A stretch of DNA of 63,936 nt, the filler included, from an uncultured Methanosarcinales archaeon (GTDB lineage Archaea; Nanobdellota; Nanobdellia; Woesearchaeales; CAYXTQ01), in NCBI GenBank assembly GCA_964608065.1. It is 3 parts of 3 records of this genome, joined end to end, with 100 filler letters (N's around TTAATTAATTAA, not from the genome) between each part and the next. Parts side by side here need not be neighbours in the genome. Positions count along the whole stretch, not along the records: positions 28,732 to 56,371 come from CAZSMA010000007.1; 2 more parts are not named here. The stretch is one strand, 5' to 3'. A program made the position numbers and the translations under genes. The notes under the pieces were generated by a model that searched no databases, was not told the origin of the DNA, and worked only from the letters and a program-made list of their open reading frames with translations. This document shows positions 1 to 63,936 of this stretch, piece by piece; positions within the stretch are counted from its first letter, which is position 1, and each line of letters begins with the position of its first letter.

Positions 1-19
1 CTTGGTTCTTTTGCTTAAA

Positions 20-52
20 TGATACCTCGGGCTTTAGCCCGATGGTAGTTCA
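20..52 (+). mobile_element. Probable right end of an IS200/IS605 (TnpB-type) element; the rest lies upstream of the window
   Basis: ctcgggctttagcccgatggtagttca: subterminal hairpin TCGGGC-TTTA-GCCCGA followed by GGTAGTTCA, the typical 3' end pattern of IS605/IS1341-type elements; no transposase in window. Confidence 0.55.
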
Positions 53-219
53 TTTCAAAATCACCACTAATCACTATTATCAAACTATGTAAATGGTTTT
101 CCTTTATATATCTCACGCGAGGTTGGCCAGTGGATAAGGAAAAGCATAATTTGATAGTTGGACTAATAAATAGGTGATTTTGAGTATTAAATGAGAAAAA
201 TCTAAATAATAAAATAAGT

Positions 220-514
220 GGGAAGACACATCAGAGGATGGATATAAGCAATAACTATTAGTTGACCTTGAACTTTCCTTAACTCCGCTACCCTAAGAGC
301 ACCAATATCAAAGTTTAAGGCTGCTTAATGTGGGTTTTAGCCCATTTCATTCCTGATCTGACCTATTTCACAAAGCTATCAGTCCCAAAGGACAGAGTCT
401 CATTGTCCAGCCCAAGACTAATTGTTAAAGCAAATACCTCTCTTCCGACTTCAGCTCTGTCTAAAGCGTGTTTACAGTGACAGGAGAGCGCTAACCTCCC
501 AGCCTAGTCTTCCC
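220..514 (-). ncRNA. ffs: Archaeal SRP (7S) RNA, interrupted by a 21-nt intron-like insertion (325-345)
   Basis: Minus strand: terminal helix GGGAAGAC/GUCUUCCC; Alu domain CUAGGCUGGGAGGUUAGCGCUCUCCUGUCACUGU with loop-loop AGCG/CGCU; helix 6 GGACA/UGUCC; helix 8 AGGU-CAGA-UCA-GGAA-UGA-[insert]-AGCA-GCCU; TATA (TTTAAAAA) at 536-543 on minus. Confidence 0.9.
325..345 (-). other. Putative BHB/BHL-type intron in SRP RNA helix 8
   Basis: AAUG-AA^A-UGGG-CUAAAA-CCCA-CAUU-AA^G: 4-bp central helix AAUG/CAUU with two 3-nt bulges; cutting after the 2nd nt of each bulge restores canonical helix 8. Confidence 0.75.
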
Positions 515-540
515 GTCCACATGAATATTATTGTGTTTTT

Positions 541-606
541 AAAGGTATCGAAAATTCTTTTAATTTTCGGGACATTGAAAAACAGGGTTTTTCATATGTT
601 ACTATT
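541..606. repeat. Dispersed double-hairpin repeat, copy 1 (abuts SRP RNA TATA box)
   Basis: AAAGGTATCGAAAAT-loop-ATTTTCGGGACATTGAAAAAC-loop-GTTTTTCA; matching copies at 55157, 60321 (inverted) and a partial copy at 16236. Confidence 0.8.
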
Positions 607-681
607 TTTCCGAAAAATATTAAAACTTGGAGATATATTAAGGTAAATATGAGGGAACAAACAACTAAAAAGGTAAATAAT

Positions 682-1500
682 ATGATGTATAGCTCTAGGA
701 TCTTGTTTTTAGGTACAGGAGCACAGTCTATTGTAATTGGAAAACAAACAAGAGCTTCTGGAGGGATTATCATACAATCTGGAGGAAGCCAGATACATAT
801 AGACCCTGGACCAGGAACTTTAATCAGGGCAAGAGAGTATGGTGCAAATTTAAGGGAAAATACTGCTTTACTGGTTTCTCATAATCATTTAGGGCATTGC
901 AATGATGTCAATGCTGTTGTTGATGCAATGACTTATGCTGGATTAGACAGGCAAGGAGTTTTAATTTCAAACGAGACTTTGATAAACGGTACAGAAGATA
1001 TAAAACCTTATCTGACTAAATTCCATAGAAATTGTCTAGAGAAGGTTATGGTTTTGAAAGAAGACCAAAGGGCTGCAATCTATGATGTTGAGATTAAGGC
1101 AATGCCTGCTGTACATTCAGAGCCAAACACAATAGGTTTTAGGATTGTAACACCTGATTTTGATTTAGTTTATACTTCTGATACAGCTTATTCAAGTAAA
1201 TTAGTAGAAGCTTACAAGGATTGTGATATATTAATTCTTAATGTAGTTAATCCTACAGAGTTTAAGACAACAGGAAATCTTTGTACAGAAGATGCTGTAA
1301 AGATTATTGAAAAAGTCAAACCCAGTTTATCTATAATAACACATTTTGGGATAAAAATGATAGAAGCTGACCCTATCAATGAGGCAAGAGAGATACAGAA
1401 ACAGACAAAGCAGCAGGTCATATCAGCAAAAGATGGAATGAGCATAAATCCAAGTACATATGCAGCTAAGTCTAAGCAGAAGTTATTAAAATCATACTAA
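682..1500 (+). CDS. MBL-fold metallo-hydrolase (RNase Z/PhnP-like)
   Basis: FLGTG, IDPGPG, SHNHLGH (variant HxHxDH), YTSDT and ITHFG motifs. Confidence 0.8.
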   Translation: MMYSSRILFLGTGAQSIVIGKQTRASGGIIIQSGGSQIHIDPGPGTLIRAREYGANLRENTALLVSHNHLGHCNDVNAVVDAMTYAGLDRQGVLISNETLINGTEDIKPYLTKFHRNCLEKVMVLKEDQRAAIYDVEIKAMPAVHSEPNTIGFRIVTPDFDLVYTSDTAYSSKLVEAYKDCDILILNVVNPTEFKTTGNLCTEDAVKIIEKVKPSLSIITHFGIKMIEADPINEAREIQKQTKQQVISAKDGMSINPSTYAAKSKQKLLKSY

Positions 1501-1568
1501 AAAAATTGTTTAACAATTTTTGGTATCCTAGAAATCAGTTTCTAAAATAAAAACTATTAAACTGATTT

Positions 1569-2471
1569 CTATGATATTAGTATAATAATTATATAGCCAA
1601 TTATACAACCTATAGATACAAAGGGCATTGCAGGATAGAATTTATCTTTCTGGCTTTTTAGAAGCAATATAGTCAATGAAATAGCAACAAACAAAGTTAT
1701 TATAGAGGATTGTATAAAAGCAATATTTTTTGGCAGACCATTTAAAATTAGATGTTCCATGACAGCAGCAGAGAATAAAAGTGGAAATGCAATATCTCCT
1801 CCTCCCAGCATAGCACTTTTAGCTTTAATTTTTATTTTTTTTAATTTTTTGTTTTTTGTTCTAATTTGTTTTTTTGGAATATATTGCAGCATTAATCCTG
1901 CAAATAATCTTGATTTTGCCTGAAATTTAGCTAATTTTATCATATGTTTTGATTTCCAGACAGCATACATATCATATAATGAAATAACTATTAATAAAGT
2001 TATTGCAGATACAATGTTGAGGAATGGTAGGATGACTATTGTAATGCCTGTGTAAACAAATATTTCTGTAAAATTATGCACTATTATATTTGGCCTTAAA
2101 ACTTTTACTGCTGCTAATAATAATGCTAGGATTATAGCATATATTCTTATTATGTAAACATTAAAAGATACAGCTAAAGTCATAAACACAGCCAAGAAAA
2201 ACCATAATTTCCATAATTTTCCTAGTCTAAATTTTATTAGTAATAGTAAAATTCCTGTTCCTATAAGTACAGCTATGATAATAGGTATTGCTGAGTAGGA
2301 TTTGTCTTCTACTTCTGGCTGTGGTCCAAGTATTGTGTCAGGGTGGATTATTTTTATACCCTTATCTGTTTTTTCTACATCTATGTATTTGCTTACAGTT
2401 GCTAATCCAACTACTTGTGTTAGTATGAATAATGTTATCAATAAGATTGTAATCTTTAGTGTGTGTTTCAT
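1569..2471 (-). CDS. Presenilin-family intramembrane aspartyl protease (PSH)
   Basis: Multiple TM helices with YD, LGGGD and PAMP catalytic motifs. Confidence 0.9.
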   Translation of the reverse strand: MKHTLKITILLITLFILTQVVGLATVSKYIDVEKTDKGIKIIHPDTILGPQPEVEDKSYSAIPIIIAVLIGTGILLLLIKFRLGKLWKLWFFLAVFMTLAVSFNVYIIRIYAIILALLLAAVKVLRPNIIVHNFTEIFVYTGITIVILPFLNIVSAITLLIVISLYDMYAVWKSKHMIKLAKFQAKSRLFAGLMLQYIPKKQIRTKNKKLKKIKIKAKSAMLGGGDIAFPLLFSAAVMEHLILNGLPKNIAFIQSSIITLFVAISLTILLLKSQKDKFYPAMPFVSIGCIIGYIIIILIS

Positions 2472-2552
2472 AAGAAATTGTTGATTTGGTTTTTATAAAA
2501 ATCTTTCGAAATAAAAACCTTTAAATAGAAGTTCTGAACTCCAAAGAAAGCA

Positions 2553-2630
2553 ATGCAAACTACAAATATAAACAAGAAGAGTAATGATTTAGGCAGTTTG
2601 CAAACTAAGTTCTATTATTGGTTTTGGTGA
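2553..2630 (+). CDS. Putative 25-aa leader peptide MQTTNINKKSNDLGSLQTKFYYWFW
   Basis: ATG about 25 nt after BRE-TATA (AAAACCTTTAAATA, 2514-2527); aromatic-rich C-terminus. Confidence 0.4.
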   Translation: MQTTNINKKSNDLGSLQTKFYYWFW

Positions 2631-2742
2631 TTAACTCCCATTAATTTCTGGGGGGTACGATATCATCATTCTATAGCTATATTCTAAGTTGAGAATTATG
2701 CTATAGAGATAATAGGATAAAAATAACGGAGGAGAGAATAAA

Positions 2743-3198
2743 ATGGCAAATGGAAATGTAGAAACGAGTTTTGAAAGTTTGAGAGATAGAATAGTTTTAG
2801 AAGTGTCGTATACTCTTGGTTGGGACATGGATTCCTCTTTAGTTAAATCATATACTGATGATGGAAAAGTATATTTGAATGAAGAAGAGGGATTTAGGCT
2901 TATAGGTGAAGATAGTGCTTTTTTAGGATATGTTAAAAAGCATACAGAAGAAATTCGTAAATCGCAACAAAAAACAAAAAAGAAGCTTGATGGATTTAAT
3001 GAACAAAATATCTCAGATATAGGGAAGTACAATACATTAGTTGCATTGTTGGATGGGACTGAAACTAATCTGATTTATTTAAGAAACCATAATTTGAAGA
3101 ATAGGAATAACAGCGAATTAATAAGGAATCAAGGGAACTTAGTGGAGAAGATGAGGAATCTAATATTTTATGCTAACCAACATTATTTTAAGGTTTAA
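2743..3198 (+). CDS. Hypothetical protein
   Basis: 151-aa ORF with GGAGGAG SD upstream. Confidence 0.7.
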   Translation: MANGNVETSFESLRDRIVLEVSYTLGWDMDSSLVKSYTDDGKVYLNEEEGFRLIGEDSAFLGYVKKHTEEIRKSQQKTKKKLDGFNEQNISDIGKYNTLVALLDGTETNLIYLRNHNLKNRNNSELIRNQGNLVEKMRNLIFYANQHYFKV

Positions 3199-3199
3199 A

Positions 3200-3292
3200 A
3201 TGAAACATAAAAAACATTTAGAAAGAATTGAACATTATTTTTATTTTGTTAGTTGTAAATCTATAAATTATGGATGTTGGCGTTGGTGCTAG
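3200..3292 (+). CDS. Putative 30-aa peptide MKHKKHLERIEHYFYFVSCKSINYGCWRWC
   Basis: ATG 2 nt after the upstream stop; ends in WxW like 2553-2630. Confidence 0.3.
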   Translation: MKHKKHLERIEHYFYFVSCKSINYGCWRWC

Positions 3293-3354
3293 TTCTTATT
3301 TTTATTTTTAATTAAAAATTGGTTGATAGGTAATAGAATAAAATTTTTGGAGGA

Positions 3355-3687
3355 TTGATAAAAATGAGTATAAAACCAGATTACAAAACATTATATGATG
3401 TAATAATCAATTCAGATTTTGGTGGAGAAAGAAAGAAAAAAATTAGTCAATTAAAATTGAAAATTGAGATATCAAAAACAGGTTATGAATATGGGGCAAG
3501 TGAAACATTGGAACCTATAATAGTTACAACAAATGATGGGAACATTATAGGAGATGACGTTGTAGGGTACTTTAAAGACTTGAAGCAATATTTCGCGGCT
3601 AATATAGACTGTGTTATTTCAGAGATTGAGAGAATTACAGAAGAAAAACCAAAATACGGAGGAGGATATCAAGGTGTTTTTTGTTAA
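3355..3687 (+). CDS. Hypothetical protein
   Basis: 110-aa ORF; GGAGG SD, true start possibly ATG 3364. Confidence 0.65.
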   Translation: MIKMSIKPDYKTLYDVIINSDFGGERKKKISQLKLKIEISKTGYEYGASETLEPIIVTTNDGNIIGDDVVGYFKDLKQYFAANIDCVISEIERITEEKPKYGGGYQGVFC

Positions 3688-3736
3688 TTTTTTTTTTTAT
3701 TTTCAGTAACATTTTTATATCAGGCAAAATCAATTA

Positions 3737-4831
3737 ATGATTATGACAAAAACAATAGATCCATATGGAAGTGAATTAATAGAGGATTATACCAAAATAA
3801 TCAAGGATTTTGGTTTAGATAGTTTTGACCCTAAGATTTATCCAAAGCCTAATAGGATTATGAGAAGAGAGGTAGTTTTTGCTGGAAGGGATTTGAATAT
3901 TATTGCAAAGTGTATAAAAGAGAAAAAACCATATTATGTGCTTTCAGGAATAATGCCATCTAGTGAAAAGATTCATTTTGGAACAAAGATGGTTGTAGAG
4001 AATATTTCATATTTTCAAAAGCATGGAGCTCATACTTATATTTTAATTGCAGATTTAGAATCAGCTGCTGCTCGTGGAGTTTCAATAGAAGAAGGCAAGA
4101 AAAGAGCTTTAAACTTCCATATTCCAGCTTATATTGCTTTAGGATTAGACCCTAAGAAAACAACTTTCTATTTTCAATCAGAGAATAAAGATGTAGTGCA
4201 TATGGCTTATGAGTTTTCAAAGAAAATAACATTGAATGAGTTCAGAGCTGTGTATGGAAATGCAGATCCTGGAAGGATTATGAGTGCAGTAACACAAGTT
4301 GCAGATATATTATATCCACAGCTGAAAGAAAGAATGCCTGGGATAATTCCAGTTGGTGTTGACCAAGACCCCCATATACGATTGACAAGAGATGTTGTCA
4401 AAAGAGTTAAAGATAAGAAATTCTTTTTGCCAAGTTCAATCTATCATAAATATACCCCTAGTTTAGATGGAAGTGTTAAAATGTCAAAGTCTAAGCCAGA
4501 AAGCTGTATTGAATTGCCTGAAGATCCTGATATAGTATGCAAAAAATTGAAAAGAGCTTTAACTGGTGGAAGGGATACTGTTGATGAACAGAAAAAATTA
4601 GGTGGACAGCCAGAGAAATGCATGATTTTTGAACTTTACAAACAACATTTAGTTGAAGATGACAAAGAGTTAGAGAAAATTTATAATGACTGCAAAGCTG
4701 GAAAATTACTTTGCGGAGAAGATAAACTGATAGTATGCGATAAAATGAAGAAGTTTATGAATGATTTTAAGAAGAAACTAGATAAAGCAAAGAAACAAGT
4801 AAGTAAGTTAAATTTCGTTAGATTTAAATAA
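3737..4831 (+). CDS. trpS: Tryptophan--tRNA ligase (archaeal type)
   Basis: SGIMPS..IHFG (HIGH-like), PVGVDQDPH, KMSKS, ALTGGR, CGEDK. Confidence 0.95.
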   Translation: MIMTKTIDPYGSELIEDYTKIIKDFGLDSFDPKIYPKPNRIMRREVVFAGRDLNIIAKCIKEKKPYYVLSGIMPSSEKIHFGTKMVVENISYFQKHGAHTYILIADLESAAARGVSIEEGKKRALNFHIPAYIALGLDPKKTTFYFQSENKDVVHMAYEFSKKITLNEFRAVYGNADPGRIMSAVTQVADILYPQLKERMPGIIPVGVDQDPHIRLTRDVVKRVKDKKFFLPSSIYHKYTPSLDGSVKMSKSKPESCIELPEDPDIVCKKLKRALTGGRDTVDEQKKLGGQPEKCMIFELYKQHLVEDDKELEKIYNDCKAGKLLCGEDKLIVCDKMKKFMNDFKKKLDKAKKQVSKLNFVRFK

Positions 4832-4868
4832 GTTAAAGATATATTTATTACAAAAAGAGGTGGTTATT

Positions 4869-5093
4869 ATGAAATTTGAATTTGCTCCATTAAAAGGAAG
4901 TTTTATGATTATTAGCATTATTGGCTTTGTTATTTCTGCTATATGGATTTATAGAGCAAGTCCATCATTAGGGTTTTCTTTTGCATTAATTTTTGTGCTG
5001 ATGTTCATAGCATCACTTATATCAATGACATATGGTCCTGTAAGTGATAAAGATTTACATGTTGATGAAAGGGTTAAGAGAAAAAGAAAATAA
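4869..5093 (+). CDS. Small two-TM membrane protein
   Basis: Two hydrophobic segments; GAGGTGG SD. Confidence 0.7.
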   Translation: MKFEFAPLKGSFMIISIIGFVISAIWIYRASPSLGFSFALIFVLMFIASLISMTYGPVSDKDLHVDERVKRKRK

Positions 5094-5096
5094 AAA

Positions 5097-5396
5097 TTAT
5101 TTATCCAACCTGTCAAACTTTTCTTTGCACTTGCTTTCTTTCCAATAGACAACATGAGAGCTTTTTTTCTCAAAAAGAGCAACAGACATTCTTACTAAAT
5201 CTGTCTGGAAATCTTTCATTTTTTTTTCCTGTATAATTTTTTTTGCATCTTCAAGGCACTCTTTCATTAACTTCAAGTTTTCTTCATGTGCTTTTTGCTC
5301 TATTTGTTTTTCTTCATCTTCTGTTAGAAATACTTCTTCCCATTGAGGATATGTAGAGCCTTTTACTGTTTTTGGAAAAGACTTAGAAAAGGTCAT
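5097..5396 (-). CDS. Conserved hypothetical protein
   Basis: 99-aa ORF translationally coupled to upstream prs. Confidence 0.7.
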   Translation of the reverse strand: MTFSKSFPKTVKGSTYPQWEEVFLTEDEEKQIEQKAHEENLKLMKECLEDAKKIIQEKKMKDFQTDLVRMSVALFEKKSSHVVYWKESKCKEKFDRLDK

Positions 5397-6436
5397 AATT
5401 TAACTACCTCGTATAAATCAGCAGGATTGATGTCTTCCAACATCTCAGTTATAGTATAACCGTGCCTGTCTCTTCTGATAGCTTCTGCCATATAGGGTGC
5501 TATGTTTAAGATAGTAGTTTTTTTTCTTAATTTAGGGCTGTTCTTGACTTTTTCTGTAATAAATGGTCTTGTGTTTGTGATTATCAGTTCATCTACTTCA
5601 GATTTGTCAAGAGCATCTTCAAATTTATTTCCTGATTTATCACTTAAGTAAGCATGAGTCAAACAAGCACATACTTTTTTTGCTCCACTTTTTTTTGCTA
5701 ATTCTGCAGCAGCCATTAATGTGCCTCCAGTATCTATCATGTCATCAACTATTATTACATCTTTTCCTTCAACATCTCCAATGATTTTTCCAGTTTTTGT
5801 TACATTGACTCCTACTCTTTCTTTTTGGACAAAGCCAATCTCTATCTCTTTACCATCTTCTTTACTTATTTCTCTTGCTAACATAGAAGCTAAACGTAAA
5901 CTTCCAGCATCTGGAGATATTATTGCTATTTTTTTCCAGAATTCTTTTTCATCTTTGTATCTTTCTTTGATTAAATGTCCAAATACAGGGAACATCCTTA
6001 AGTGGTCTAATGATTTATGGAAACCTTCTATTTGAGGGCTATGCAGTTCTAGAGTAATTGTATGATCTGCTCCAGCAGAGTTGAATAAAAGTCCAAGTAA
6101 CCTGGCAGTATTAGGTTCACGTTGTCCATGCCTTTTATCCTGTCTTGAGTAAGGTAAATCTGGACATACAATAGTCAGGTTAGTGCAATAACTGATCTTC
6201 ATATTGTTGATAACCTGCAATGCGTTGAATATTTCTCCATCTACATTATCTTTGAAAGTCAGAACAAAGTAAACATCAAGTTTTCTAAGATTTGTATGGA
6301 TGGTTTGCTTGTTTTCTCCATTAGCGAATGTTACAAAATCGACTTTTCCAAGATCATTTCCAAGTTTTTTGCAGACATCTGAAGCAAATTCATCATTTTG
6401 TCTACAGCCTAATACAACATAATCTTCTTTTTTCAT
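5393..6436 (-). CDS. prs: Ribose-phosphate pyrophosphokinase (long, class I-like)
   Basis: FANGE, PYSRQDK, ELHSPQIEGF, SPDAG, VDDMIDTGGTL. Confidence 0.9.
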   Translation of the reverse strand: MKKEDYVVLGCRQNDEFASDVCKKLGNDLGKVDFVTFANGENKQTIHTNLRKLDVYFVLTFKDNVDGEIFNALQVINNMKISYCTNLTIVCPDLPYSRQDKRHGQREPNTARLLGLLFNSAGADHTITLELHSPQIEGFHKSLDHLRMFPVFGHLIKERYKDEKEFWKKIAIISPDAGSLRLASMLAREISKEDGKEIEIGFVQKERVGVNVTKTGKIIGDVEGKDVIIVDDMIDTGGTLMAAAELAKKSGAKKVCACLTHAYLSDKSGNKFEDALDKSEVDELIITNTRPFITEKVKNSPKLRKKTTILNIAPYMAEAIRRDRHGYTITEMLEDINPADLYEVVKL

Positions 6437-6550
6437 CTAAAGCCCCCTTTTATTTAAGAAAAGATAGTAGTATTTAAATTTTGTCAAAAACCACCCATCA
6501 GAGAAGGAGAGGTATTATCTTATCAGCATCATTAGTAAGTGGTTTTCGAG

Positions 6551-6643
6551 TGTTTGAAATCGTTTTACGATTTCTAACAAACAAGAAATTTGCAAAGCAA
6601 ATTTCTCAGTTCATGATCAGAAATTTTTTGTAAAAATTTCTGA
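6551..6643. repeat. Three tandem short palindromes with GAAAT...ATTTC stems
   Basis: GAAATCGT-TTT-ACGATTTC; AGAAATTTGC-AAA-GCAAATTTCT; TCAGAAATTTTT-TGT-AAAAATTTCTGA. Confidence 0.75.
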
Positions 6644-6651
6644 CATTTTAA

Positions 6652-7977
6652 TTATAATTCAATTTTCTTTTTTACCTTGTGCATTGCAACAGGCGCTTCA
6701 CCGCCGTGCCATGTAAATCTTGGACGTACTTTCATTGGATATAAGCGTTCATTGACATCATCAAATATTATACCAGAACCTCTTACACGAGGCAGGTAAT
6801 TCAGTTGTTTATCAAGACCTTCTCTCATGTAGCTTTGCATTAACATGCCTAGTGCTTTTATATCAACCTGTGCAGTTAGTCTGTGAGAAATTATAATATC
6901 TGATTGAGTCATGACATCAGTATGAATCTTGCCTGGCTGTTGTGATGCTAACACCATAGAAATTCCTGGCTGCCTTCCTTCCCTTAATATAGTAATCAAA
7001 GCATTGCTTGCAGCTGTTTTTCCTTCATTTGGCAGAAATTCATGAGCTTCATCAACTATCAACCATACTAAAGGTTTTTCTCTTTTTTCTTCTATATCAT
7101 CTTCACTTAAAAAACTTGTTTCTTTTTTTACAGCCTCATATTCTTCTTTTTTTCTTTCGATCATCCTGTTGATGAATAGTTTTTGGGAAACCAGGCCAAT
7201 GACTAATGCTCTGATTCCTTCAGCTCCAGGAATCAATGCATAAGCACTTACATCTAAAACAGTTACCTGTCCGCCTTTTACAAGCTCATCAATTGGAGTT
7301 CCTTCTTCGCTGAATAAACCCCAGCTTTGAGCATTCATAAACCTGTTTTCTGCAGAATCTTTAGTGTTTTGATCTACTCTGTCGTCTTTTTGGATAACAT
7401 TTAATATATCTTTAATTGAATATTCTTTTTTATCTTTCTTTAATCTTGTAATTGTTCTTTCTATTAGGACACCTACCTGGTTGTTAAGGTCTATCCCAAA
7501 AGTCAAACCCCAATCATAAGCACTTAGCTCAGAAGGTTTTATTGAAAAAGGAAAATCTGTCGGAATACCAGATTCCTTGACTTGTTTATAGTAGCCTTTA
7601 GGTGTGTAAATCTGAACATCCAAGCTTTTAGCTTTAATATCCCATTCATCTAATAATTTCTCATCTTTTTTGTTTGAGTGTTTCATTGTCCAGTATATTC
7701 CCATTGTGTCAAAAATAACTACTGCTAAATTTTCAGCTAATTGTCCAGGCAATTCAGAAATACCTTCTGCAATAACGCCCATTGTATAACTCTTACCAGA
7801 GCCTCTTTTACCGCAAACAAACACAACATGGCTTCTGGCAACATCCATGTATATATTACTTGACAGAGAAGTAGTTTCACCCATTTTTACATAATGCCTG
7901 CCTATCAATATAGTTCCTTCTTTACCAAACTCCTCTTTGTCAACTTTATTCCTTCCTATTATAATATCATAAACCAT
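6652..7977 (-). CDS. HerA/FtsK-like ATPase (DUF87)
   Basis: Walker A GKRGSGKS, Walker B LIVDEAH, REGRQPG, ASQQP. Confidence 0.85.
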   Translation of the reverse strand: MVYDIIIGRNKVDKEEFGKEGTILIGRHYVKMGETTSLSSNIYMDVARSHVVFVCGKRGSGKSYTMGVIAEGISELPGQLAENLAVVIFDTMGIYWTMKHSNKKDEKLLDEWDIKAKSLDVQIYTPKGYYKQVKESGIPTDFPFSIKPSELSAYDWGLTFGIDLNNQVGVLIERTITRLKKDKKEYSIKDILNVIQKDDRVDQNTKDSAENRFMNAQSWGLFSEEGTPIDELVKGGQVTVLDVSAYALIPGAEGIRALVIGLVSQKLFINRMIERKKEEYEAVKKETSFLSEDDIEEKREKPLVWLIVDEAHEFLPNEGKTAASNALITILREGRQPGISMVLASQQPGKIHTDVMTQSDIIISHRLTAQVDIKALGMLMQSYMREGLDKQLNYLPRVRGSGIIFDDVNERLYPMKVRPRFTWHGGEAPVAMHKVKKKIEL

Positions 7978-8099
7978 CTTAACTCTAAAATAGAATAATT
8001 ACTAATATAAAAATATATTGACTTTTGGTTGCAATAACCGTAAGGTTTATTAATAAAGGGTTTATCCTGTTAAAACAAAAAGGGGGTGATTTAAGGTAG

Positions 8100-9635
8100 G
8101 TGATGATATTGACAGAAAGAGATGTAGAAGTTCATTATGATTGGGATGAAAACAATGGTATAGAAGAAGGGGCTAAAGAGAAGAAAGAAAACCCTAAAGA
8201 AGAGAAGCCTAAAGAAGAAGTAAAGGAAGTAAAAAAAGAAAGCAGTAAACCTAAAGAGAGAAAAATAACCAAAAAAGAAAAGAAAAAAACAAAAAAAGAA
8301 AAGAAAAACAAAAATAAGATATTCTTTATTCTTACATCAATTATTATTTTAATAGCAATAGTATTAATTGTTGTTAATATAGGCAAAGGGCCATCAGAAG
8401 AAGTTAAAACTACAAACATTGCAGCATTAGTGGATGGAGAGACAATAACTTTAGATGATCTTAATACACAATATAATAAAATTAGTCCTCAAGAGAAAGA
8501 TGTTATTTCAAAGGAATTTTTATTAAGCGTCTTAATAGATAATAAATTATTATTACAAAAAGCAGACGAAAAAGGTGTATTTATAACTGATGAAGAAATA
8601 GAATCTGAAATTAGCAGAATTAAGGCTCAATTTCCATCTGAAGAATCATTTAACCAATTTCTTGAAAGTCAGGCAATGACATTACAAACACTTAAGGAAA
8701 TAACAATAGAACAATTAAAGATAAAGAAAGTTTTATCACAGGAGGCTTTTGCAAAGATTACTGTAACAGATTCTGAAGCAGAAGCATATTATAAAGAAAA
8801 TACTGACCAGTTTATAGGAAAAGAAGGTGAAATAAGAGCTGCGCATATACTTTTGAATACTGCAGAAGACGCTGAGGAAGTTCTTAAGAAAATCGAAGCT
8901 GGTGAAGATTTCAGTATATTAGCTAAGGAAAACTCAATAGGACCTTCTGCTCCAAATGGGGGAGAATTAGGATTTTTTGGAAAATTAGTTATGGTTAAAG
9001 AATTTGAAGATGCAGCATTTGCTTTAGCTGAAGGAGAAGTATCAGGAGTAGTGCAAACACAGTTCGGTTATCATATAATAAAGAGAAATGCAGATACAAT
9101 ACCTTTAGAGGATGTTAAGTCACAAATTAAACAATCATTAATGTTTTCAAAACAAAGAGCAGTATATCAAACATATATGGGCCAATTAAGAGCTCAGGCT
9201 GATATAAAAGTTTATTATGGTGTTAGTGAAGTTCCTGAAGAATTAGAAATTCCAGTTAAAGAAACATTTGAGCAAACAACAGATGAACTTTGTGAAGAAG
9301 ATGGAAAACCAATTATAAGATTGTTTTCTACTACAAATTGTCCAAATTGCAATTGGATTAAGGAAACTTTTGATTCTGCTGTTAAAGAGTATGCAGATAA
9401 TGATTTAATTGTAGCTAAACACTGGCAGCTTGATTCAGGAGATAATACTTTAACTACAGATGTTGAAACTAAGATTCCAAAAGAAGAAGTAGAACTTTTT
9501 AAGAAATACAATCCAGGTTCTACTGTCCCCACATTTGTATTTGGTTGCAAATATTACAGGATAGGAAACGGATATGATGATTTGGAATTAGAGAAAAAGG
9601 AAATAAAAAATAAAATAGATAACTTACTTTCATAA
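8100..9635 (+). CDS. Membrane-anchored SurA/PrsA-like parvulin PPIase with C-terminal thioredoxin-like domain
   Basis: TM helix, SurA-N-like region, AAHIL..GGELGFF..FGYHII parvulin, CPNC and VPTFVF Trx fold. Confidence 0.85.
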   Translation: MMILTERDVEVHYDWDENNGIEEGAKEKKENPKEEKPKEEVKEVKKESSKPKERKITKKEKKKTKKEKKNKNKIFFILTSIIILIAIVLIVVNIGKGPSEEVKTTNIAALVDGETITLDDLNTQYNKISPQEKDVISKEFLLSVLIDNKLLLQKADEKGVFITDEEIESEISRIKAQFPSEESFNQFLESQAMTLQTLKEITIEQLKIKKVLSQEAFAKITVTDSEAEAYYKENTDQFIGKEGEIRAAHILLNTAEDAEEVLKKIEAGEDFSILAKENSIGPSAPNGGELGFFGKLVMVKEFEDAAFALAEGEVSGVVQTQFGYHIIKRNADTIPLEDVKSQIKQSLMFSKQRAVYQTYMGQLRAQADIKVYYGVSEVPEELEIPVKETFEQTTDELCEEDGKPIIRLFSTTNCPNCNWIKETFDSAVKEYADNDLIVAKHWQLDSGDNTLTTDVETKIPKEEVELFKKYNPGSTVPTFVFGCKYYRIGNGYDDLELEKKEIKNKIDNLLS

Positions 9636-10859
9636 GTCATCCATTGTAAATATTCCTATTTTTGTTTCTTGTGCTTTTACTTTAGAGTCCATTGCAACTA
9701 CATATTTGATATTTATCTTCTCTGCTGTCAGGATTAGATTACGGTCAATGACTCCATCAAAAACTATAGCATAGACACCAGAACTTAGGCTTTTTATTGT
9801 TGTTGCTAATTCTGTTATTGGTACTTTTCCTAGCATATTTAACTTTTCATTAAGTATATAAGCTCCGCGAGTACCAATCAGTTCTTCAAGCATTCCCTTG
9901 AATGTGTTTTTTTCATTAGCAGATAACTGTACTTTTTTTTGATATCCTATTGGTTGTTGAGGTCTGACTGGCCTGATTGGTGGCCTGTATTCTTGTCTTC
10001 TTTCTGGAACTCGCTTTTCAGGTTCCTTGCCTAGCTCTAATTTTACTTGTTCTGTTGCAATTCTGTTTCTTAAGGCTTTATGTAGTTCTTTTTTTGTTAT
10101 TTCTTCAACTTCTTTACCTGCTGGCGCTTTTGATATATAGTCAATATCAGCAACACCTGTTAGTTCTTTGATTATCAAGTCACCGCCACGATCACCATCA
10201 ACAAAAGCTGTTATGACTTTTTTCTTGCTTAATTCAATAATTGTCTGTGGTACTGATGTTCCATTCAGTGATATTGCGTTCTTAAATCCATGTTTTAACA
10301 GATTTAAGACATCAGCTCTTCCTTCAACAACAATTATTTCATCGCTTTCATCAATTTGAGGGCCAGCTGGCAGCCTGTCTTTTCCGTAATCAGATATTTC
10401 CATGACTCTTACTGAATAAGCAACTTCATCTGCTAATTCCTGTGAGTCTGGAAGTACGTTGTCCATCATTTGTCTTAACAATTCTTTAGCTCTTTCAATG
10501 ACAAAGCTTCTCTTACTGACACGTACATCTTCTATGTCCTCTACTTTAATTTTAGCATTACAAGGGCCTATTCTTTGGATTATTTCCAAAGCTGCACCAA
10601 CTATGGCTGTTTCTGCTTTGTCTAAAGAACTTGGAATTGTTATTTTTCCTTGTGTCTTGCCTCCGCGAGTTTCACAAGTTACTTCTATTCTCCCTATTCT
10701 TCCAGATCTTTGCAGTTCTCTTAGTTCTAGATCTTCTCCAAGTAATCCTTCTGTTTGTCCGAAGATAGCTCCGATTACATCAGGTCTATCTACAACTCCT
10801 TCAATTTCTATAGTTGCATTAACTATATATTTTGATGAAACAGGACTTATTTTTCCCAT
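9630..10859 (-). CDS. dnaG: Archaeal DnaG (TOPRIM, exosome-associated primase-like protein)
   Basis: GAIFGQTEGLLG, VVEGRADV, DGDRGG. Confidence 0.95.
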   Translation of the reverse strand: MGKISPVSSKYIVNATIEIEGVVDRPDVIGAIFGQTEGLLGEDLELRELQRSGRIGRIEVTCETRGGKTQGKITIPSSLDKAETAIVGAALEIIQRIGPCNAKIKVEDIEDVRVSKRSFVIERAKELLRQMMDNVLPDSQELADEVAYSVRVMEISDYGKDRLPAGPQIDESDEIIVVEGRADVLNLLKHGFKNAISLNGTSVPQTIIELSKKKVITAFVDGDRGGDLIIKELTGVADIDYISKAPAGKEVEEITKKELHKALRNRIATEQVKLELGKEPEKRVPERRQEYRPPIRPVRPQQPIGYQKKVQLSANEKNTFKGMLEELIGTRGAYILNEKLNMLGKVPITELATTIKSLSSGVYAIVFDGVIDRNLILTAEKINIKYVVAMDSKVKAQETKIGIFTMDDL

Positions 10860-11139
10860 TTTTATTTCCTCCGGTTTAGAAGAAGCACTAAAATCTTTAT
10901 TTATCTATATTAACCATATATTCTGTGAATGATATGATAAACGTGATTTTAATACCCCTAATTTTATTACAATTATGGTTTTTAACAGAACAATCTTTAC
11001 TTTTTGTACTTAATTTAAGGCCAAATAAGTCTTATTTCCCTTTATTCTCACTTAATTGGTCTTCTTCTTTAAAATAAAAAATGAATAATGATTTTTAAGT
11101 AAAAAATTGTTCTATTTTACCCCAAATTTACTTTGTAAG

Positions 11140-11226
11140 CATGATTGTAGCCCGAGACACTAACTCCCAATGTCCTAGCTTGCATTTAGCGACAGCTTAA
11201 TTGGGTACTCTCGTGTCGGGCAGGTA
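11140..11226 (-). ncRNA. Candidate structured small RNA upstream of dnaG
   Basis: GC-rich island folding GCCCGA/UCGGGC, CCCAA/UUGGG, UGUC/GACA; ACA just 3' of the hairpin; TATA TTTAAATA at about 11246-11253 on minus. Confidence 0.5.
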
Positions 11227-11349
11227 TTTTGAAAAATATACTAACTATTTAAAGGTATGGTTTCAGTTTTTTGAATTATTTATTTTCTATATAGAAAATA
11301 ATTAAAATCCAGGTAATATTTTTAAACTAATGCTATTTTGTTTATTTTT

Positions 11350-12057
11350 ATGGCTAAGGTTACAAAAGAAAAGTTTAAGACAAGACATAGTGTATTTGAT
11401 GATTTTACAAACAGGACTATATTCAAATTGATTTCTCAGGGCCATTTTGAAGGGCTGCAGAGCCCTATTTCTGTAGGTAAAGAAAGCAATGTATTTTCAG
11501 CTTTAACAAAAGATGGAAAAAAGGTTATAATCAAGATTTACAGATTAGAGACATCTGATTTTAACAGGATGTATAGTTATATAAGAGATGATCCTAGATT
11601 TGTTAATTTAAGTAATAGAAAGAGAGATGTAATATTTACATGGTGTCAGAGAGAATACAGAAATCTATTAAGAGCAAGAGAAGCAAATGTTAATGCACCA
11701 TTGCCAATAGTATTTTTGAATAATGTTCTGGTTATGGAATTTATTGGAGATGAAGAAGCAGCGCTAAAACTAAAAGATAATATTCCAGATGAAATAAAAA
11801 AGTATTTTGATATGCTAATAGATAATATAAGAAAACTATATAAATCAGGGTTTGTTCATGCGGATTTGTCTCAATTTAATATTTTAAATCATAAAGAAGA
11901 GCCTGTGATTATAGACTGGTCTCATTGCACCCCTTTGAAAGGTCCAAATTCAAAAGAGCTGTTAGAAAGAGATATAAAGAATGTCTGTAATTTTTTTAGA
12001 AAGCATGGATTAAATATCAATGAAGAAAAAATTTTAGCAAAGGTTACTAAGAAATGA
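11350..12057 (+). CDS. rio1: RIO1 serine/threonine kinase
   Basis: GKESNVF, IKIYR, LVMEFIG, HADLSQFNIL, IIDW. Confidence 0.93.
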   Translation: MAKVTKEKFKTRHSVFDDFTNRTIFKLISQGHFEGLQSPISVGKESNVFSALTKDGKKVIIKIYRLETSDFNRMYSYIRDDPRFVNLSNRKRDVIFTWCQREYRNLLRAREANVNAPLPIVFLNNVLVMEFIGDEEAALKLKDNIPDEIKKYFDMLIDNIRKLYKSGFVHADLSQFNILNHKEEPVIIDWSHCTPLKGPNSKELLERDIKNVCNFFRKHGLNINEEKILAKVTKK

Positions 12058-12614
12058 AAGATAAAGAAATGCAATACACACATGAAATTAGAATTCCTAA
12101 AGAAAGGGTTGCTGTTCTAATAGGAAAAAAAGGAGAAATAAAAAAAACAATAGAGGAAGCTACAAAAACAAAAATAGAAATTGACAGCAAGGAAGGAGAT
12201 GTTTTTATAAGTTCAGAAGATGCATTGAGTGTTTATAATACAAGGGAGCTTGTTACAGCTATAGGAAGAGGATTTAACCCAGAGATTGCGCTTTTACTTT
12301 TGAAAGTAGATTATATGTTTGAATTAATCAATCTTAATGATTATATTAAAGGCAAGAACGATCTAACAAGAATTAAAGGAAGGGTTATTGGTTCAGAAGG
12401 CAAGTGCAGGGCTTTGATAGAAAAATTGGCAGAATGCTATATTTCTGTTTATGGAAAAACTATAGGGATAATTGGGGAGGTTAACAACACTTCAATAGCA
12501 AGAAGAGCAATAGAAAATTTGTTAAGAGGAAGTCCTCATGGAAATGTTTATAAATGGCTGGAAAAGCAAAGAAGGGAAATGAAAAGAAAAGAGTTAATCG
12601 GAGATGTTGAATAA
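12054..12614 (+). CDS. KH-domain rRNA processing protein (Dim2/Pno1)
   Basis: IPKERVAVLIG, AIGRGF, KGRVIG, GSPHGNVY. Confidence 0.9.
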   Translation: MKDKEMQYTHEIRIPKERVAVLIGKKGEIKKTIEEATKTKIEIDSKEGDVFISSEDALSVYNTRELVTAIGRGFNPEIALLLLKVDYMFELINLNDYIKGKNDLTRIKGRVIGSEGKCRALIEKLAECYISVYGKTIGIIGEVNNTSIARRAIENLLRGSPHGNVYKWLEKQRREMKRKELIGDVE

Positions 12615-14289
12615 AGGGGGGATAGAAATGACAAAAGAGGAAATACCTATTGCATTTGAGTTAGCAAAAAAACAAAGAGAGATTGGAGTTGCAGAGTTCT
12701 TCGCAAGGAATAGACATTTATTAGGTTTTGACAACAAGAAGAAGGCGTTGATGACTACAATAAAAGAGGCAGTAGATAATAGTTTAGATGCTTGTGAGGA
12801 AGGCAATGTCTTACCAGAAATTTTTGTTGAGGTTGTTGATCTAGGAAACGACAGATTTAAGGTTATAGTTGAAGACAATGGTCCTGGAATTGTAAAAAAA
12901 CAAATTCCACCAATATTTGCAAGTTTGTTGTATGGTTCTAAGTTTTTTAAATTAAGTCAGAGTAGAGGACAGCAAGGTATTGGAATTAGTGCTTCTGTTC
13001 TTTATGGCCAGCTGACAACCGGAAAACCAGCTAAAATTACTTCAAGAATAAGTGCAAAACAACAATCACATTATTATGAGTTAAAAATTGATACACAAAA
13101 AAATAAACCAGAGATTATAAAAGAAGAGATTGTGGAGTGGAAAAAAGACCATGGGACTAAAATAGAGATAGAGTTAGATGGAAGCTATCAGGCTGGTTCA
13201 CAATCTATTGATCAATATCTGAAGCAAACAGCAATTGTTAATCCACATGTAACTCTCATTTATACAAATCCAAAAGCAGAGCAGCTTATATTTGCAAGAG
13301 CAACTGATAAATTACCAAAAAAACCTATTGAAATAAAGCCGCATCCGTATGGTGTTGAGTTAGGTGTTCTGATGAATATGATTAAGATGACAGAGACAAG
13401 GACATTGCAGGCATTTTTAACACAGGAGTTTTCCAGGGTTGGAAGTGGAACAGCAAAACAGATTTGTGAGAATGCTGCGTTATTGCCTAATACTAAGCCA
13501 AGACAAGTTTCTAGGGAGATGGCTGAGAAATTATTAGAAGGGATAAATAAGACTAAAATTATTTCTCCACCAACAGATTGTATAAGTCCAATTGGTTCTG
13601 ATTTATTAGAGAAAGGTCTTCGTAAGGAGATTAATGCAGAGTTTTATTGTTCAACTACAAGGCCTCCATCAGTTTATAGGGGCAATCCTTTTGTTATTGA
13701 AGCTGGAATTGCTTATGGTGGTGAACAAGGTGCTGATAATACAGTAAGGTTATTGAGGTTTGCTAATAGGGTGCCATTACTTTATCAACAAGGTTCTTGT
13801 GCTGTTACAAAATCAGTGATTAATACAATATGGAGAAATTATGGTATGAGCCAGAGCAGAGGTGCATTGCCTGTTGGTCCTGTTACTATATTACTTCATA
13901 TTGCTTCTGTGTGGGTTCCTTTTACATCTGAAAGCAAGGAAGCTATAGCTCATTATCCTGAGATAATCAAGGAGATCAAATTAGCATTACAGGAATGTGG
14001 TAGGAAGTTAGGATCTTATATTCATAAGAAAAAGAGGGTTCTTGGTGAGCAGAAAAAAAGAAGCTATATTGAAACTTATATCCCTCATGTTGCAGGTGCG
14101 CTTAAAGAGCTTTTAAGTTTTAATGATTTGCAGGAGAATAAGGTTAAGAAACTACTAGCTGAACTTTTAGAGAAACATAGAGGGGAGTTGACTAAAATAG
14201 AGGCAGATAACCCTGATTATGATGAAGAATTTGCAGCAATAGGTAAAGAGAAAAAAGAGAACACAGAAGAAGAGGTGAAGGAACAATGA
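12604..14289 (+). CDS. top6B: DNA topoisomerase VI subunit B
   Basis: KEAVDNSLDA, EDNGPGI, SRGQQGIGIS, RFANRVPL; likely start 12628. Confidence 0.97.
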   Translation: MLNKGGIEMTKEEIPIAFELAKKQREIGVAEFFARNRHLLGFDNKKKALMTTIKEAVDNSLDACEEGNVLPEIFVEVVDLGNDRFKVIVEDNGPGIVKKQIPPIFASLLYGSKFFKLSQSRGQQGIGISASVLYGQLTTGKPAKITSRISAKQQSHYYELKIDTQKNKPEIIKEEIVEWKKDHGTKIEIELDGSYQAGSQSIDQYLKQTAIVNPHVTLIYTNPKAEQLIFARATDKLPKKPIEIKPHPYGVELGVLMNMIKMTETRTLQAFLTQEFSRVGSGTAKQICENAALLPNTKPRQVSREMAEKLLEGINKTKIISPPTDCISPIGSDLLEKGLRKEINAEFYCSTTRPPSVYRGNPFVIEAGIAYGGEQGADNTVRLLRFANRVPLLYQQGSCAVTKSVINTIWRNYGMSQSRGALPVGPVTILLHIASVWVPFTSESKEAIAHYPEIIKEIKLALQECGRKLGSYIHKKKRVLGEQKKRSYIETYIPHVAGALKELLSFNDLQENKVKKLLAELLEKHRGELTKIEADNPDYDEEFAAIGKEKKENTEEEVKEQ

Positions 14290-15368
14290 GCAAAGCATTA
14301 AAAAGAATAAAAGAGATTTCAGAGGATGTTTACAATAAGATACTTAAGAAGAAACAACCTAATTTAGATTCTCCTCTTAGGTCATTGAGCAATGTCAAAT
14401 ATGATTCTAAGGATGGTTATTTTGAGTTGTTAGGAAAGATGAAGTCAAGGACTTTAACTGCAAGTTCTGTCAAGACATTTGCACAGACATTGAAGATGAT
14501 GTCATTAAGCAAAGAATTGATTGAGAAGGATGATATTGCAACAAAAAGAGAAGCATACTATGTCAGCAAGAACTGGAAGGAAGCAATGTTTAATATGCAG
14601 CAGGAGTCAGACACTATAATGGATGATGTTGAAGCTACTATGATGGTTAACAGGGAGCAATTAGGATTTATACCTGAAGAAAAAGGGGGAGAAATCGCAG
14701 GAAAACTTATTGTTGTTGATAGAGACCCTGAGACAAAAAAACCGATAAATATAGACTGCACTAAGTTTGGCAGTGGAGCTTATTCAATCCCAATTTCTGT
14801 AGAGCATCTGAAGTTTGAGACAAATGCTAAATTTATTTTAGCAATAGAAACAGCAGGTATGTTTCAAAGACTGGTTAAACATAAATATTGGAAAAATGCA
14901 AATTGTATTTTGGTTTCAATGGGAGGAGTTCCTACAAGAGCTTGCAGAAGGTTTATCAGAAGATTAAGTGAAGCTAAGAATCTGCCTGTTTATGCATTTG
15001 TGGATAATGATCCTTATGGTATAGGAAATATTTATCGAACCCTTAAAGTGGGATCAGGAAATGCTGCACATATCAATAAGTTTTTTTGTGTACCAAACGC
15101 AAAATACCTAGGTGTTACTCCCCAGGATGTGATCGATTATAAATTACCAACACACCCTTTGAAGGAAGTTGATATTAAAAAAATAAAAGATCTTCTAAAG
15201 AACGACCCATTCATACAGCATCATAAAGAGTGGCAAAAAGCATTAAATTTGATGTACAAGATGAAGGTGCGTTCAGAACAACAGAGTCTAGCTGCTTGGG
15301 GACTTAACTATGTAATGGAGAAATATCTTCCTCAAAAACTTAAGAATCCTAAATCCTGGTTACCTTAA
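14286..15368 (+). CDS. top6A: DNA topoisomerase VI subunit A
   Basis: ATKREAYY catalytic Tyr, AIETAGMF, DNDPYG TOPRIM. Confidence 0.96.
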   Translation: MSKALKRIKEISEDVYNKILKKKQPNLDSPLRSLSNVKYDSKDGYFELLGKMKSRTLTASSVKTFAQTLKMMSLSKELIEKDDIATKREAYYVSKNWKEAMFNMQQESDTIMDDVEATMMVNREQLGFIPEEKGGEIAGKLIVVDRDPETKKPINIDCTKFGSGAYSIPISVEHLKFETNAKFILAIETAGMFQRLVKHKYWKNANCILVSMGGVPTRACRRFIRRLSEAKNLPVYAFVDNDPYGIGNIYRTLKVGSGNAAHINKFFCVPNAKYLGVTPQDVIDYKLPTHPLKEVDIKKIKDLLKNDPFIQHHKEWQKALNLMYKMKVRSEQQSLAAWGLNYVMEKYLPQKLKNPKSWLP

Positions 15369-15773
15369 TTTCTTAACAATCCAATAATCATTTAATTGCA
15401 GAACTAGAGTAACTAATACTGCAGTTATTACGACAATAGCATAATATCCATAGCTGATTCCCACTCCAATTGCAGCAACAACCCATATTCCTGCTGCTGT
15501 TGTCAATCCTCTTACTTTTTCTTTTGATATTATTATTGTTCCAGCACCTAAAAATCCAATGCCTGTTATAATTCCCTGGACTATTCTTGCTGTTGAATCT
15601 GTAATTCCATAAGCCATTACTGATATGTATGTGAATAGCATTGCTCCAACACAGACTAAGATATGGGTTCTTAATCCAGCTTGTTTTCTGTCTTTTTCTC
15701 TTTCAAGACCTATTAATCCTCCAAGAAGTATTGCCAGAACAATGTTTATTGTAAATGCAAGATAGTCTGTCAT
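15360..15773 (-). CDS. MgtC/SapB family membrane protein
   Basis: IGLERE, AGLRTH, GIGFLGAG, GLTTAA. Confidence 0.92.
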   Translation of the reverse strand: MTDYLAFTINIVLAILLGGLIGLEREKDRKQAGLRTHILVCVGAMLFTYISVMAYGITDSTARIVQGIITGIGFLGAGTIIISKEKVRGLTTAAGIWVVAAIGVGISYGYYAIVVITAVLVTLVLQLNDYWIVKKLR

Positions 15774-15874
15774 ATATGGTTTTTAAAGTTACTATATATT
15801 TAAAGTTTTTGTATTACTTTAGGATATTAAAATAGTAAAATATTTATATCTGTGAAACATAGTTATTGTAAAAA

Positions 15875-16006
15875 ATGGCAGAACCATCTGAATGTTGTAA
15901 AGAATGTGTAAAATTTGATAAGTTTGGTAAGAATTGCTGGGTATACTGGGATCTAAAGAAACAGTGTACTTTGCATGCTAAAGAATGGGACGAAGTTAAT
16001 TTTTAA
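15875..16006 (+). CDS. Small Cys-rich protein (43 aa, MAEPSECCKECVKFDKFGKNCWVYWDLKKQCTLH...)
   Basis: Leaderless-type ATG about 25 nt after TATA TTTATAT; CCxxC...C...CxxH metal-binding pattern. Confidence 0.65.
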   Translation: MAEPSECCKECVKFDKFGKNCWVYWDLKKQCTLHAKEWDEVNF

Positions 16007-16044
16007 CAAGATTTATAAATAAAATACTAATTCTTAGATGTTAA

Positions 16045-16232
16045 GGCCCGATAGCCTAGTCTGGCGATTGGTTACATTTTGTAATCAGTTGGATAAATAA
16101 GGCACTAGCCTTCTATTCCAAAAGCGGAGCTTTTGTAATCATTCAAACGCTTCGCATTTGAAGTAAGCTAGGGATCGAGGGTTCGAACGACTGGTTATAC
16201 AACTAATCAGTACGAAAGTCCCTCTCGGGCCA
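16045..16232 (+). tRNA. tRNA-Arg(UCU) with three introns (16065-16096 at 19/20; 16116-16165 at 37/38; 16188-16218 at 59/60)
   Basis: Acceptor GGCCCGA/TCGGGCC, D stem GCCT/AGGC, anticodon stem CTAGC/GCTAG, T stem GAGGG/CCCTC; BHB central helices GTCT/GGAT, CTTC/GAAG, TTCG/CGAA. Confidence 0.88.
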
Positions 16233-16235
16233 TTT

Positions 16236-16280
16236 GCAGAGGTATCGAAAATATATTACTATATTTTCGGAACCATCTGC
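16236..16280. repeat. Partial copy (hairpin 1) of the double-hairpin repeat, between two tRNAs
   Basis: GCAGAGGTATCGAAAATA-loop-TATTTTCGGAACCATCTGC. Confidence 0.7.
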
Positions 16281-16291
16281 TCACCACGTTC

Positions 16292-16402
16292 GCAGAGGTG
16301 GCCAAGCGGCTAAGGCGAGTGGCTGCAAAGCTGGGATGATGAGCTTAATGCTATGATTTCACAGATCCCACTTATTCGAGGGTTCGAGTCCCTCCCTCTG
16401 CT
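16292..16402 (+). tRNA. tRNA-Cys(GCA) with anticodon-loop intron (about 16329-16366)
   Basis: GCAGAGG/CCTCTGC acceptor, U73, AGTGG/CCACT stem, CT-GCA-A loop, GAGGGTTCGAGTCCCTC T arm. Confidence 0.88.
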
Positions 16403-16416
16403 TTTATTTATTTAAA

Positions 16417-17145
16417 ATGGAAATAAAAAGAATATTAATGAAAGAAGGAAAGAAATTCTATGTAAGAGATTTAAATAATGATTTTCATTGCCAGTTTGGT
16501 TATGTTAAAGCCAAGGATTTAAGAAAAAGAAAAGGTAAAGTTATAACTAATACAAAGAAAGAGATGCATATTTTTGAGCCTAGTTTTATAGATGTTTACA
16601 GAAAACTTAAAAGAGCACCACAGATAATAACTTTAAAGGATATTGGGATAATAGTAGCTGAGACGGGTGTTAATTCTAAGAGTAAAATAGTAGATGCAGG
16701 AGCAGGGTCAGGAGCTTTAGCTTGTTTTTTAGCTAATATTGCAAAAGAAGTTGTAAGTTATGAAATAAGAAAGGATTTTTTTAAGGTTGCTGAGCAGAAC
16801 AAGAAGATGCTTGAGCTTAATAATCTGAAATTAAAGAACAAAGATGTGTATAAAGGGATAAGTGAGAAAAATGTTGATTTGATTACTTTAGATTTACCAG
16901 AGCCATGGAAAGTAACTGAATATGCTGATAAAGCATTAAAATTTGGAGGTTTTTTGGTTTCTTATAGCCCAACCATACCTCAGGTAATGGATTTTGTCAA
17001 TAAAGTTAATAAAAATAAAAATTTTTTTTATGTCAAGACAATGGAAGTAATAAGAAGAGAATGGGATGTTAGAGAGAGGATTGTTAGGCCTAAGACTGCT
17101 ATCATTAACCATACAGGTTTTTTGACTTTTGTCAGGAAAATATGA
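16417..17145 (+). CDS. trmI: tRNA (adenine-57/58-N1)-methyltransferase
   Basis: RAPQII, DAGAGSGAL, LDLPEPW, HTGFL. Confidence 0.92.
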   Translation: MEIKRILMKEGKKFYVRDLNNDFHCQFGYVKAKDLRKRKGKVITNTKKEMHIFEPSFIDVYRKLKRAPQIITLKDIGIIVAETGVNSKSKIVDAGAGSGALACFLANIAKEVVSYEIRKDFFKVAEQNKKMLELNNLKLKNKDVYKGISEKNVDLITLDLPEPWKVTEYADKALKFGGFLVSYSPTIPQVMDFVNKVNKNKNFFYVKTMEVIRREWDVRERIVRPKTAIINHTGFLTFVRKI

Positions 17146-17696
17146 AAAATGAGATAAGAGTTATCGGAATTGATGACTCGCCTTTTAAATTTAAGAAAGG
17201 AAATACTTTAGTTATTGGGACAATTTTTAGAGGTGGAAAATTCTTAGATGGTGTTTTATCTGTTAATGTTAAAGTTGATGGAGATGATAGTACTTCTAAA
17301 TTGATTTCAATGATAAATAAATGTAAATTTAAGCCTCAGTTGCAGTGTGTGTTGTTAGATGGGATTGCTTTAGGAGGATTTAATGTTGTTGATATTCAAA
17401 GATTGAATAAGAACACCAAGATTCCTGTTATTGTTGTTATAAGAAAGAAGCCTGATATAAATAAAATAAAAACAATATTAAAAACAATCAATAAAAATAA
17501 AATAAAATTAATAGATAAAGCAGGACAAGTTTATAAGATCGGAAAGATTTATTGTCAGCTAGCTGGAATTTCTGTTCAGAAAGCTAAAGAAATTCTGAAA
17601 ATAACATGCACACATAGTTTAATACCAGAACCAATTAGAGTTAGCCATATAATTGCAGCAGGAGTTGCTTTGGGTGAGAGTAAAGGAAGGGCTTAG
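17142..17696 (+). CDS. DUF99 endonuclease V-like protein
   Basis: GIDDSPF, LDGIALGGFNVVD, IPEPIRVSH. Confidence 0.88.
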   Translation: MKNEIRVIGIDDSPFKFKKGNTLVIGTIFRGGKFLDGVLSVNVKVDGDDSTSKLISMINKCKFKPQLQCVLLDGIALGGFNVVDIQRLNKNTKIPVIVVIRKKPDINKIKTILKTINKNKIKLIDKAGQVYKIGKIYCQLAGISVQKAKEILKITCTHSLIPEPIRVSHIIAAGVALGESKGRA

Positions 17697-19447
17697 CTGT
17701 AGTAATATTTCTTTTTTCTTTTTTGTTCTCTGTCTTTAACACTTTCTTCTTTGTTAGCTCTTGGTCTTCTGCTTTGCTCGTCTCTTCTGAATGTAATCTT
17801 TAAGTCCTCTAAGAATAAATTCATACCTTCTTCCATATCAAATGGACCATTTACTCTACCTTCTATAGCAGGACGTCCAGTAAATACTAATAGTTTTTGA
17901 GCTAAATAATCAATAAATAATAGATCATGGTCAACAACTAAGATAGAATGACCTTTTTTTTCTGCAATATTTTTTATAACTTTTGAGACTAACAGACGTT
18001 GTTCTACGTCTAGATATGCGCTAGGTTCATCTAATAAATAGAGTTGTGCATCTTGTGCTAAGGCTTTTGCAATTGCAACTCTTTGCAGCTCTCCTCCTGA
18101 GAGTTCAGATAGTTTTCTGTTTAATAAATGTTTTATACCTAATGGGTTTATTATTTGGTTTGTGTGTTGTTTAATAGCTTCCTGCAGGACATTAGCTACA
18201 ATTTCATCTGAAGATTCTAAATATTGAGGTTTATAGGAGACTTTGACTTTTTCACTTACATTGCCTTTGTCTGGTTTGTCAACTTCTGCTAGTATTTTTA
18301 CAAAAGAAGTTTTTCCAATACCATTTTCTCCTAAAACTCCGATAACTTCGTTTTTGTATAAGTTTCCTTCCTTAGCTTCTATGTTGAATTTTCCTAATTT
18401 TTTATGAATATGATTCCATGATACTAATAAGTTAGAAGAGATTGTTTTAACAGGAGGCTTTGTTTCAAATTTAATCTTGTAAGGCCTGAATCTAATGTTT
18501 TCTTCTTTTAGGAAGCCTTCTAGGTAGACATTAATTGCAGTTCTTGTTGGTTTTGGAAGTCCAACAACACCATAGCATGCTTCTTTACCATACATTATAT
18601 GCACTAAGTCTGCCATGTAGTCTAAAATAATTAAGTCGTGCTCTACAACCATGACAGCAGTCTGTTCGTTTGCTAATGATTTTATGAATTTGCTTATTTT
18701 TATTCTTTGTTTTATATCTAAGTAAGATGTTGGTTCATCAAAGATGTATAGGTTAGCTTTCTTTAATACAGTTGCTGCAATTGCAACTCTTTGCAGTTCT
18801 CCCCCTGATATTTCGTTTATATTGCTGTCTAATATTTCTGTTAGTTCTAATTTTTCAACAATTTCGTTTAGCTTGTTGTTTTCATCAACTTTTTTTAGTA
18901 AGGTTTTGACTTTTCCTTTGACTTGCTTTGGAATCTGGTCAACTTGTTGTAGTTTGTATGAAACTTTTATTTTTTTATCTCTAAGTTTTTCAAAGAAAAT
19001 CTGCGTTTCAGTACCTTTGAAATGTTCAATAATTTGTTTGTAGTTTATTTCCTTTGCTTCTAAATCTCCAAAGTTTGGTTTTAAGACTCCTGCTAATACT
19101 TGTATTGCAGTAGATTTTCCAATACCGTTTTTTCCTAAAATTCCTACAACTTTTCCGAATTTTGGGATTGGCAGATTATATAATCTGAATTCATTGATTC
19201 CGTATTGGTGTGTTGGCTGAGATTTTAATTCTTCAGGTAAGTTTATAATTGAGATTGCTTCGAAAGGGCACTTTGTCTGGCAGATTCCGCATCCTGTGCA
19301 CAGTTCTTCATCTATTGTTGGTTTACCATCTAGCTTGATTATACATTCTTTGCCTGTTCTGTTGATAGGACAGACTCTGATGCAAAGAAAGTCTCCGCAA
19401 CCTATTGGATTGCATCTGTCTTTGTTTATCACAGCTATACGTGTCAT
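17693..19447 (-). CDS. rli: Ribosome recycling ATPase ABCE1/RLI
   Basis: N-terminal 2x[4Fe-4S] Cys motifs and two ABC domains (GKNGIGKS, SGGELQR). Confidence 0.97.
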   Translation of the reverse strand: MTRIAVINKDRCNPIGCGDFLCIRVCPINRTGKECIIKLDGKPTIDEELCTGCGICQTKCPFEAISIINLPEELKSQPTHQYGINEFRLYNLPIPKFGKVVGILGKNGIGKSTAIQVLAGVLKPNFGDLEAKEINYKQIIEHFKGTETQIFFEKLRDKKIKVSYKLQQVDQIPKQVKGKVKTLLKKVDENNKLNEIVEKLELTEILDSNINEISGGELQRVAIAATVLKKANLYIFDEPTSYLDIKQRIKISKFIKSLANEQTAVMVVEHDLIILDYMADLVHIMYGKEACYGVVGLPKPTRTAINVYLEGFLKEENIRFRPYKIKFETKPPVKTISSNLLVSWNHIHKKLGKFNIEAKEGNLYKNEVIGVLGENGIGKTSFVKILAEVDKPDKGNVSEKVKVSYKPQYLESSDEIVANVLQEAIKQHTNQIINPLGIKHLLNRKLSELSGGELQRVAIAKALAQDAQLYLLDEPSAYLDVEQRLLVSKVIKNIAEKKGHSILVVDHDLLFIDYLAQKLLVFTGRPAIEGRVNGPFDMEEGMNLFLEDLKITFRRDEQSRRPRANKEESVKDREQKRKKKYYYS

Positions 19448-19480
19448 AAGAAGCAGTATTCAACTTTATTATTTAAATCT

Positions 19481-20809
19481 TTATGTATTCTCCAAATACC
19501 TGTTTATTTCCCATTCACTTACACTTATCCTGTAATCATCCCACTCTTTTGTTTTGGCTTCAATATATTTTGACCAGGTTTCTTCTCCTAAGAAACTTTT
19601 TAGCATATCATCTTTTTTTAGATATTTTATTGCTTCCCATAAAGAATATGGCAGTACATCAATATTTTTTTCTTCTAATTTTTTATCGTCAAAATGATAG
19701 ACATCCTCTTCAACAGGAGCTTCTAGTTTTAAGTTTTGTTTAATGCCTTCTAAACCAGCTTTTAATAAAACTGCAAAAGCTAAATAAGGATTGCAAGTTG
19801 GATCTGGACATCTAATCTCGCATCTTGCTGATTCTGATTTTCCTTCATGTATTCTTGGAATTCTAATTAAAGCAGATCTATTTATCTGACCCCAACAAAT
19901 GTAGACTGGAGCCTCATAACCAGGTGTTAACCTTTTGTAAGAGTTAACTAAAGGAGAGGTTATAGAACATATAGATTTTATGTGCTGTAATTGACCTGCA
20001 ATAAAACTTTTGGCTATCTGACTTAGCTTATATTTGTCGGTTTCATCATAAAATATGTTTTTATTGTCTTTAAACAAAGATTGATGAACATGCATTCCAG
20101 ATCCATTAATACCGAAAATAGGTTTAGGCATGAATGTAGCGTGCAAATCATGTTTTTGAGCAATAGCTTTGACTGTAAATTTAAATGTAACAACATTATC
20201 AGCTGTTTTCAAAGCTTCTGCATATTTGAAATCAATCTCATGCTGTCCAATAGCAACCTCATGATGTGATGCTTCAACTTCTATACCCATTTTTTCTAAA
20301 GCTAATACCATGTCTTTTCTTATCTCAGCAGCTAAATCTGTTGTTAAGTCAAAATAACCAGCTTTATCATGAGGCAGAGCTTTTAGATTCCCATTATCTT
20401 TTCTGAAAATAAAAAATTCTGGTTCAGGTCCAGTGTAATATTTAAAGCCCAGCTCTTCAGCTTCTTTTAAAACCTTTTTTAGGATATATCTTGGATCTCC
20501 TTCAAATGGGTTTCCATCAGGTCCATAAATATCGCAAATAAGCCTGGCAGTTTTCTCAGGCCTATCATGCCATGGGATTAAAGCATAAGTGTTAATATCT
20601 GGCTTAAGATACATATCTGATTCTGCAATTCTGGCAAAACCTTCTATAGAAGAGCCATCAAACCAGATGCCTTTTTCCAAAGCTTCTGGAAGCCTTTCAG
20701 TCGGGATTGTTATTGATTTTAATCCTCCTAAGAAATCTGAGAATTGTAATTCGATGAATTTTACATTGTCTTGTTTTACTTTTATTAATGTTTTTTCCAT
20801 TGTACCCAT
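19481..20809 (-). CDS. glnA: Glutamine synthetase type I
   Basis: FDGSSI, HHEVA..QHEI, NGSGMHVHQS, NSYKRLTPGYEAP, EIRCPD. Confidence 0.97.
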   Translation of the reverse strand: MGTMEKTLIKVKQDNVKFIELQFSDFLGGLKSITIPTERLPEALEKGIWFDGSSIEGFARIAESDMYLKPDINTYALIPWHDRPEKTARLICDIYGPDGNPFEGDPRYILKKVLKEAEELGFKYYTGPEPEFFIFRKDNGNLKALPHDKAGYFDLTTDLAAEIRKDMVLALEKMGIEVEASHHEVAIGQHEIDFKYAEALKTADNVVTFKFTVKAIAQKHDLHATFMPKPIFGINGSGMHVHQSLFKDNKNIFYDETDKYKLSQIAKSFIAGQLQHIKSICSITSPLVNSYKRLTPGYEAPVYICWGQINRSALIRIPRIHEGKSESARCEIRCPDPTCNPYLAFAVLLKAGLEGIKQNLKLEAPVEEDVYHFDDKKLEEKNIDVLPYSLWEAIKYLKKDDMLKSFLGEETWSKYIEAKTKEWDDYRISVSEWEINRYLENT

Positions 20810-20908
20810 CTTAATGAAAAATTTGTTAAGTTATATTTATATATTTCTATAGAGTAAAATAACTATCCAATAAAAACCTTTATAAATGAAGTAATGTTTT
20901 AAGTTGAT

Positions 20909-21064
20909 ATGAAATGCGAAATTTGTAAAAAAAAAATTGAAGAAACATTTTTGAAAAAGATAGTTGGTACTGTAGTTAAGGATAAAAAAGGTAAAAAACA
21001 TTATGTTTGTTCTGATTGTCAAAAAAAATATAATAAAAAAGAAGAAATATTAACGAAATTATAA
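20909..21064 (+). CDS. Small zinc-finger protein (51 aa, MKCEICKKKIEETFLKKIVGT...VCSDCQ)
   Basis: CxxC...CxxC; ATG about 25 nt after TATA TTTATAAA. Confidence 0.75.
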   Translation: MKCEICKKKIEETFLKKIVGTVVKDKKGKKHYVCSDCQKKYNKKEEILTKL

Positions 21065-21069
21065 TTTCT

Positions 21070-21141
21070 GCCTCTGTAGCTTAATCGCAGAGCAGCTGAT
21101 TCGTAATCAGCAGGTTGAGGGTTCAATTCCCTTCAGAGGCT
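21070..21141 (+). tRNA. tRNA-Thr(CGU)
   Basis: GCCTCTG/CAGAGGC acceptor, GCTGA-TT-CGT-AA-TCAGC, T arm GAGGGTTCAATTCCCTT. Confidence 0.9.
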
Positions 21142-21182
21142 TAAAAGTTATATTTAAATAATACTTTGTAATTTCATATAAT

Positions 21183-22073
21183 ATGAACAGAAGAGAATTT
21201 TTAAGGTCATCTGGAACTCTAGCACTTGGGGCTGTATTAAATTCATGTTATCCAAGAGAGAGAAGGGAATCGAGGTTATTAACAGAATTTTTAGAATCTG
21301 AAAAAGTAACAGATAGGAGAGATATTGAAAGAATTCTTTATGATATCAATGAGATAGACAGGCAAGGCAAGAAATCAATAAAAGGACGAGCAACACATTT
21401 AGGTGATAATTTTTTCCTTACTGCATATCATGTTGTAGATAAAGGTAATTTGGAATTAGTACCTCAAACTAGGAGAGGCAATGTCTGGGATTCAAGCCAG
21501 GAATTTGAGGTTGTCGAGTATGATGAAGATTCTAATCTTGCTTTGTTGAAAACAGATAAGAAATACAAAGGAAAGCCCAGCTTGCACTTGAGTTATAAAA
21601 TCCCTTTATTAGGTGATGATGTCTCAACATTTATCAGGCTTATAGGGGATCCTCATCATGTAGATTATGAATATGAATTAAGGGGCAGGGATTTTTATGA
21701 TAATTCTAAAGAAATTTTACTAGGAAAGCTTGTTATCCCAGCTAATTCACTTGTTTATGAGAAACAAGGAAAAGTTCTTGAAAGAATTCCAAATGACATT
21801 GAAGGAAAAGAAAATCAGCTTTTTAGTTCTATTGCAAGCTCTGAAGATGAATCTGGCCAGCATGTTTTTTTAAGAAAAGGTGATAATTATTTTTTTGCAG
21901 GAATATTGACAGGGTTTTATAAGCTTGATAATGAGCTTGATAATAAGATTGAAATAAATTATCATCATTTTGGAGAAGAGTTTCTGAATCTGAAGCAGAC
22001 AGGCTCTTTTTTTGCACATAGAGAACCGATAGAAAGATTAATCAGAAGATATGTTAAAAGGATGTCAAGATGA
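21183..22073 (+). CDS. Tat-signal lipoprotein with trypsin-like (S1) protease fold, degenerate motifs
   Basis: RREFLR twin-arginine signal, LNSC lipobox-like, LTAYHVV, NLALLK, ESGQHVF. Confidence 0.7.
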   Translation: MNRREFLRSSGTLALGAVLNSCYPRERRESRLLTEFLESEKVTDRRDIERILYDINEIDRQGKKSIKGRATHLGDNFFLTAYHVVDKGNLELVPQTRRGNVWDSSQEFEVVEYDEDSNLALLKTDKKYKGKPSLHLSYKIPLLGDDVSTFIRLIGDPHHVDYEYELRGRDFYDNSKEILLGKLVIPANSLVYEKQGKVLERIPNDIEGKENQLFSSIASSEDESGQHVFLRKGDNYFFAGILTGFYKLDNELDNKIEINYHHFGEEFLNLKQTGSFFAHREPIERLIRRYVKRMSR

Positions 22074-23011
22074 AAAAAACACAATTTGAAAGGGCAATAT
22101 TTTTATCTTGGTATTGTGCTAAAGGAGACTGCAAGTTCTGCTATATGTCAACGCAGAAGAATCTGATTAAAGATCCTAAGAAAGCTAGAAGGAGTTTTGC
22201 TTCAATATTAGCTGAGGCTATTATTTGCAAGAAAATGGGCTGGAAGATAGAGTTTTTGTCTGGAGGTTATGAAAGCTTTACAAACAAAGAGTTATTGTTT
22301 TTGATAAAAAATATTTATGAGATATATGGGGAAAAATTGTGGCTGAATATTGGTATCTTGGGGAAAAATGATTTAGAGATGTTTAAACCTTATATCCAGG
22401 GAGTTTGCGGTACTGTTGAAACAATAAATCCTAAACTACATCAACAGATGTGCCCTTCAAAACCTATAAAACATGTAGAGAAAATGTTTAAGATATGTGA
22501 TGAATTAAAACTAAAAAAGACTATGACTTTTATTTTAGGATTAGGTGAGACAATAAAAGATTTTTCATTATTGAAAAAATTATTAAAAAAAAATAAAATC
22601 AATAAAATAACATTTTACAGGCTAAAGCCTCAGAAAAATACTATATTTTATGGAAAAAAGGTAATATCTTCAGAATATTATGTCTCTTGGATTGAAAAGA
22701 CAAGGAAATCATTTCCTAAATTGGAGATAACAGTTGGAAGCTGGCTTACACATCTTGATGAAATCCATCTATTGCTTAATGCAGGGGCTGATAATATAAC
22801 TAAATTTCCTTCGATAAAGCTGTTTAATTCTAAATATGCAAGAAAAATTGAAGAAGAAGCAAAAAAAAGCAATAGAAATTTTATAGGAACATTGACTAAG
22901 ATGCCTAAAATTGATGTTTATATGGAAGTTAATAAATTAGAGTTAGATGACAAATTAAAAAAAAATGTTGAGATAAAATTAAGAAGTTATTTAGGAAAGA
23001 TGTCTGCTTAA
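22070..23011 (+). CDS. Radical SAM protein (biotin synthase-like archaeal family)
   Basis: CAKGDCKFC cluster motif, FLSGG, ILGLGET. Confidence 0.85.
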   Translation: MKKTQFERAIFLSWYCAKGDCKFCYMSTQKNLIKDPKKARRSFASILAEAIICKKMGWKIEFLSGGYESFTNKELLFLIKNIYEIYGEKLWLNIGILGKNDLEMFKPYIQGVCGTVETINPKLHQQMCPSKPIKHVEKMFKICDELKLKKTMTFILGLGETIKDFSLLKKLLKKNKINKITFYRLKPQKNTIFYGKKVISSEYYVSWIEKTRKSFPKLEITVGSWLTHLDEIHLLLNAGADNITKFPSIKLFNSKYARKIEEEAKKSNRNFIGTLTKMPKIDVYMEVNKLELDDKLKKNVEIKLRSYLGKMSA

Positions 23012-24508
23012 GACAATATGTTTCTTACTTTTAGGATAATCTTCATTATAAAAAACACCAATGCTGTTTTTTCTTTTTAAAGAAGCTATTGTTATTAATT
23101 TTGCAACTAAAACCATGTTTTTTAGCTCTATTAATTGATAGTTTATGCCTTTTATTTGATTAATCTTTTTTTCTATGTTCTTAATTTGGTTTAAAGCTTT
23201 ATTGCAGTCTTGGGTTGATTTTATGATTCCAACATAATCCCACATTATTTTTCTTAAATTATTCCTAATTTTGCTTAATTCTTTCATGTTTTTGATCAAT
23301 CTTGGAGATTTTATTTTTTTAATCTTAATCTTATTTTTTATATATTGTTTGCATTTGCTTATACCTCTAGAAGAAAAAACAACAGATTCTAACAATGAGT
23401 TGCTTGGAAGCCTGTTAGCACCATGGACTCCTGTGCAAGTGACTTCTCCGAATGCAAACAATGCTTTGATATTAGTCTCTCCATAAGTGTTTGTTTTTAT
23501 TCCACCGCATGAGTAATGGGCTACAGGAGATATTGGAATTAGCTGCTTTGAAATATCTAAATTACATTCGTAACATGTTCTGTAGATTGTTGGAAATCTT
23601 TTTTTTAAAAAATCATCACCATGGTTTCTTACATCAATGTATACTTTCCCTTTTTTCAATTCATCTAAAATAGCTCTTGTCATAACATCTCTTGGAGCTA
23701 ATTCCTTTAATTTATGGTATTTTTCCATAAATCTTTCTCCTTTATTGTTAACTAATAAAGCACCTTCTCCTCTTATTGTTTCTGATATTAAAAATCTACG
23801 GCAACCTTTTTTGTCTAAAGCAGTAGGATGGAACTGGACAAATTCAATATCTTCTATTTTAGCTCCTGCTCTGTATGCAATAGCTACTCCATCACCTGTT
23901 GCAATCCTTGGATTAGAAGAATGAGAATAAATTTCACCTAAACCCCCTGTAGTTAGTACTGTTGCTTTGCTGAAGATATTGATTATTTTATTATTTTTAA
24001 CATCAAGGATAGTTGCTCCAATACATCTTCCATTGTTTTTGATAAGATCAATGGCAATATGTTTTTCATAAACTTCTGTGTTTTTATTGTTTATTACATG
24101 AGATACAAGTGTTTCTTCTATTTCTCTTCCAGTTACATCTCTTATATGGACAATTCTTCTTTTACTGTGACCTCCTTCTTTGGTTAAACTTATATCTCCT
24201 TTGTATCTATCAAAACCAATTCCTAATTCAGCTAAAGATTTGACTTCTTTTGGAGCGTTTTTTACCATAACTTCAATTGCTTTTTTGTTGCCTATATTGC
24301 ATCCTACTTTTAATGTATCTTTGATGTGTTTTTCAAAAGTATCATATTTTGAAAGAACAGCAGCTATTCCGCCTTGTGCATAGTTTGTGTTAGATTCTAT
24401 AATGTCTTTTTTTGTTATTATTGTAACTTTTCCGTATTTAGCTGCTTTTATAGCAAAGTTTAATCCAGCAATACCAGATCCTATTACTAAGAAGTCTGTT
24501 TTTATCAT
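22991..24508 (-). CDS. nadB: L-aspartate oxidase
   Basis: GSGIAGL, AQGGIA, EGGHS, QFHPT, HGANRL. Confidence 0.95.
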   Translation of the reverse strand: MIKTDFLVIGSGIAGLNFAIKAAKYGKVTIITKKDIIESNTNYAQGGIAAVLSKYDTFEKHIKDTLKVGCNIGNKKAIEVMVKNAPKEVKSLAELGIGFDRYKGDISLTKEGGHSKRRIVHIRDVTGREIEETLVSHVINNKNTEVYEKHIAIDLIKNNGRCIGATILDVKNNKIINIFSKATVLTTGGLGEIYSHSSNPRIATGDGVAIAYRAGAKIEDIEFVQFHPTALDKKGCRRFLISETIRGEGALLVNNKGERFMEKYHKLKELAPRDVMTRAILDELKKGKVYIDVRNHGDDFLKKRFPTIYRTCYECNLDISKQLIPISPVAHYSCGGIKTNTYGETNIKALFAFGEVTCTGVHGANRLPSNSLLESVVFSSRGISKCKQYIKNKIKIKKIKSPRLIKNMKELSKIRNNLRKIMWDYVGIIKSTQDCNKALNQIKNIEKKINQIKGINYQLIELKNMVLVAKLITIASLKRKNSIGVFYNEDYPKSKKHIVLSRHLS

Positions 24509-24972
24509 TTTGTTTTTTTAATCATGATTGTTGACAAAGGCTTGAATCCAAGTTTTTTCCAGGTTTCAACTGCGTTCTTATTTGAATTATAAACATTAGT
24601 CTTAATATATTTTATATTCTTTTTTCTTAAAAATTTTAATGCAAAATCGTCTAAAACTCTTGCTATTCCCTGTCTCCTGTAATCCTTGTGCGTTACTGCT
24701 GAATTTAAGTATCCATATTCTTTTATCTTAAAGCATTTATCATTTTTTTTCATCAAAACTTCAATAAAGCCAACAATATTATTATCTATTACTGCAACGA
24801 ATATGTTAACATTTTTTTTTATTATATCTTTTTTTGCAAATTCAACCTGGTTCTTAATGCTTATTTTTTTCTCTAGTTCAATTAAAGGGTCATCTTTGTG
24901 ATATTCCCAAAACTGCGTATACATTTCAGCTAAATTTTCTGCATCAGATAATCTTGCTTTTCTTATTATCAT
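24505..24972 (-). CDS. GNAT family N-acetyltransferase
   Basis: YRRQGIA acetyl-CoA motif, N..A...WKKLGF. Confidence 0.88.
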   Translation of the reverse strand: MIIRKARLSDAENLAEMYTQFWEYHKDDPLIELEKKISIKNQVEFAKKDIIKKNVNIFVAVIDNNIVGFIEVLMKKNDKCFKIKEYGYLNSAVTHKDYRRQGIARVLDDFALKFLRKKNIKYIKTNVYNSNKNAVETWKKLGFKPLSTIMIKKTK

Positions 24973-25784
24973 TTTATAATCAAACTCATGTCCAAAACAT
25001 GAGAGTTTTTAGTCAATGAACCTAATGAGATGAGATCAACAAACTGATATTTTTTGATGTCTTTTACACCTGAAGCTTCAAAAATCATATTTTTAGGAAG
25101 CAATTTAATTGTTTTTTTTATTTCGTTTGGAGACATATTGTCAAACATTATTGCTTTTGGTTTATATTTGGCAAATTTTAATGCTTGCTTTAGGTTAGTT
25201 ATTTCAATTATTGCATTTTTACAAGGTTTTGAGTATTTTAAATGATTTTCTTTGATTAGAATTTCATCACTTAGGTTTAACCTATGTGTTAAAGCTCCTC
25301 CAATATAAGCTGCTTTTTTATCAAGTAAAGGATAAATCGTTTTTCTTGTTGATGCAATCCTTGTTTTTGATTTTTTAACAATATTATTTGTAAAAGTTGC
25401 TATTCCTGACATTCTTTGTAAAATATTTAATATTGTTCTTTCAAGTTTTAATATTGTTTTAATATCTCCTTTTAATGCTATGATTATTTCATTATTTTTT
25501 ACTTTGCTTTTATCTTTTTTAGATATTATTTTTATATTATGTTTTTTTAATAAATATGTTATTTCTTCGATACCAGCCAGAATTCCTGGTTGTTTTGCAA
25601 TTATCACTGCTTTTACTGTTTTGTTTTTTAATAATTTATTAGAAGTTATATCTCCTTTGGAAATATCTGTTGTTAGTAATAAGTTGAATAGATTTTCTAA
25701 GAAATCTCTGTAAGATTTGTTCTTTACAGTAAGTAAATGACTTTTATCATAAATTTTTTTTATCCTATCATCCTTTGAAGGCAT
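24969..25784 (-). CDS. nadC: Quinolinate phosphoribosyltransferase
   Basis: ERTILNILQRMSGIAT, TRKT, HRLNLSD..LIKENH, FDN, EASG. Confidence 0.92.
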   Translation of the reverse strand: MPSKDDRIKKIYDKSHLLTVKNKSYRDFLENLFNLLLTTDISKGDITSNKLLKNKTVKAVIIAKQPGILAGIEEITYLLKKHNIKIISKKDKSKVKNNEIIIALKGDIKTILKLERTILNILQRMSGIATFTNNIVKKSKTRIASTRKTIYPLLDKKAAYIGGALTHRLNLSDEILIKENHLKYSKPCKNAIIEITNLKQALKFAKYKPKAIMFDNMSPNEIKKTIKLLPKNMIFEASGVKDIKKYQFVDLISLGSLTKNSHVLDMSLIIK

Positions 25785-26652
25785 TTTCTTGCTTTATCTG
25801 CTGTTTGTTTTGGAACATCAACTTCAAATTGTTCATTTTTTAGAGCTTCATAAACATTCTCTAAATTAATTTTCTTCATATTAACACAAATACCTGCTGC
25901 CCTATAAAACTTTTTGTTTGGAACTTCAATTTCTAAACGGTTACACATACCTTCTTCTGTCACTATAATAAATTCATTTGCAGGATTATTTTTTGCATAT
26001 TTTATCATTCCACCAGTTCCTGTGATATGGTCTGCTAGTTTTAAAACTTCAGGAGGACATTCAGGGTGCGCAACTATTTTTGCATCTGGATGAAGAGATT
26101 TAGCTTTCTTTATATTTTTTGATAAAACTTTATCATGTACATAACAATAGCCCTCCATTGTTATTATTTTTTTTTTTTTATTTTTTTTTGTAGATATTCC
26201 CCCATGTTTTTGTCTGGAAGGAAAATAATTTCTTTATTTGGCAAAGAGTTTGCAATATCAATGAAATTCATGCTTGTACAGCATATATCAGACATTGCTT
26301 TTGTTTCTGCGTTTGTGTTAATGTAAGACATTACTGCAGCTCTAGGATGATTTTGTTTTAGTTCTCTTAATTCATCTAAGTTGACCATTGCAGCCATTGG
26401 ACAGTTTGCTTGTTTACTTGGGATTAAAACTTTTTTTTTAGGACTAAGTATTTTAGCTGATTCTGCCATAAAATCAACACCGCAAAAAACAATAATATCA
26501 GCAGTAGTTTCAGCAGCCTTTTTTGATAAATCTAAAGAATCGCCTATAAAATCAGCTACTTCGTAGATCTCTTTTCTTTGGTAATTATGAGCTAATATAA
26601 CTGCGTTCTTTTCTCTCTTTAGTTTATTAATTTCCTGTATTAAATCCCCCAT
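25760..26652 (-). CDS. nadA: Quinolinate synthase, frameshifted in a poly-A run at about 26160-26190 (ORFs 26164-26652 and 25760-26158)
   Basis: LAHNYQ, FCGVDFMAE, CPMA, YINT in the first part; GYCYVH, AHPEC, C..MKK in the second. Confidence 0.9.
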
Positions 26653-26854
26653 ACTTCTTGGTTTGGTTTATTGTTATATATAAAGGTTGTTGAAAAATGA
26701 TAGAATGAGCATTAAACGAATCTACATTAATAAAAAAAAAAAAATTGGGTAATGAACGAATAAGACTAAATAGGGGGAATACAGATTACTTCTTTTTATT
26801 ATATTTACTTATGTTCCCAACGCCCTTTTGCAAAACGAAAACTTTAAATACTAG

Positions 26855-26880
26855 TACACATTTGTGTGTATAAGTGTGTA
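26855..26880. promoter_or_regulatory. Putative operator of the Doc/RHH pair
   Basis: TACACA-TTTG-TGTGTA palindrome plus extra TGTGTA between TATA and start codon. Confidence 0.55.
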
Positions 26881-26882
26881 TT

Positions 26883-27224
26883 ATGAAATTCACTTTAAGC
26901 CAAAAAGACATAATATCCTTTAATAAGGAATTTGATAATGGCACGATTATTAATGAAGCCAGCCTAGACTTTGCACTGAGTTATGCAAAGAAAACTGAGA
27001 ATTGGACTAAGGCGTTAGCTTTTTTGGTAAGAGCAATCTTATTGGACCACGTTTTTGAAGAAGGAAATAAAAGAACAGCGGCGCTTTTGTTGAAGAGTTA
27101 TGCAGAGTATGAAGGGTATAAAACATATGATGACAAGGTTGTCTTATTGGTTAAAGATATCATCCTAAAAAATATCAAGAGTATAGCCAAGATTGAGGAT
27201 ATGATTAAAGATGCAATCAAATAA
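26883..27224 (+). CDS. Fic/Doc family toxin
   Basis: HVFEEGNKRTA Doc-type motif. Confidence 0.85.
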   Translation: MKFTLSQKDIISFNKEFDNGTIINEASLDFALSYAKKTENWTKALAFLVRAILLDHVFEEGNKRTAALLLKSYAEYEGYKTYDDKVVLLVKDIILKNIKSIAKIEDMIKDAIK

Positions 27225-27438
27225 AATATTGAAGATAGCGCATGATATTGTAGTCAGGGATAAGATAGTATTTGATACTCTAATGGAATTTGAGAGAGAC
27301 AAGAGAATAAGAACAAAAAAAAGGCTTAATTTCACTATTGATAAGAATACTGCTGATAAGTTCAGAAGATATTGCAGGGAAAAAGGATATAACATGAGCT
27401 CTAAGATAGAGAAAGCCATGGAAGATATGCTGTCATAA
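27211..27438 (+). CDS. Ribbon-helix-helix protein, putative antitoxin
   Basis: KKRLNFTID..FRRYC..GYNMSSKIE RHH pattern; overlaps toxin. Confidence 0.7.
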   Translation: MQSNKILKIAHDIVVRDKIVFDTLMEFERDKRIRTKKRLNFTIDKNTADKFRRYCREKGYNMSSKIEKAMEDMLS

Positions 27439-27518
27439 GCTGAATTCATAATATCCTCTGCTGAAAAAACTTGGTCAATGAACTAGATAATAATAAAATA
27501 AAAAGGTATAGTTGTTAT

Positions 27519-28463
27519 CTACTTTTTTTTGTCTAGCTTTTTCTTTAATTCTTTATATTCTTTCATATACAGATTGATAGTTGGCTTTAAATCACGATAT
27601 TTTTCATATGCCTGCAGCGCATCATAGTATTCAACCCTGTTCTTGAAATCAATATTCACAGGAGGCAATTTGTGTTTGATAAGGATATTATTTTGAAGTA
27701 TCCTGCCTACTCTGCCGTTTCCGTCAGCAAATGGATGAATATTTTCGAATTGATTGTGAACCACTGCTGCTAAAACAAGTCCAGGGTATTTTATCTTATT
27801 CTTTTCATACCATTCTACTAATCGCCTAAGCAAATGGGCAATTCTTGCTTGTGGAGCTCCTTCATGGACAATGTTCCCTCTGCTATCCAGGACTACAACA
27901 TCCTCTTTCTTTTTTCTTAATTTTCCTGCAAACGTTTTTGAATTTTTAAAGACAATCTTGTGTATATTCTTTATTAGTCCTACTGATACGTGCTCTTTTG
28001 TTTTTCTGATAAAGGATATTGCTTCGTCAACTCCAAAAGCTTCAGCTATATCTTCTTTTGATCTATTAGGCCATTTATCTTTTTCTAATAAGTATTTTAC
28101 CTCAACCTGGTTAAGTTTGCTTCCTTCAATGGCATTTGTGTTATAGGTGAATATTTTTGAGAATTCCTTCCATTCTCTTTCTGAAAGGTGGGCTATCTTA
28201 ATCGGTATTTTTGCCTCTATATCCCTTATCCTTTTTATCTCTTCTTTTGAAAGTTCAAAATGCAACGGGTCTGAGATTATATTGTATTTATGGATTTCTT
28301 CTAATATAAGCTTTTCAGCGATGGCCTTTCTTTCTTCAAGGATTTTATTATTTATATCCTGGCCTAAGTATTTCCTGAACTTATGGACTTTTAAGCCTTC
28401 CCTGTATGAATGAGCAAGAAAATACTTAATTCTTTCTCCGACTTTCCTTTTTTCTATGTGCAT
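27519..28463 (-). CDS. Fic-family AMPylase with N-terminal inhibitory motif
   Basis: HPFADGNGRVGR active motif; TNAIEG (S/T)xxxE(G/N) motif. Confidence 0.92.
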   Translation of the reverse strand: MHIEKRKVGERIKYFLAHSYREGLKVHKFRKYLGQDINNKILEERKAIAEKLILEEIHKYNIISDPLHFELSKEEIKRIRDIEAKIPIKIAHLSEREWKEFSKIFTYNTNAIEGSKLNQVEVKYLLEKDKWPNRSKEDIAEAFGVDEAISFIRKTKEHVSVGLIKNIHKIVFKNSKTFAGKLRKKKEDVVVLDSRGNIVHEGAPQARIAHLLRRLVEWYEKNKIKYPGLVLAAVVHNQFENIHPFADGNGRVGRILQNNILIKHKLPPVNIDFKNRVEYYDALQAYEKYRDLKPTINLYMKEYKELKKKLDKKK

Positions 28464-28474
28464 AATAGTAATAT

Positions 28475-28539
28475 AGGTGACTACATATTTAAACTTTTTG
28501 GTTTTAGGTGACTACATTTTAGTTATTTTGTAGTCACCT
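28475..28539. promoter_or_regulatory. Three AGGTGACTACA boxes around the fic promoter
   Basis: Copies at 28475-28485 and 28506-28516 (direct) and 28529-28539 (inverted), flanking the TATA box. Confidence 0.65.
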
Positions 28540-28631
28540 GTGATTTAATAAAAAAAAAAAAAAAAAAAAATTGGGTAATAAATTAAAAAAAAATAAAAAA
28601 AAAAAGTTAATTTTTTTTCTATTTTTTTTTT

Positions 28632-28731
28632 NNNNNNNNNNNNNNNNNNNNNNNNNNNNNNNNNNNNNNNNNNNNTTAATTAATTAANNNNNNNNNNNNN
28701 NNNNNNNNNNNNNNNNNNNNNNNNNNNNNNN
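28632..28731. other. Artificial contig linker (N44-TTAATTAATTAA-N44)
   Basis: All-frame stop linker flanked by Ns; identical to 56372-56471. Confidence 0.95.
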
Positions 28732-28911
28732 CGGTTATCAATATTAGTTTTTTCACTTTTTATCGCCCCCTTGCGGTTTTAATTATATTGGCTAATATTT
28801 ATCTCAATAATCCTTTCTACTATATAAACTTTTTGCTATTATAGAATGGTATCAAAATACTTGATTTTCATCCTAAGTAGGGGGTGAATATAATTAAAAA
28901 TAAAAAAAAAT

Positions 28912-30291
28912 TTACTTCTTGACAACAAAAAAAACAACAAGAAGTATTACTAAAACAATCACTGCTACTCCTAATCCCATCAATATTCCTATGTAATCTT
29001 CACTTGTTTCTTCATAAACTACTGCTCCTGTTACTTCTTCCATACTATTATCTTCAACAACTTCTTCTTCCTCTGTTTCTTCTACTATGTTGTTATCGCA
29101 GTCTTTAACAACTAAATTCAATGTTTCTTTTACTTCATCATTTCCTTTGTTATAGCTTGCTTTAACTGTTATTGAATATTCTCCTGCTTTAACTTCATTG
29201 TTTATCTTGATTGGAATCAACTCAGAAAATCTACTGTCGTCATCAAAAGGCTCTTCACTTAAGGTAAATTCCTTTTTAACATTTAAACCTAAATCACTGT
29301 TAACAATCTGTAAAACAACATCCTCTTCTTTTGTTCCAATATTAACCAAACTAACATCAACATTACTCTGTCTGTCACATTCTAACTCTTCTTTGCTTAA
29401 TTCTAACCTAGTAAACATCAATTCATGTGATTTTTTATCAACTTCAACCTTGAAATCTTCCCTTAGCCCATATTCTGTTTTAGCATCATCTTCTGCTTCT
29501 ACTAAAATTTCCAGATCATACTCTCCTTCTTCAACTTCTAAAGGGATTTCGAACTCAATCTTTGCTGTTTTACTTTTTCCCGGATTTAGGTCAAAATCTT
29601 CTGCTTCTTCTTCAATATATTCACCATCATCAATACCATCTAATAAAGCAGTAACTAAAACACCATTTATTTCAACATCCATTTCTTTAGAGTATAGATT
29701 TTCTAATTCAACCCTGACTTCCAGTTTTGAATTAGGTTCAACTTTTATAGTTCCAGATTCTTTGTCACCATCAACATAGAAATCTACGTTCTTTATTTTA
29801 AGATTATTACAAAGTTGGTCATAACTTAAAAAACTAGGTTTTTCAGGAGAAACATCAATAGTCCAGTCTAAATTGTAGATAGTGTATGAGTACGTTATCC
29901 CTATGCTTTCTTCTTTAGTTATTTTATAGTCTCCTATGCCCATATTCCAGCCAGGAGCTATTTCAGGCGGATCTGTGAAATCATTGTTATCAACATTAGT
30001 AACAAAAAAATTCCATCCATAATACTTGCCATCTACTGTTTTATGGCTTAACCCATTGATTGTTCTCAAATAATATGTCCCAGTTAATTCACCATCAATT
30101 GTCATGCTTATATCATTTCTTTTTTCATCTAAGTTGTCTAGAACATTATAGACAGAATCTCCGCTTTCAATATCAACACAACTATAATAGGTCTCACTCT
30201 CTACTTCTATTACTATACCTGTTTTAAGTGCAGATACAGTTAATGGTAACAACAAACAAATCAATACTAATCCATATATTATTTTTTTCAT
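28912..30291 (-). CDS. Secreted DUF4430-like plus Ig-like (S-layer/CARDB-like) protein with C-terminal TM anchor
   Basis: Signal peptide; YLRTINGL..YYGWNFFV..MGIGDYKI DUF4430-like pattern; acidic Ig-like repeats; C-terminal TM followed by KK. Confidence 0.7.
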   Translation of the reverse strand: MKKIIYGLVLICLLLPLTVSALKTGIVIEVESETYYSCVDIESGDSVYNVLDNLDEKRNDISMTIDGELTGTYYLRTINGLSHKTVDGKYYGWNFFVTNVDNNDFTDPPEIAPGWNMGIGDYKITKEESIGITYSYTIYNLDWTIDVSPEKPSFLSYDQLCNNLKIKNVDFYVDGDKESGTIKVEPNSKLEVRVELENLYSKEMDVEINGVLVTALLDGIDDGEYIEEEAEDFDLNPGKSKTAKIEFEIPLEVEEGEYDLEILVEAEDDAKTEYGLREDFKVEVDKKSHELMFTRLELSKEELECDRQSNVDVSLVNIGTKEEDVVLQIVNSDLGLNVKKEFTLSEEPFDDDSRFSELIPIKINNEVKAGEYSITVKASYNKGNDEVKETLNLVVKDCDNNIVEETEEEEVVEDNSMEEVTGAVVYEETSEDYIGILMGLGVAVIVLVILLVVFFVVKK

Positions 30292-30659
30292 CTTTTATCC
30301 CCCTTGCTAAACTCAAACATTATTTTATCGCCTCTTTTTATTTTGTAAGCATTAACTCCATAATTTATGTATTTATCATTGACAAATAAACTCCAACCAT
30401 ACTCATTTTCCACACATACATTATCAATACATTTTACAAATTGGTTATTTAGTGAAGTCTTTACATCATGCCTTTGTTTAAGCAGCTCTAAAGGGCTTGT
30501 ACCACTTCCATCATAATATTCAGATGTGGTGTTTCCTAGTGATCTTATTGTTAATTCTACTAAGCCAGTCTCTGATTTTATTCCCTTTTCCCTTAATCCT
30601 ATCAAGCTTAAACTTACTACTATACTTATTAATAAGATTAATACAATAATCTTTTTCAT
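30288..30659 (-). CDS. DUF4430 (transcobalamin C-terminal-like) domain protein
   Basis: N-terminal anchor; FVKCIDNV..YGWSLFVNDKYINYGVNAYKIKRGDKI. Confidence 0.8.
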   Translation of the reverse strand: MKKIIVLILLISIVVSLSLIGLREKGIKSETGLVELTIRSLGNTTSEYYDGSGTSPLELLKQRHDVKTSLNNQFVKCIDNVCVENEYGWSLFVNDKYINYGVNAYKIKRGDKIMFEFSKGDKR

Positions 30660-31266
30660 TGAAATTACCTTTTTCCATAATTTTTTTTTTCAAAAACGGC
30701 AAAAACAAACCAAATATTGAGTTAGATGCCAGATGTATAAGTGTGAATGGCAAAGCTGTCAAAAACAAAGTAAATATATTGAATGGAAACATAAAAACAG
30801 ATCCAATATTAATCACAATCTCAAAAATTAATGTTGCTATTGCCATGTATATCACTGTTTCAATAATAGATGCCTTCTTCCTCAAAAACCCTCCAACAAA
30901 TCCAGCTATTCCAAAACCTAATGCCTGGAACAAAGTCCATGGCCCTTGGCCACCAAACATCAAAAAGTTTGAGATATACAGACTAGAAGCTCCTGCTAAA
31001 AAACCTTTTTTTCTTCCAAACATCCAACCAGCCAATACAGCAAAAAATGTCAATGGCTCTGCACTAGGCACAGCCTGCATTGGAACCCTTAACAATGCAG
31101 CTCCAAAAACAAAGCTAGCTAAAACTAACCATTCCTTTAGTTTTATTATTTGTAACTGTTTCTGTAAAGCATGCAAAGCCAATCTTTGAGCAGATTTTGA
31201 TTTTTGCTCTACAACAACTATTCCTTTTTTCTTTATTTTTTGTTTTTGAATTAATTTTTGTTTCAT
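30520..31266 (-). CDS. ECF transporter S component (CbrT-like, likely cobalamin)
   Basis: VPSAEP, ISNFLMFGGQGPWTLFQ, H..SN motifs; multiple TM helices. Confidence 0.85.
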   Translation of the reverse strand: MKQKLIQKQKIKKKGIVVVEQKSKSAQRLALHALQKQLQIIKLKEWLVLASFVFGAALLRVPMQAVPSAEPLTFFAVLAGWMFGRKKGFLAGASSLYISNFLMFGGQGPWTLFQALGFGIAGFVGGFLRKKASIIETVIYMAIATLIFEIVINIGSVFMFPFNIFTLFLTALPFTLIHLASNSIFGLFLPFLKKKIMEKGNFNEKDYCINLINKYSSKFKLDRIKGKGNKIRDWLSRINNKITRKHHI

Positions 31267-31275
31267 AAAACTCAA

Positions 31276-34200
31276 CTATTTAGCTCTCTGTGCAACATAT
31301 GCTAAAGAAATTTTATCTCCAACATTAAGTTTTGTATTTAATGGGGATTTTATTTCATTTACAAAAACCTCAAGCCTCAAATTATTTCCTAGTTTTTCCA
31401 CAGCATCCGGGGCATATTGTGGTAACTCTGCTAATTCTTCTTGGTTTGTTTTTGGATTGATTGAATATTCTCTTTTTATCTTTAACTCATCGCTACTTGG
31501 TTTATCAAATATATGCTCAAGAAACTCTTTTACAGTTTTTCCTTTATTTTTATCTTTCTGTATTTCAACATCTGGGAATATTATACCTTTTAAAGGATTA
31601 CTATCATCTATTTCCACTCTTTTATTTTTTTCATGAAGTAAATTATAAAGTGGTTTCAAAACTCCATTACATGGATACCTTGACTCTGATACTTTATTGT
31701 GGAATTCAGAGTATCTTGCACCTTGGCATGGGTAGTTCTTTATTATCTCAGTTAGTTCATCTTTATGAAATTCAAAATAACGTGAACCTTTACATTGGTA
31801 TTTTTTGCTTGGATCAGAACTCTCATCTTGGTGGAATTCATTAAATCTAGAACCTCCACAAAGATACGATTTGTGAACTATTTTTATTTCCTTTCCTTTA
31901 TATTGTTCAAATAGATTTCCATCCAGTATTGTATCTAAACTCAATCCAGTATCAACAAAATAGCAAAACTGATTTGCAACAAAAACCTTTGTCTGATAAT
32001 GTTCTCCAAGCATTTCTTTTAGCTCTTGTTCGTTTTTTTTTTTTACATTTGCAGTTATATCTCCAAATGATTTGCCTTTATATTCTTCAGTTATTTGATT
32101 TTGCCATACTGGAACACCATCATGACCTGTATCAGCATTCTCATCTTTATAGTCTCCTTGAGTCACATTGAGAACTTCAACATTAATGTCTTTGGTTAAA
32201 TCACTATACTGACCATCTAAGAGTGGATTTTCTTTTCCAGATTCCCACGCTACTTCTTTTCCATTTATCTTTATAATTAAACCATCTTTTTTTCTAGCTT
32301 CATAGTCTTTTAAGTCTATAATCAAACCATCAACCCATTTACCATTTGTCCAGTCAGTATAGCCTTGTCTTACCTCTACATCAAAACCTTTTTCTTTCAA
32401 AACATGATGAACATAATTAAAAATAGAGTCTGATTTTATATCCCTTTTACCAATTTTCCCTGTTTTATTATCAATATACTCCATAATAGTTGTAGGCTTA
32501 TTATAAATTCCCTTAAAGCCCTTTAAAACACTTTCATCTATTTTTTCATTGTGCCATACCTCATAACCTTCCCCAACTTCCAAAGGTTTATAATCAGTCT
32601 TAAATTCTATTTCTTTAATTACTTCTTCTATAGTTTCTGCTTTATTATTTGTTTCTTCTTTTTTTTGTGTCAGTGCTTTTACAGCACTTACAGCACCCAT
32701 TCCAATACCAGCAAAAAGACCTGCTAATCCTAAACCTGCTACCTGGCCAAAAGTTATATCTTTATTTTGAGCATCATAATGTTCATTAGCTTTTTCACCA
32801 ATATTAGTATCTTCTATAGTCTTTTTATCATATTTTTCAACCTTTTCTTCTAATTCTGTTTTCTTTGTTGAAGACTCTTCTTGTACATTATTATCTTCAG
32901 TTACTGCTCTTCTCTCAATCTCTTTCTCATAATGTTCATTAGAAGACTCTTCTTCAATAGCTTTTTTTTCTTTTTTATACCTTGACTCAGCTCTTTCTTC
33001 TGTAATATCGCTAATTTCCATTCCCCTTATAACTTGATTCCTAAAAACAGACGGATTAATAACACTTAATTTAGCCCTTGATATTAAATTTTCAAGTGGA
33101 TAACTTTGTCCTAAAGTATCAGATGAGATTAATGAGAGATCTGCTTTATATGGCTTAGCTTCATCAGAATATAACACTTTCTTTAAATCTTTAATATCAT
33201 ATTTAACACCTTCGTGTTGATAAGGTTTTACTTCAAAATCATTGAATTTAATAACAAAATCAAGATTTGATTGTGAAACTAATTCTTTATAATCTGCATT
33301 AAGTCCTGCTTCAATAAAAACAGATGGTTTTATAGTATGATCAACATTTGAGTCGGATAGTTGATTGTTTTTTATTTCATCTAATCTATATTCGATTTTT
33401 GGAGTTTCTTTTGATTCAATTCTGTATTCTTTTATTATGTTGTTGTTATGTGCTGTTTTTATTTGATGAGGAAGAGCAGAATTAGTTTTTTTAATTGAAT
33501 ATTCTTGTTTTACAACAGGATTAACTTTAATTTGTTTAATTTCAGTATAATCATCTAATGTAGGAACAAATGTTTTTACCTCGATTTTGTAATCATTTTT
33601 TTTTACTTCATAAACATTAGGTCTTGAACTATATTCACTTAATTTTGAGTGGGTTTTTAATCTTTTTTCTACATTATTAGTAATATGATATAGTGGTTGC
33701 TCCTCTAAATAGTAATCATGTCTGCTGGAGTTCAAGTATAAATTTGATAAATCTGTGAAACTTAAGGCAGTATATTTTACTTCTAGATGTTCTTCATATC
33801 TTAAGCTATTTATTCCAAAACCCTCATAACCTAATCCAGCATAATTTATATCATATGTAAATATTCCTGCATAACTACCCTCATCTAAAACACCATATTT
33901 AGAATATGTTATCCCTTTATCTTTGAATAAGTGATTTTGTTTTAGTAATGATAAGATAGGAGTATAATTTATATCATTTACCATACCCTTATTTGAAATT
34001 GATTTAAAAGGTATTATTGATAGATAACTTAAAACTAAATCATCAGAATTTGCATAACTTTTACCTTCATCATAAAATTGAGATAATATTTTTTTTTCCA
34101 GACCACCTGAAGGAGCACTATGAGCTATTATTCTTGTTTCCAAATTAACATTATTATTATCTATGTTGCTATACCAGCGTGACTGAGCAACATTCTTTAT

Positions 34201-34359
34201 TCTGTCTTCTGTTACTGGCTTTCTAAATCCCTGGCCTCCGTCAGAAAATACAAAGTTACCTTCTTGGTTATTAGCTACAACAGGTCTAAACAAGAAAAAA
34301 GATTTATGATCTCTTCCACTTATTAATGAATTTTGACTATTATCTATAACACTTATCAT
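31276..34359 (-). CDS. Large hypothetical protein (1027 aa) with central hydrophobic segment, YxCxGxR(F/Y)xEFH repeats and beta-grasp-like C-terminus
   Basis: Long open ORF heading the ECF operon; repeats read directly from the translation. Confidence 0.75.
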   Translation of the reverse strand: MISVIDNSQNSLISGRDHKSFFLFRPVVANNQEGNFVFSDGGQGFRKPVTEDRIKNVAQSRWYSNIDNNNVNLETRIIAHSAPSGGLEKKILSQFYDEGKSYANSDDLVLSYLSIIPFKSISNKGMVNDINYTPILSLLKQNHLFKDKGITYSKYGVLDEGSYAGIFTYDINYAGLGYEGFGINSLRYEEHLEVKYTALSFTDLSNLYLNSSRHDYYLEEQPLYHITNNVEKRLKTHSKLSEYSSRPNVYEVKKNDYKIEVKTFVPTLDDYTEIKQIKVNPVVKQEYSIKKTNSALPHQIKTAHNNNIIKEYRIESKETPKIEYRLDEIKNNQLSDSNVDHTIKPSVFIEAGLNADYKELVSQSNLDFVIKFNDFEVKPYQHEGVKYDIKDLKKVLYSDEAKPYKADLSLISSDTLGQSYPLENLISRAKLSVINPSVFRNQVIRGMEISDITEERAESRYKKEKKAIEEESSNEHYEKEIERRAVTEDNNVQEESSTKKTELEEKVEKYDKKTIEDTNIGEKANEHYDAQNKDITFGQVAGLGLAGLFAGIGMGAVSAVKALTQKKEETNNKAETIEEVIKEIEFKTDYKPLEVGEGYEVWHNEKIDESVLKGFKGIYNKPTTIMEYIDNKTGKIGKRDIKSDSIFNYVHHVLKEKGFDVEVRQGYTDWTNGKWVDGLIIDLKDYEARKKDGLIIKINGKEVAWESGKENPLLDGQYSDLTKDINVEVLNVTQGDYKDENADTGHDGVPVWQNQITEEYKGKSFGDITANVKKKNEQELKEMLGEHYQTKVFVANQFCYFVDTGLSLDTILDGNLFEQYKGKEIKIVHKSYLCGGSRFNEFHQDESSDPSKKYQCKGSRYFEFHKDELTEIIKNYPCQGARYSEFHNKVSESRYPCNGVLKPLYNLLHEKNKRVEIDDSNPLKGIIFPDVEIQKDKNKGKTVKEFLEHIFDKPSSDELKIKREYSINPKTNQEELAELPQYAPDAVEKLGNNLRLEVFVNEIKSPLNTKLNVGDKISLAYVAQRAK

Positions 34360-34369
34360 TCTTTCCCCA

Positions 34370-34390
34370 CGTTGGATACGATATCCAACG
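34370..34390. promoter_or_regulatory. Perfect 9-bp inverted repeat, putative operator
   Basis: CGTTGGATA-CGA-TATCCAACG between the divergent promoters and the start of the 1027-aa gene. Confidence 0.6.
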
Positions 34391-34428
34391 AAAACTTTTT
34401 AAACTATATAAACTTTACGGTACTTTCT

Positions 34429-34992
34429 ATGGTGGGTAACATTCCAAACTATACAAAAATAGATGTATTAAGGTGTTTCTTAGCAATAGATGAAAACATA
34501 TCCAGAAAAGGGCTAGTCAAAAAACTTGGATTAGGAGAAGGAACTGTAAGATCTGTGTTGGACATATTAAAGAAAAAAAAAAACATAATTTCTACAAGGC
34601 AGGGTCATAGTCTTACTAACAAAGGTAAAACTCTTTTAAAAAAAATAAATAATCTTATTGAAATAAAAAAAATTGATTCTGATGCAATATATCCCAAGCA
34701 AAAAAAAATAGGTATATTAATTAAAGGAAGAAAAAAAGGAAAAATAGACTATAGATTAAGGGATATTGCTGTAAAAAACAAAGCAGAAGGTGCTGTAATC
34801 TTTGTTTTTGAAAAAAGATTATATCTGCCAAATGTTGATTACACAAGCAGATTTAGTGATTTAGAAAAAGAGTTTAATTTCAAAAAAGGCAATTTATTGA
34901 TAATAAGTTTTGCAACTAACTATAAAGATGCTGAATCAGGAGCATTAGCTATTGCTATTAACATATGTAAAGATTTAAATATAAGCAGATAA
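34429..34992 (+). CDS. Winged-HTH transcriptional regulator (DUF2111/DUF4443-like)
   Basis: ISRKGLVKKLGLGEGTVRSVL HTH; RDIAVK..AEGA..A..GAL C-terminal domain. Confidence 0.8.
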   Translation: MVGNIPNYTKIDVLRCFLAIDENISRKGLVKKLGLGEGTVRSVLDILKKKKNIISTRQGHSLTNKGKTLLKKINNLIEIKKIDSDAIYPKQKKIGILIKGRKKGKIDYRLRDIAVKNKAEGAVIFVFEKRLYLPNVDYTSRFSDLEKEFNFKKGNLLIISFATNYKDAESGALAIAINICKDLNISR

Positions 34993-35029
34993 TTAAAATA
35001 AAAAAAAAAAAAAAAAAAGAGGCTGATAA

Positions 35030-35899
35030 ATGATAATCATAAGCTGTTCTAATGGCAAACATCTGGCTAAAAAAGTTGCTAATAGACTAAAAAAACCTTA
35101 TTCTGAACTTAGTGTTGAAAAATTCCCAGATGGAGAATTAAATCTTAGATTTAAAACAGATGTTAAGAATAAGAAAGTTGTTCTAGTACAAAGCTTTTAT
35201 GGAGATATAAATGATTTAATAGTAGAAGTGTTGTTTGCAGCAGACACTGCCAAAGACTTAAAAGCAAAAAGTGTTTCATTAGTTGCACCTTATTTTCCAT
35301 ATCTGAGAAATGATAAAAGATTTCGTTCTGGAGAAGCCATAAGCTTAAGAGTCATAGCAGATATCATGGATAAATTTCTTGATGAAATATATATCATAGA
35401 TCCTCATCTTCATAGAGAAAAAACTTTAGGCCATATATTTAAGATTAAATCACATAAATTAAGTGCTTGTAAGAAGATTGCAGATTACATAAAGAAAAAC
35501 ATAAAGAAACCATTGATAATAGGCCCAGACTGGGAATCATATAAATGGGCTAACAAAGTTGCTTCTTATATTAATTCTGAATCATATATTATGGGAAAAA
35601 AGAGAATTTCTGGAAGAAAAGTTGTAGTTAGTTTCAACAAAAAAATCGATGTTAAAGGAAAAAACATAGTTATTATTGATGATATGATCAGCACAGGCAA
35701 CACTATAATAGAAGCTGCAAAGAATCTGAGAAAATTAGGAGTAAAAACAATTACCTGCATATGTGTCCATGGAATTTTTGCTGAGAATGCTTTGCAAAAA
35801 CTAAATAAAGCAAAGATTAATGTTATTTCTACAAACACCATTCCTTCTGCCAAAAGTAAGATTGATGTTACTGATGTTATTGTGGAAATGCTGGGTTAA
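35030..35899 (+). CDS. prs: Ribose-phosphate pyrophosphokinase (archaeal class III-like)
   Basis: FPDGE, PYFPYLRNDK..GEAIS, IIDDMISTGNT, CVHG. Confidence 0.92.
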   Translation: MIIISCSNGKHLAKKVANRLKKPYSELSVEKFPDGELNLRFKTDVKNKKVVLVQSFYGDINDLIVEVLFAADTAKDLKAKSVSLVAPYFPYLRNDKRFRSGEAISLRVIADIMDKFLDEIYIIDPHLHREKTLGHIFKIKSHKLSACKKIADYIKKNIKKPLIIGPDWESYKWANKVASYINSESYIMGKKRISGRKVVVSFNKKIDVKGKNIVIIDDMISTGNTIIEAAKNLRKLGVKTITCICVHGIFAENALQKLNKAKINVISTNTIPSAKSKIDVTDVIVEMLG

Positions 35900-35926
35900 T
35901 AACTCTTACTGAAATAAACCCAGTGA

Positions 35927-36244
35927 TTAGCTTAGATTAACTACAAGATGTTTTTTATCTGGAACAGAAACATATACTTCTTCTCCGCCTTTAAGATTTA
36001 AGCTTCTTGCCACATCTCTATTGATATACATTCCTAACCTATCATGGGAAAGTTTTATTATTTTCTGTTTTATCTTTAAAGTTGATTCTTTTTGTTTAAT
36101 TTCATCAATAGCTTTGTTTATAGATTTATCCTCAAAATCAAAATAACTACATTTACTGCATTGGTAACTAGTTGCAAGGCTATCTGCATCTTGAATCTTT
36201 ACTTTAACTTCTTTCATTTTTGCTTTACACTCAGGGCACATCAT
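35927..36244 (-). CDS. Zn-ribbon plus AbrB/MazE-like protein, putative antitoxin
   Basis: CPEC...CSKC, then LGMYINRDVARSLNLKGGEEVYV swapped-hairpin pattern. Confidence 0.75.
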   Translation of the reverse strand: MMCPECKAKMKEVKVKIQDADSLATSYQCSKCSYFDFEDKSINKAIDEIKQKESTLKIKQKIIKLSHDRLGMYINRDVARSLNLKGGEEVYVSVPDKKHLVVNLS

Positions 36245-36256
36245 TTTACACCACCT

Positions 36257-36466
36257 TTATATTTTTCTTTTAACATTTATCACATACAAAACCTTATCCT
36301 TCAATTCACACAAAATATAAAACTTATCGTCTTCAATTTCAATTTTGTTACCTTTCTTTCTCTTATTCTTTATTAAATATATTAAACGCACAACATCACT
36401 CCAGGCTAAAGTTCCTTTATGATACTCCTCGAAATGTTTACTTCTTCTGATTTCCTTCCAATACAT
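36257..36466 (-). CDS. Small basic protein, putative toxin (DUF4258/BrnT-like)
   Basis: SKHF near N-terminus, LYVINV at C-terminus; paired with the Zn-ribbon/AbrB gene. Confidence 0.55.
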   Translation of the reverse strand: MYWKEIRRSKHFEEYHKGTLAWSDVVRLIYLIKNKRKKGNKIEIEDDKFYILCELKDKVLYVINVKRKI

Positions 36467-36484
36467 TATATCATCTCTTTAATT

Positions 36485-36504
36485 TGACTATAAATTAATA
36501 GTCA
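36485..36504. promoter_or_regulatory. Putative TA operator
   Basis: TGACTAT-6nt-ATAGTCA inverted repeat between TATA and start codon. Confidence 0.55.
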
Positions 36505-36561
36505 TAAATACTATATAAAACTTTCGAAAAAAAAAAAAAAAAAGAAAATTAAGATAAAATA

Positions 36562-37992
36562 TCAATAACTCTTACTAAAATAAACCCAGTGCTTAGCTTC
36601 TTTACTGCATTTCACACATTTTCCTTTTATTTTTTCCTCTTTAAATGGAATACATCTAGAAGTAGCTCCTCCTGTTTTATCTTTAATAATGTCCTCGCAT
36701 TCAATCTCTCCGCAGAACTGGCAGTAAGCTATTTTCCTATCTTTAATAACTTTCATAAACTCATTCCAATCATTAACTTTAACAATACTTGAATCTAAAA
36801 ATTTCTTAGCTTTATTAAACAACGATTCCTGAATATCATCTAATAATTCTTTAATCTTTTTATCCAGATCTTTCTCTTTTACAACTTCTTTTTTACCTGT
36901 ATCTCTTCTTGCTAAAACAACTTGTTTGTTTTCAATGTCTTTAGGCCCAACTTCTAATCTTAAAGGAATTCCTTTTAGTTCATATTCATTGAATTTCCAT
37001 CCAGCACTATACTCATCTCTATCATCTAATTTAACTCTAAAATTCTTTAATTTCTGCTTTAATTCATTTGCCTTTTTCAAAACTTTTTCCTTTGTTTTCT
37101 CAAATATTATTGGGATAATCACAATCTGTGTTGGAGCTGCCATCGGTGGAAGAACTAAACCTTTATCATCAGAATGCTGCATAACAGTTGCTCCTATCAG
37201 TCTGGTTGAAAATCCCCATGAATTCTGCCATGGTGTTTTCTTTTTTTCATCTTTCCTTATATATTCAATTCCAAATACTTTTGCAAAACCCTGTCCTAAA
37301 TTATGAGAAGTTCCGCATTGCAAAGCCTTTCCGTCAGGCATAAATGCTTCAATAGTATAAGTTGCTTTTGCTCCTGCAAACCTTTCTTTAGCAGTTTTTT
37401 CTCCTTTCAGAACAGGAATAGCTAATAATTCTTCACAGACTTTAGTATATTCATCTAAATATGTTAATGCTTCTTTATTACATTCTTCTTCTGTTTCATA
37501 AACACAATGTCCTTCCTGCCATAAGAACTCTCTGCTTCTTAAGAATAATTTTACATCTTTGACTTCCCATCTGACAATATTACACCATTGGTTAATTCTT
37601 AAAGGCAAGTCTCTCCAGCTTCTTATCCAGTTTGCATAAGAATCATACATTATTGTTTCAGATGTTGGCCTTAAAGCCAATCTTTCCTGTTTTTCATCTT
37701 TGTTTTCAATCCATGCTACTTCTGGTTCAAAACCTTTAGCATGCTCTTTTTCTTTGTGAAAGAACTTTTCTGGAATAAATAATGGAAAATAAGCATTCTC
37801 TACTTTTAATAGTTTTAATCTATCATTGAAAAAATCCTGTATAGACTGCCATATAGCATATCCATATGGCCTTATTATCATACATCCTCTAACAGGAGCA
37901 TAATCTGCTAGTTCTGACTTTAGAATTACTTGTGAATACCATTCCGGCATATCTTTTTCCTTTTTTACAGTTATTCCTTTAGTTTTTTCCAT
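36562..37992 (-). CDS. proS: Proline--tRNA ligase (archaeal/eukaryotic type)
   Basis: LRPTSET, REFLWQEGH, GTSHNLGQ, SWGFSTR, C-terminal Zn motif and SKSY. Confidence 0.97.
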   Translation of the reverse strand: MEKTKGITVKKEKDMPEWYSQVILKSELADYAPVRGCMIIRPYGYAIWQSIQDFFNDRLKLLKVENAYFPLFIPEKFFHKEKEHAKGFEPEVAWIENKDEKQERLALRPTSETIMYDSYANWIRSWRDLPLRINQWCNIVRWEVKDVKLFLRSREFLWQEGHCVYETEEECNKEALTYLDEYTKVCEELLAIPVLKGEKTAKERFAGAKATYTIEAFMPDGKALQCGTSHNLGQGFAKVFGIEYIRKDEKKKTPWQNSWGFSTRLIGATVMQHSDDKGLVLPPMAAPTQIVIIPIIFEKTKEKVLKKANELKQKLKNFRVKLDDRDEYSAGWKFNEYELKGIPLRLEVGPKDIENKQVVLARRDTGKKEVVKEKDLDKKIKELLDDIQESLFNKAKKFLDSSIVKVNDWNEFMKVIKDRKIAYCQFCGEIECEDIIKDKTGGATSRCIPFKEEKIKGKCVKCSKEAKHWVYFSKSY

Positions 37993-38118
37993 AATAGAAC
38001 TAGATTTTGATTATTGTTTATAAATTTTGCTTAAAAATAACAAACATACTTTTTATTACCATTCCAAAATAGAAACAATTAAATAATTCATTCATTTCCA
38101 GCTATATTGGTGGTTATA

Positions 38119-38376
38119 ATGAAAATAAAAATGAAAACATCTAATGGTGTTGCAAGGATCGAGGACGACAGCACTATAAAAGAAATATTAATCAATGAAG
38201 ATATAATACATCCTGAAAAAGAAAACATTGCAATATGTTTTTCAGATAAAAACAGTTCTGGAATAGTAGAAATCTCACCAGCAGAGTTTGAGAAGATCTA
38301 CGAAAAAATAAAAAGCAGAATCCATTTAATAAAAGGATTCAGAAGATTAAGTGGCGGCGGAGTTATAAAGCTCTAA
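38119..38376 (+). CDS. Hypothetical protein
   Basis: Short ORF with GGTGG SD and upstream TATA. Confidence 0.7.
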   Translation: MKIKMKTSNGVARIEDDSTIKEILINEDIIHPEKENIAICFSDKNSSGIVEISPAEFEKIYEKIKSRIHLIKGFRRLSGGGVIKL

Positions 38377-38387
38377 AATAAAATATT

Positions 38388-41300
38388 TTATATCTTCCAA
38401 TCCTGATTTTCACCTGATTTTAACCAATAACCTTTTCCTTCACTCATATTATCTAAATTATTAAAAGAACCATTAGTGTCATAAACTAACCATTTATCTT
38501 CATCAGTGTAATATGTGAAAACCTTGGTTGGTGTTGTTAAATCACTAATAGCTTCTGGAAGATTACCTATTGACATATTATAACCAATTAAATTCCAACC
38601 TGTCTTTAACGGAACCGTATAATCTTTTACAACAGTTCCTTCTACAGTTAATGTTTGATCTATTTCAGATTTTAACCAATAAGCATTTCCATAATCCATA
38701 GTGTGTAAAGTATTCAACCATATTTTATTACTATCATAAACATACCATGTATTGTTTGAAGTATTATAGTACCATACAACAACCTGCCCTGATAAACCAT
38801 TGGTTATATTTTCAATTGAAGAGTTTAGTGGTTGTATAGGTAAGCTGATTAGGTTTTGGCCTTGGAATAAGTTTATGTTATAATCATTAAAGCATAAAGG
38901 GGAATTATATTCTATTTCATAAGCACAACCCTCAGTAGTAACCTCTTGACCATTAGATGTATAAGGTTCAGTTGGTTCTGGGTTTAGTATTGCATTTTGT
39001 GTATCTGAATCACCTGTAGAGTATCTTCTTGCGTAAGTTATTGTATTACTAAAACAAACACCTATATCATCTCCATCCTGAACTATAGGGTAATTATCAG
39101 AAGTCCTGCTAATTTCTTGTATTGGATCTTCACAAGCACTAATTATTGCTCCGTTTGTTTTTCCATAACCCTCTAACGCACCATTTCCATCCAAATCAAG
39201 GGCTATCCAAGCACCTAAGTTATCTGTTGTTACTCCGTTTTTATAATTATAGCCATTTCCCTGTACAACATTAGTCCTAAATATAACCTTGGGTTCACAT
39301 GAAGGATTATAATACAGTATCCCCTTACTACAATATTCTGCACAAACAACACTGCCACATGTTATTGACGGCCATTCATCAATTTCACCATCACAGTCAT
39401 CATCAATACCGTTATAGTAATCTTCTTCTTGACCAGAGTTTACATTTACATTACTATCATCACAATCAATGTCAGAATTGTAACCATCATTATCATAGTC
39501 ATTAGGATATTGATCGCAAACATCACCTAGACCATCTCCATCTGAATCTATTTGATCAGGATTAGAATCATAAACACAATTATCTTCCGAATCTCTAATT
39601 CCATCTAAATCCATATCACTAAACATAGAAATTTTATTTGCAGAATGTCTAGCATCTCCATGGAAATAATTCTTCTTCCCAGTAGGAGAAAGCACCGCTA
39701 TCCTATTACCAAGCGCATCATAAGTATAATTCTTCTGTTTATTTCCAGAATAAACTAATCTATCTAACTTATCATAATTAAGATTAGCATTAACACCATT
39801 TACACTATCAACAATACTTATTATGTTTCCTTTATTATCATAATTATAATCTAAATCTTGTTCATTGCTTGTTTTTATTTCACTAATCCTACTCATCAAA
39901 GGATCATAAGTATAATCAGATCTTAAACTATTTTGATAAAATAATTGAGTTGGCTTACTAAATTGATTATAATTTATATCATTCAATAAATTTGAAACAG
40001 AACCAATTAATCCTTGTGTAGTATATTGATAAGAAACAACTGAGTTGTCTGGAATTTTTTCATCTGTGATTCTATCCATAGCATCATATGTCCACTCAAT
40101 TGTAAATGTTTTTCCGTCTATACTAAAATCTTCCTTGGTTTTTCTAAGTCTATCATCATAGTTGTAATCAATTGCGATTCCAGGTGCAGTTATTTTTGTT
40201 AATGTTCCTTTAACACCATCATAATAATAGTAAATAACTTGTTGAGTGCTGCTTTTACTTTTTATTCTATTTAATTCATCATACTGTATTGAAACAACAT
40301 CCCCTTTACTGCTAGTTTGCGAGATTAAGTTATTGTTTTTATCATATGAATATTGCCATGTTCCTAAATCTGAATCTATCTCACTAAGCTTTCTGCTAAG
40401 TGTATCGTAAGTGTATTCTATAGTGTTACCGTAAGGATCATTTATCTGGATGATATTTCCTAAAGCATCATAAGTGTATTTAGTTTCAAAGTAGTTAGTT
40501 TTCAAGTATTCAACGATTTTGACAATCTGATCAAAAGCATCAACAAAAAATACTTTTTTATTGTTGTTCTCATCATAAACTGTGATTTTCCAATGGTCAA
40601 AATCAATAATCCTATCTGTATTGTCAGGATTAATTACTTCAATTATTCTTGATAAAGCATCATAGTTATATTTAGTGTTGCTTACAGATTGACTTGGATT
40701 TGCATATCCAGAACTGGCTGAAACAAAGTAAGGGTTGCTTTGCCTAATTAACCTATCTAAATCATCATAGTAAAAGTCAACTTCTATTTGTTGTGAGTCT
40801 TCTGCTTCGTTTTTTATTTGAATTAGATTTCCAAAACCCTCATAATAATAATACGAGTCAAAAGTATTTGAATTTCCGCTTGCTTCCCTCTGAGAAATTT
40901 TTATATTTTCAGGAGGATTTCCATCAATTGAATAAGTATATTCTTTAGTAGGGTATGATATACTATCATAAGGTAAAATTTCTTTTTTTATCCTACCAAA
41001 AACATCATAAGTGTACTCTATTAAGTTACCATTAGCATCAGTTTCTGATATTAAATTACCTGTTCCCAAATAATATCTGTAGTTGAAAATATGGTTTTTT
41101 GGGTTAGTTGTTCTTTCATTAAAAGTATAAGTTATGTCAGTAATACAATAATTATACTGTATAACATATCCTTCTGGATATGTTTCTTCAATTAAATTTC
41201 CATATGCATCATAATCATATTGATAAACCGGATTAGAGCCTATATTTAACCAATGCTCTTCCCATGTTAAGTCCCCTTTTGTAGGTGGGGAACCATATGC

Positions 41301-43952
41301 AAGATTATCATATCTATAAAAAATTTCTTTCTTTTTTGTTGAACTAGCATCGTATAAAGAATATGTTTTTGGTTTATCTACAATCCAACTATTTGAATTA
41401 TAAACATACTGCCATTGTTCATATATTTCATCACCGCTTACACTACTATCTCCTAGGTCATTTACAGATATTACATTTCCATAATTATCGTAGCTGTACT
41501 CTTTCCTTGTACTTTTAGGGTCTGTGTTATAACCATCATACAAATAATAATCTTCAGAAGAGAGTTCTACTATACTGTAACCATTGGAAGTTGAACTTAT
41601 CCAAGTTGATTCAGTTTTTTCAAATGGGTTTGAACTCGAATCAAATAGCTCTGTTTTAAATTCCTTACCTTTTTTACCATCATCTTGGTAAAACCAATGA
41701 TTAACTAAAGATATATCTGACAATATCTCTTGAACAAAATTAAAACCTCTAAATTCTTTATCATCATAGTCGTATAATCCTTTGAAGTAGTTATAATTAG
41801 TATCTCCAATTATATTATGAGAGCCAGGCATGTTGTTATTATCAGTTGTTGTATCTACCAGCCACATATTAAAGCCAATTTGAGAGACCCCGTCATCATC
41901 TGAATTATCCAAATCAGTTGATTTTTCATAATTTATTGTAGTCTTGCCTCCAAATTCATTTGTAATTGATTTTAATAGGTAAGCTTTTGAAGCTTTATTA
42001 ATCCAAGTTGTTCTTATACTAGAAGTTTTAGCTCTTATTAAATCAGGCAAACCATCACCATTAACATCAGCTACTCTAACACCTTTGTTATCTCCATCAT
42101 CTGCTGTTACAAAATCAGCTAATTCTGGAATTTCCCAATCTGTATCTTCACCCCATCCTTGTCCGTTGTTAATCCATGTTCTTTGGTCACTCCCTTCTCC
42201 TTTCAAAATATCAACTAATCCATCTCCATTGACGTCTGCTAATCTAACGCCTTCATCCTCACCTGCTACTACAAAAATTGCAGATAATGGAATAGCATAA
42301 GTATTATCTAGTACCCAACCACTGCCTGTGTTAATCCATGTATTTCTGTTTTCTCCATTAATAAGGTCTGGTAATCCATCACCGTTCAAATCAGCTACTC
42401 TTCCTCCTTCATCTTTAGGGTTTGTGTTAGAACTTACAAATTCAACATCTAAAGGAGGAGTATACGAACTATCATCCATCCATCCACTGCCAGTATTAAT
42501 CATTGCATCTTGATCACCACTTACACTTTTCAAAATATCAATTAACCCATCACTGTTAAAATCAACTAGTCTGACTCCTTTATCATAATTCCCATCATCA
42601 ACGTCAATAATCTGCTTTGCCATTGGAAGGTTCCATGAACTATCGTCTTGACTCCATGCAACACCATCACTAGTATAAGCATCTCTATCTGCTGTTAAAG
42701 GGCCGTCTGCCTTTAAAATATCAACAAAACCATCACCATTCAAATCAACAAACCTAGTTCCAGCGTCATCATTATCCAAATCTACAGTTTTACAAGGCAA
42801 GTTCCAGGAATTGTCTAATGTCCACCCATTACCATTATTGGTCCATGCTTTTCTATTATAATTATCTGATTTTGAGATATCTAAAAGCCCATCCCTATTA
42901 AAGTCTACAAACCTTACCCCATAATCCCTTGTACCACCAAAATACGCGTCAGATGGTATAACCCATGTTGAGTCTTCAGTCCATCCTTTTGATACATCAT
43001 TATATTCAAAATTAGTTGAAGGCAGAGTTGAAGTTCCATCAGTTCCATAAATTGTAATTGATGAAAGAAAACTTTTTGTGTTTGTGTCTAAAGTAATATA
43101 ATTAAGAACGTATTTTCTTACTAAGTTATTATTTGCTTTAATCTGAATTTCTTTTATTCTTCTAGCTTCTCTTATTTTATTTCCTTGCTCATAAACTAAC
43201 CATTTATCTGGTCTGTCTGAACCTTCAAGGATAAATTCTATTACTCTACTTTTTTCATTGTTATATTCTATTTTATAAGGATATGATGTACCTATATCAT
43301 TTGCATTAGGATCTTCCCTATAACTATAATAAATTTCATTATTGTGTGTGTCCTTTATTAGATCTAAACTCCATCTTGTTGCATAGTTATGAAGATTTGA
43401 GACTAATTCTGAATCTTGATTATAACCAAATCTATATTGAATTCCATCTTTAGTTTTAACAATCCAATATTCGTTTAGTTGGTTGTTTCCTCCAGATATT
43501 TTTGTGATGTGCAAATAAGATTCAATTTTAGTATGATACTTATTTTCAGATGGAACATAAACTAGCTCATATGATTGACCATTTAATACTAATCTTAATT
43601 TATCATCAGATGTATCTGCAAAAGAATAATCAACATCTCTCCAAATATAATTTTGTGTTAAATCCCAAGCAGTTCCTAAAATAGAAGGCCTTTGCTTTGT
43701 TAAATGACTGTTATAGTTTAAAGACAAGTAAGGTTGTAAACTGTTCCTACCAGGAGGAACTTCTATGTCAAAAGTATAAGTAGCAGCCCCAGGCCATAGT
43801 TCTGTTTGATAACTACCATGTAGATTTAGCTCAGGATGTTCTGGAACCTTAGGATTATGTATATAAGGCCTGTAGTTGTTTGTCGCATAAGTAAAACTAG
43901 CTAGATAAATGAAAATTATAATCCATATTCCGATTAGTTTTGTTTTTTTCAC
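38388..43952 (-). CDS. Secreted TcB-like Rhs shell protein: SpvB-like N-terminus, FG-GAP repeats, YD repeats, TSP3/Ca-binding and Cys-rich C-terminal domains; no Rhs core
   Basis: Signal peptide; PPGRNSLQPYLSLNYNS; repeated D(F/L/V)NGDGLxD; EFRGF; YDxxGN repeats; DxDxDGxxDxxDNC; NGIDDDCDGEIDE; GWNLIG. Confidence 0.9.
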   Translation of the reverse strand: MKKTKLIGIWIIIFIYLASFTYATNNYRPYIHNPKVPEHPELNLHGSYQTELWPGAATYTFDIEVPPGRNSLQPYLSLNYNSHLTKQRPSILGTAWDLTQNYIWRDVDYSFADTSDDKLRLVLNGQSYELVYVPSENKYHTKIESYLHITKISGGNNQLNEYWIVKTKDGIQYRFGYNQDSELVSNLHNYATRWSLDLIKDTHNNEIYYSYREDPNANDIGTSYPYKIEYNNEKSRVIEFILEGSDRPDKWLVYEQGNKIREARRIKEIQIKANNNLVRKYVLNYITLDTNTKSFLSSITIYGTDGTSTLPSTNFEYNDVSKGWTEDSTWVIPSDAYFGGTRDYGVRFVDFNRDGLLDISKSDNYNRKAWTNNGNGWTLDNSWNLPCKTVDLDNDDAGTRFVDLNGDGFVDILKADGPLTADRDAYTSDGVAWSQDDSSWNLPMAKQIIDVDDGNYDKGVRLVDFNSDGLIDILKSVSGDQDAMINTGSGWMDDSSYTPPLDVEFVSSNTNPKDEGGRVADLNGDGLPDLINGENRNTWINTGSGWVLDNTYAIPLSAIFVVAGEDEGVRLADVNGDGLVDILKGEGSDQRTWINNGQGWGEDTDWEIPELADFVTADDGDNKGVRVADVNGDGLPDLIRAKTSSIRTTWINKASKAYLLKSITNEFGGKTTINYEKSTDLDNSDDDGVSQIGFNMWLVDTTTDNNNMPGSHNIIGDTNYNYFKGLYDYDDKEFRGFNFVQEILSDISLVNHWFYQDDGKKGKEFKTELFDSSSNPFEKTESTWISSTSNGYSIVELSSEDYYLYDGYNTDPKSTRKEYSYDNYGNVISVNDLGDSSVSGDEIYEQWQYVYNSNSWIVDKPKTYSLYDASSTKKKEIFYRYDNLAYGSPPTKGDLTWEEHWLNIGSNPVYQYDYDAYGNLIEETYPEGYVIQYNYCITDITYTFNERTTNPKNHIFNYRYYLGTGNLISETDANGNLIEYTYDVFGRIKKEILPYDSISYPTKEYTYSIDGNPPENIKISQREASGNSNTFDSYYYYEGFGNLIQIKNEAEDSQQIEVDFYYDDLDRLIRQSNPYFVSASSGYANPSQSVSNTKYNYDALSRIIEVINPDNTDRIIDFDHWKITVYDENNNKKVFFVDAFDQIVKIVEYLKTNYFETKYTYDALGNIIQINDPYGNTIEYTYDTLSRKLSEIDSDLGTWQYSYDKNNNLISQTSSKGDVVSIQYDELNRIKSKSSTQQVIYYYYDGVKGTLTKITAPGIAIDYNYDDRLRKTKEDFSIDGKTFTIEWTYDAMDRITDEKIPDNSVVSYQYTTQGLIGSVSNLLNDINYNQFSKPTQLFYQNSLRSDYTYDPLMSRISEIKTSNEQDLDYNYDNKGNIISIVDSVNGVNANLNYDKLDRLVYSGNKQKNYTYDALGNRIAVLSPTGKKNYFHGDARHSANKISMFSDMDLDGIRDSEDNCVYDSNPDQIDSDGDGLGDVCDQYPNDYDNDGYNSDIDCDDSNVNVNSGQEEDYYNGIDDDCDGEIDEWPSITCGSVVCAEYCSKGILYYNPSCEPKVIFRTNVVQGNGYNYKNGVTTDNLGAWIALDLDGNGALEGYGKTNGAIISACEDPIQEISRTSDNYPIVQDGDDIGVCFSNTITYARRYSTGDSDTQNAILNPEPTEPYTSNGQEVTTEGCAYEIEYNSPLCFNDYNINLFQGQNLISLPIQPLNSSIENITNGLSGQVVVWYYNTSNNTWYVYDSNKIWLNTLHTMDYGNAYWLKSEIDQTLTVEGTVVKDYTVPLKTGWNLIGYNMSIGNLPEAISDLTTPTKVFTYYTDEDKWLVYDTNGSFNNLDNMSEGKGYWLKSGENQDWKI

Positions 43953-43972
43953 TTTGTTTTATTTTTTTAATA

Positions 43973-44380
43973 TTATATAGTACTATTTTTTTTAGATTGA
44001 TTAATGTAATCTTCAACTGCTTCGTTAAACCTTTTTTTGTTAAAATCTTCAATACCATCAAGATTTTCTGGAATTTTTCTCTCTCTTAAAAAATCTTGAA
44101 TTTTTTTCATTTCAAGATGAATTTCCCACTTTTGATTCTTTTTATATATCTCGTAATCCTTTAAAAAATTAGGAGTAACAACTATCTCATCATCTGAAAA
44201 TTTAACATACCCTATTGATAATAATTTTTTCAAAGCAATATTAAATTCTTGATAGGTCATTATTGCATGATTTATATAATCACAAAAAAAAATTATGTCA
44301 TTAAGTGTATGTTTCTCACTATAGTAAATTGCTTGTAATACCCACGCATCTTGCCAACAAATTTTTTCAGTTTTTTTCAT
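43973..44380 (-). CDS. Hypothetical protein, putative immunity protein
   Basis: Small ORF in the toxin cassette array; DYINHAIMTYQE. Confidence 0.6.
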   Translation of the reverse strand: MKKTEKICWQDAWVLQAIYYSEKHTLNDIIFFCDYINHAIMTYQEFNIALKKLLSIGYVKFSDDEIVVTPNFLKDYEIYKKNQKWEIHLEMKKIQDFLRERKIPENLDGIEDFNKKRFNEAVEDYINQSKKNSTI

Positions 44381-44403
44381 TTTGATTTTTCTTTCTCAAT
44401 AAC

Positions 44404-44877
44404 CTATTTATTTTTAGAGTTTGAACGTTCTTTTTGAATTTGATCCACCTTGTTCAATATTGAAAAATCCCCACCGATAACCTCTATACAGCCTTGTTTA
44501 ATTGCATCTGCATAATTTAATAGAATCTTTTTAATTTGAGAATCGTCTTCCAAGAGGATATCCAGTGGAGGATTATACATTTTAAAGGCAGGATTTTTAA
44601 TTAAAACTATATCACCTACTTCGTATTTTGATGATATTAATTCTGATTTCTTAAACTCAATTAACTTAAAAAGATAAATGAAAATTCCTCCATCTCTCGG
44701 TATATAAGAAATTTTAAGTAATACAAATTGATTCTGATATATCAATGTAGTTCCATAAATATCATTTTTGACATCTTTAATTTTAAATCCATGTTCTAAC
44801 TCTAAAAATTTAAAAATTTTTTTACAAGAAGATATAAAAAAATCTTCTGAACTTTGTTTTTTTGTTTTTTTATTCAT
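44404..44877 (-). CDS. Putative immunity protein for the 44874-45653 toxin
   Basis: Overlaps toxin stop (ATGA); FKFLELEHGF pattern common in immunity proteins. Confidence 0.6.
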   Translation of the reverse strand: MNKKTKKQSSEDFFISSCKKIFKFLELEHGFKIKDVKNDIYGTTLIYQNQFVLLKISYIPRDGGIFIYLFKLIEFKKSELISSKYEVGDIVLIKNPAFKMYNPPLDILLEDDSQIKKILLNYADAIKQGCIEVIGGDFSILNKVDQIQKERSNSKNK

Positions 44878-45653
44878 TTTTTTGGTAACCTCTTATAATT
44901 TATATCTTTTCCAGATTTAATCCATTCATCTATTACTTCTTTTTCTGCTTGGTAAAATGGGCCTCTTCCTTTTCCGATCGGTCTACTTGGATCAATCCCA
45001 TAATCAATAATTTCATAACCTTCATTAAGTTTATTTTTCAACCATTTTTTATTGTTATCAATTGATTTGTCTAAACCTATATCTTTAACTTTATTTTTTG
45101 GTTTATACCATTTTGCTCCAATCTCTTTTGCTTTTTTAATAATCCTATCTGTTGTCTCACCAATAATTATTCTTTTCTTTTTGATTTTACCTATAACTTT
45201 CCCAGCTTTCTTAGCAATCTTACCCTCAGGAACACCGGGAGTTGAAAGATCCCATATACCCATGCCTACCCAAAACAAGTTTCCAGCACTTGGGTCTTCG
45301 AATCCAGTTTGAATATCATTAATAGATTGATCTGCAAAATATGCACTAACATAAGGCATCCAATAAGGTGAGGTTGTTGCTGCTAGAGTAACTGCACCAA
45401 CACACAATCCCCCACATATAATATTCCCACTAGGATCAGTATAAGTATAAGGATTATTTCTCTCAAAAGCATATCTATTTAATAACTGTGGATCATAAAT
45501 ATTCTGAATTATTGAATCAGGCTGAATGAAAGCAAGTAAATTTTTAGGAGTATGGATATCAAAGTTTAGATTAATTGCAAAAACATTTGGAAATATAATT
45601 AATGAAATTAATAGAATACTTAAAGTTCTGTTTAGGTATTTATTCATCTTCAT
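44874..45653 (-). CDS. Signal peptide fused to truncated Rhs core and C-terminal toxin domain
   Basis: Signal peptide, FIQPD..DPQLLNRYAFERNNPYTYTDPSG, then a CT with IGETTDRI..NKKWL..GYEIIDYG..FYQAE. Confidence 0.8.
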   Translation of the reverse strand: MKMNKYLNRTLSILLISLIIFPNVFAINLNFDIHTPKNLLAFIQPDSIIQNIYDPQLLNRYAFERNNPYTYTDPSGNIICGGLCVGAVTLAATTSPYWMPYVSAYFADQSINDIQTGFEDPSAGNLFWVGMGIWDLSTPGVPEGKIAKKAGKVIGKIKKKRIIIGETTDRIIKKAKEIGAKWYKPKNKVKDIGLDKSIDNNKKWLKNKLNEGYEIIDYGIDPSRPIGKGRGPFYQAEKEVIDEWIKSGKDINYKRLPKK

Positions 45654-45985
45654 ATTTTAACAATCTCATGTAAAATATTAATCATTTTTTTTGCAAAAAA
45701 TTCTAATTCTTTCTTTGCTTTTTCTTCTTCTTCTGTTTTAGGAATTATTTTATTTACTAAAGAACTGAGCTTGGTTTCAGTCAAGTCCAAATATCTTTTG
45801 ATATTTTTTAATTCTTCATCCGATAATTTGTTCTGCAGAAAAAGTCTTTCCCATTTAAGGTAGTCTAATGAAAAATCCATTCTTACAAAATCTTCTGCCT
45901 CATCTATTTCTTTACTTAATTCAGTCATAGGGGGTTTATATTCCTTGAATTCTTTAATCATTTTTTTTATTTTTTCTTCATCCAT
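45650..45985 (-). CDS. Putative immunity protein for the 45993-48566 toxin
   Basis: GAGGTGA SD overlapping toxin stop; small charged helical ORF. Confidence 0.6.
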   Translation of the reverse strand: MDEEKIKKMIKEFKEYKPPMTELSKEIDEAEDFVRMDFSLDYLKWERLFLQNKLSDEELKNIKRYLDLTETKLSSLVNKIIPKTEEEEKAKKELEFFAKKMINILHEIVKI

Positions 45986-45992
45986 TTTTAAA

Positions 45993-48566
45993 TCACCTCG
46001 GATTATGATAACTATATAATTTATTTTCCGCATCTACTACTACATATCTATAAGTTAATTTATCACTAACTGCAAAACCAGGTATTGATCTTGAATTTGA
46101 TGTTGCAATCCCCTCTAATCTTGGACCAACGTGAGTGTATTTTGATTTAAACCCTTGTTTTCCCAAATTGCCCTTAAACTTATTAGCTTCAACAGTAAAC
46201 CTATAAGGATTATATCCTTTCGGATTTGTACGCTTAAAATGGTCGTCTAGATTATATTCGCTTGCCCAACTACTCTTAACATAAGCACTCTTAAACCCTC
46301 TAACAGCCCCTGCTGTTGCACCACCTATAACTAAATCTGTTCCAATAGAAGTAGGATTCAATAAGTTTTCACTCCATTCCTGGCCATAAATAACATTGCT
46401 TGTTATTGTTGCTGCTCTTCCTCCTGCTACTGAAGATGCCATACCTAATCCAACTTCAGAAGCTAAGCTTAATCCAGCTCCTCCAGCAACTAAATTTCCT
46501 ACTCCTAATGTTAATCCAGCAACTCCACCTGATACAGCTCCTATTGCTGCACTCTTGCCAACACTACCCCAATTTACTGTTCCTGTTTGATAATATTGTG
46601 TTGCAGCTGATATTCCGCCGCCTATTAATCCTCCGATTGCAGCTCCAATCCCTGCTGTTATTAATGTTGGGCTTTCACCGCTTGGATCAACATACTTATA
46701 TGGGTTATTCCTAACATAAGAATATCTGTTTAAATCCTGTGGGTTATAGATATTAGGAATGTTTTGATCAGGCTGGATAAAAGATAATAGATTATTGCTG
46801 TCATAATACCTAGCACCATAATAATATAGATTACTAGAATCTAACTCTTTAGAATTATACAAGTATCTTTCACCACTATCATCAATTATTTCACCAAAAT
46901 CTTCATAACTCAGATCTTCAACAACATTTCCACTTGAATCAGTAACTAATCTTGTACTTCCTAGATGATCAGGATGGAAGAATAAAGTGTTTCCATTTGC
47001 ATCTTCCTTTCCAACTAATTTATCATATAAATAATAATATTTCTCTGTGTAAGTTCCAGAACTATTCTCTATCTGAATGTAATTTCCAACATAATATACA
47101 GTTTCATCTCCACCATCTTTATGATTTATTTTTTTTACTCTGTTTCCATTATGATCATAAATGTATTCTTCAATTAAAGAACCAGTTGAGCTGTCTTTTA
47201 CATTAATTAATTGGTTAAATCTATCATAATCATAGCTCAAACCAAAACCAGAAATCAGATTACCATTAGCATCGTATTCTAAATCATAAGAAGGTGTTCC
47301 ATCATCCAGCCAGCAAGTATCTGTTATTGAATCATAAGTATAGCCTGTTTTACAACCACTACTTGAACTTGCAGAACTCTTACAAGAAACAGAATTTAAA
47401 CAATTCAGATTATAAGGGCAGTCATAAGGATCATTTCTTTGGCATATTCCTGAATCACAAGTTCTTTCAGGCTGTAATATATACCCTGAACAGCTTTGAG
47501 CTAAGCAAACAATCTCATTACAAGCTTTATCATAATCTATTTGATAATTATTATCAGGACAACTTGAACTTGAACCAGTACACATATCTTCATAAGCAAT
47601 ACCTTGACACGATGATGAACTAGTGCATGTTGGATTATGAGCTGATTTACAAACATGACCAGCAGCTCTAAAATATCCGTCAGAATCACAGCAAGGCTCA
47701 GTAGGATTACATTCTGGCCAATATACACACTGTTGATTATTATATGATTTTATTGTATTATATTCATCTATATACATATATAATGTCTGAGATCTAAAAT
47801 GGATATAATCTATATAAGGAGACTCTGAATCATCTCCAGATTGAACATTACAGAAATCATAAAAGTTATTGCAAGAAAAACCATTTTCAAGATCAGCATC
47901 AAAATCTAGTTTTAAAGAGGTTGGATGGTCATAGCAGTCGGTGTCACAATTAGCATTAAAACTGTCACAAGCATTTTGATCAGGAGCGCAATAAAGATAA
48001 TTAGTGTTTGAAAAACTATCAGCATCATTAAAATTATTTCCATCCTCATTACAACTGTCAATCCAAACACCACCACGATTTGAAAGAAATTCACTAGTTT
48101 CTCCACTACAATATTTATCTTGGTGGTCATACCATCTACTCCCATCATAGGATTCCCAATAAAGAGCTATACCTGAGTCAAAATTATATGTTGAACTATA
48201 TCCATCTATATCACTTCCTGAAATAAAATCATTTATATTACTATGTCTAAATATATAACATTTACTTGTGTCTGTTGGAGTATAAGTTCCCATGCCCATT
48301 CCATAACTAGATGAATCTACATTATCTTCTTCTTCATCAGGCAAATAATTAACTTTTGTGTAAACTGTAGTGTATTGATCAGAACAAGTGCTTATTGAGC
48401 ATGTTTTTATGCATATTCCGTTATTACAATCAGTACCTTCATTACGATAACCCGTAGGACAACTATTAGGTTCACATGAACCAATAGGAAGGGAATAAGC
48501 TATAGCTGTACAAATAATTAAAATAAGAATGATTACAATAAATTTGATTTTTTTTCCTTTTATCAT
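45993..48566 (-). CDS. Secreted Cys-rich protein with Rhs-associated core and C-terminal toxin (TcC-like)
   Basis: Signal peptide; disintegrin-like Cys-rich region; HPDHLGSTR, YYYGARYYD, NRYSYVRNNPYKYVDPSG; Gly-rich linker; CT with LDDHFKR. Confidence 0.88.
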   Translation of the reverse strand: MIKGKKIKFIVIILILIICTAIAYSLPIGSCEPNSCPTGYRNEGTDCNNGICIKTCSISTCSDQYTTVYTKVNYLPDEEEDNVDSSSYGMGMGTYTPTDTSKCYIFRHSNINDFISGSDIDGYSSTYNFDSGIALYWESYDGSRWYDHQDKYCSGETSEFLSNRGGVWIDSCNEDGNNFNDADSFSNTNYLYCAPDQNACDSFNANCDTDCYDHPTSLKLDFDADLENGFSCNNFYDFCNVQSGDDSESPYIDYIHFRSQTLYMYIDEYNTIKSYNNQQCVYWPECNPTEPCCDSDGYFRAAGHVCKSAHNPTCTSSSSCQGIAYEDMCTGSSSSCPDNNYQIDYDKACNEIVCLAQSCSGYILQPERTCDSGICQRNDPYDCPYNLNCLNSVSCKSSASSSSGCKTGYTYDSITDTCWLDDGTPSYDLEYDANGNLISGFGLSYDYDRFNQLINVKDSSTGSLIEEYIYDHNGNRVKKINHKDGGDETVYYVGNYIQIENSSGTYTEKYYYLYDKLVGKEDANGNTLFFHPDHLGSTRLVTDSSGNVVEDLSYEDFGEIIDDSGERYLYNSKELDSSNLYYYGARYYDSNNLLSFIQPDQNIPNIYNPQDLNRYSYVRNNPYKYVDPSGESPTLITAGIGAAIGGLIGGGISAATQYYQTGTVNWGSVGKSAAIGAVSGGVAGLTLGVGNLVAGGAGLSLASEVGLGMASSVAGGRAATITSNVIYGQEWSENLLNPTSIGTDLVIGGATAGAVRGFKSAYVKSSWASEYNLDDHFKRTNPKGYNPYRFTVEANKFKGNLGKQGFKSKYTHVGPRLEGIATSNSRSIPGFAVSDKLTYRYVVVDAENKLYSYHNPR

Positions 48567-48568
48567 TG

Positions 48569-49267
48569 TTATTTTTTTGACTCAATAAGTATTGATTTAT
48601 TCTTGGAATCATCAGTAACTTTCCATTTGTAAAAACCATTATCATAAACTAAGCTAACCATTAAATCTTTAGAATGAAATTCACTGTCTTGTTTTTTTGC
48701 CTTTGAAATTGCTTCTTCTTTGTTTATTAAGTATTTACACTCTTTTCTTGGCCCTATGTATCCTAGAATTTTCCCATTTTCATCTAACTTTACCTTTATT
48801 CTTTTTCCATAAGTAATTCTTTTTCCTTCTTCTTTTTCATAAGTTAACTCTAAATTATAAACAACATAATATTTTACGCCCCCTTTGTCAGGCTTATCAA
48901 AAATTATAACTTTTTTAAATTCAATGCTCTTGTTGAAGTAATCTTCACTAACAAAAGACTTAATATGATTATCAGAAGTATCAATTATTTTCTTAGGTGA
49001 TGCTTCTTTGGATTTTTTAATAATATACTTAACTAGAGAGTTAGTTATTAAAGAATTTACTCCATTAATTGCATTATCAGCTAATAACCCTTTTGTTTCA
49101 TCAATACTAAAAGCATTAACAAACAATCCAGATAAAACTAGTAAGAGTAGGACGGAAATAAATTTAATCTTGCTACCCCTAGTTCTCAAAATTTTATATA
49201 AGGGTTCCACCAAAAAATTATAGAAATATCTAAGGGACATGAAGTTATGTTTGTTCATAACTTTCAT
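48569..49267 (-). CDS. Membrane/secreted hypothetical protein, first gene of the Rhs operon
   Basis: Hydrophobic segment, PepSY-like INKEEAISKAK C-terminus; 2 nt from the next gene. Confidence 0.65.
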   Translation of the reverse strand: MKVMNKHNFMSLRYFYNFLVEPLYKILRTRGSKIKFISVLLLLVLSGLFVNAFSIDETKGLLADNAINGVNSLITNSLVKYIIKKSKEASPKKIIDTSDNHIKSFVSEDYFNKSIEFKKVIIFDKPDKGGVKYYVVYNLELTYEKEEGKRITYGKRIKVKLDENGKILGYIGPRKECKYLINKEEAISKAKKQDSEFHSKDLMVSLVYDNGFYKWKVTDDSKNKSILIESKK

Positions 49268-49437
49268 TTAACACCCCCTAACGGTTTTTAATCTATCATT
49301 CTTTATTACTTAATTACACCCCCCATTATACCAACACGTAAACTAATATATAAAACTTTCTATAGATTCAAAGAATAATGTTAGTTGGCTAAAAAACAGC
49401 AAAATATTTAAACTAGAATGTTCTATATATTTATACA

Positions 49438-49659
49438 ATGAAAAGAGGTGTATTTATTCTAATATTGCTATTAGTAATAATAGCTTTAACTGGATGCGCT
49501 GAAGTTGATGAAGAGGCAACAGTAATGGGAGACAAGACAACAGGCGGCGTGATTATCTGCAATCAGGATTATCCATGCGGTGCAGCAGATAATATCTGCC
49601 CAGAAGATTATGGCGCAGATTGTAAAGTTGAAGATCCTGACTGTGAGGTGTTAGAATGA
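49438..49659 (+). CDS. Small Cys-rich lipoprotein
   Basis: Signal peptide with LTGC lipobox; C..D..CG.ADNICPEDYGADC..EDPDC. Confidence 0.75.
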   Translation: MKRGVFILILLLVIIALTGCAEVDEEATVMGDKTTGGVIICNQDYPCGAADNICPEDYGADCKVEDPDCEVLE

Positions 49660-50408
49660 TGAAAAAAATAATTGTTTTGTTAATATCTTTGCTAACTTTA
49701 ATAGGCTTAACAAATTATGTAGTTGCATGTTCACCTAGTGATTGTGATCCTCCTTGTAGTACAGGAGGGGTATGTACTGGAACTACACCACCTGATTGTT
49801 ATTGTGATTTTGGCGGTGGAACTACAAATCCTGATGGAGCTTGTTCATGTATTAATGGAAATGATCCTTATATATGCCAATCAACAGCATATGATAACTG
49901 TTATATATGCCATGATATTGCACAGACATGTGATTGTGAGCTAGGCCCTTTATCCGAGAAATATTATCCGGGGTGTAATGGAGATATACTTCAGGAATAT
50001 GAAGCAGTTGATACAGGTTTAGTAGGGTGTGGTAATTTAGTAACAACTGCTTGTAGTGATTGTTGTTTAGGATCTCCTGGAAGTTCTTATTGTAGTGGAG
50101 AAGGTTCTACTTGTAGTGTTGATGGTGAGTGTTGTGGTGGTAGTTATTGTTCTTTTGGAGAAGATGACACTAAACAAACAGGTGAGCAGGGTTATTGTTG
50201 TTTAGAAGGATTGTTTTGGGATCCAACTGCTTTAGGTGGTCAAGGAGCTTGTAGAGAAGGCACAACATGTTCCACTCAATGGACACTAAGCACTCAAGCA
50301 GGCGGTTCTCGTTGGCTTCCTTTACCTTGGGAAATTTGGCAGGGTTGTTGTTCTATTTACCAATATGGACAAACAGAACTTTATTGGGATGCTATAGAAA
50401 TTTTTTAA
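49656..50408 (+). CDS. Secreted highly Cys-rich protein
   Basis: Signal peptide; dense Cys/Gly content; coupled to the upstream lipoprotein. Confidence 0.75.
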   Translation: MMKKIIVLLISLLTLIGLTNYVVACSPSDCDPPCSTGGVCTGTTPPDCYCDFGGGTTNPDGACSCINGNDPYICQSTAYDNCYICHDIAQTCDCELGPLSEKYYPGCNGDILQEYEAVDTGLVGCGNLVTTACSDCCLGSPGSSYCSGEGSTCSVDGECCGGSYCSFGEDDTKQTGEQGYCCLEGLFWDPTALGGQGACREGTTCSTQWTLSTQAGGSRWLPLPWEIWQGCCSIYQYGQTELYWDAIEIF

Positions 50409-50421
50409 CTTTTTTTTTTTT

Positions 50422-51417
50422 TTATAATTTTGTATTTGGATCTAAGAAATAATTAATTCTCATAAGTCCTTTTCCGAATCTGTTAAGAGTACCAGTATCA
50501 TTAGAAATTTCATCACTAAGTCTACCTCCAACATCATCTCTTACACCCATTGCTTGATATAATTCTTCAAGATATTCTCTTAAATCTGAAAGAGTCATAA
50601 TCTGAATCTCACTTTGAGTCATAATCCCACTGCCACTCTCTGCATGAGTAGGATTAATATAATATGGAGAAAGCCTTACTTCTAATTCTCCAGAAGTTGC
50701 ATTCTCATCTAAAGTAGCTGTTATTCCGGTTGTACAAGGATTAATTTGAGTTAAAGCATTATTTACTTTTTGTTTTATAGTTGGCAAATCCTGTTGAAAT
50801 TGTTCTGGTGTATAACCTTCATTATCTAACCAAACAGTTATATCTTTATTGTAAATAGCACTACCTCTTCTTAAAGCTTCTTTCACCCAGTCTATATTCA
50901 CCCAATCAGGTATTTTATATAATTCTAAAGTAATATTATTACCCTGACCTAAATATTGTAAATTTATTTGCGCTGGATTACCATTCTGAGTTTGAGTTAA
51001 ATTATCACTACTACCTGGTTTTCTCACACAAAGAACTGTATCATGAACACTACCATTATAATTTAAACTAATACTATGTCCTTTATGCTGGAATGTGTAC
51101 TGTCCTATAGGCATAAGGGTTCCACCTTTAATAACCTGTGCATCATTAACCTTAAGATTATCTACAAAATTATCTCCTTGAAGACTTGTCATATCATAAC
51201 AATTAACAGTAACTGTGTATTCATCATTTATAGGTTCAGGGCCTGCAGGGGATTTACAACTAACAATATTACCTAATCCACAAGCTGCTAAAGCAGAATA
51301 TAAAACACCCTGGCCTGCTTTTTTTATAAAATTTCTTCTAGAGTTAGGATTATTTAATCTACGCACTTCTTCTTCACTTATCTTCCTCTCTTTAATGAGA
51401 GTATCAAGGTCTTTCAT
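50422..51417 (-). CDS. Tat-signal lipoprotein with DUF2927-like zincin-related motif
   Basis: SRRNFIKK, VSCKSP lipobox-like, EELYQAMGVRDD. Confidence 0.6.
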   Translation of the reverse strand: MKDLDTLIKERKISEEEVRRLNNPNSRRNFIKKAGQGVLYSALAACGLGNIVSCKSPAGPEPINDEYTVTVNCYDMTSLQGDNFVDNLKVNDAQVIKGGTLMPIGQYTFQHKGHSISLNYNGSVHDTVLCVRKPGSSDNLTQTQNGNPAQINLQYLGQGNNITLELYKIPDWVNIDWVKEALRRGSAIYNKDITVWLDNEGYTPEQFQQDLPTIKQKVNNALTQINPCTTGITATLDENATSGELEVRLSPYYINPTHAESGSGIMTQSEIQIMTLSDLREYLEELYQAMGVRDDVGGRLSDEISNDTGTLNRFGKGLMRINYFLDPNTKL

Positions 51418-51505
51418 TATTATCCCTATTCCTATACCTAAAAACAACTAATATATAAATCTTTCTATTTTATAGTCATTTAGGAGTGGTGATAAATAAT
51501 AGAAA

Positions 51506-52444
51506 TCAAAACATCCCCAAACACTTCAAAATAATAGCTTTCTGTATATGCATCCTGTTCTCAGCTTGGTCTAAGATTACAGACCTTTCATCATCCATAG
51601 CATCTTTTGTCATTTCATAACCAATATGAACAGGCATGCAGTGCATTATCTTTGCATTGCTTCCTTCCATTAATTCTTTGTTGATCTGATATGGCATAAA
51701 TGTTTTTTTTCTTCTTTCAAATTCATCCTTAAACTCTTCTTTAGCACTACCGTCTGGATTAAAGAATTCCATATTAAGCCAGGTGTCAGTATGTACAAAA
51801 TCTGCATCTTTAACACAACTTACATCTTTAGTCTCTTCATACAATCCTGTTTCTTTTGCCTGCTTTTCCAATTCTTTATCATAAGCACCTTTATCTTTCT
51901 CTGCAATGCACATTGTTATCTTTGCACCTAATTTAGTGCAAGCCATTACCAGACTGTTGCTGACATTATTAGCAATACCCATCCAGACAACTTTCTTTCC
52001 CTTTAAATCATCTATGCTTCCACCAGATTTCTCAATCATTGTCAAAGCATCTCCTAAGCCCTGACAAGGGTGATATTTCTCACAGCAAGCATTAATAACA
52101 GGAATATTTCCTTCTTCTGCTGCAATAACCAAGCTTTCATTCTTCATTGGCCTATACATTAAACCATCCCCAAACCTCATTGTAGCTCTGATTTCATCTT
52201 TAAAGTCAGCTATAGCAAATTGTGTTGTTCTTTTATCCAAAAATATACCATGACCTCCTAATTGAGTCATACCAGCTTCAAAACTTAATCTTGTCCTTGT
52301 AGAACTTTTCTCAAACAACATAATTAATGTTTTATTCTTTAGAATATCAGAATACTTTTCAGATTTTTTCTTTATTTCAATAGCTTTCTCAATAACTTCT
52401 CTAATAAGTTTAGGACTCCAGTCTTTTAAAGTTAATAAATTCAT
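51506..52444 (-). CDS. argF: Ornithine carbamoyltransferase
   Basis: SSTRTRLSFE, HPCQ, HCMP, QAENR. Confidence 0.93.
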   Translation of the reverse strand: MNLLTLKDWSPKLIREVIEKAIEIKKKSEKYSDILKNKTLIMLFEKSSTRTRLSFEAGMTQLGGHGIFLDKRTTQFAIADFKDEIRATMRFGDGLMYRPMKNESLVIAAEEGNIPVINACCEKYHPCQGLGDALTMIEKSGGSIDDLKGKKVVWMGIANNVSNSLVMACTKLGAKITMCIAEKDKGAYDKELEKQAKETGLYEETKDVSCVKDADFVHTDTWLNMEFFNPDGSAKEEFKDEFERRKKTFMPYQINKELMEGSNAKIMHCMPVHIGYEMTKDAMDDERSVILDQAENRMHIQKAIILKCLGMF

Positions 52445-52483
52445 TATTAATCACCCCATACAATCCATAATCAGTCTTATTTA

Positions 52484-53014
52484 TTAAGTTTTTGATTTTC
52501 TTAATGTTTTTCTAAAATAAATACTATAATCTATTATACTCCAAATAGAAGCAACAAAAAGCACATACATAGAAATATGAGTTAACCCCCATAATCCTGA
52601 TAACATAAACAACAATACAAAATATTGAATTACTCTTCCAACTTTTCCTGAAAACCTTGCTTTAACACTTAACTTTCTATGAAAACCAGTTACATATGCA
52701 GCTGCACTCCCTATAGTTGTATAAATATCACGAAGGAAGAAAAATACTATATAATAAAAAGGCAGTTTAGCTGTAATAAATATAAATAAAAAAACAATTA
52801 AAACATAAACTTTATCAAAAACAGGATCAAATATAGCTCCGATTTTAGATTCTTGCTTTAGTTTTCTTGCAAAAAACCCATCCAGCCAGTCAGAGAATAC
52901 AGCAGCTATAAAAAAGAAATACTTAAGTATTGAATTATAATAAAGAACTGTCAGAATTGCTAAAGGCAATCTTATAAAAGAAAGAATATTCGGCAAACTT
53001 ATTATTTTCTTCAT
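52484..53014 (-). CDS. CDP-alcohol phosphatidyltransferase
   Basis: PNILSFIR, DWLDGFFAR..G..FDPVFDK. Confidence 0.92.
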   Translation of the reverse strand: MKKIISLPNILSFIRLPLAILTVLYYNSILKYFFFIAAVFSDWLDGFFARKLKQESKIGAIFDPVFDKVYVLIVFLFIFITAKLPFYYIVFFFLRDIYTTIGSAAAYVTGFHRKLSVKARFSGKVGRVIQYFVLLFMLSGLWGLTHISMYVLFVASIWSIIDYSIYFRKTLRKSKT

Positions 53015-53030
53015 AAAAACCACATAGAAT

Positions 53031-53159
53031 TTAGCTGGTTTTTGCAACAGTTCTCTTGCACTTTGGACAATACCACATAACATAAGTAGTACTAGCCACT
53101 ACTTTTGTTTCCTTTAGCTCCATATCACTATTGCATACATCACATTTCTGTTTACTCAT
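53031..53159 (-). CDS. Small zinc-ribbon protein (42 aa, MSKQKCDVCNSDM...WYCPKCKRTVAKTS)
   Basis: CxxC/CxxC; ATGA-coupled to the upstream small ORF. Confidence 0.7.
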   Translation of the reverse strand: MSKQKCDVCNSDMELKETKVVASTTYVMWYCPKCKRTVAKTS

Positions 53160-53281
53160 TTTGCTCTTTTTTCAAAACAGCTAACACAATATGTCTTTAC
53201 TTTACCTTCATCTACTTGCAATAATTTACAGTCTTCCATACCTTCTATAAATTTCCCACATAAATCGCATTTGTTATACAT
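53156..53281 (-). CDS. Small zinc-finger protein (41 aa, MYNKCDLCGK...YCVSC)
   Basis: CxxC/CxxC; ATG about 25 nt after TATA. Confidence 0.7.
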   Translation of the reverse strand: MYNKCDLCGKFIEGMEDCKLLQVDEGKVKTYCVSCFEKRAK

Positions 53282-53364
53282 CTTGAATAGTATAAATAGA
53301 AAACCAACTATATAAATTTTTCTGAGAAAGGTTTTTAAATGCATAAGTGATTTCATTGAATATT

Positions 53365-54360
53365 ATGTCTAAATATGCAACTACTATTATTAAGAACGGT
53401 CTAAGAACTAAAGGTCAAGATTTCTCACGCTTAGAAGGGGTTATCAAGGAAAATTCTCACATTCATTCTATTAACTCAACACAAAAACCAGAAGAAATGC
53501 GAGCTATTATAACTGAAAATTTCCATGATGACTACTTTAATATTTTTGGTTTTGTTGGTGGTGATGGCACACAGCACTATGCTGTAAATGAGATGGTCCC
53601 TCTAATAGATAAAGGAAATTTTGTAATGGCAGCAATCCCATATAAACATCATAAAATAGGTAAAAAAAGCGGTAATGACCTTTCAAGACCAGCATTTAAT
53701 ATTGATAATAGAGAAGAGGGTATTGATGCCTTATCAGATTTTTACAAAAATCCTGAAAATATTGTTAATGTGGATGTTGGTTTATTACAAATAAAAGATG
53801 ATGCTGGTAAATTAATTTTTGAAAGATATTTTATTAATACTGTGGGTGGAGGCCAAAGTGCGGTAGCAAATAAAATAAGAAAAGAATATGGTATACCTTA
53901 TACTCCGGCAGGAATACTTGCAGCATTAAAGGGACCAACTAAGATGGTAATAAATATTGATGGTACAGATCATGTATTTTCTCCAGATTATAGAGAGCGC
54001 ATGGTTAATGTTAATAATACAACAGATTTTGGAAATAAAATATATATTGCACCTGATGCTGATGTCAGTGATGGATTCTTTAATGCAACAATAGTTGAAA
54101 ATTGTAATTTTTTTAAAGTTTTATATTTATTAGCTATGGCAAAAGCAAGAAAAGATGTTGTTAGAAAATCAAACAAAATACACTATTTTAACAATGTTAA
54201 GGAATTAACTATTAAAAGAAAAACACATTTTCCAATACAACTTGATGGAGAAGATTTTGATATCAAATACCCTGATTCTTATAATTCATTAGAATACTCA
54301 ATTCAACACACAGGAATGCAGTTACCTTTTGTAACAAGAAAGGAAAGGAAAAAAAAATGA
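53365..54360 (+). CDS. Diacylglycerol/lipid kinase family protein (YegS/DagK-like)
   Basis: VGGDGT, SGNDLS, YFINTVG, IAPDADVSDG, QLDGE. Confidence 0.85.
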   Translation: MSKYATTIIKNGLRTKGQDFSRLEGVIKENSHIHSINSTQKPEEMRAIITENFHDDYFNIFGFVGGDGTQHYAVNEMVPLIDKGNFVMAAIPYKHHKIGKKSGNDLSRPAFNIDNREEGIDALSDFYKNPENIVNVDVGLLQIKDDAGKLIFERYFINTVGGGQSAVANKIRKEYGIPYTPAGILAALKGPTKMVINIDGTDHVFSPDYRERMVNVNNTTDFGNKIYIAPDADVSDGFFNATIVENCNFFKVLYLLAMAKARKDVVRKSNKIHYFNNVKELTIKRKTHFPIQLDGEDFDIKYPDSYNSLEYSIQHTGMQLPFVTRKERKKK

Positions 54361-54449
54361 GCCTACTCGGATTCGAACCGAGATCAACTGGTATCTACAA
54401 GCTCTTTACTTGCCGAAGCCAGCCGCACTATCCATTGTGCTATAGGCCC
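54358..54449 (-). tRNA. tRNA-Arg(UCG) with 20-nt intron at 37/38 (54393-54412)
   Basis: GGGCCTA/TAGGCTC acceptor, GCAC/GTGC D stem, GCTGG-CT-TCG-G..A-CCAGT, CTCGGTTCGAATCCGAG. Confidence 0.9.
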
Positions 54450-54507
54450 TTAATAAAAAGTTAAGATAAATATACTATATAAAATTATTTAAAATAAAAA
54501 AAAAAAA

Positions 54508-54591
54508 CTACTTCTTGAGAAATCGTTTAACAACTCTTAAAACCTTCTGAAATATTGTTTCCTCTGCATCATATACTTCAAGTTGTATCAA
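54508..54591 (-). CDS. Possible 27-aa peptide (MIQLEVYDAEETIFQKVLRVVKRFLKK)
   Basis: AGGTGA SD before TTG, downstream of alba. Confidence 0.35.
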   Translation of the reverse strand: MIQLEVYDAEETIFQKVLRVVKRFLKK

Positions 54592-54615
54592 TAAAATCAC
54601 CTTTTGTAATAGTTT

Positions 54616-54897
54616 TTACTTCTTAACTAATGTAATTTCTATTGTGGAAACTCTTACGTTTTTGCCTTCCTTGTTCTGGAACTCTTCTGAGTCTATGTTT
54701 ATGCCTTTTACGTCTATAGTTCCTACCAAGAATCTCTTGCTTGAAACTTCTGCAACATCTACTGCTCTGCTTATAAATTTTCCACGAGCTTTTACTAGGA
54801 CCTCAGTTGCTCCTTTGGTTGTGAACTGCATTACAACTCCTGTAATATAGTTCATAAAAGGTTTCCCACCGATAAAGATGGTGTTGTCTTCTGCCAT
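54616..54897 (-). CDS. albA: DNA/RNA-binding protein Alba
   Basis: IGGKPFMNY, KARGKFISRAVDVAE, VSTIEI. Confidence 0.95.
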   Translation of the reverse strand: MAEDNTIFIGGKPFMNYITGVVMQFTTKGATEVLVKARGKFISRAVDVAEVSSKRFLVGTIDVKGINIDSEEFQNKEGKNVRVSTIEITLVKK

Positions 54898-54912
54898 TTT
54901 TGCACCCCCTGT

Positions 54913-55107
54913 TTATTCTTCTTCTTTGTTTTTTATGAGCTTAGTTATACATCCTGCTATCACATTTCTTAGTTTCTTGCTTGGCACATCAGCCAGCTCG
55001 TCTACTATCTTCTTATTATCGTCAAAGTTTTCTTTAAACTTATCTCTATGTTCAGTTATTAATTGATTACTTACTCTTTTTATCAATGCTGTTTTTATTC
55101 TTCCCAT
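54913..55107 (-). CDS. rps17e: 30S ribosomal protein S17e
   Basis: MGRIKT..IKR..FDDNK..SKKLRNVIAGCIT. Confidence 0.95.
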   Translation of the reverse strand: MGRIKTALIKRVSNQLITEHRDKFKENFDDNKKIVDELADVPSKKLRNVIAGCITKLIKNKEEE

Positions 55108-55156
55108 ATATATCACTAATCAACAATAGAGGAGTGTGAAATATTGGGGTGTTTAT

Positions 55157-55221
55157 AAAGGTATCGAAAATATTTATTTTCGGGACCTTGAAAAACGAAT
55201 GTTTTTCATTGGTTACTGTTT
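55157..55221. repeat. Double-hairpin repeat, copy 2 (abuts rps17e TATA box)
   Basis: AAAGGTATCGAAAAT-ATTT-ATTTTCGGGACCTTGAAAAAC-GAAT-GTTTTTCATTGGTTACT. Confidence 0.8.
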
Positions 55222-55305
55222 TATCAAACTGAGAATCTATGGTTGTTATATTGTATAGAAATCTTTATATATCTAGTAAACATGTGATTAATATATGGTG
55301 GTTAA

Positions 55306-55857
55306 ATGAAGACTGGCTTCAAAGTAATAGATGCTATGACTATTAATCCTGTACTTCTTAGTAAAGATACTTCTCTGCAGGAATGTGCCAAAATTATGGA
55401 AGATAATCATGTTGGAGCAGTTTTAGTTGGAAATAAAGATGTTATTGAAGGTATAATCACAGAACAGGATATTGTGAGAAAGGTTATAGGCAAGGGTATT
55501 AATCCTTTAGAGAAAAGTATTGGAGAATTTATGGAAACGACATTATTTAGAATAAAGCCAGAAGAGGATATTTTTGATGCTTTAATTTTAATGAGAAAAG
55601 AGAATATAAGGCATCTGCCTGTTTTTGATGAAGATAAGTTTAGAGGATTATTAACAATAAAGGATGTTCTTAAGATCCAGCCAAGGTTATTTGATTTTAT
55701 GGTTGAGAAATTTGAATTAAGAGAAGAAAAAAGAAAACCTATATTTAAGAATAAAGAGAACGAAGGCATATGTCAGATATGCGGCAATTATTCTGAAGAA
55801 TTATTTAATGTTGAAGAAACCTTAATGTGTGAGAAGTGTAAGGAAGAGAATCAATAA
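55306..55857 (+). CDS. CBS-domain protein with C-terminal Zn ribbon
   Basis: Two CBS repeats (GIITEQDI, IRHLPV..GLLTIKD); CQIC..CEKC. Confidence 0.9.
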   Translation: MKTGFKVIDAMTINPVLLSKDTSLQECAKIMEDNHVGAVLVGNKDVIEGIITEQDIVRKVIGKGINPLEKSIGEFMETTLFRIKPEEDIFDALILMRKENIRHLPVFDEDKFRGLLTIKDVLKIQPRLFDFMVEKFELREEKRKPIFKNKENEGICQICGNYSEELFNVEETLMCEKCKEENQ

Positions 55858-56036
55858 AAAAGAACAAAACCCAATCTAATAAAGAAAAACAGTAAAAAAA
55901 ACAATGAAGCAATACCAATAATCTTGTTCTTAGTATAAAAATATGAAATTCCTAAACCTGTAGCAATGACTAAATGCCCCACTAATTCATACAATGCGTT
56001 GTCAATCAAACTTATGCCTAAAATAAGGTTTACCAT
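55851..56036 (-). CDS. Small membrane protein
   Basis: 61-aa hydrophobic ORF. Confidence 0.5.
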   Translation of the reverse strand: MVNLILGISLIDNALYELVGHLVIATGLGISYFYTKNKIIGIASLFFLLFFFIRLGFVLFY

Positions 56037-56135
56037 CTTTATACAATAAAGTAAATGAAAGCCCTATTTTAATTTTACTATTTATAGTAATCTTTTTAAA
56101 TAAAGCAGATTCTCTAGCTTAAGACCAGATATTGT

Positions 56136-56251
56136 GCAAGGGTAGCGAAGTCTGGCCAAACGCGCAGGACTTAAGAAATTGATACCTTTGGTTGTACCTT
56201 AGGATATCCTGTCACTTAGTGTGTCCGAGGGTTCGAATCCCTTCCCTTGCA
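56136..56251 (+). tRNA. tRNA-Leu(UAA) with 30-nt intron at 37/38 (56176-56205)
   Basis: GCAAGGG/CCCTTGC acceptor, CAGGA-CT-TAA-G..A-TCCTG, long variable arm, T arm. Confidence 0.9.
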
Positions 56252-56310
56252 TTTTTTTTCTTTTAAATTCTAATAGCAATGTTTTTATAACCTTGACATA
56301 ACTCAAGGCC

Positions 56311-56371
56311 ATGGTAAATAAATGTCTTGAATGTGGAGTATGTTGTAATCTATTTCTAATAAATTTGACAG
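56311..56371 (+). CDS. N-terminal fragment of YkgJ-like Cys-cluster protein, cut by contig end
   Basis: MVNKCLECGVCC: CxxCGxCC motif. Confidence 0.55.
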
Positions 56372-56471
56372 NNNNNNNNNNNNNNNNNNNNNNNNNNNNN
56401 NNNNNNNNNNNNNNNTTAATTAATTAANNNNNNNNNNNNNNNNNNNNNNNNNNNNNNNNNNNNNNNNNNNN
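56372..56471. other. Artificial contig linker
   Basis: N44-TTAATTAATTAA-N44. Confidence 0.95.
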
Positions 56472-56482
56472 TAATTCCTTGT

Positions 56483-57409
56483 TTGATATTCTTCATATAT
56501 GTTTTTGCAAAGATTGAAAAAGGCAAAGTAAAGTTTAATTTGAGTAAGGGTAAAAGTTATTTCTTTGGTTTTTTCATAAGTTTTATCCTGATAAGTTTGA
56601 TATTGATGTTTGTGACAAAAGGTGCTTATTTCTCTTCAGTTTTCAAATATCATTTAGTTAAAAAGCCATTTGAACAGTCTTCATTGGTGAAGTTTGATCT
56701 AATCAAGAAGATGATAATGTTCAATCCTTTTATTTTTGCAGGTTTATTTTTATATATTCTTTTTCATAGAAATAAAATTGATGGAAAGAATATTATGTTC
56801 TATACTTCATTGATTTATCTAATATTATTATTCTTAATGTTAAAGAATGTATTTCCTTATTATTTTATGATGATATTTCCGTTTTTAGCGATAATCACAG
56901 CTATAAGTGTTTCAGACAAGAAGATGATAAGTATTATTGTTGGAATTTTATTCTTAATTTCTGCTTTTAATTCAGTGTCTTATTTTACAGCAAGAGAAAA
57001 AGTAGTTTTCAAGAACAATGAAGACAATGAGCTTAGTAATCTTATAAAAGACAATTCTGAACAGGATGATCTTATATTTGGAGATTATCTGATTACTTCG
57101 TTAGTTGCTTTGAAATCTGACAGAAAGATTGCTTTAAACTTTGTTGACACGCATTATCTAAGGTTTGCATCTGGTTTAGTAGATGTTAAAGAACTGGTCA
57201 ATGATTTAAAAAACAAAAACTTAAAATACTTTTTGATAACAAACAATAATATACTCTACAGCTATAAGGAAGTCAATAATTATCTTAATGAAAGCTGTTA
57301 TTTAAGGGGGCAGATTAATCTTAATGTTCCTACACATTTTACAAAGGAAACAATAGTTTATCCTTTAAAGGTTTATGACTGTAAACATGAAGAAGATACT
57401 AGACAATAA
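56483..57409 (+). CDS. C-terminal part of GT-C (ArnT/PMT-like) membrane glycosyltransferase, 5' truncated
   Basis: Multiple TM helices, YF..IFPFLAI, extracytoplasmic C-terminal domain. Confidence 0.6.
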   Translation: MIFFIYVFAKIEKGKVKFNLSKGKSYFFGFFISFILISLILMFVTKGAYFSSVFKYHLVKKPFEQSSLVKFDLIKKMIMFNPFIFAGLFLYILFHRNKIDGKNIMFYTSLIYLILLFLMLKNVFPYYFMMIFPFLAIITAISVSDKKMISIIVGILFLISAFNSVSYFTAREKVVFKNNEDNELSNLIKDNSEQDDLIFGDYLITSLVALKSDRKIALNFVDTHYLRFASGLVDVKELVNDLKNKNLKYFLITNNNILYSYKEVNNYLNESCYLRGQINLNVPTHFTKETIVYPLKVYDCKHEEDTRQ

Positions 57410-59150
57410 AACTGCACTTGTAATATTTGCTTTGATTGCTTTAGTCTTTGTTTTTCCTATTTTTAAGGATATACAGAATTGGGGGACTAATGACTGGGAC
57501 CAGCATTTTTTCTATTATGAAAGTGCAAGGAAGTCTATTGTAGACTATAACCAGTTTCCATTATGGAACCCATGGTATTGCGGAGGAAGTGCTTTATTTG
57601 CTCATCCTGAGTCGTCTTTTCTTTATCCATTGTTTATAGTTAATTTATTGTTCGGAACAGTTATTGGGCTTAAGATACAGATATTTCTTCATTTGATAAT
57701 AGGGATGTTTGGAATGTGGTTATTGTCAAAACACTTTAAGTTAGCCCCTTTTTCAAGTTACTTGCCTGCTATAATATGGATGTTAAGCTCATGGTTTGCT
57801 TCAAGAATGTTTGTAGGCCATGCTTTGTATCTGTCTTTTACTTTACTGCCTTATGTTTTTCTTTTTTATTTAAAATCTTTAAGAAAAATAAAATTTGTTA
57901 TTATATCTGCAATGTTTTTAGTGTTGATGATTTTAGGGGGCGGGACAACTTATCCATTTCTTTTGACAGCTTTGTTTTTAGGAGTTTATTCTTTTTTTAA
58001 AAGTTTGAAAAACAAAAGTATTATTCCTATAAGGAATCTGATGATAATTTTTGTTGTATTTGTTTTGTTTGGAGCTGTAAAACTATTACCTGGTTTTGCT
58101 TTTGTAAAAGAGGTTTCCCAGCCAATGGTTGATGAGCAGCCAAGTGGTTTTAACACTTTGTATAATTCTTTATTCAGCAGGGACCAGGGCTATAAATCAA
58201 GGATTTATTATGCAGAAACAAGTTTTAAGGAAAAATATTACAGCGGCAACGAGTTAGTTGAGTTTGATGTAAAAGGAAGGGCTGTATGGGCATGGCATGA
58301 GTATTCTGCATATATTGGGATTATACCTTTATTGCTGTTTCTTGTAGCTATATTTGTTTATTTCAAAAGATACTGGGACCTGATTATCACTTCTTTTGTG
58401 TTTATGGTGTTTTACCTGGGTTATAAGTTTTTTTTATGGAGATTATTGACTTATTTGCCGTTGGTTAAATCATTGCATGGTCCTTCAAGAGCTATAATGG
58501 TTTTTGTTTTTATTTTGGCGATATTAGCTGGACTTGGCGCTTCTTTTATAGAAAAAACAAAAAAAATTAAATTCAGTAAAAAACATTATGTGATTATAGC
58601 TTTGATACTTATAGTGCTTATTGATCTTTTTTCAATATCTGCTCCTATTTACTCTAAGATATTCAATGTAAATCCTTTGGATATGAAGGAAAGAGATGAT
58701 TTTCTGCAGGTTATGGTAGAGGATAAGTATATTTCTCAGTTTCCTAATTTGCTTCAAAATGTTGGAAGTGTAAATTGTTATGAAAGAGTGCATCCTGCAT
58801 ATGCTGCTGCTCCTATTATGTATTCAAACAGGACTTTATATCCTCTTTATAATGGAGAAGCTTATTTGTTTTCAAACAATAAGACACAGGAATTTGAATT
58901 TTCACCTAACAGGTTTACAGTGGATGTTGATACTGCTAAGGAAGATAAGTTAATATTGAACCAGAACTATTTTGATGGCTGGAAAGTGAAAGGTAAGGAA
59001 GTGGAGCAGTTTCTTGGAAAGGCTTCTGTTAGTGTTAGTTCTGGTGATAAAGAAGTAAGTTTTTATTATATACCAAACATTTTTATAATTGGTCTGATTA
59101 TTTCAGTGATTAGTTTAAGTTTTGGTTTGTGGTACTACTTAAAACAATGA
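57387..59150 (+). CDS. YfhO-like GT-C membrane protein
   Basis: FPLWNPWYCGG, AYIG, PSR, LNQNYFDGW motifs; many TM helices. Confidence 0.8.
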   Translation: MKKILDNKTALVIFALIALVFVFPIFKDIQNWGTNDWDQHFFYYESARKSIVDYNQFPLWNPWYCGGSALFAHPESSFLYPLFIVNLLFGTVIGLKIQIFLHLIIGMFGMWLLSKHFKLAPFSSYLPAIIWMLSSWFASRMFVGHALYLSFTLLPYVFLFYLKSLRKIKFVIISAMFLVLMILGGGTTYPFLLTALFLGVYSFFKSLKNKSIIPIRNLMIIFVVFVLFGAVKLLPGFAFVKEVSQPMVDEQPSGFNTLYNSLFSRDQGYKSRIYYAETSFKEKYYSGNELVEFDVKGRAVWAWHEYSAYIGIIPLLLFLVAIFVYFKRYWDLIITSFVFMVFYLGYKFFLWRLLTYLPLVKSLHGPSRAIMVFVFILAILAGLGASFIEKTKKIKFSKKHYVIIALILIVLIDLFSISAPIYSKIFNVNPLDMKERDDFLQVMVEDKYISQFPNLLQNVGSVNCYERVHPAYAAAPIMYSNRTLYPLYNGEAYLFSNNKTQEFEFSPNRFTVDVDTAKEDKLILNQNYFDGWKVKGKEVEQFLGKASVSVSSGDKEVSFYYIPNIFIIGLIISVISLSFGLWYYLKQ

Positions 59151-59202
59151 AAATAAAACGAATTTTATTTTCAAGATTAAAATTAGAGGTAAATTTTAAA
59201 CA

Positions 59203-59952
59203 ATGATAGAAGTTTGGTTATATTCATTGGTTAGTGTATTTATTGTTAGTGTTATTTCTTTAATTGGAATATTTACATTGTTGATAAATGAGAAGCAGTT
59301 GAAGAAAATGTTATTGTTTTTAGTTAGTTTTGCTGCTGGTGCTTTGTTTGGTGGGGCTTTTCTTCATCTAATACCTACTGCAATTGAAAAATCCGGTTTT
59401 GGTTTAGTTGTTCCATTGTTTGTCTTGATTGGAATCCTGGTTTTTTTTATTTTAGAGAAATTTGTATGTTGGAGACATTGCCATGTACCAACTTCAAAAG
59501 ATCATCCTCATCCTGTTGGGTTTATGAACCTTATTGGAGACGGATTCCATAATTTACTGGATGGAATGATTATTGGAGGAAGTTATTTAGTAAGTATTCC
59601 ATTAGGTGTTGCTACAACAATTGCAGTTATATTGCATGAGATACCTCAGGAGATAGGAGATTTTGGAATTTTGTTACATGCAGGTTTTAAGAAGACAAAA
59701 GCTTTGCTGTTTAATTTCTTTTCTGCGTCATTGGCATTTCTTGGTGTTATAATCTCTTTGTTGCTTGGAGCAAAGGTCAATAACTATACTTTGTTTTTGA
59801 TACCATTCACAGCAGGCGGCTTTATCTATATAGCTGGCTCTGATCTTATTCCTGAGCTGCATAAAGAGACAAAGCCTTTGAAGTCTTTTATTCAGTTATT
59901 AGCTTTAATTCTTGGAATAGCTGTTATGGTTTTGTTGGTTGTTGTTGAGTGA
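59203..59952 (+). CDS. ZIP family metal transporter
   Basis: HCH loop, DGFHNLLDG, HEIPQEIGDF, DLIPELH. Confidence 0.93.
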   Translation: MIEVWLYSLVSVFIVSVISLIGIFTLLINEKQLKKMLLFLVSFAAGALFGGAFLHLIPTAIEKSGFGLVVPLFVLIGILVFFILEKFVCWRHCHVPTSKDHPHPVGFMNLIGDGFHNLLDGMIIGGSYLVSIPLGVATTIAVILHEIPQEIGDFGILLHAGFKKTKALLFNFFSASLAFLGVIISLLLGAKVNNYTLFLIPFTAGGFIYIAGSDLIPELHKETKPLKSFIQLLALILGIAVMVLLVVVE

Positions 59953-60031
59953 ATTTAGATTATATTTATCCAATAAAGTTTAGGGGGGAAAACCTTAAAT
60001 TTATATATTTGTAACTAACTTCTTGTTTATT

Positions 60032-60268
60032 ATGGAGTTTACGAACGTAACAGGGAACGATCTTGTAAATATTCTTGATGGAGCATTTAATATAATTACA
60101 GAAAAACGTAAGTTTGATGAAGATGAAGTATCAAATACTATTGAATCACTAAGACCTTTTCAGAATCTTTCACAAGCACGGGTTTATTCTAACTCATTAA
60201 AGGGTATCTACAGAATTAGAATGGGTAAAGAATATGTTCAACCAAATCCTGTTGACAAGATTTCTTGA
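60032..60268 (+). CDS. Hypothetical protein
   Basis: Short ORF following TATA. Confidence 0.5.
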   Translation: MEFTNVTGNDLVNILDGAFNIITEKRKFDEDEVSNTIESLRPFQNLSQARVYSNSLKGIYRIRMGKEYVQPNPVDKIS

Positions 60269-60320
60269 GCCTTGCTGTTGCATTTGTCTATTTTTTTTTT
60301 ACTACTATTCTCAAAACACA

Positions 60321-60385
60321 AACCTATGAAAAACACATTGTTTTTCAAGGTTCCGAAAATGCAAAAAAGCATTTTCGATAACTTT
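60321..60385. repeat. Double-hairpin repeat, copy 3 (inverted; abuts TATA of 60415 gene)
   Basis: Reverse complement AAAGTTATCGAAAATGC-TTTTTT-GCATTTTCGGAACCTTGAAAAACA-ATG-TGTTTTTCATAGGTT. Confidence 0.8.
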
Positions 60386-60414
60386 AAATAACTTATAGTG
60401 AATTTAGTCTTTTA

Positions 60415-62169
60415 ATGAAAAAAAACAAATTAGCAGTGTTGCTGATAATAATACTTTCTGTTATAATATTTGCAAATACTATAAGGAATGAGTTTGTATG
60501 GGATGATAAAGCATTTATTGTTGAAGATTCTGATATAAAAGACTTAAGCAATGCAGGAAATTTCTTTACTAAGGATTATCAGGGACTGTACAGGCCGTTA
60601 AGGACTTTGTCTTATGCAATAAGTTATCAGTTATGGGGAGAGTTTCCGTTCTATTATCATATACAGGCTATGTTGATACATATAATCTGTTCTATCTTGG
60701 TTTATTATATATTCTTAAATATTTTAAAAAAATGGAGATTGTCTTTGTTTGGAGCTTTGTTGTTTGCAGCACATCCTATCCATACAGAGGCTATAAGCTT
60801 TATTACAGCTAGTTTTGACCAGATAGCTATTATCTTCTTGTTATCTTCATTTTTATTGTATATAAAGAAGAAGAATAAATCATCAATCTTTTTCTATTTG
60901 TTGGCAGCTTTAAGTTCTGAAATAGCTATTGTTTTACCTTTTTTAATAATTTTATATGATTTTACATTTAGATTAAAACCAACAAAGAAGAATTTTAAGA
61001 AACAGGTAAAGAAGTATCTGCCTTATATTATTATTTTTGTTGTATTCTTATTAATTAGATTCTTCTTAATAAAAGTTATAGGAAGGGTTGATTTAGATGG
61101 ATTAGGATGGGGTTATGGTCTAAGAGTATTGAGTATGCCAAAAATAATATTCAAATATGTTTTATTGATGTTATGGCCTTTAAACCTTAGTGTAAAACAT
61201 TATATTCCTATATCAGGTTCAATATTTGATTTTTCTTTATTGATTCCAATTGTTTTGTTATTGACATTAGTGTTTTTATCAATAAAATTGTATAAAAACC
61301 ATAAGATCATTTTCTTTAGTATATGGTTTTTCTTTATCAGCTTATTGCCAGTATCAAATATCATTCCAATACAGAGATTGATGACAGAAGCTTATCTTTA
61401 CTTAGCTTCTATTGGTTTTGTTTTATTGTTAGGATTTTTGATAAGCAAAATTCCAAGCTTAGATAAGAAAAATAAAAATCTTAAAATTATAAGTTTAGCT
61501 GTGTTTATTGTTATAATAATAGCATATTCATTCATTGTAATAGACAGGAACAAGGACTGGAAAGATGAGCAAACATTATGGGAACGAACTGTTGAAGTTA
61601 ATCCAAATTCTGCAACTGCTTATAATAATCTTGGCTTTATTTATCAGGAAAAAGGTGAGTACAATAAAGCTGGTGAATCATTCTTAAGATCTATTGAGCT
61701 GAATCCGAACAGAGCTTTAACTCATTATAACATTGGAGTGTTGTATGGGAAATTGAATGCAGTAAATCAAAGTATTCAAGCTTATGAAAAAGCTGTAGAG
61801 CTTGACCCAATGTTATTAGGAGCACATATCAACTTAGGTATAATGTATGACAATACAGGGAGGTTTGAAGAAGCTTATGATGAATATGTTAAGGCTTTAG
61901 ATATTGATTCAGGATTTGAAGTTTATGTCAACTTAGGAAATCATTTTGACAGGTTAAAAGAGTATGATAAAGCTATTGAAAACTATGAAAAAGCTATTGA
62001 GATTAATACATATGATGCTGTAGTGCATTATAATTTAGGAGTTGTTTATTTGAAGAGAAATGAATTTGATAAAGCAAAGGATGAGTTTTTTATAGCTCTG
62101 CAGATTAATCCAAAATTCTATCTTGCTGAAGAAAAAATATTACAATTAGAAGATAAAGGGCTTATTTAA
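60415..62169 (+). CDS. TMTC-like GT-C protein with C-terminal TPR repeats
   Basis: FVWDD, YRPLRTLS, HPIHTEA, E.YLYL, RNKDWKDE..LW, several TPRs. Confidence 0.88.
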   Translation: MKKNKLAVLLIIILSVIIFANTIRNEFVWDDKAFIVEDSDIKDLSNAGNFFTKDYQGLYRPLRTLSYAISYQLWGEFPFYYHIQAMLIHIICSILVYYIFLNILKKWRLSLFGALLFAAHPIHTEAISFITASFDQIAIIFLLSSFLLYIKKKNKSSIFFYLLAALSSEIAIVLPFLIILYDFTFRLKPTKKNFKKQVKKYLPYIIIFVVFLLIRFFLIKVIGRVDLDGLGWGYGLRVLSMPKIIFKYVLLMLWPLNLSVKHYIPISGSIFDFSLLIPIVLLLTLVFLSIKLYKNHKIIFFSIWFFFISLLPVSNIIPIQRLMTEAYLYLASIGFVLLLGFLISKIPSLDKKNKNLKIISLAVFIVIIIAYSFIVIDRNKDWKDEQTLWERTVEVNPNSATAYNNLGFIYQEKGEYNKAGESFLRSIELNPNRALTHYNIGVLYGKLNAVNQSIQAYEKAVELDPMLLGAHINLGIMYDNTGRFEEAYDEYVKALDIDSGFEVYVNLGNHFDRLKEYDKAIENYEKAIEINTYDAVVHYNLGVVYLKRNEFDKAKDEFFIALQINPKFYLAEEKILQLEDKGLI

Positions 62170-62470
62170 ACTCAACTTTTTTAGCTCTTTTTCCTTTTTT
62201 CTGCATATGTGTTTTCTTGCATTCTTTGCAAGTATATCTTAAATCTGTCTTTTTTGTGGATTTTTTTCCTCCACGCTTGAATTTAGTAACTGCTGGCTTG
62301 CTATAACGTCCTAAATTGCCATGGCCACGAGCTCTTCCTCTTCTCCTGGCTCTGACTTTGCTTCCATAGGTCAAGCTAGATGGTTTTCCTTTCTTAGCTT
62401 GTGAAACCTTATGCTCTGTATGTTTTTTGCAATAAGGACAGTGTCTTCTTGTAATTTTTGGTAATTTCAT
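62162..62470 (-). CDS. rpl44e: 50S ribosomal protein L44e (eL42)
   Basis: CPYCKKHTEH..KSTKKTDLRYTCKEC. Confidence 0.95.
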   Translation of the reverse strand: MKLPKITRRHCPYCKKHTEHKVSQAKKGKPSSLTYGSKVRARRRGRARGHGNLGRYSKPAVTKFKRGGKKSTKKTDLRYTCKECKKTHMQKKGKRAKKVEFK

Positions 62471-62512
62471 TAGAGCTTAGAATTAAGTGGTTATTTATAA
62501 AGGTTGCTAAAA

Positions 62513-63127
62513 TCAGTCTAACATAAACACCATTCTTCTAAATTTTGCTTCTATTTTAAATTTATCAAAAAGCATTTGTATATACTGATCTTTTTTTTTT
62601 TCCACAATTAAAGCATTTCCTATCTTAATTATTTTCTTTCCATCAACAAGACCTTTATAATATTTTGTAACTTTCTTTCCATTTTTTAAGTAAGTGCTCT
62701 TTTTTCCATTTAATACTTTTGAGAATAAGCTTTGTTGTGGAGATTTTGATGAATTATATTCATAAATATAATAAGGCTTAAGTCCAAAAAAAGGTTTTTC
62801 TTTCTTTTCATTGTCTATCATAATTTTTCCTTCTTCAATAAGTTTAACCAATAATGTATGGCTTTTTTCTTCTATTTCTTCTCCTTGAAATTCTGGCTGT
62901 ATTTTAACTCCATTCTTTAGACCTATTTTGTTTAAAACTTCAATTATTTTTTTTTTTGTTTTTTCAATAGTTTTTTTTTTGTATAAGAATATAAAAAGAT
63001 CTAAATCTGAATGTCTTAAAGAATAATCACCACGAGCTACACTCCCATAAAGAACTACTCTTTTAATTTCTTTAAACTTCTTAAGTTCGGTTTTTACTTC
63101 TTTAAGTGATTTTTGGAATTTATCCAT
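62513..63127 (-). CDS. Minimal nucleotidyltransferase (MNT/MntA-like) with C-terminal extension
   Basis: YGSVARG..SDLDL. Confidence 0.85.
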   Translation of the reverse strand: MDKFQKSLKEVKTELKKFKEIKRVVLYGSVARGDYSLRHSDLDLFIFLYKKKTIEKTKKKIIEVLNKIGLKNGVKIQPEFQGEEIEEKSHTLLVKLIEEGKIMIDNEKKEKPFFGLKPYYIYEYNSSKSPQQSLFSKVLNGKKSTYLKNGKKVTKYYKGLVDGKKIIKIGNALIVEKKKDQYIQMLFDKFKIEAKFRRMVFMLD

Positions 63128-63128
63128 T

Positions 63129-63509
63129 TTATATCTCTTTCATAGCTTCATTAGCAAACTCTTTAACTAATTTGTAATGTTCACCATTTTCACCTCTATA
63201 AGCAACCTTATTTCTTACATCTCTATCAACTTGGTCAAATAATTCTATTAGTTTATCATTTTTAAACTCTGACCTAAATTCTAACACTTTTCTCATTCTA
63301 TCTTCATGGCTGAATGGATGAACAGGAGTTTTGATACTTGCAAGAATAAATTCAATAACACTAATTGCACCGTAAAAATAGTTTTGTGTAGCAACTATCA
63401 TCAATGCTTTCTTTTTTACTGGATCTTCCTCAGTTTCATATTCTTTATCTTTAGCTTTAGCTATTTCAAAGTATGTCTTAGCTGTTTCTTTATGTTCTTC
63501 AGCTTTCAT
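63129..63509 (-). CDS. HEPN-like protein, partner of the MNT
   Basis: Helical protein with SHEDR and RNKVAY (Rx4Y variant), directly upstream of MNT. Confidence 0.6.
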   Translation of the reverse strand: MKAEEHKETAKTYFEIAKAKDKEYETEEDPVKKKALMIVATQNYFYGAISVIEFILASIKTPVHPFSHEDRMRKVLEFRSEFKNDKLIELFDQVDRDVRNKVAYRGENGEHYKLVKEFANEAMKEI

Positions 63510-63615
63510 AATATCACCTTTTCATAATCTTGAAAAATAAAGCATTTTTAGCCTTTATTTTCATAAAGTTAAAAAGAAGTATATAAAGAATTTTTTTTTT
63601 TTTTTTTTTTTTATT

Positions 63616-63915
63616 TCAATCAAATTTATCAGAGTTAAATATTGGATCTTGCAGCCACCTTTCAAACTGTTTCCAGCCAACTGTTCTTTTCCTAAAATTA
63701 TGTTTAAGTTTACAGATTTTTATATAGTCATTATCCAATAAATCTTTGAAATCTTTATGAGTTATCATTAAATCCTTATTTTCATTTACTAATAGTTGAA
63801 ATTTCTTATGACACTCTATTAATCTTTCCTCTTTATTAAAACATTTCCTAGTACAGAAATTTCCATAATACCAATTAATTACTCTCTGAATAGGGTATTT
63901 TATAGTGCTTGTCAT
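63616..63915 (-). CDS. Hypothetical protein
   Basis: 99-aa ORF, no recognised motif. Confidence 0.5.
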   Translation of the reverse strand: MTSTIKYPIQRVINWYYGNFCTRKCFNKEERLIECHKKFQLLVNENKDLMITHKDFKDLLDNDYIKICKLKHNFRKRTVGWKQFERWLQDPIFNSDKFD

Positions 63916-63936
63916 TTCAAACTTTCTTTAATGCTA

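Follow-up and report, generated by a model that had tools for sequence, protein, structure and literature searches.

A probable BHB-type mini-intron in helix 8 of an archaeal SRP RNA gene, and related inserts at two sites in relatives

Plagens et al. (2015, PMC4731332) describe a permuted, circular SRP RNA in Thermoproteus, whose ends EndA and RtcB join within helix 8b, and suggest an ancestor gene with simple BHB introns. BHB introns are also reported from other hosts that are not tRNAs, namely rRNA, one mRNA and the 5′ UTR of HVO_1309 in H. volcanii (PMC7714728); the accessible text of that survey makes no mention of SRP or 7S RNA. An internal SRP RNA intron is likewise not mentioned in the accessible text of PMC7758197, PMC6391926 and 10.64898/2026.05.13.725050, and the literature searched (without subscription papers and bioRxiv supplements) yielded no published case of an SRP RNA gene with an internal intron. 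In the archaeal SRP RNA gene described here, a 21-nt insert in helix 8 is a real feature and very probably a spliced BHB intron, its cleavage and ligation being extrapolated from known archaeal splicing chemistry.

The window (the whole stretch of DNA analysed, 63,936 nucleotides with filler) joins contigs C6, C7 and C74 of a genome labelled G000, an assembly of 131 contigs, with N spacers at 28632–28731 and 56372–56471. Its SRP RNA gene lies at 514–220 on the minus strand and matches RF01857 (Archaea_SRP) with 101.1 bits, against a gathering score of 96.5. The match is colinear over model positions 1–317, with helix 1 intact and paired and the gene ends not permuted, and no closing BHB around those ends was seen when the sequence was inspected by eye. 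The model leaves 26 positions at the tip of helix 8 unaligned. The gene is 295 nt long including the insert and 274 nt long once it is removed, compared with 264–278 nt in the other rows of the alignment. Helix 6, the SRP19 site, is missing (in the region 366–375, 6 nt stand in place of 40 model positions), an absence common to all aligned relatives, whose SRP RNAs are about 273 nt long; a search of 61 sampled genomes of the phylum for SRP19 (PF01922) found it in none. The 1.4-Mb genome (96.8% completeness) gave a single RF01857 match and no second SRP RNA gene, and it contains an SRP54 gene.

Two flanking elements were read from the sequence: a TATA-like TTTAAAAA at 536–543 on the minus strand, 22 nt upstream of the SRP gene, is its likely promoter, and a T-rich tail at 190–219 on the same strand, 3′ of the gene, is its likely terminator. 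The neighbouring genes encode a metallo-beta-lactamase-fold hydrolase (649–1500), which often adjoins SRP genes in relatives, a presenilin/SPP-family protease (1569–2471) and a class I Trp/Tyr tRNA synthetase (3737–4831).

The preliminary description had read the minus strand from 364 to 318 as a BHB interrupting helix 8, and the sequence agrees with each part of that reading. Exon 1 (346–514, minus strand) comprises the Alu domain, helix 5 and the 5′ strand and GGAA loop of helix 8, and ends at the first A of the AGCA strand; exon 2 (220–324, minus strand) contains the rest of the AGCA strand, the 3′ strand of helix 8a and the 3′ half of helices 5 and 1. Between them, at site 1, lies the 21-nt BHB-type intron (325–345, minus strand), a block insert relative to 49 uninterrupted relatives. 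In the central helix, the exon strand AAUG (348–351), made of two tetraloop bases and two of helix 8b, forms 4 of 4 Watson–Crick pairs with the intron strand CAUU (327–330). The bulges on either side are AAA (5′, 345–347; predicted cut 346/345) and AAG (3′, 324–326; predicted cut 325/324), and the hairpin h′ within the intron (331–344) pairs UGGG (344–341) with CCCA (334–331) around a 6-nt loop.

By the established rule, EndA cleaves each 3-nt bulge after its second base; applied here, this removes 345–325 (21 nt), as had been claimed. The 26-nt helix 8 that results is the canonical one that had been foreseen and agrees letter for letter with the uninterrupted helix 8 of the relatives L003 (in G039) and L046 (in G032); only after this removal does helix 8 show the symmetric loop that binds SRP54 and a tetraloop of GNRA type. 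The insert interrupts the AGCA strand, whose four bases are all invariant in 56 of 56 intron-less genes. The central BHB helix and helix 8b are mutually exclusive, both using the exon strand 351–348. The outer helix, already described as weak, is a single, energetically unfavourable pair (G352–C323), and the motif is the relaxed HBh′ form, that is, the strict hBHBh′ form without its exon-side outer helix. An equally good motif (a 4-bp central helix and a stem of 4 bp or more, with every equivalent register allowed) arose in 1 of 200,000 shuffles of the insert, and in 0 of 200,000 when only Watson–Crick pairs were counted.

After each trial deletion, the gene was scored with a profile HMM built from 56 intron-less genes, which is blind to structure and is not the Rfam covariance model. 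Removal of 345–325, a comparison that the preliminary description had proposed with Infernal scores, raises the score of the window from 204.2 to 219.3 bits, the highest value among 4,080 deletions. The BHB register reaches the top score in 10 of 10 genes (4,080–5,508 deletions each) and, in a narrower scan, in 7 of 7 further genes (1,241 deletions each, with lengths within 8 of the excess); one gene, L128, was omitted because of a large internal deletion. This register is the sole best in L051, L076, L084 and L129 and is tied with one or two equivalent registers elsewhere. The window taken alone allows three equivalent registers, because AA flanks the insert on both sides; the AG 3′ bulge found in relatives fixes the insert at the BHB register. 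All 17 scanned inserts have two exact 3-nt bulges and an outer helix of one pair (17/17 for both), and the central helix is fully paired (4 of 4) in 16 of the 17, with 3 of 4 pairs in L130 (G382). The intron-side helix h′ has 4 bp in the window and 3–11 bp in the relatives, and its compensatory changes speak for a BHB intron.

On sequence comparison, the insert is best explained as a member of a family of helix-8 mini-introns in the SRP RNA genes of Woesearchaeota-type (Nanobdellota, DPANN) archaea. Helix 8 is uninterrupted in 49 of the 51 aligned genes (the window and 50 of the 54 matches in relatives). In a sample of the order, in which 142 of 151 genomes had an SRP match, five genes measured 295–323 nt and the others at most 278 nt (coordinates read by eye); each of the five over-long genes has one block insert in helix 8. 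The inserts occur at two sites. Site 1, that of the window, is occupied in 10 genes including the window, with inserts of 21–39 nt: a pattern without a fixed central helix recovered the window and genes in G071, G304, G472, G305, G076 and G382, and a pattern requiring the central helix was the only source of L071, L076 and L084. Site 2 lies opposite, in the 5′ strand of the symmetric loop, and is occupied in 8 genes, with inserts of 30–50 nt, from 8 genomes of the order (G042, G135, G124, G360, G427, G530, G449 and G315; loci L031, L052, L053, L134, L136, L141, L142 and L143), or in 7 without the unpublished genome G315 (L141). These are counts of genes found rather than a census, and amount to 17 interrupted SRP genes beside the window (9 + 8). 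A survey of DPANN SRP genes for variable inserts at this site had been proposed; the relatives do have such inserts, and these keep the BHB.

The loose site-1 pattern matched 133 of 401 genomes, mostly by chance, and 7 SRP-like rows were picked by eye among the matches listed. The pattern requiring the central helix gave 27 matches; 16 are labelled bacterial, and of the 11 taken to Rfam 6 are SRP genes; L090, from Bathyarchaeia, was rejected by Rfam as an SRP gene. The site-2 pattern left the central-helix pairs free, and 4 of its 11 matches were not inserts (G367, G344 and G008 are uninterrupted and the G372 match is not SRP). It was the source of the site-2 genes in G360, G427, G530, G449 and G315, those in G042, G135 and G124 having come from the aligned and over-long genes. 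A 310-nt second SRP copy in G207 was rejected as an interrupted gene, being a full gene with helix 6. No further insert appeared in the class sample (SRP match in 109 of 151 genomes), and family-level searches gave nothing more, family f1 containing only G000 and G001 and f71 only G071. The inserts lower Rfam scores (101 bits in the window versus 129 for an 84% identical intron-less gene, with G042 below the cut-off), and some SRP RNAs that seem to be ‘missing’ from DPANN genomes may therefore be interrupted ones; no SRP RNA was found in five of six no-match genomes re-searched at E ≤ 1 (all but G058).

Two of the site-1 loci have unusual settings. L076 has an intron, lacks helix 6 and lies on a contig labelled Methanosarcinales; the gene clusters with those of Woesearchaeota type, and the contig is possibly mis-binned. 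L128 (G076:C50) has the site-1 intron but is about 100 nt short in the part linking the Alu domain to helix 8, which suggests either an assembly collapse or a pseudogene.

The same insert could be a retained expansion hairpin, never removed, that forms a three-way junction between helix 8b and the symmetric loop. One of the registers available in the window would keep the AGCA strand intact, and the calculated fold of such a side hairpin is nearly as stable as the BHB (−6.4 versus −6.8 kcal/mol). The pattern of substitution at site 1 is compatible with any conserved hairpin: in 7 genes, 84 of 84 cells are paired and 2 of the 4 intron-stem pairs have changed on both sides, and the central helix never varies and therefore offers no covariation. 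However, in L051, L076, L084 and L129, which have the AG 3′ bulge, looping out the side hairpin would replace by G the A that is invariant in 56 of 56 intron-less genes, and the two exact 3-nt bulges of all 17 scanned inserts would be left unexplained. So would the exon–intron covariation at site 2, where, in 6 genes (without G124 and G315), 47 of 48 cells are paired and 3 of the 4 central-helix pairs have changed on both sides. These pairs connect the insert to an exon strand whose partner in mature helix 8a is a different one, a connection for which a retained hairpin would have no need. The genes compared are related to one another, and shuffle counts are therefore not probabilities in this comparison. 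We consider a retained hairpin very improbable.

Folding predictions are the weakest point for the window's own copy of the intron. RNAfold gives its central helix a pair probability of about 0.09 in the whole precursor and 0.04 in the local stretch. Across whole precursors of nine other genes the values range from 0.07 to 0.98, with 0.75–0.98 in L081 (G304), L084, L088 (G472) and L053 and 0.07–0.47 in the others.

The genome encodes one EndA, a single alpha-type subunit of 188 aa that aligns to the EndA of M. jannaschii without the L1 or L3 insertions of the crenarchaeal and N. equitans enzymes; no second EndA subunit was found in G000. The RtcB gene is an open 485-aa frame with a match span equal to those of G001 and G027. 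The RtcB match of another genome, G305, is split in two pieces within a 982-aa open frame (L152/L154, G305:C7:535893-538694), which suggests an intein. Efficient cleavage of relaxed motifs has been tied to the L1 and L3 loops of EndA, and a loop-less enzyme removes such motifs slowly (according to the accessible text of PMC5829648). The combination of a one-pair outer helix with a loop-less EndA therefore counts against easy cutting, and the lack of broad-specificity loops would also suit a hairpin that stays in place. One variant of the intron explanation, whose probability overlaps with it, takes these points together with the weak predicted BHB population in the window: the intron would be a true BHB intron that is cut inefficiently, spliced and unspliced SRP RNA would coexist, and the rate of splicing would limit or tune SRP levels. 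We regard this variant as unlikely though by no means negligible, and it has to be set against essential tRNAs of the same cell whose introns are without an outer helix and which the same enzyme must mature.

The preliminary description had pointed to non-canonical tRNA introns in this genome, and two were confirmed. The tRNA-Gln(CUG) gene (G000:C23:16444-16536) has a 20-nt D-loop intron that is absent from the tRNA-Gln(UUG) paralogue, a tRNA-Gly gene (G000:C2, about 27788–27945) has an 82-nt D-loop intron, and neither intron has an outer helix. Only these two cases, both rechecked, were used, automatic reconstruction being unreliable at most loci. If these tRNAs are made, EndA must therefore handle such motifs. 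A default run of ARAGORN recovered only 18 tRNA genes in G000, so more tRNA genes are probably interrupted. No second copy of the SRP insert was found in G000 at up to 4 mismatches, and no donor in a tRNA.

We also examined assembled RNA libraries. In run X1, recorded as a seawater metatranscriptome, a 249-nt contig aligns with 232–500 apart from 7 differences and, at 325, one gap of 21 nt. It is 97% identical to the SRP gene of G000, compared with 85% for the best of the compared genomes, and lacks exactly 325–345. The preliminary description had suggested a search of metatranscriptome reads for the splice junction; the contig is in line with splicing, but it is an assembled sequence and may come from an intron-less relative, because an intron-less SRP gene 84% identical to the window exists in DNA (L067). 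Runs X2–X4 gave only more distant SRP pieces. No contig spanning the insert was found in X1–X4 (four of ten runs), which weighs a little, as contigs show presence only, against both a retained hairpin and inefficient cutting.

The introns are patchily distributed. Each of three genera, g1 (G000/G001), g72 (G304/G072) and g101 (G382/G101), comprises a species that has the site-1 intron and another that does not, G072 and G101 being called intron-less by match length only, and the same 22-nt intron occurs in G071, G076 and G305, which are spread over two families. On a tree of 74 exon-only rows, 4 changes are needed per intron family, a value as low as that in 44 and 45 of 500 shuffles, with bootstrap support unsettled. 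We infer repeated gain, loss or transfer, and the exon tree fits gain, loss and gene replacement alike. The SRP exons of the window are 85% identical to those of G305 (L129), from another family, and 69% identical to those of its congener G001 (L011); the neighbouring metallo-hydrolase gene shows synteny and 85% identity in G001, and 53% identity in G305. The SRP gene may have been replaced in one of the two congeners.

This divergence from the congener, 69% in the SRP gene against 85% in the neighbouring protein, would also suit a pseudogene or an assembly artefact, with the functional SRP RNA gene elsewhere in a genome that is split into 131 contigs; the 100-nt internal deletion in L128 points the same way. 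Yet a genome that is 96.8% complete has yielded a single SRP match, its exons are conserved and sit on a short branch (0.071), and homologous inserts recur in 9 independent assemblies, all of which makes a defective or artefactual gene scarcely credible.

If the insert is spliced as a BHB intron, the CAUU of the intron would pair with the AAUG of the exon in the primary transcript, opening helix 8b and the GGAA loop. EndA would then cut after the second base of both 3-nt bulges, and RtcB would ligate the exons, with release of the 21-nt intron. The ligated RNA would fold into an ordinary helix 8, and its symmetric loop would bind SRP54. Since this is the sole SRP RNA gene found, assembly of the SRP would need the tRNA splicing machinery; we infer that SRP RNA would be inactive before splicing and that protein targeting relies on this step.

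Taken jointly, the observations lead us to lean, with somewhat more belief than doubt, towards a wider reading in which mobile BHB mini-introns repeatedly target helix 8 of SRP RNA in DPANN archaea. Two unrelated families would occupy opposite strands of the loop that binds SRP54, would occur here and there in families and genera that include intron-less sister species, and may spread with or between SRP genes. Such genes would represent, in living organisms, the intermediate that was predicted for the permuted gene of Thermoproteus; membrane-protein targeting would be tied to tRNA splicing in cells without helix 6 and SRP19, and a loop-less alpha-type EndA would cut relaxed motifs outside tRNA. 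With the probable introns described here, SRP RNA, which is universal and essential, joins the short list of hosts of internal EndA-type introns, with 18 natural examples and exon–intron covariation. The system also offers a direct test of EndA specificity, in which an enzyme of one subunit and without the loops meets a relaxed motif in an RNA other than tRNA.

Compared with known systems, the mechanism is one already described, and the host RNA and the two-site intron family appear undescribed in the literature searched. The insert resembles the non-canonical archaeal tRNA introns (PMC5829648) in its 4-bp exon–intron helix, two 3-nt bulges, identical cut, short hairpin and weak outer helix; unlike them, it resides in an SRP RNA, in a genome whose EndA is without the L1 and L3 loops. 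With the BHB introns of rRNA, mRNA and HVO_1309 (PMC7714728) it shares the status of an EndA substrate outside tRNA. Thermococcus barophilus also has an end-joined SRP RNA, but there, in the accessible text, the junctions are those of circularisation and not of an internal intron (bioRxiv 10.64898/2026.03.23.713588). In T. tenax and T. uzoniensis the SRP gene is permuted, a BHB joins leader and trailer, and the mature circle is without helix 1 (PMC4731332). By contrast, the SRP gene described here runs colinear with the model, retains an intact helix 1 and has its BHB around an internal intron; interrupted genes of this kind supply the precursor form of the permuted SRP RNA that was proposed by Plagens et al. 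(PMC4731332).

Follow-up and report, generated by a model that had tools for sequence, protein, structure and literature searches.

A YD-shell toxin system without TcA, probably Sec-exported and with its cocoon divided between two proteins, in an archaeal gene row

The row of genes described here probably encodes a polymorphic toxin with a YD shell (Rhs, TcB/TcC-like) that is exported by Sec, operates without TcA and has its cocoon divided between two chains. The row occupies positions 49267-38388 (minus strand) of the window, by which we mean the whole 63,936-nucleotide stretch of archaeal DNA analysed, joining filler included, and it is a single tight run of seven ORFs containing both YD-shell genes. 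Their products, P0001 and P0002, appear to be complementary parts of one YD cocoon, and contact between the two chains is suggested by fused relatives, by gene order and by colinearity with known shells. A two-chain cocoon had been proposed in a sequence-only reading of this DNA. The complementarity of the chains is supported by these comparisons, and three points of that proposal are corrected: a disintegrin-like label for one region has no support, one of the intervening genes is a toxin module and not immunity-like, and the analogy with the TcB/TcC division is inexact. Both ORFs had been read correctly, P0001 at 38388-43952 (minus strand, 1854 aa) and P0002 at 45993-48566 (minus strand, 857 aa).

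P0001, the shell subunit, begins with a signal-peptide-like N-terminus (KKTK, a hydrophobic stretch, then TYA); signal peptides were called by hydropathy only in this and all other proteins. An SpvB domain (PF03534) spans residues 55-222 (E 6.6e-11; 42.4 bits, cut-off 22), and it appears when the N-terminus is scanned separately, being unlisted in the whole-protein Pfam scan. Six blade motifs of the form G.R..D.N.DG..D at residues 345-637 predict a six-blade FG-GAP propeller, Pfam also matches FG-GAP_3, RHS_repeat and, at residues 623-744, TcdB_toxin_midN, and the YD shell extends to about residue 1440. Hydropathy and Pfam together bear out the signal peptide and the SpvB, FG-GAP and YD regions that had been recognized in this protein. 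The shell also stops before any Rhs core, as had been claimed: HSANKI lies at nt 39630-39647, and no core domain was found in P0001 by Pfam or NCBIfam profile scans. The predicted continuation beyond that point is present as TSP3 calcium-binding repeats at residues 1446-1531 (COMP 3fby, E 7e-13), a MopE-like motif and nine cysteines within residues 1441-1620. The C-terminus, residues 1694-1854, is a tandem 84-aa terminal module. We rejected this module as a trait of the toxin family; none of the ORFs in the 55 related loci matches it, and of 149 representatives that bear the module just 1 is shell-like.

P0002, the closure-and-cargo subunit, has its own signal-peptide-like N-terminus by hydropathy, followed by a Cys-rich half with 34 cysteines at residues 27-423 and none elsewhere in the protein. 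The disintegrin-like label for residues 27-423 found no counterpart in Pfam (no match at E <= 5), NCBIfam (none at E <= 1) or PDB sequences (no chain below E 0.49). Kinship between this region and the Cys-containing region of P0001 was considered and rejected (BLAST E > 0.6). The last YD strands, about 130 aa, lie at residues 424-553 (YDANGN at nt 47259-47276), and an Rhs_assc_core domain (TIGR03696) follows at residues 554-630 (E 1.4e-13), with DPSG at exactly the nucleotides given before, 46677-46688. Within the core, D600, D627 and G630 are conserved, and we take D600 and D627 to be catalytic. Residues ~631-760 are Gly-rich and glycine-zipper-like (a weak glycine-zipper match on the tip has E 0.033), and the tip beyond this stretch comprises residues 760-857. 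The order of parts read from the sequence, from signal peptide through Cys-rich half, YD strands and core to tip, is therefore the order that we find. Cys-rich partners of the P0002 class form 16 clusters, and members of 800-870 aa are present in L001 and L004.

The place at which the shell is divided was located with a shell HMM of 1444 states and a partner HMM of 219 states. Complete core-less shell ORFs end at state 1437-1444 of the former, complete partners start at state 2-3 of the latter, and archaea and bacteria share this break point exactly. Fused relatives bridge that same site. In seven single-chain Methanosarcinales proteins the two parts are linked by 19-42 aa, and the remaining fused proteins carry inserts of 76-1528 aa; P0078, for instance, matches P0001 34-1445 at 39% identity and, past a 540-aa insert that contains a LamG domain, P0002 424-707 at 49%. 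Extra domains do sit at the break, as noted earlier: the TSP3 repeats and terminal module on P0001, the Cys-rich region on P0002 and the inserts in fused relatives. P0001 and P0002 are colinear on three solved shells, with the small protein resuming about where the large one ends, although this mapping is weakened by the possibility that YD repeats align out of register. On 8h8a, P0001 ends at 916 and the partner profile begins at 949 and runs to the shell end at 1151; on 8qja the corresponding positions are 1611 and 1644. On TccC2 the A2 shell profile (263-425) ends at about 425, the partner profile begins at 477, P0002 463 aligns to 474, and the partner spans 474-663. The teneurin YD-shell Pfam profile is matched by 13 of 52 partners, and only at positions ~684-897 of its 909.

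A survey of relatives indicates that the split is the commonest form. The chain is coreless in 95 of the 120 best P0001 homologues and includes a core in 25. A large shell ORF occurs in 39 related loci. In 24 of them the core is encoded by its own gene on that strand, in 11 shell and core form a single chain, and 4 are contig-limited or broken. The possibility raised by the sequence-only reading, that homologous loci are always single-chain and this one a one-off, fails on these counts, and the conservation of the split across loci means that it is neither a mis-assembly nor a one-off. The separate core gene lies upstream of the shell gene in 18 loci and downstream in 6, with gaps that are often -19 to 0 nt. 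By hydropathy, a hydrophobic N-terminal stretch is present in 27 of the 32 partners with a complete N-terminus and in 33 of the 39 shell ORFs; it is missing in 5 and 6, respectively, some of which may be wrong start calls or broken genes. Relatives were found in Woese-, Pace-, Nano- and Altiarchaeota, in Methanosarcinales and in bacteria, and the loci include records from Methanosarcina, Methanimicrococcus and Desulfonema.

The same survey bears on whether the two proteins work together at all. P0001 and P0002 could be independent products that share a toxin island, P0001 being an adhesin with an open or empty YD shell and P0002 a self-contained toxin whose core acts as a self-cleaving pre-toxin module. 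Consistent with this, four ORFs separate the two genes in the window, each protein has its own export signal and binding-type domains, orphan core modules without a shell occur in L032, L035 and L041, and the row's P0005 shows that a core remnant and tip can stand as an ORF of their own. We nevertheless regard independence as improbable. The two genes are paired on the same strand in the 24 split loci, often with overlapping stop and start codons (the pairs in L001 and L004 directly abut), the break point is the same in archaea and bacteria and is bridged by single-chain relatives, each partner supplies precisely the end of the shell that is missing from the core-less protein, and no partnerless core-less shell gene was found among loci with enough context.

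On another reading, which we consider very unlikely, P0002 and P0005 would be a silent reserve of cassettes that can recombine into a main single-chain gene elsewhere in the genome, and P0001 would have nothing to do with that use. Tandem core genes, two to four in number, do occur in L011, L016, L020, L022, L041 and L042, and P0005 keeps only the end of the core, which is the usual recombination site of Rhs cassettes. Against this, P0002 has a signal peptide, a conserved N-domain of 397 aa and a start codon 2 bases past the stop of the preceding gene, and P0001 has no core for a cassette to recombine into. The DNA of the P0002 and P0005 core ends, moreover, shows only ~71% identity and lacks any long exact match, on which ground we also rejected P0005 as a recent copy of the P0002 core end. 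That a recent rearrangement or a mis-assembly cut one single-chain Rhs gene in two is hardly credible: related loci do hold broken genes (a P0002-like gene in two pieces of 536 and 251 aa in L002; split shell genes in L018, L023, L025 and L035) and the window has at least one homopolymer frameshift, in NadA outside the row, but both ORFs are intact with their own signal peptides, the same 800-870 aa partner recurs in L001 and L004 within a class of 16 clusters, long exact repeats are absent from the region, and the window's shell subclade is uniformly core-less (16 rows, FastTree support 100).

The remaining ORFs of the row, all on the minus strand, include further toxin and candidate immunity genes. 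P0003 (48569..49267, 232 aa) is the first gene and has a membrane-anchor or signal-like segment and a TATA-like TTTATATA ~80 nt upstream of its ATG. Its sole family match is a weak one to DUF7145 (E 0.0019), no homologue was found among the ORFs of the 55 loci, and its membership in the toxin system is doubtful. P0004 (45650..45985) is, by position only, a candidate immunity protein for the P0002 tip. Its longest ORF starts at 46033, and the start is probably the ATG at 45985 (111 aa, pI 5.4), which lies 7 nt beyond a GAGGTGA overlapping the P0002 stop; it has no family match in Pfam or NCBIfam. P0005 (44874..45653, 259 aa) is a second toxin module. After a signal-peptide-like start it retains only the final ~40 aa of an Rhs core (DPSGN), to which a 182-aa tip of 20.3 kDa and pI 9.55 is attached. 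Tips of this type also end full partners, in L023 (30% identity over 195 aa) and P0132 (28% over 180 aa). P0006 (44404..44877, 157 aa) is a candidate immunity protein for the P0005 tip. A P0006-like ORF (29% identity, E 7e-15) follows the end of a P0005-tip-like ORF in L025, directly upstream of the shell gene; we infer from such sequence comparison that P0005 and P0006 probably form a second toxin/immunity pair. P0007 (43973..44380, 135 aa) has weak Pfam matches only and no homologues in the 55 loci; it may be another immunity protein or have no part in the system. Nothing firm was found for P0003, P0004, P0006 or P0007 in Pfam, NCBIfam or PDB sequence searches, the weak DUF7145 match aside. 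The earlier description of the genes between P0002 and P0001 as immunity-like consequently does not apply to P0005, whose core remnant and tip make it a toxin module, and it leaves P0004 and P0006 as candidates.

The tips in the window are 23.3 kDa (P0002) and 20.3 kDa (P0005), with pI 9.5, and so fit the rule for Tc cargo, 20-35 kDa and pI >= 8, as given in the available text of PMC6868009. Tips across the loci are at most 266 aa. That they are exchangeable, as had been suggested, is supported by their diversity: P0002 orthologues terminate in Ntox28, LHH nuclease or colicin-E3-like domains, within the 16 clusters of the small-protein class. L003, which like L025 is contig-limited or broken, has a toxin-tip end upstream of the shell gene, in this case a barnase-type RNase with a Barstar ORF after it. 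Neither window tip gave a firm match in Pfam, NCBIfam or PDB sequence searches, the weak glycine-zipper match aside, and the best Atlas score for the P0002 tip, 0.88, is a lead only, both tips scoring below 0.9. In L001, L004, L015, L019, L026, L027 and L037 the partner is not followed by an ORF of immunity-protein size.

Of the parts of the cocoon, P0001 supplies SpvB, the predicted six-blade FG-GAP propeller and the bulk of the YD shell, and P0002 the last ~130 aa of YD strands, the Rhs core and a 23-kDa basic tip. In the model that we favour, Sec would carry both chains across the membrane, and they would fold together outside the cell; we know of no tested precedent for extracellular co-folding of two chains around a cargo. 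The core would then cut after DPSG while the tip remains enclosed. The domains that exit the shell at the break (TSP3, the P0001 terminal module and the P0002 Cys-rich region) may hold the particle on the surface or bind the target, the Gly-rich stretch may aid entry of the tip into a neighbouring cell, and the producer would be protected by P0004. We speculate further, and only tentatively, that the product is a self-sufficient "BC-only" delivery particle, a closed cocoon co-folded at the surface, on which the break-loop domains would form the receptor-binding head that replaces TcA. The FG-GAP gate would open when the particle meets a host or rival cell, and the glycine-zipper stretch would then take a nuclease-type tip through the target membrane. 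Such particles might be deployed by episymbiotic DPANN archaea against hosts or competitors, and the same design might serve in Methanosarcinales and several bacterial phyla.

Researchers study YD cocoons both as containers for toxins and as tools for protein delivery. A widespread natural cut at one fixed loop, with inserts of up to 1528 aa, points to a permissive site in the shell, and the arrangement raises the question of how a cocoon would be filled once its chains have left through Sec, and how it would be opened without TcA. The interactions of DPANN archaea with hosts and rivals are mostly unknown, and the row and its relatives offer a testable toxin/immunity candidate in Woese-, Pace- and Nanoarchaeota. 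The available text of one survey reports TcC proteins from bacteria only; its searches accepted a TcC only at 851-1050 aa and beside a TcA or TcB gene (PMC7861908). Partners of 400-460 aa occur among the related loci and would therefore have been missed, which is likely to be a gap in that survey.

Several known systems are related. In PDB sequence searches the P0001 shell is best matched by T6SS Rhs effectors (8h8a, 7q97, 8qja, Tse5 and Tse15 belong to this group), which share the YD shell and a C-terminal core with a DPxG site. Those effectors are single-chain, ride on VgrG or PAAR and lack a signal peptide, SpvB and an FG-GAP propeller, whereas no Pfam domain for a PAAR- or VgrG-binding N-terminus was found in P0001 or P0002. 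Teneurins and bacterial teneurin-like proteins are also YD shells; they are exported by Sec, bear adhesion domains and end in a small polymorphic toxin, and a teneurin-type structure, 9pt5, is the best PDB match of the P0002 closing piece (E 2.8e-12). As described in the available text of PMC13018210, however, they are single-chain, with an FN-plug and NHL propeller in place of SpvB and FG-GAP; archaea are not mentioned in that paper.

The BC subcomplex of Tc toxins (TcdB2-TccC3 of Photorhabdus, YenB-YenC2 of Yersinia) is a two-chain cocoon like the one proposed here. P0001 resembles TcB in having SpvB, a six-blade propeller and TcdB-midN, and the A2 shell profile aligns to TcdB1 333-795 (E 7e-24) and to YenB; P0002 resembles TcC in ending in an Rhs core and a predicted cleavable basic tip of 20-25 kDa. 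The TcB/TcC analogy of the sequence-only reading thus holds for the two chains and their matching domains and fails for the point of division. The break maps to about TccC2 430-440, inside TcC and not at the TcB-TcC junction, so that P0002 contributes only ~210 aa of shell compared with ~680 aa for TcC. TcdB_toxin_midC was not detected by Pfam in the ORFs of the row. Unlike Tc toxins, the row has a signal peptide on both chains by hydropathy, immunity-like genes and extra domains at the break. TcA is likewise missing from the window and from the 24 largest neighbour ORFs of the loci; in agreement with what had been read, no TcA, VRP1 or T6SS Pfam domain was found in the 52 window ORFs (7 of the row and 45 others).

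The TcdB/TcaC-type class of polymorphic toxins, in print since 2012, combines a signal peptide, SpvB, an integrin-like propeller, RHS repeats and variable C-terminal toxins (PMC3482391). The available text of that paper lists the class for Euryarchaeota and many bacteria and calls such systems generally absent from most archaea; the relatives found here extend to Woese-, Pace-, Nano- and Altiarchaeota. A split form with two signal peptides, or members in DPANN, were not found described in the literature searched, which did not extend to Makarova et al. (2019, mBio). The single-chain signal-peptide class was already known, and the single-chain Methanosarcinales relatives fit it as described in the same text (PMC3482391). 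All of its elements are present in the row, with P0004 and P0006 as putative products of the neighbouring immunity genes that go with such toxins, but they are spread over two proteins. Where the available text of PMC3482391 describes one polypeptide, the core and toxin here stand on a second, separately exported protein.

Three lines of sequence comparison indicate that the large shell protein P0001 (38388-43952, minus strand) and the small core and tip protein P0002 (45993-48566, minus strand) are parts of one shell. The first comes from relatives in which both are fused: P0078 (2466 aa) shares 39% identity with P0001 34-1445, then carries a 540-aa LamG-bearing insert and then shares 49% identity with P0002 424-707, and P0021 (locus L006), P0102, P0104 and P0064 are likewise fused, with gaps of ~79-134 aa. 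The second is the position of the break itself. In complete core-less shell ORFs the match to a shell HMM of 1444 states extends to state 1437-1444, and 14 to 2021 more residues follow; in complete partners (separate P0002-like proteins) the match to a partner HMM of 219 states begins at state 2-3, right behind the signal peptide or behind an N-terminal extension, which may be a Cys-rich domain (window, L001 and L004), LamG (L009) or three PKD domains (L030). The two HMMs are linked by just 19-42 aa in seven Methanosarcinales single chains; inserts at the break in other fused forms measure 76, 101, 171, 428, 501 and 1528 aa, and in L008, a compact form with a shorter shell, the HMMs overlap. 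The third line, the weakest because YD repeats can slip in alignment, is that P0001 and the partner map colinearly onto solved shells by sequence/profile alignment. The P0001 part reaches 916 of 8h8a and the partner profile runs from 949 to the shell end at 1151; in 8qja the corresponding positions are 1611 and 1644; and in TccC2 the A2 shell profile extends to ~425 and the partner profile starts at 477, with P0002 residue 463 aligning to 474. The teneurin YD-shell Pfam profile is matched by 13 of 52 partners, solely at positions ~684-897 of 909.

P0001 opens with a segment that hydropathy marks as signal-peptide-like, followed by SpvB (residues 55-222), six FG-GAP blade motifs (345-637), TcdB_toxin_midN (623-744) and RHS/YD repeats up to ~residue 1440; domain scans for an Rhs core in this protein returned none. 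Behind the YD part come thrombospondin type 3 calcium-binding repeats (1446-1531; COMP 3fby, E 7e-13), a MopE-like motif and, in the C-terminal part, a 9-Cys region and a tandem 84-aa terminal module (GWNLI... GYWLK; 1694-1854, window 38391-38885, minus strand). Relatives of P0001 number >3000 at E <= 0.001 among 7996 scored candidates. The terminal module is unnamed in Pfam and NCBIfam; searched against 1.84 billion representatives, it gave 3408 relatives at E <= 0.001, and in the 149 listed matches other than the window's own protein, it forms the extreme C-terminus in 111 and lies just behind the N-terminus in 24. Its attachments, scanned in 40 of 150 listed matches, include beta-helix proteins, papain-type proteases, PLD, cohesin, Hcp (fused to the module in P0149), M23, fn3 and others, and because these are so varied, we regard the module as a general tail of secreted or surface proteins.

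P0002 also has a signal-peptide-like start by hydropathy, then a Cys-rich domain (27-423) that holds 34 Cys, with none in the remaining residues, a short YD stretch from residue 424 and the Rhs-associated core (554-630; TIGR03696, E 1.4e-13). The sequence-only reading had placed the DPSG of the core end at nt 46677-46688, exactly where we find it; its description of the Cys-rich domain as disintegrin-like is not supported, as Pfam, NCBIfam and PDB sequence searches gave neither a disintegrin match nor any other named match. Core motifs conserved across partners are H531, R586, D600, D627 and G630, and the two Asp residues we take, from the Tc and Rhs literature, to be the autoprotease. The tail after DPSG is 227 aa long; small or aliphatic residues make up 80% of the first ~130 positions, which include 29 Gly and show G...G...G motifs. 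This Gly-rich stretch is common to P0002, P0078 and proteins of L033, L042, L039 and L001, and the extreme tip varies.

That the split is a one-off rearrangement is contradicted by related loci. Scanning one genome per species gave 55 loci, in hosts that include Woese-, Pace-, Nano- and Altiarchaeota, Methanosarcinales, Nitrospirota, Thermodesulfobacteriota, Chloroflexota and others; these were typed by our own ORF calling and HMMs. A large shell ORF is present in 39, the other 16 being fragments or distant relatives that the tally leaves out. A separate core gene was found in 24 of the 39, upstream on the same strand in 18 (the window's order) and downstream in 6; 11 are single chains, and the 4 with no core seen are all limited by a contig end or broken ORF. 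The L003 contig opens part-way through an RNase tip of the barnase type (PF00545, E 7e-14), followed by a barstar ORF (PF01337, E 4e-18) and then the shell gene, and L025 has a P0005-like tip end and a P0006-like ORF 5' of its shell gene. Among the best 120 P0001 relatives, the window's own protein included, a P0002-like core lies in the same chain in 25 and is absent from 95.

When 45 shell parts (687 columns) were placed on a tree with IQ-TREE, the fused/split label needed 7 changes, at least 4 of them forced by well-supported branches, and more than one change was required on 200 of 200 bootstrap trees; on this unrooted tree gains and losses of the split look alike. The same count of 7 came from FastTree with 82 rows and from a quick IQ-TREE run. 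FastTree (82 rows) groups the window with P0009, L001, L002 and L004 with full support, nested in a 16-row group with a core in none of its rows, which matches 16 clusters that have a common Cys-rich partner domain.

Several loci show further arrangements. In L002 (7568-9887, Woesearchaeota) the P0002-like gene is in two pieces, a 536-aa Cys-rich and a 251-aa core/tip piece with a 47-nt overlap, and the shell gene follows immediately. Next to the toxin pair in L002 (2867-7561), L004 (2591-7573) and L027 (11283-13598) is the gene of a large secreted subtilase (Peptidase_S8 with CARDB or TSP3), immediately 5' of the P0002-like gene in the first two; the subtilase may be a processing partner, and the corresponding place in the window has no subtilase. 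In L016 (15644-22144) and L041 (20101-26868), the shell or single-chain gene is followed downstream by three or four core/tip genes in a row, which look like the toxin cassette arrays of bacterial rhs loci; of those in L016, two have a signal peptide and two lack one. Secretin (GspD-like) genes near bacterial split loci (L026 2855-5266, minus strand; L037 17114-19354) suggest a type II-like route across the outer membrane in diderm hosts.

The window is archaeal in character, with an archaeal SRP RNA (220-514) and tRNAs with introns. It encodes topoisomerase VI, RIO kinase and an ABCE1 whose named relatives, at 66-72% identity, are from Candidatus Woesearchaeota and Nanoarchaeota, and G+C is ~30% throughout, the toxin region being no exception. 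Also in this archaeal DNA are genes for a SurA-like parvulin PPIase (SurA_N and Rotamase; 8100-9635, plus strand) and a Fic-domain protein (27519-28463, minus strand), and a 1027-aa ORF (31276-34359, minus strand) with no Pfam match at E <= 1e-4 adjoins ECF-transporter-like and DUF4430 genes. A frameshift at an extended poly-A tract (~26165-26190) divides quinolinate synthase NadA (25760-26652, minus strand) into two ORFs, one with Pfam positions 1-156 and the other with 162-294; this reflects either a homopolymer sequencing or assembly error or a real pseudogene.

The toxin genes belong to a tight row of seven minus-strand ORFs (49267 to 38388), in the order P0003 (232 aa), P0002 (857 aa), P0004, P0005 (259 aa), P0006 (157 aa), P0007 (135 aa) and P0001 (1854 aa), with gaps of 2, ~7, -4, -4, 23 and 20 nt; the second is measured with ATG 45985 as the P0004 start, just upstream of which is GAGGTGA. 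A TATA-like box lies ~80 nt 5' of P0003 and a T-rich stretch 3' of the P0001 stop. The genes between P0001 and P0002 had been called immunity-like. By position, P0004 and P0006 are such candidates, P0006 with one conserved pairing, in L025; P0005 (44874-45653, minus strand) is not an immunity gene: behind a signal-peptide-like start it holds just a remnant of the Rhs core, the final ~40 aa with DPSGN, and then a 182-aa tip of its own. Unlike P0005, orphan core ORFs of L029, L032, L035 and L041 have no signal-peptide-like start, and P0005 may be exported alone or may be a spare cassette. A small ORF lies 3' of the partner in 12 loci, and none follows it in L001, L004, L015, L019, L026, L027 and L037.

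Tips of P0002 orthologues include Ntox28 (E 3e-21), LHH nuclease (E 8.5e-11) and a colicin-E3-like cytotoxic domain (E 4e-5), and CHAP domains end two bacterial partners. For the window tips of P0002 and P0005 no named relative was found, and their Atlas scores of 0.88 are leads only. Both are basic (pI 9.5), at 23.3 and 20.3 kDa, respectively, and tips across the loci are at most 266 aa long. These sizes and pI fit the rule for Tc cocoon cargo, 20-35 kDa with pI >= 8, as given in the available text of PMC6868009.

The sequences show that the two proteins are complementary, that the split is conserved, that export signals are present and the tips polymorphic, and that the scanned ORFs hold no TcA. 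In the mechanism we propose, the two chains would fold together outside the membrane, cleavage would follow DPSG and the tip would be enclosed in the shell; the domains at the break might bind a surface or target, and the Gly-rich stretch might aid entry.

A full-text literature search turned up neither the split form nor any DPANN members. In the sections available, Zhang et al. 2012 (PMC3482391) define a single-chain signal-peptide/SpvB/propeller/RHS class, listed for Euryarchaeota, and state that most archaea generally lack systems of this kind, and Song et al. 2021 (PMC7861908), who screened 1,966 archaeal genomes, report TcC proteins solely in bacteria; the criteria in that text would miss partners of 400-460 aa. 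The accessible part of a teneurin-like paper (PMC13018210) does not mention archaea. As in the earlier reading, no TcA genes were seen: a TcA-type domain was found neither in 52 scanned window ORFs nor among the 24 largest ORFs that neighbour the loci. The first 750 residues of the large chain resemble TcB, the A2 profile aligning to TcdB1 333-795 (E 7e-24) and to YenB. In contrast to Tc toxins, the break falls inside the TcC equivalent, at ~TccC2 residue 430-440, the small chain supplies just ~210 aa of shell, and both chains carry export signals, a hydrophobic N-terminal stretch being present, by hydropathy only, in 27 of the 32 partners whose N-terminus is complete and in 33 of the 39 shell ORFs.
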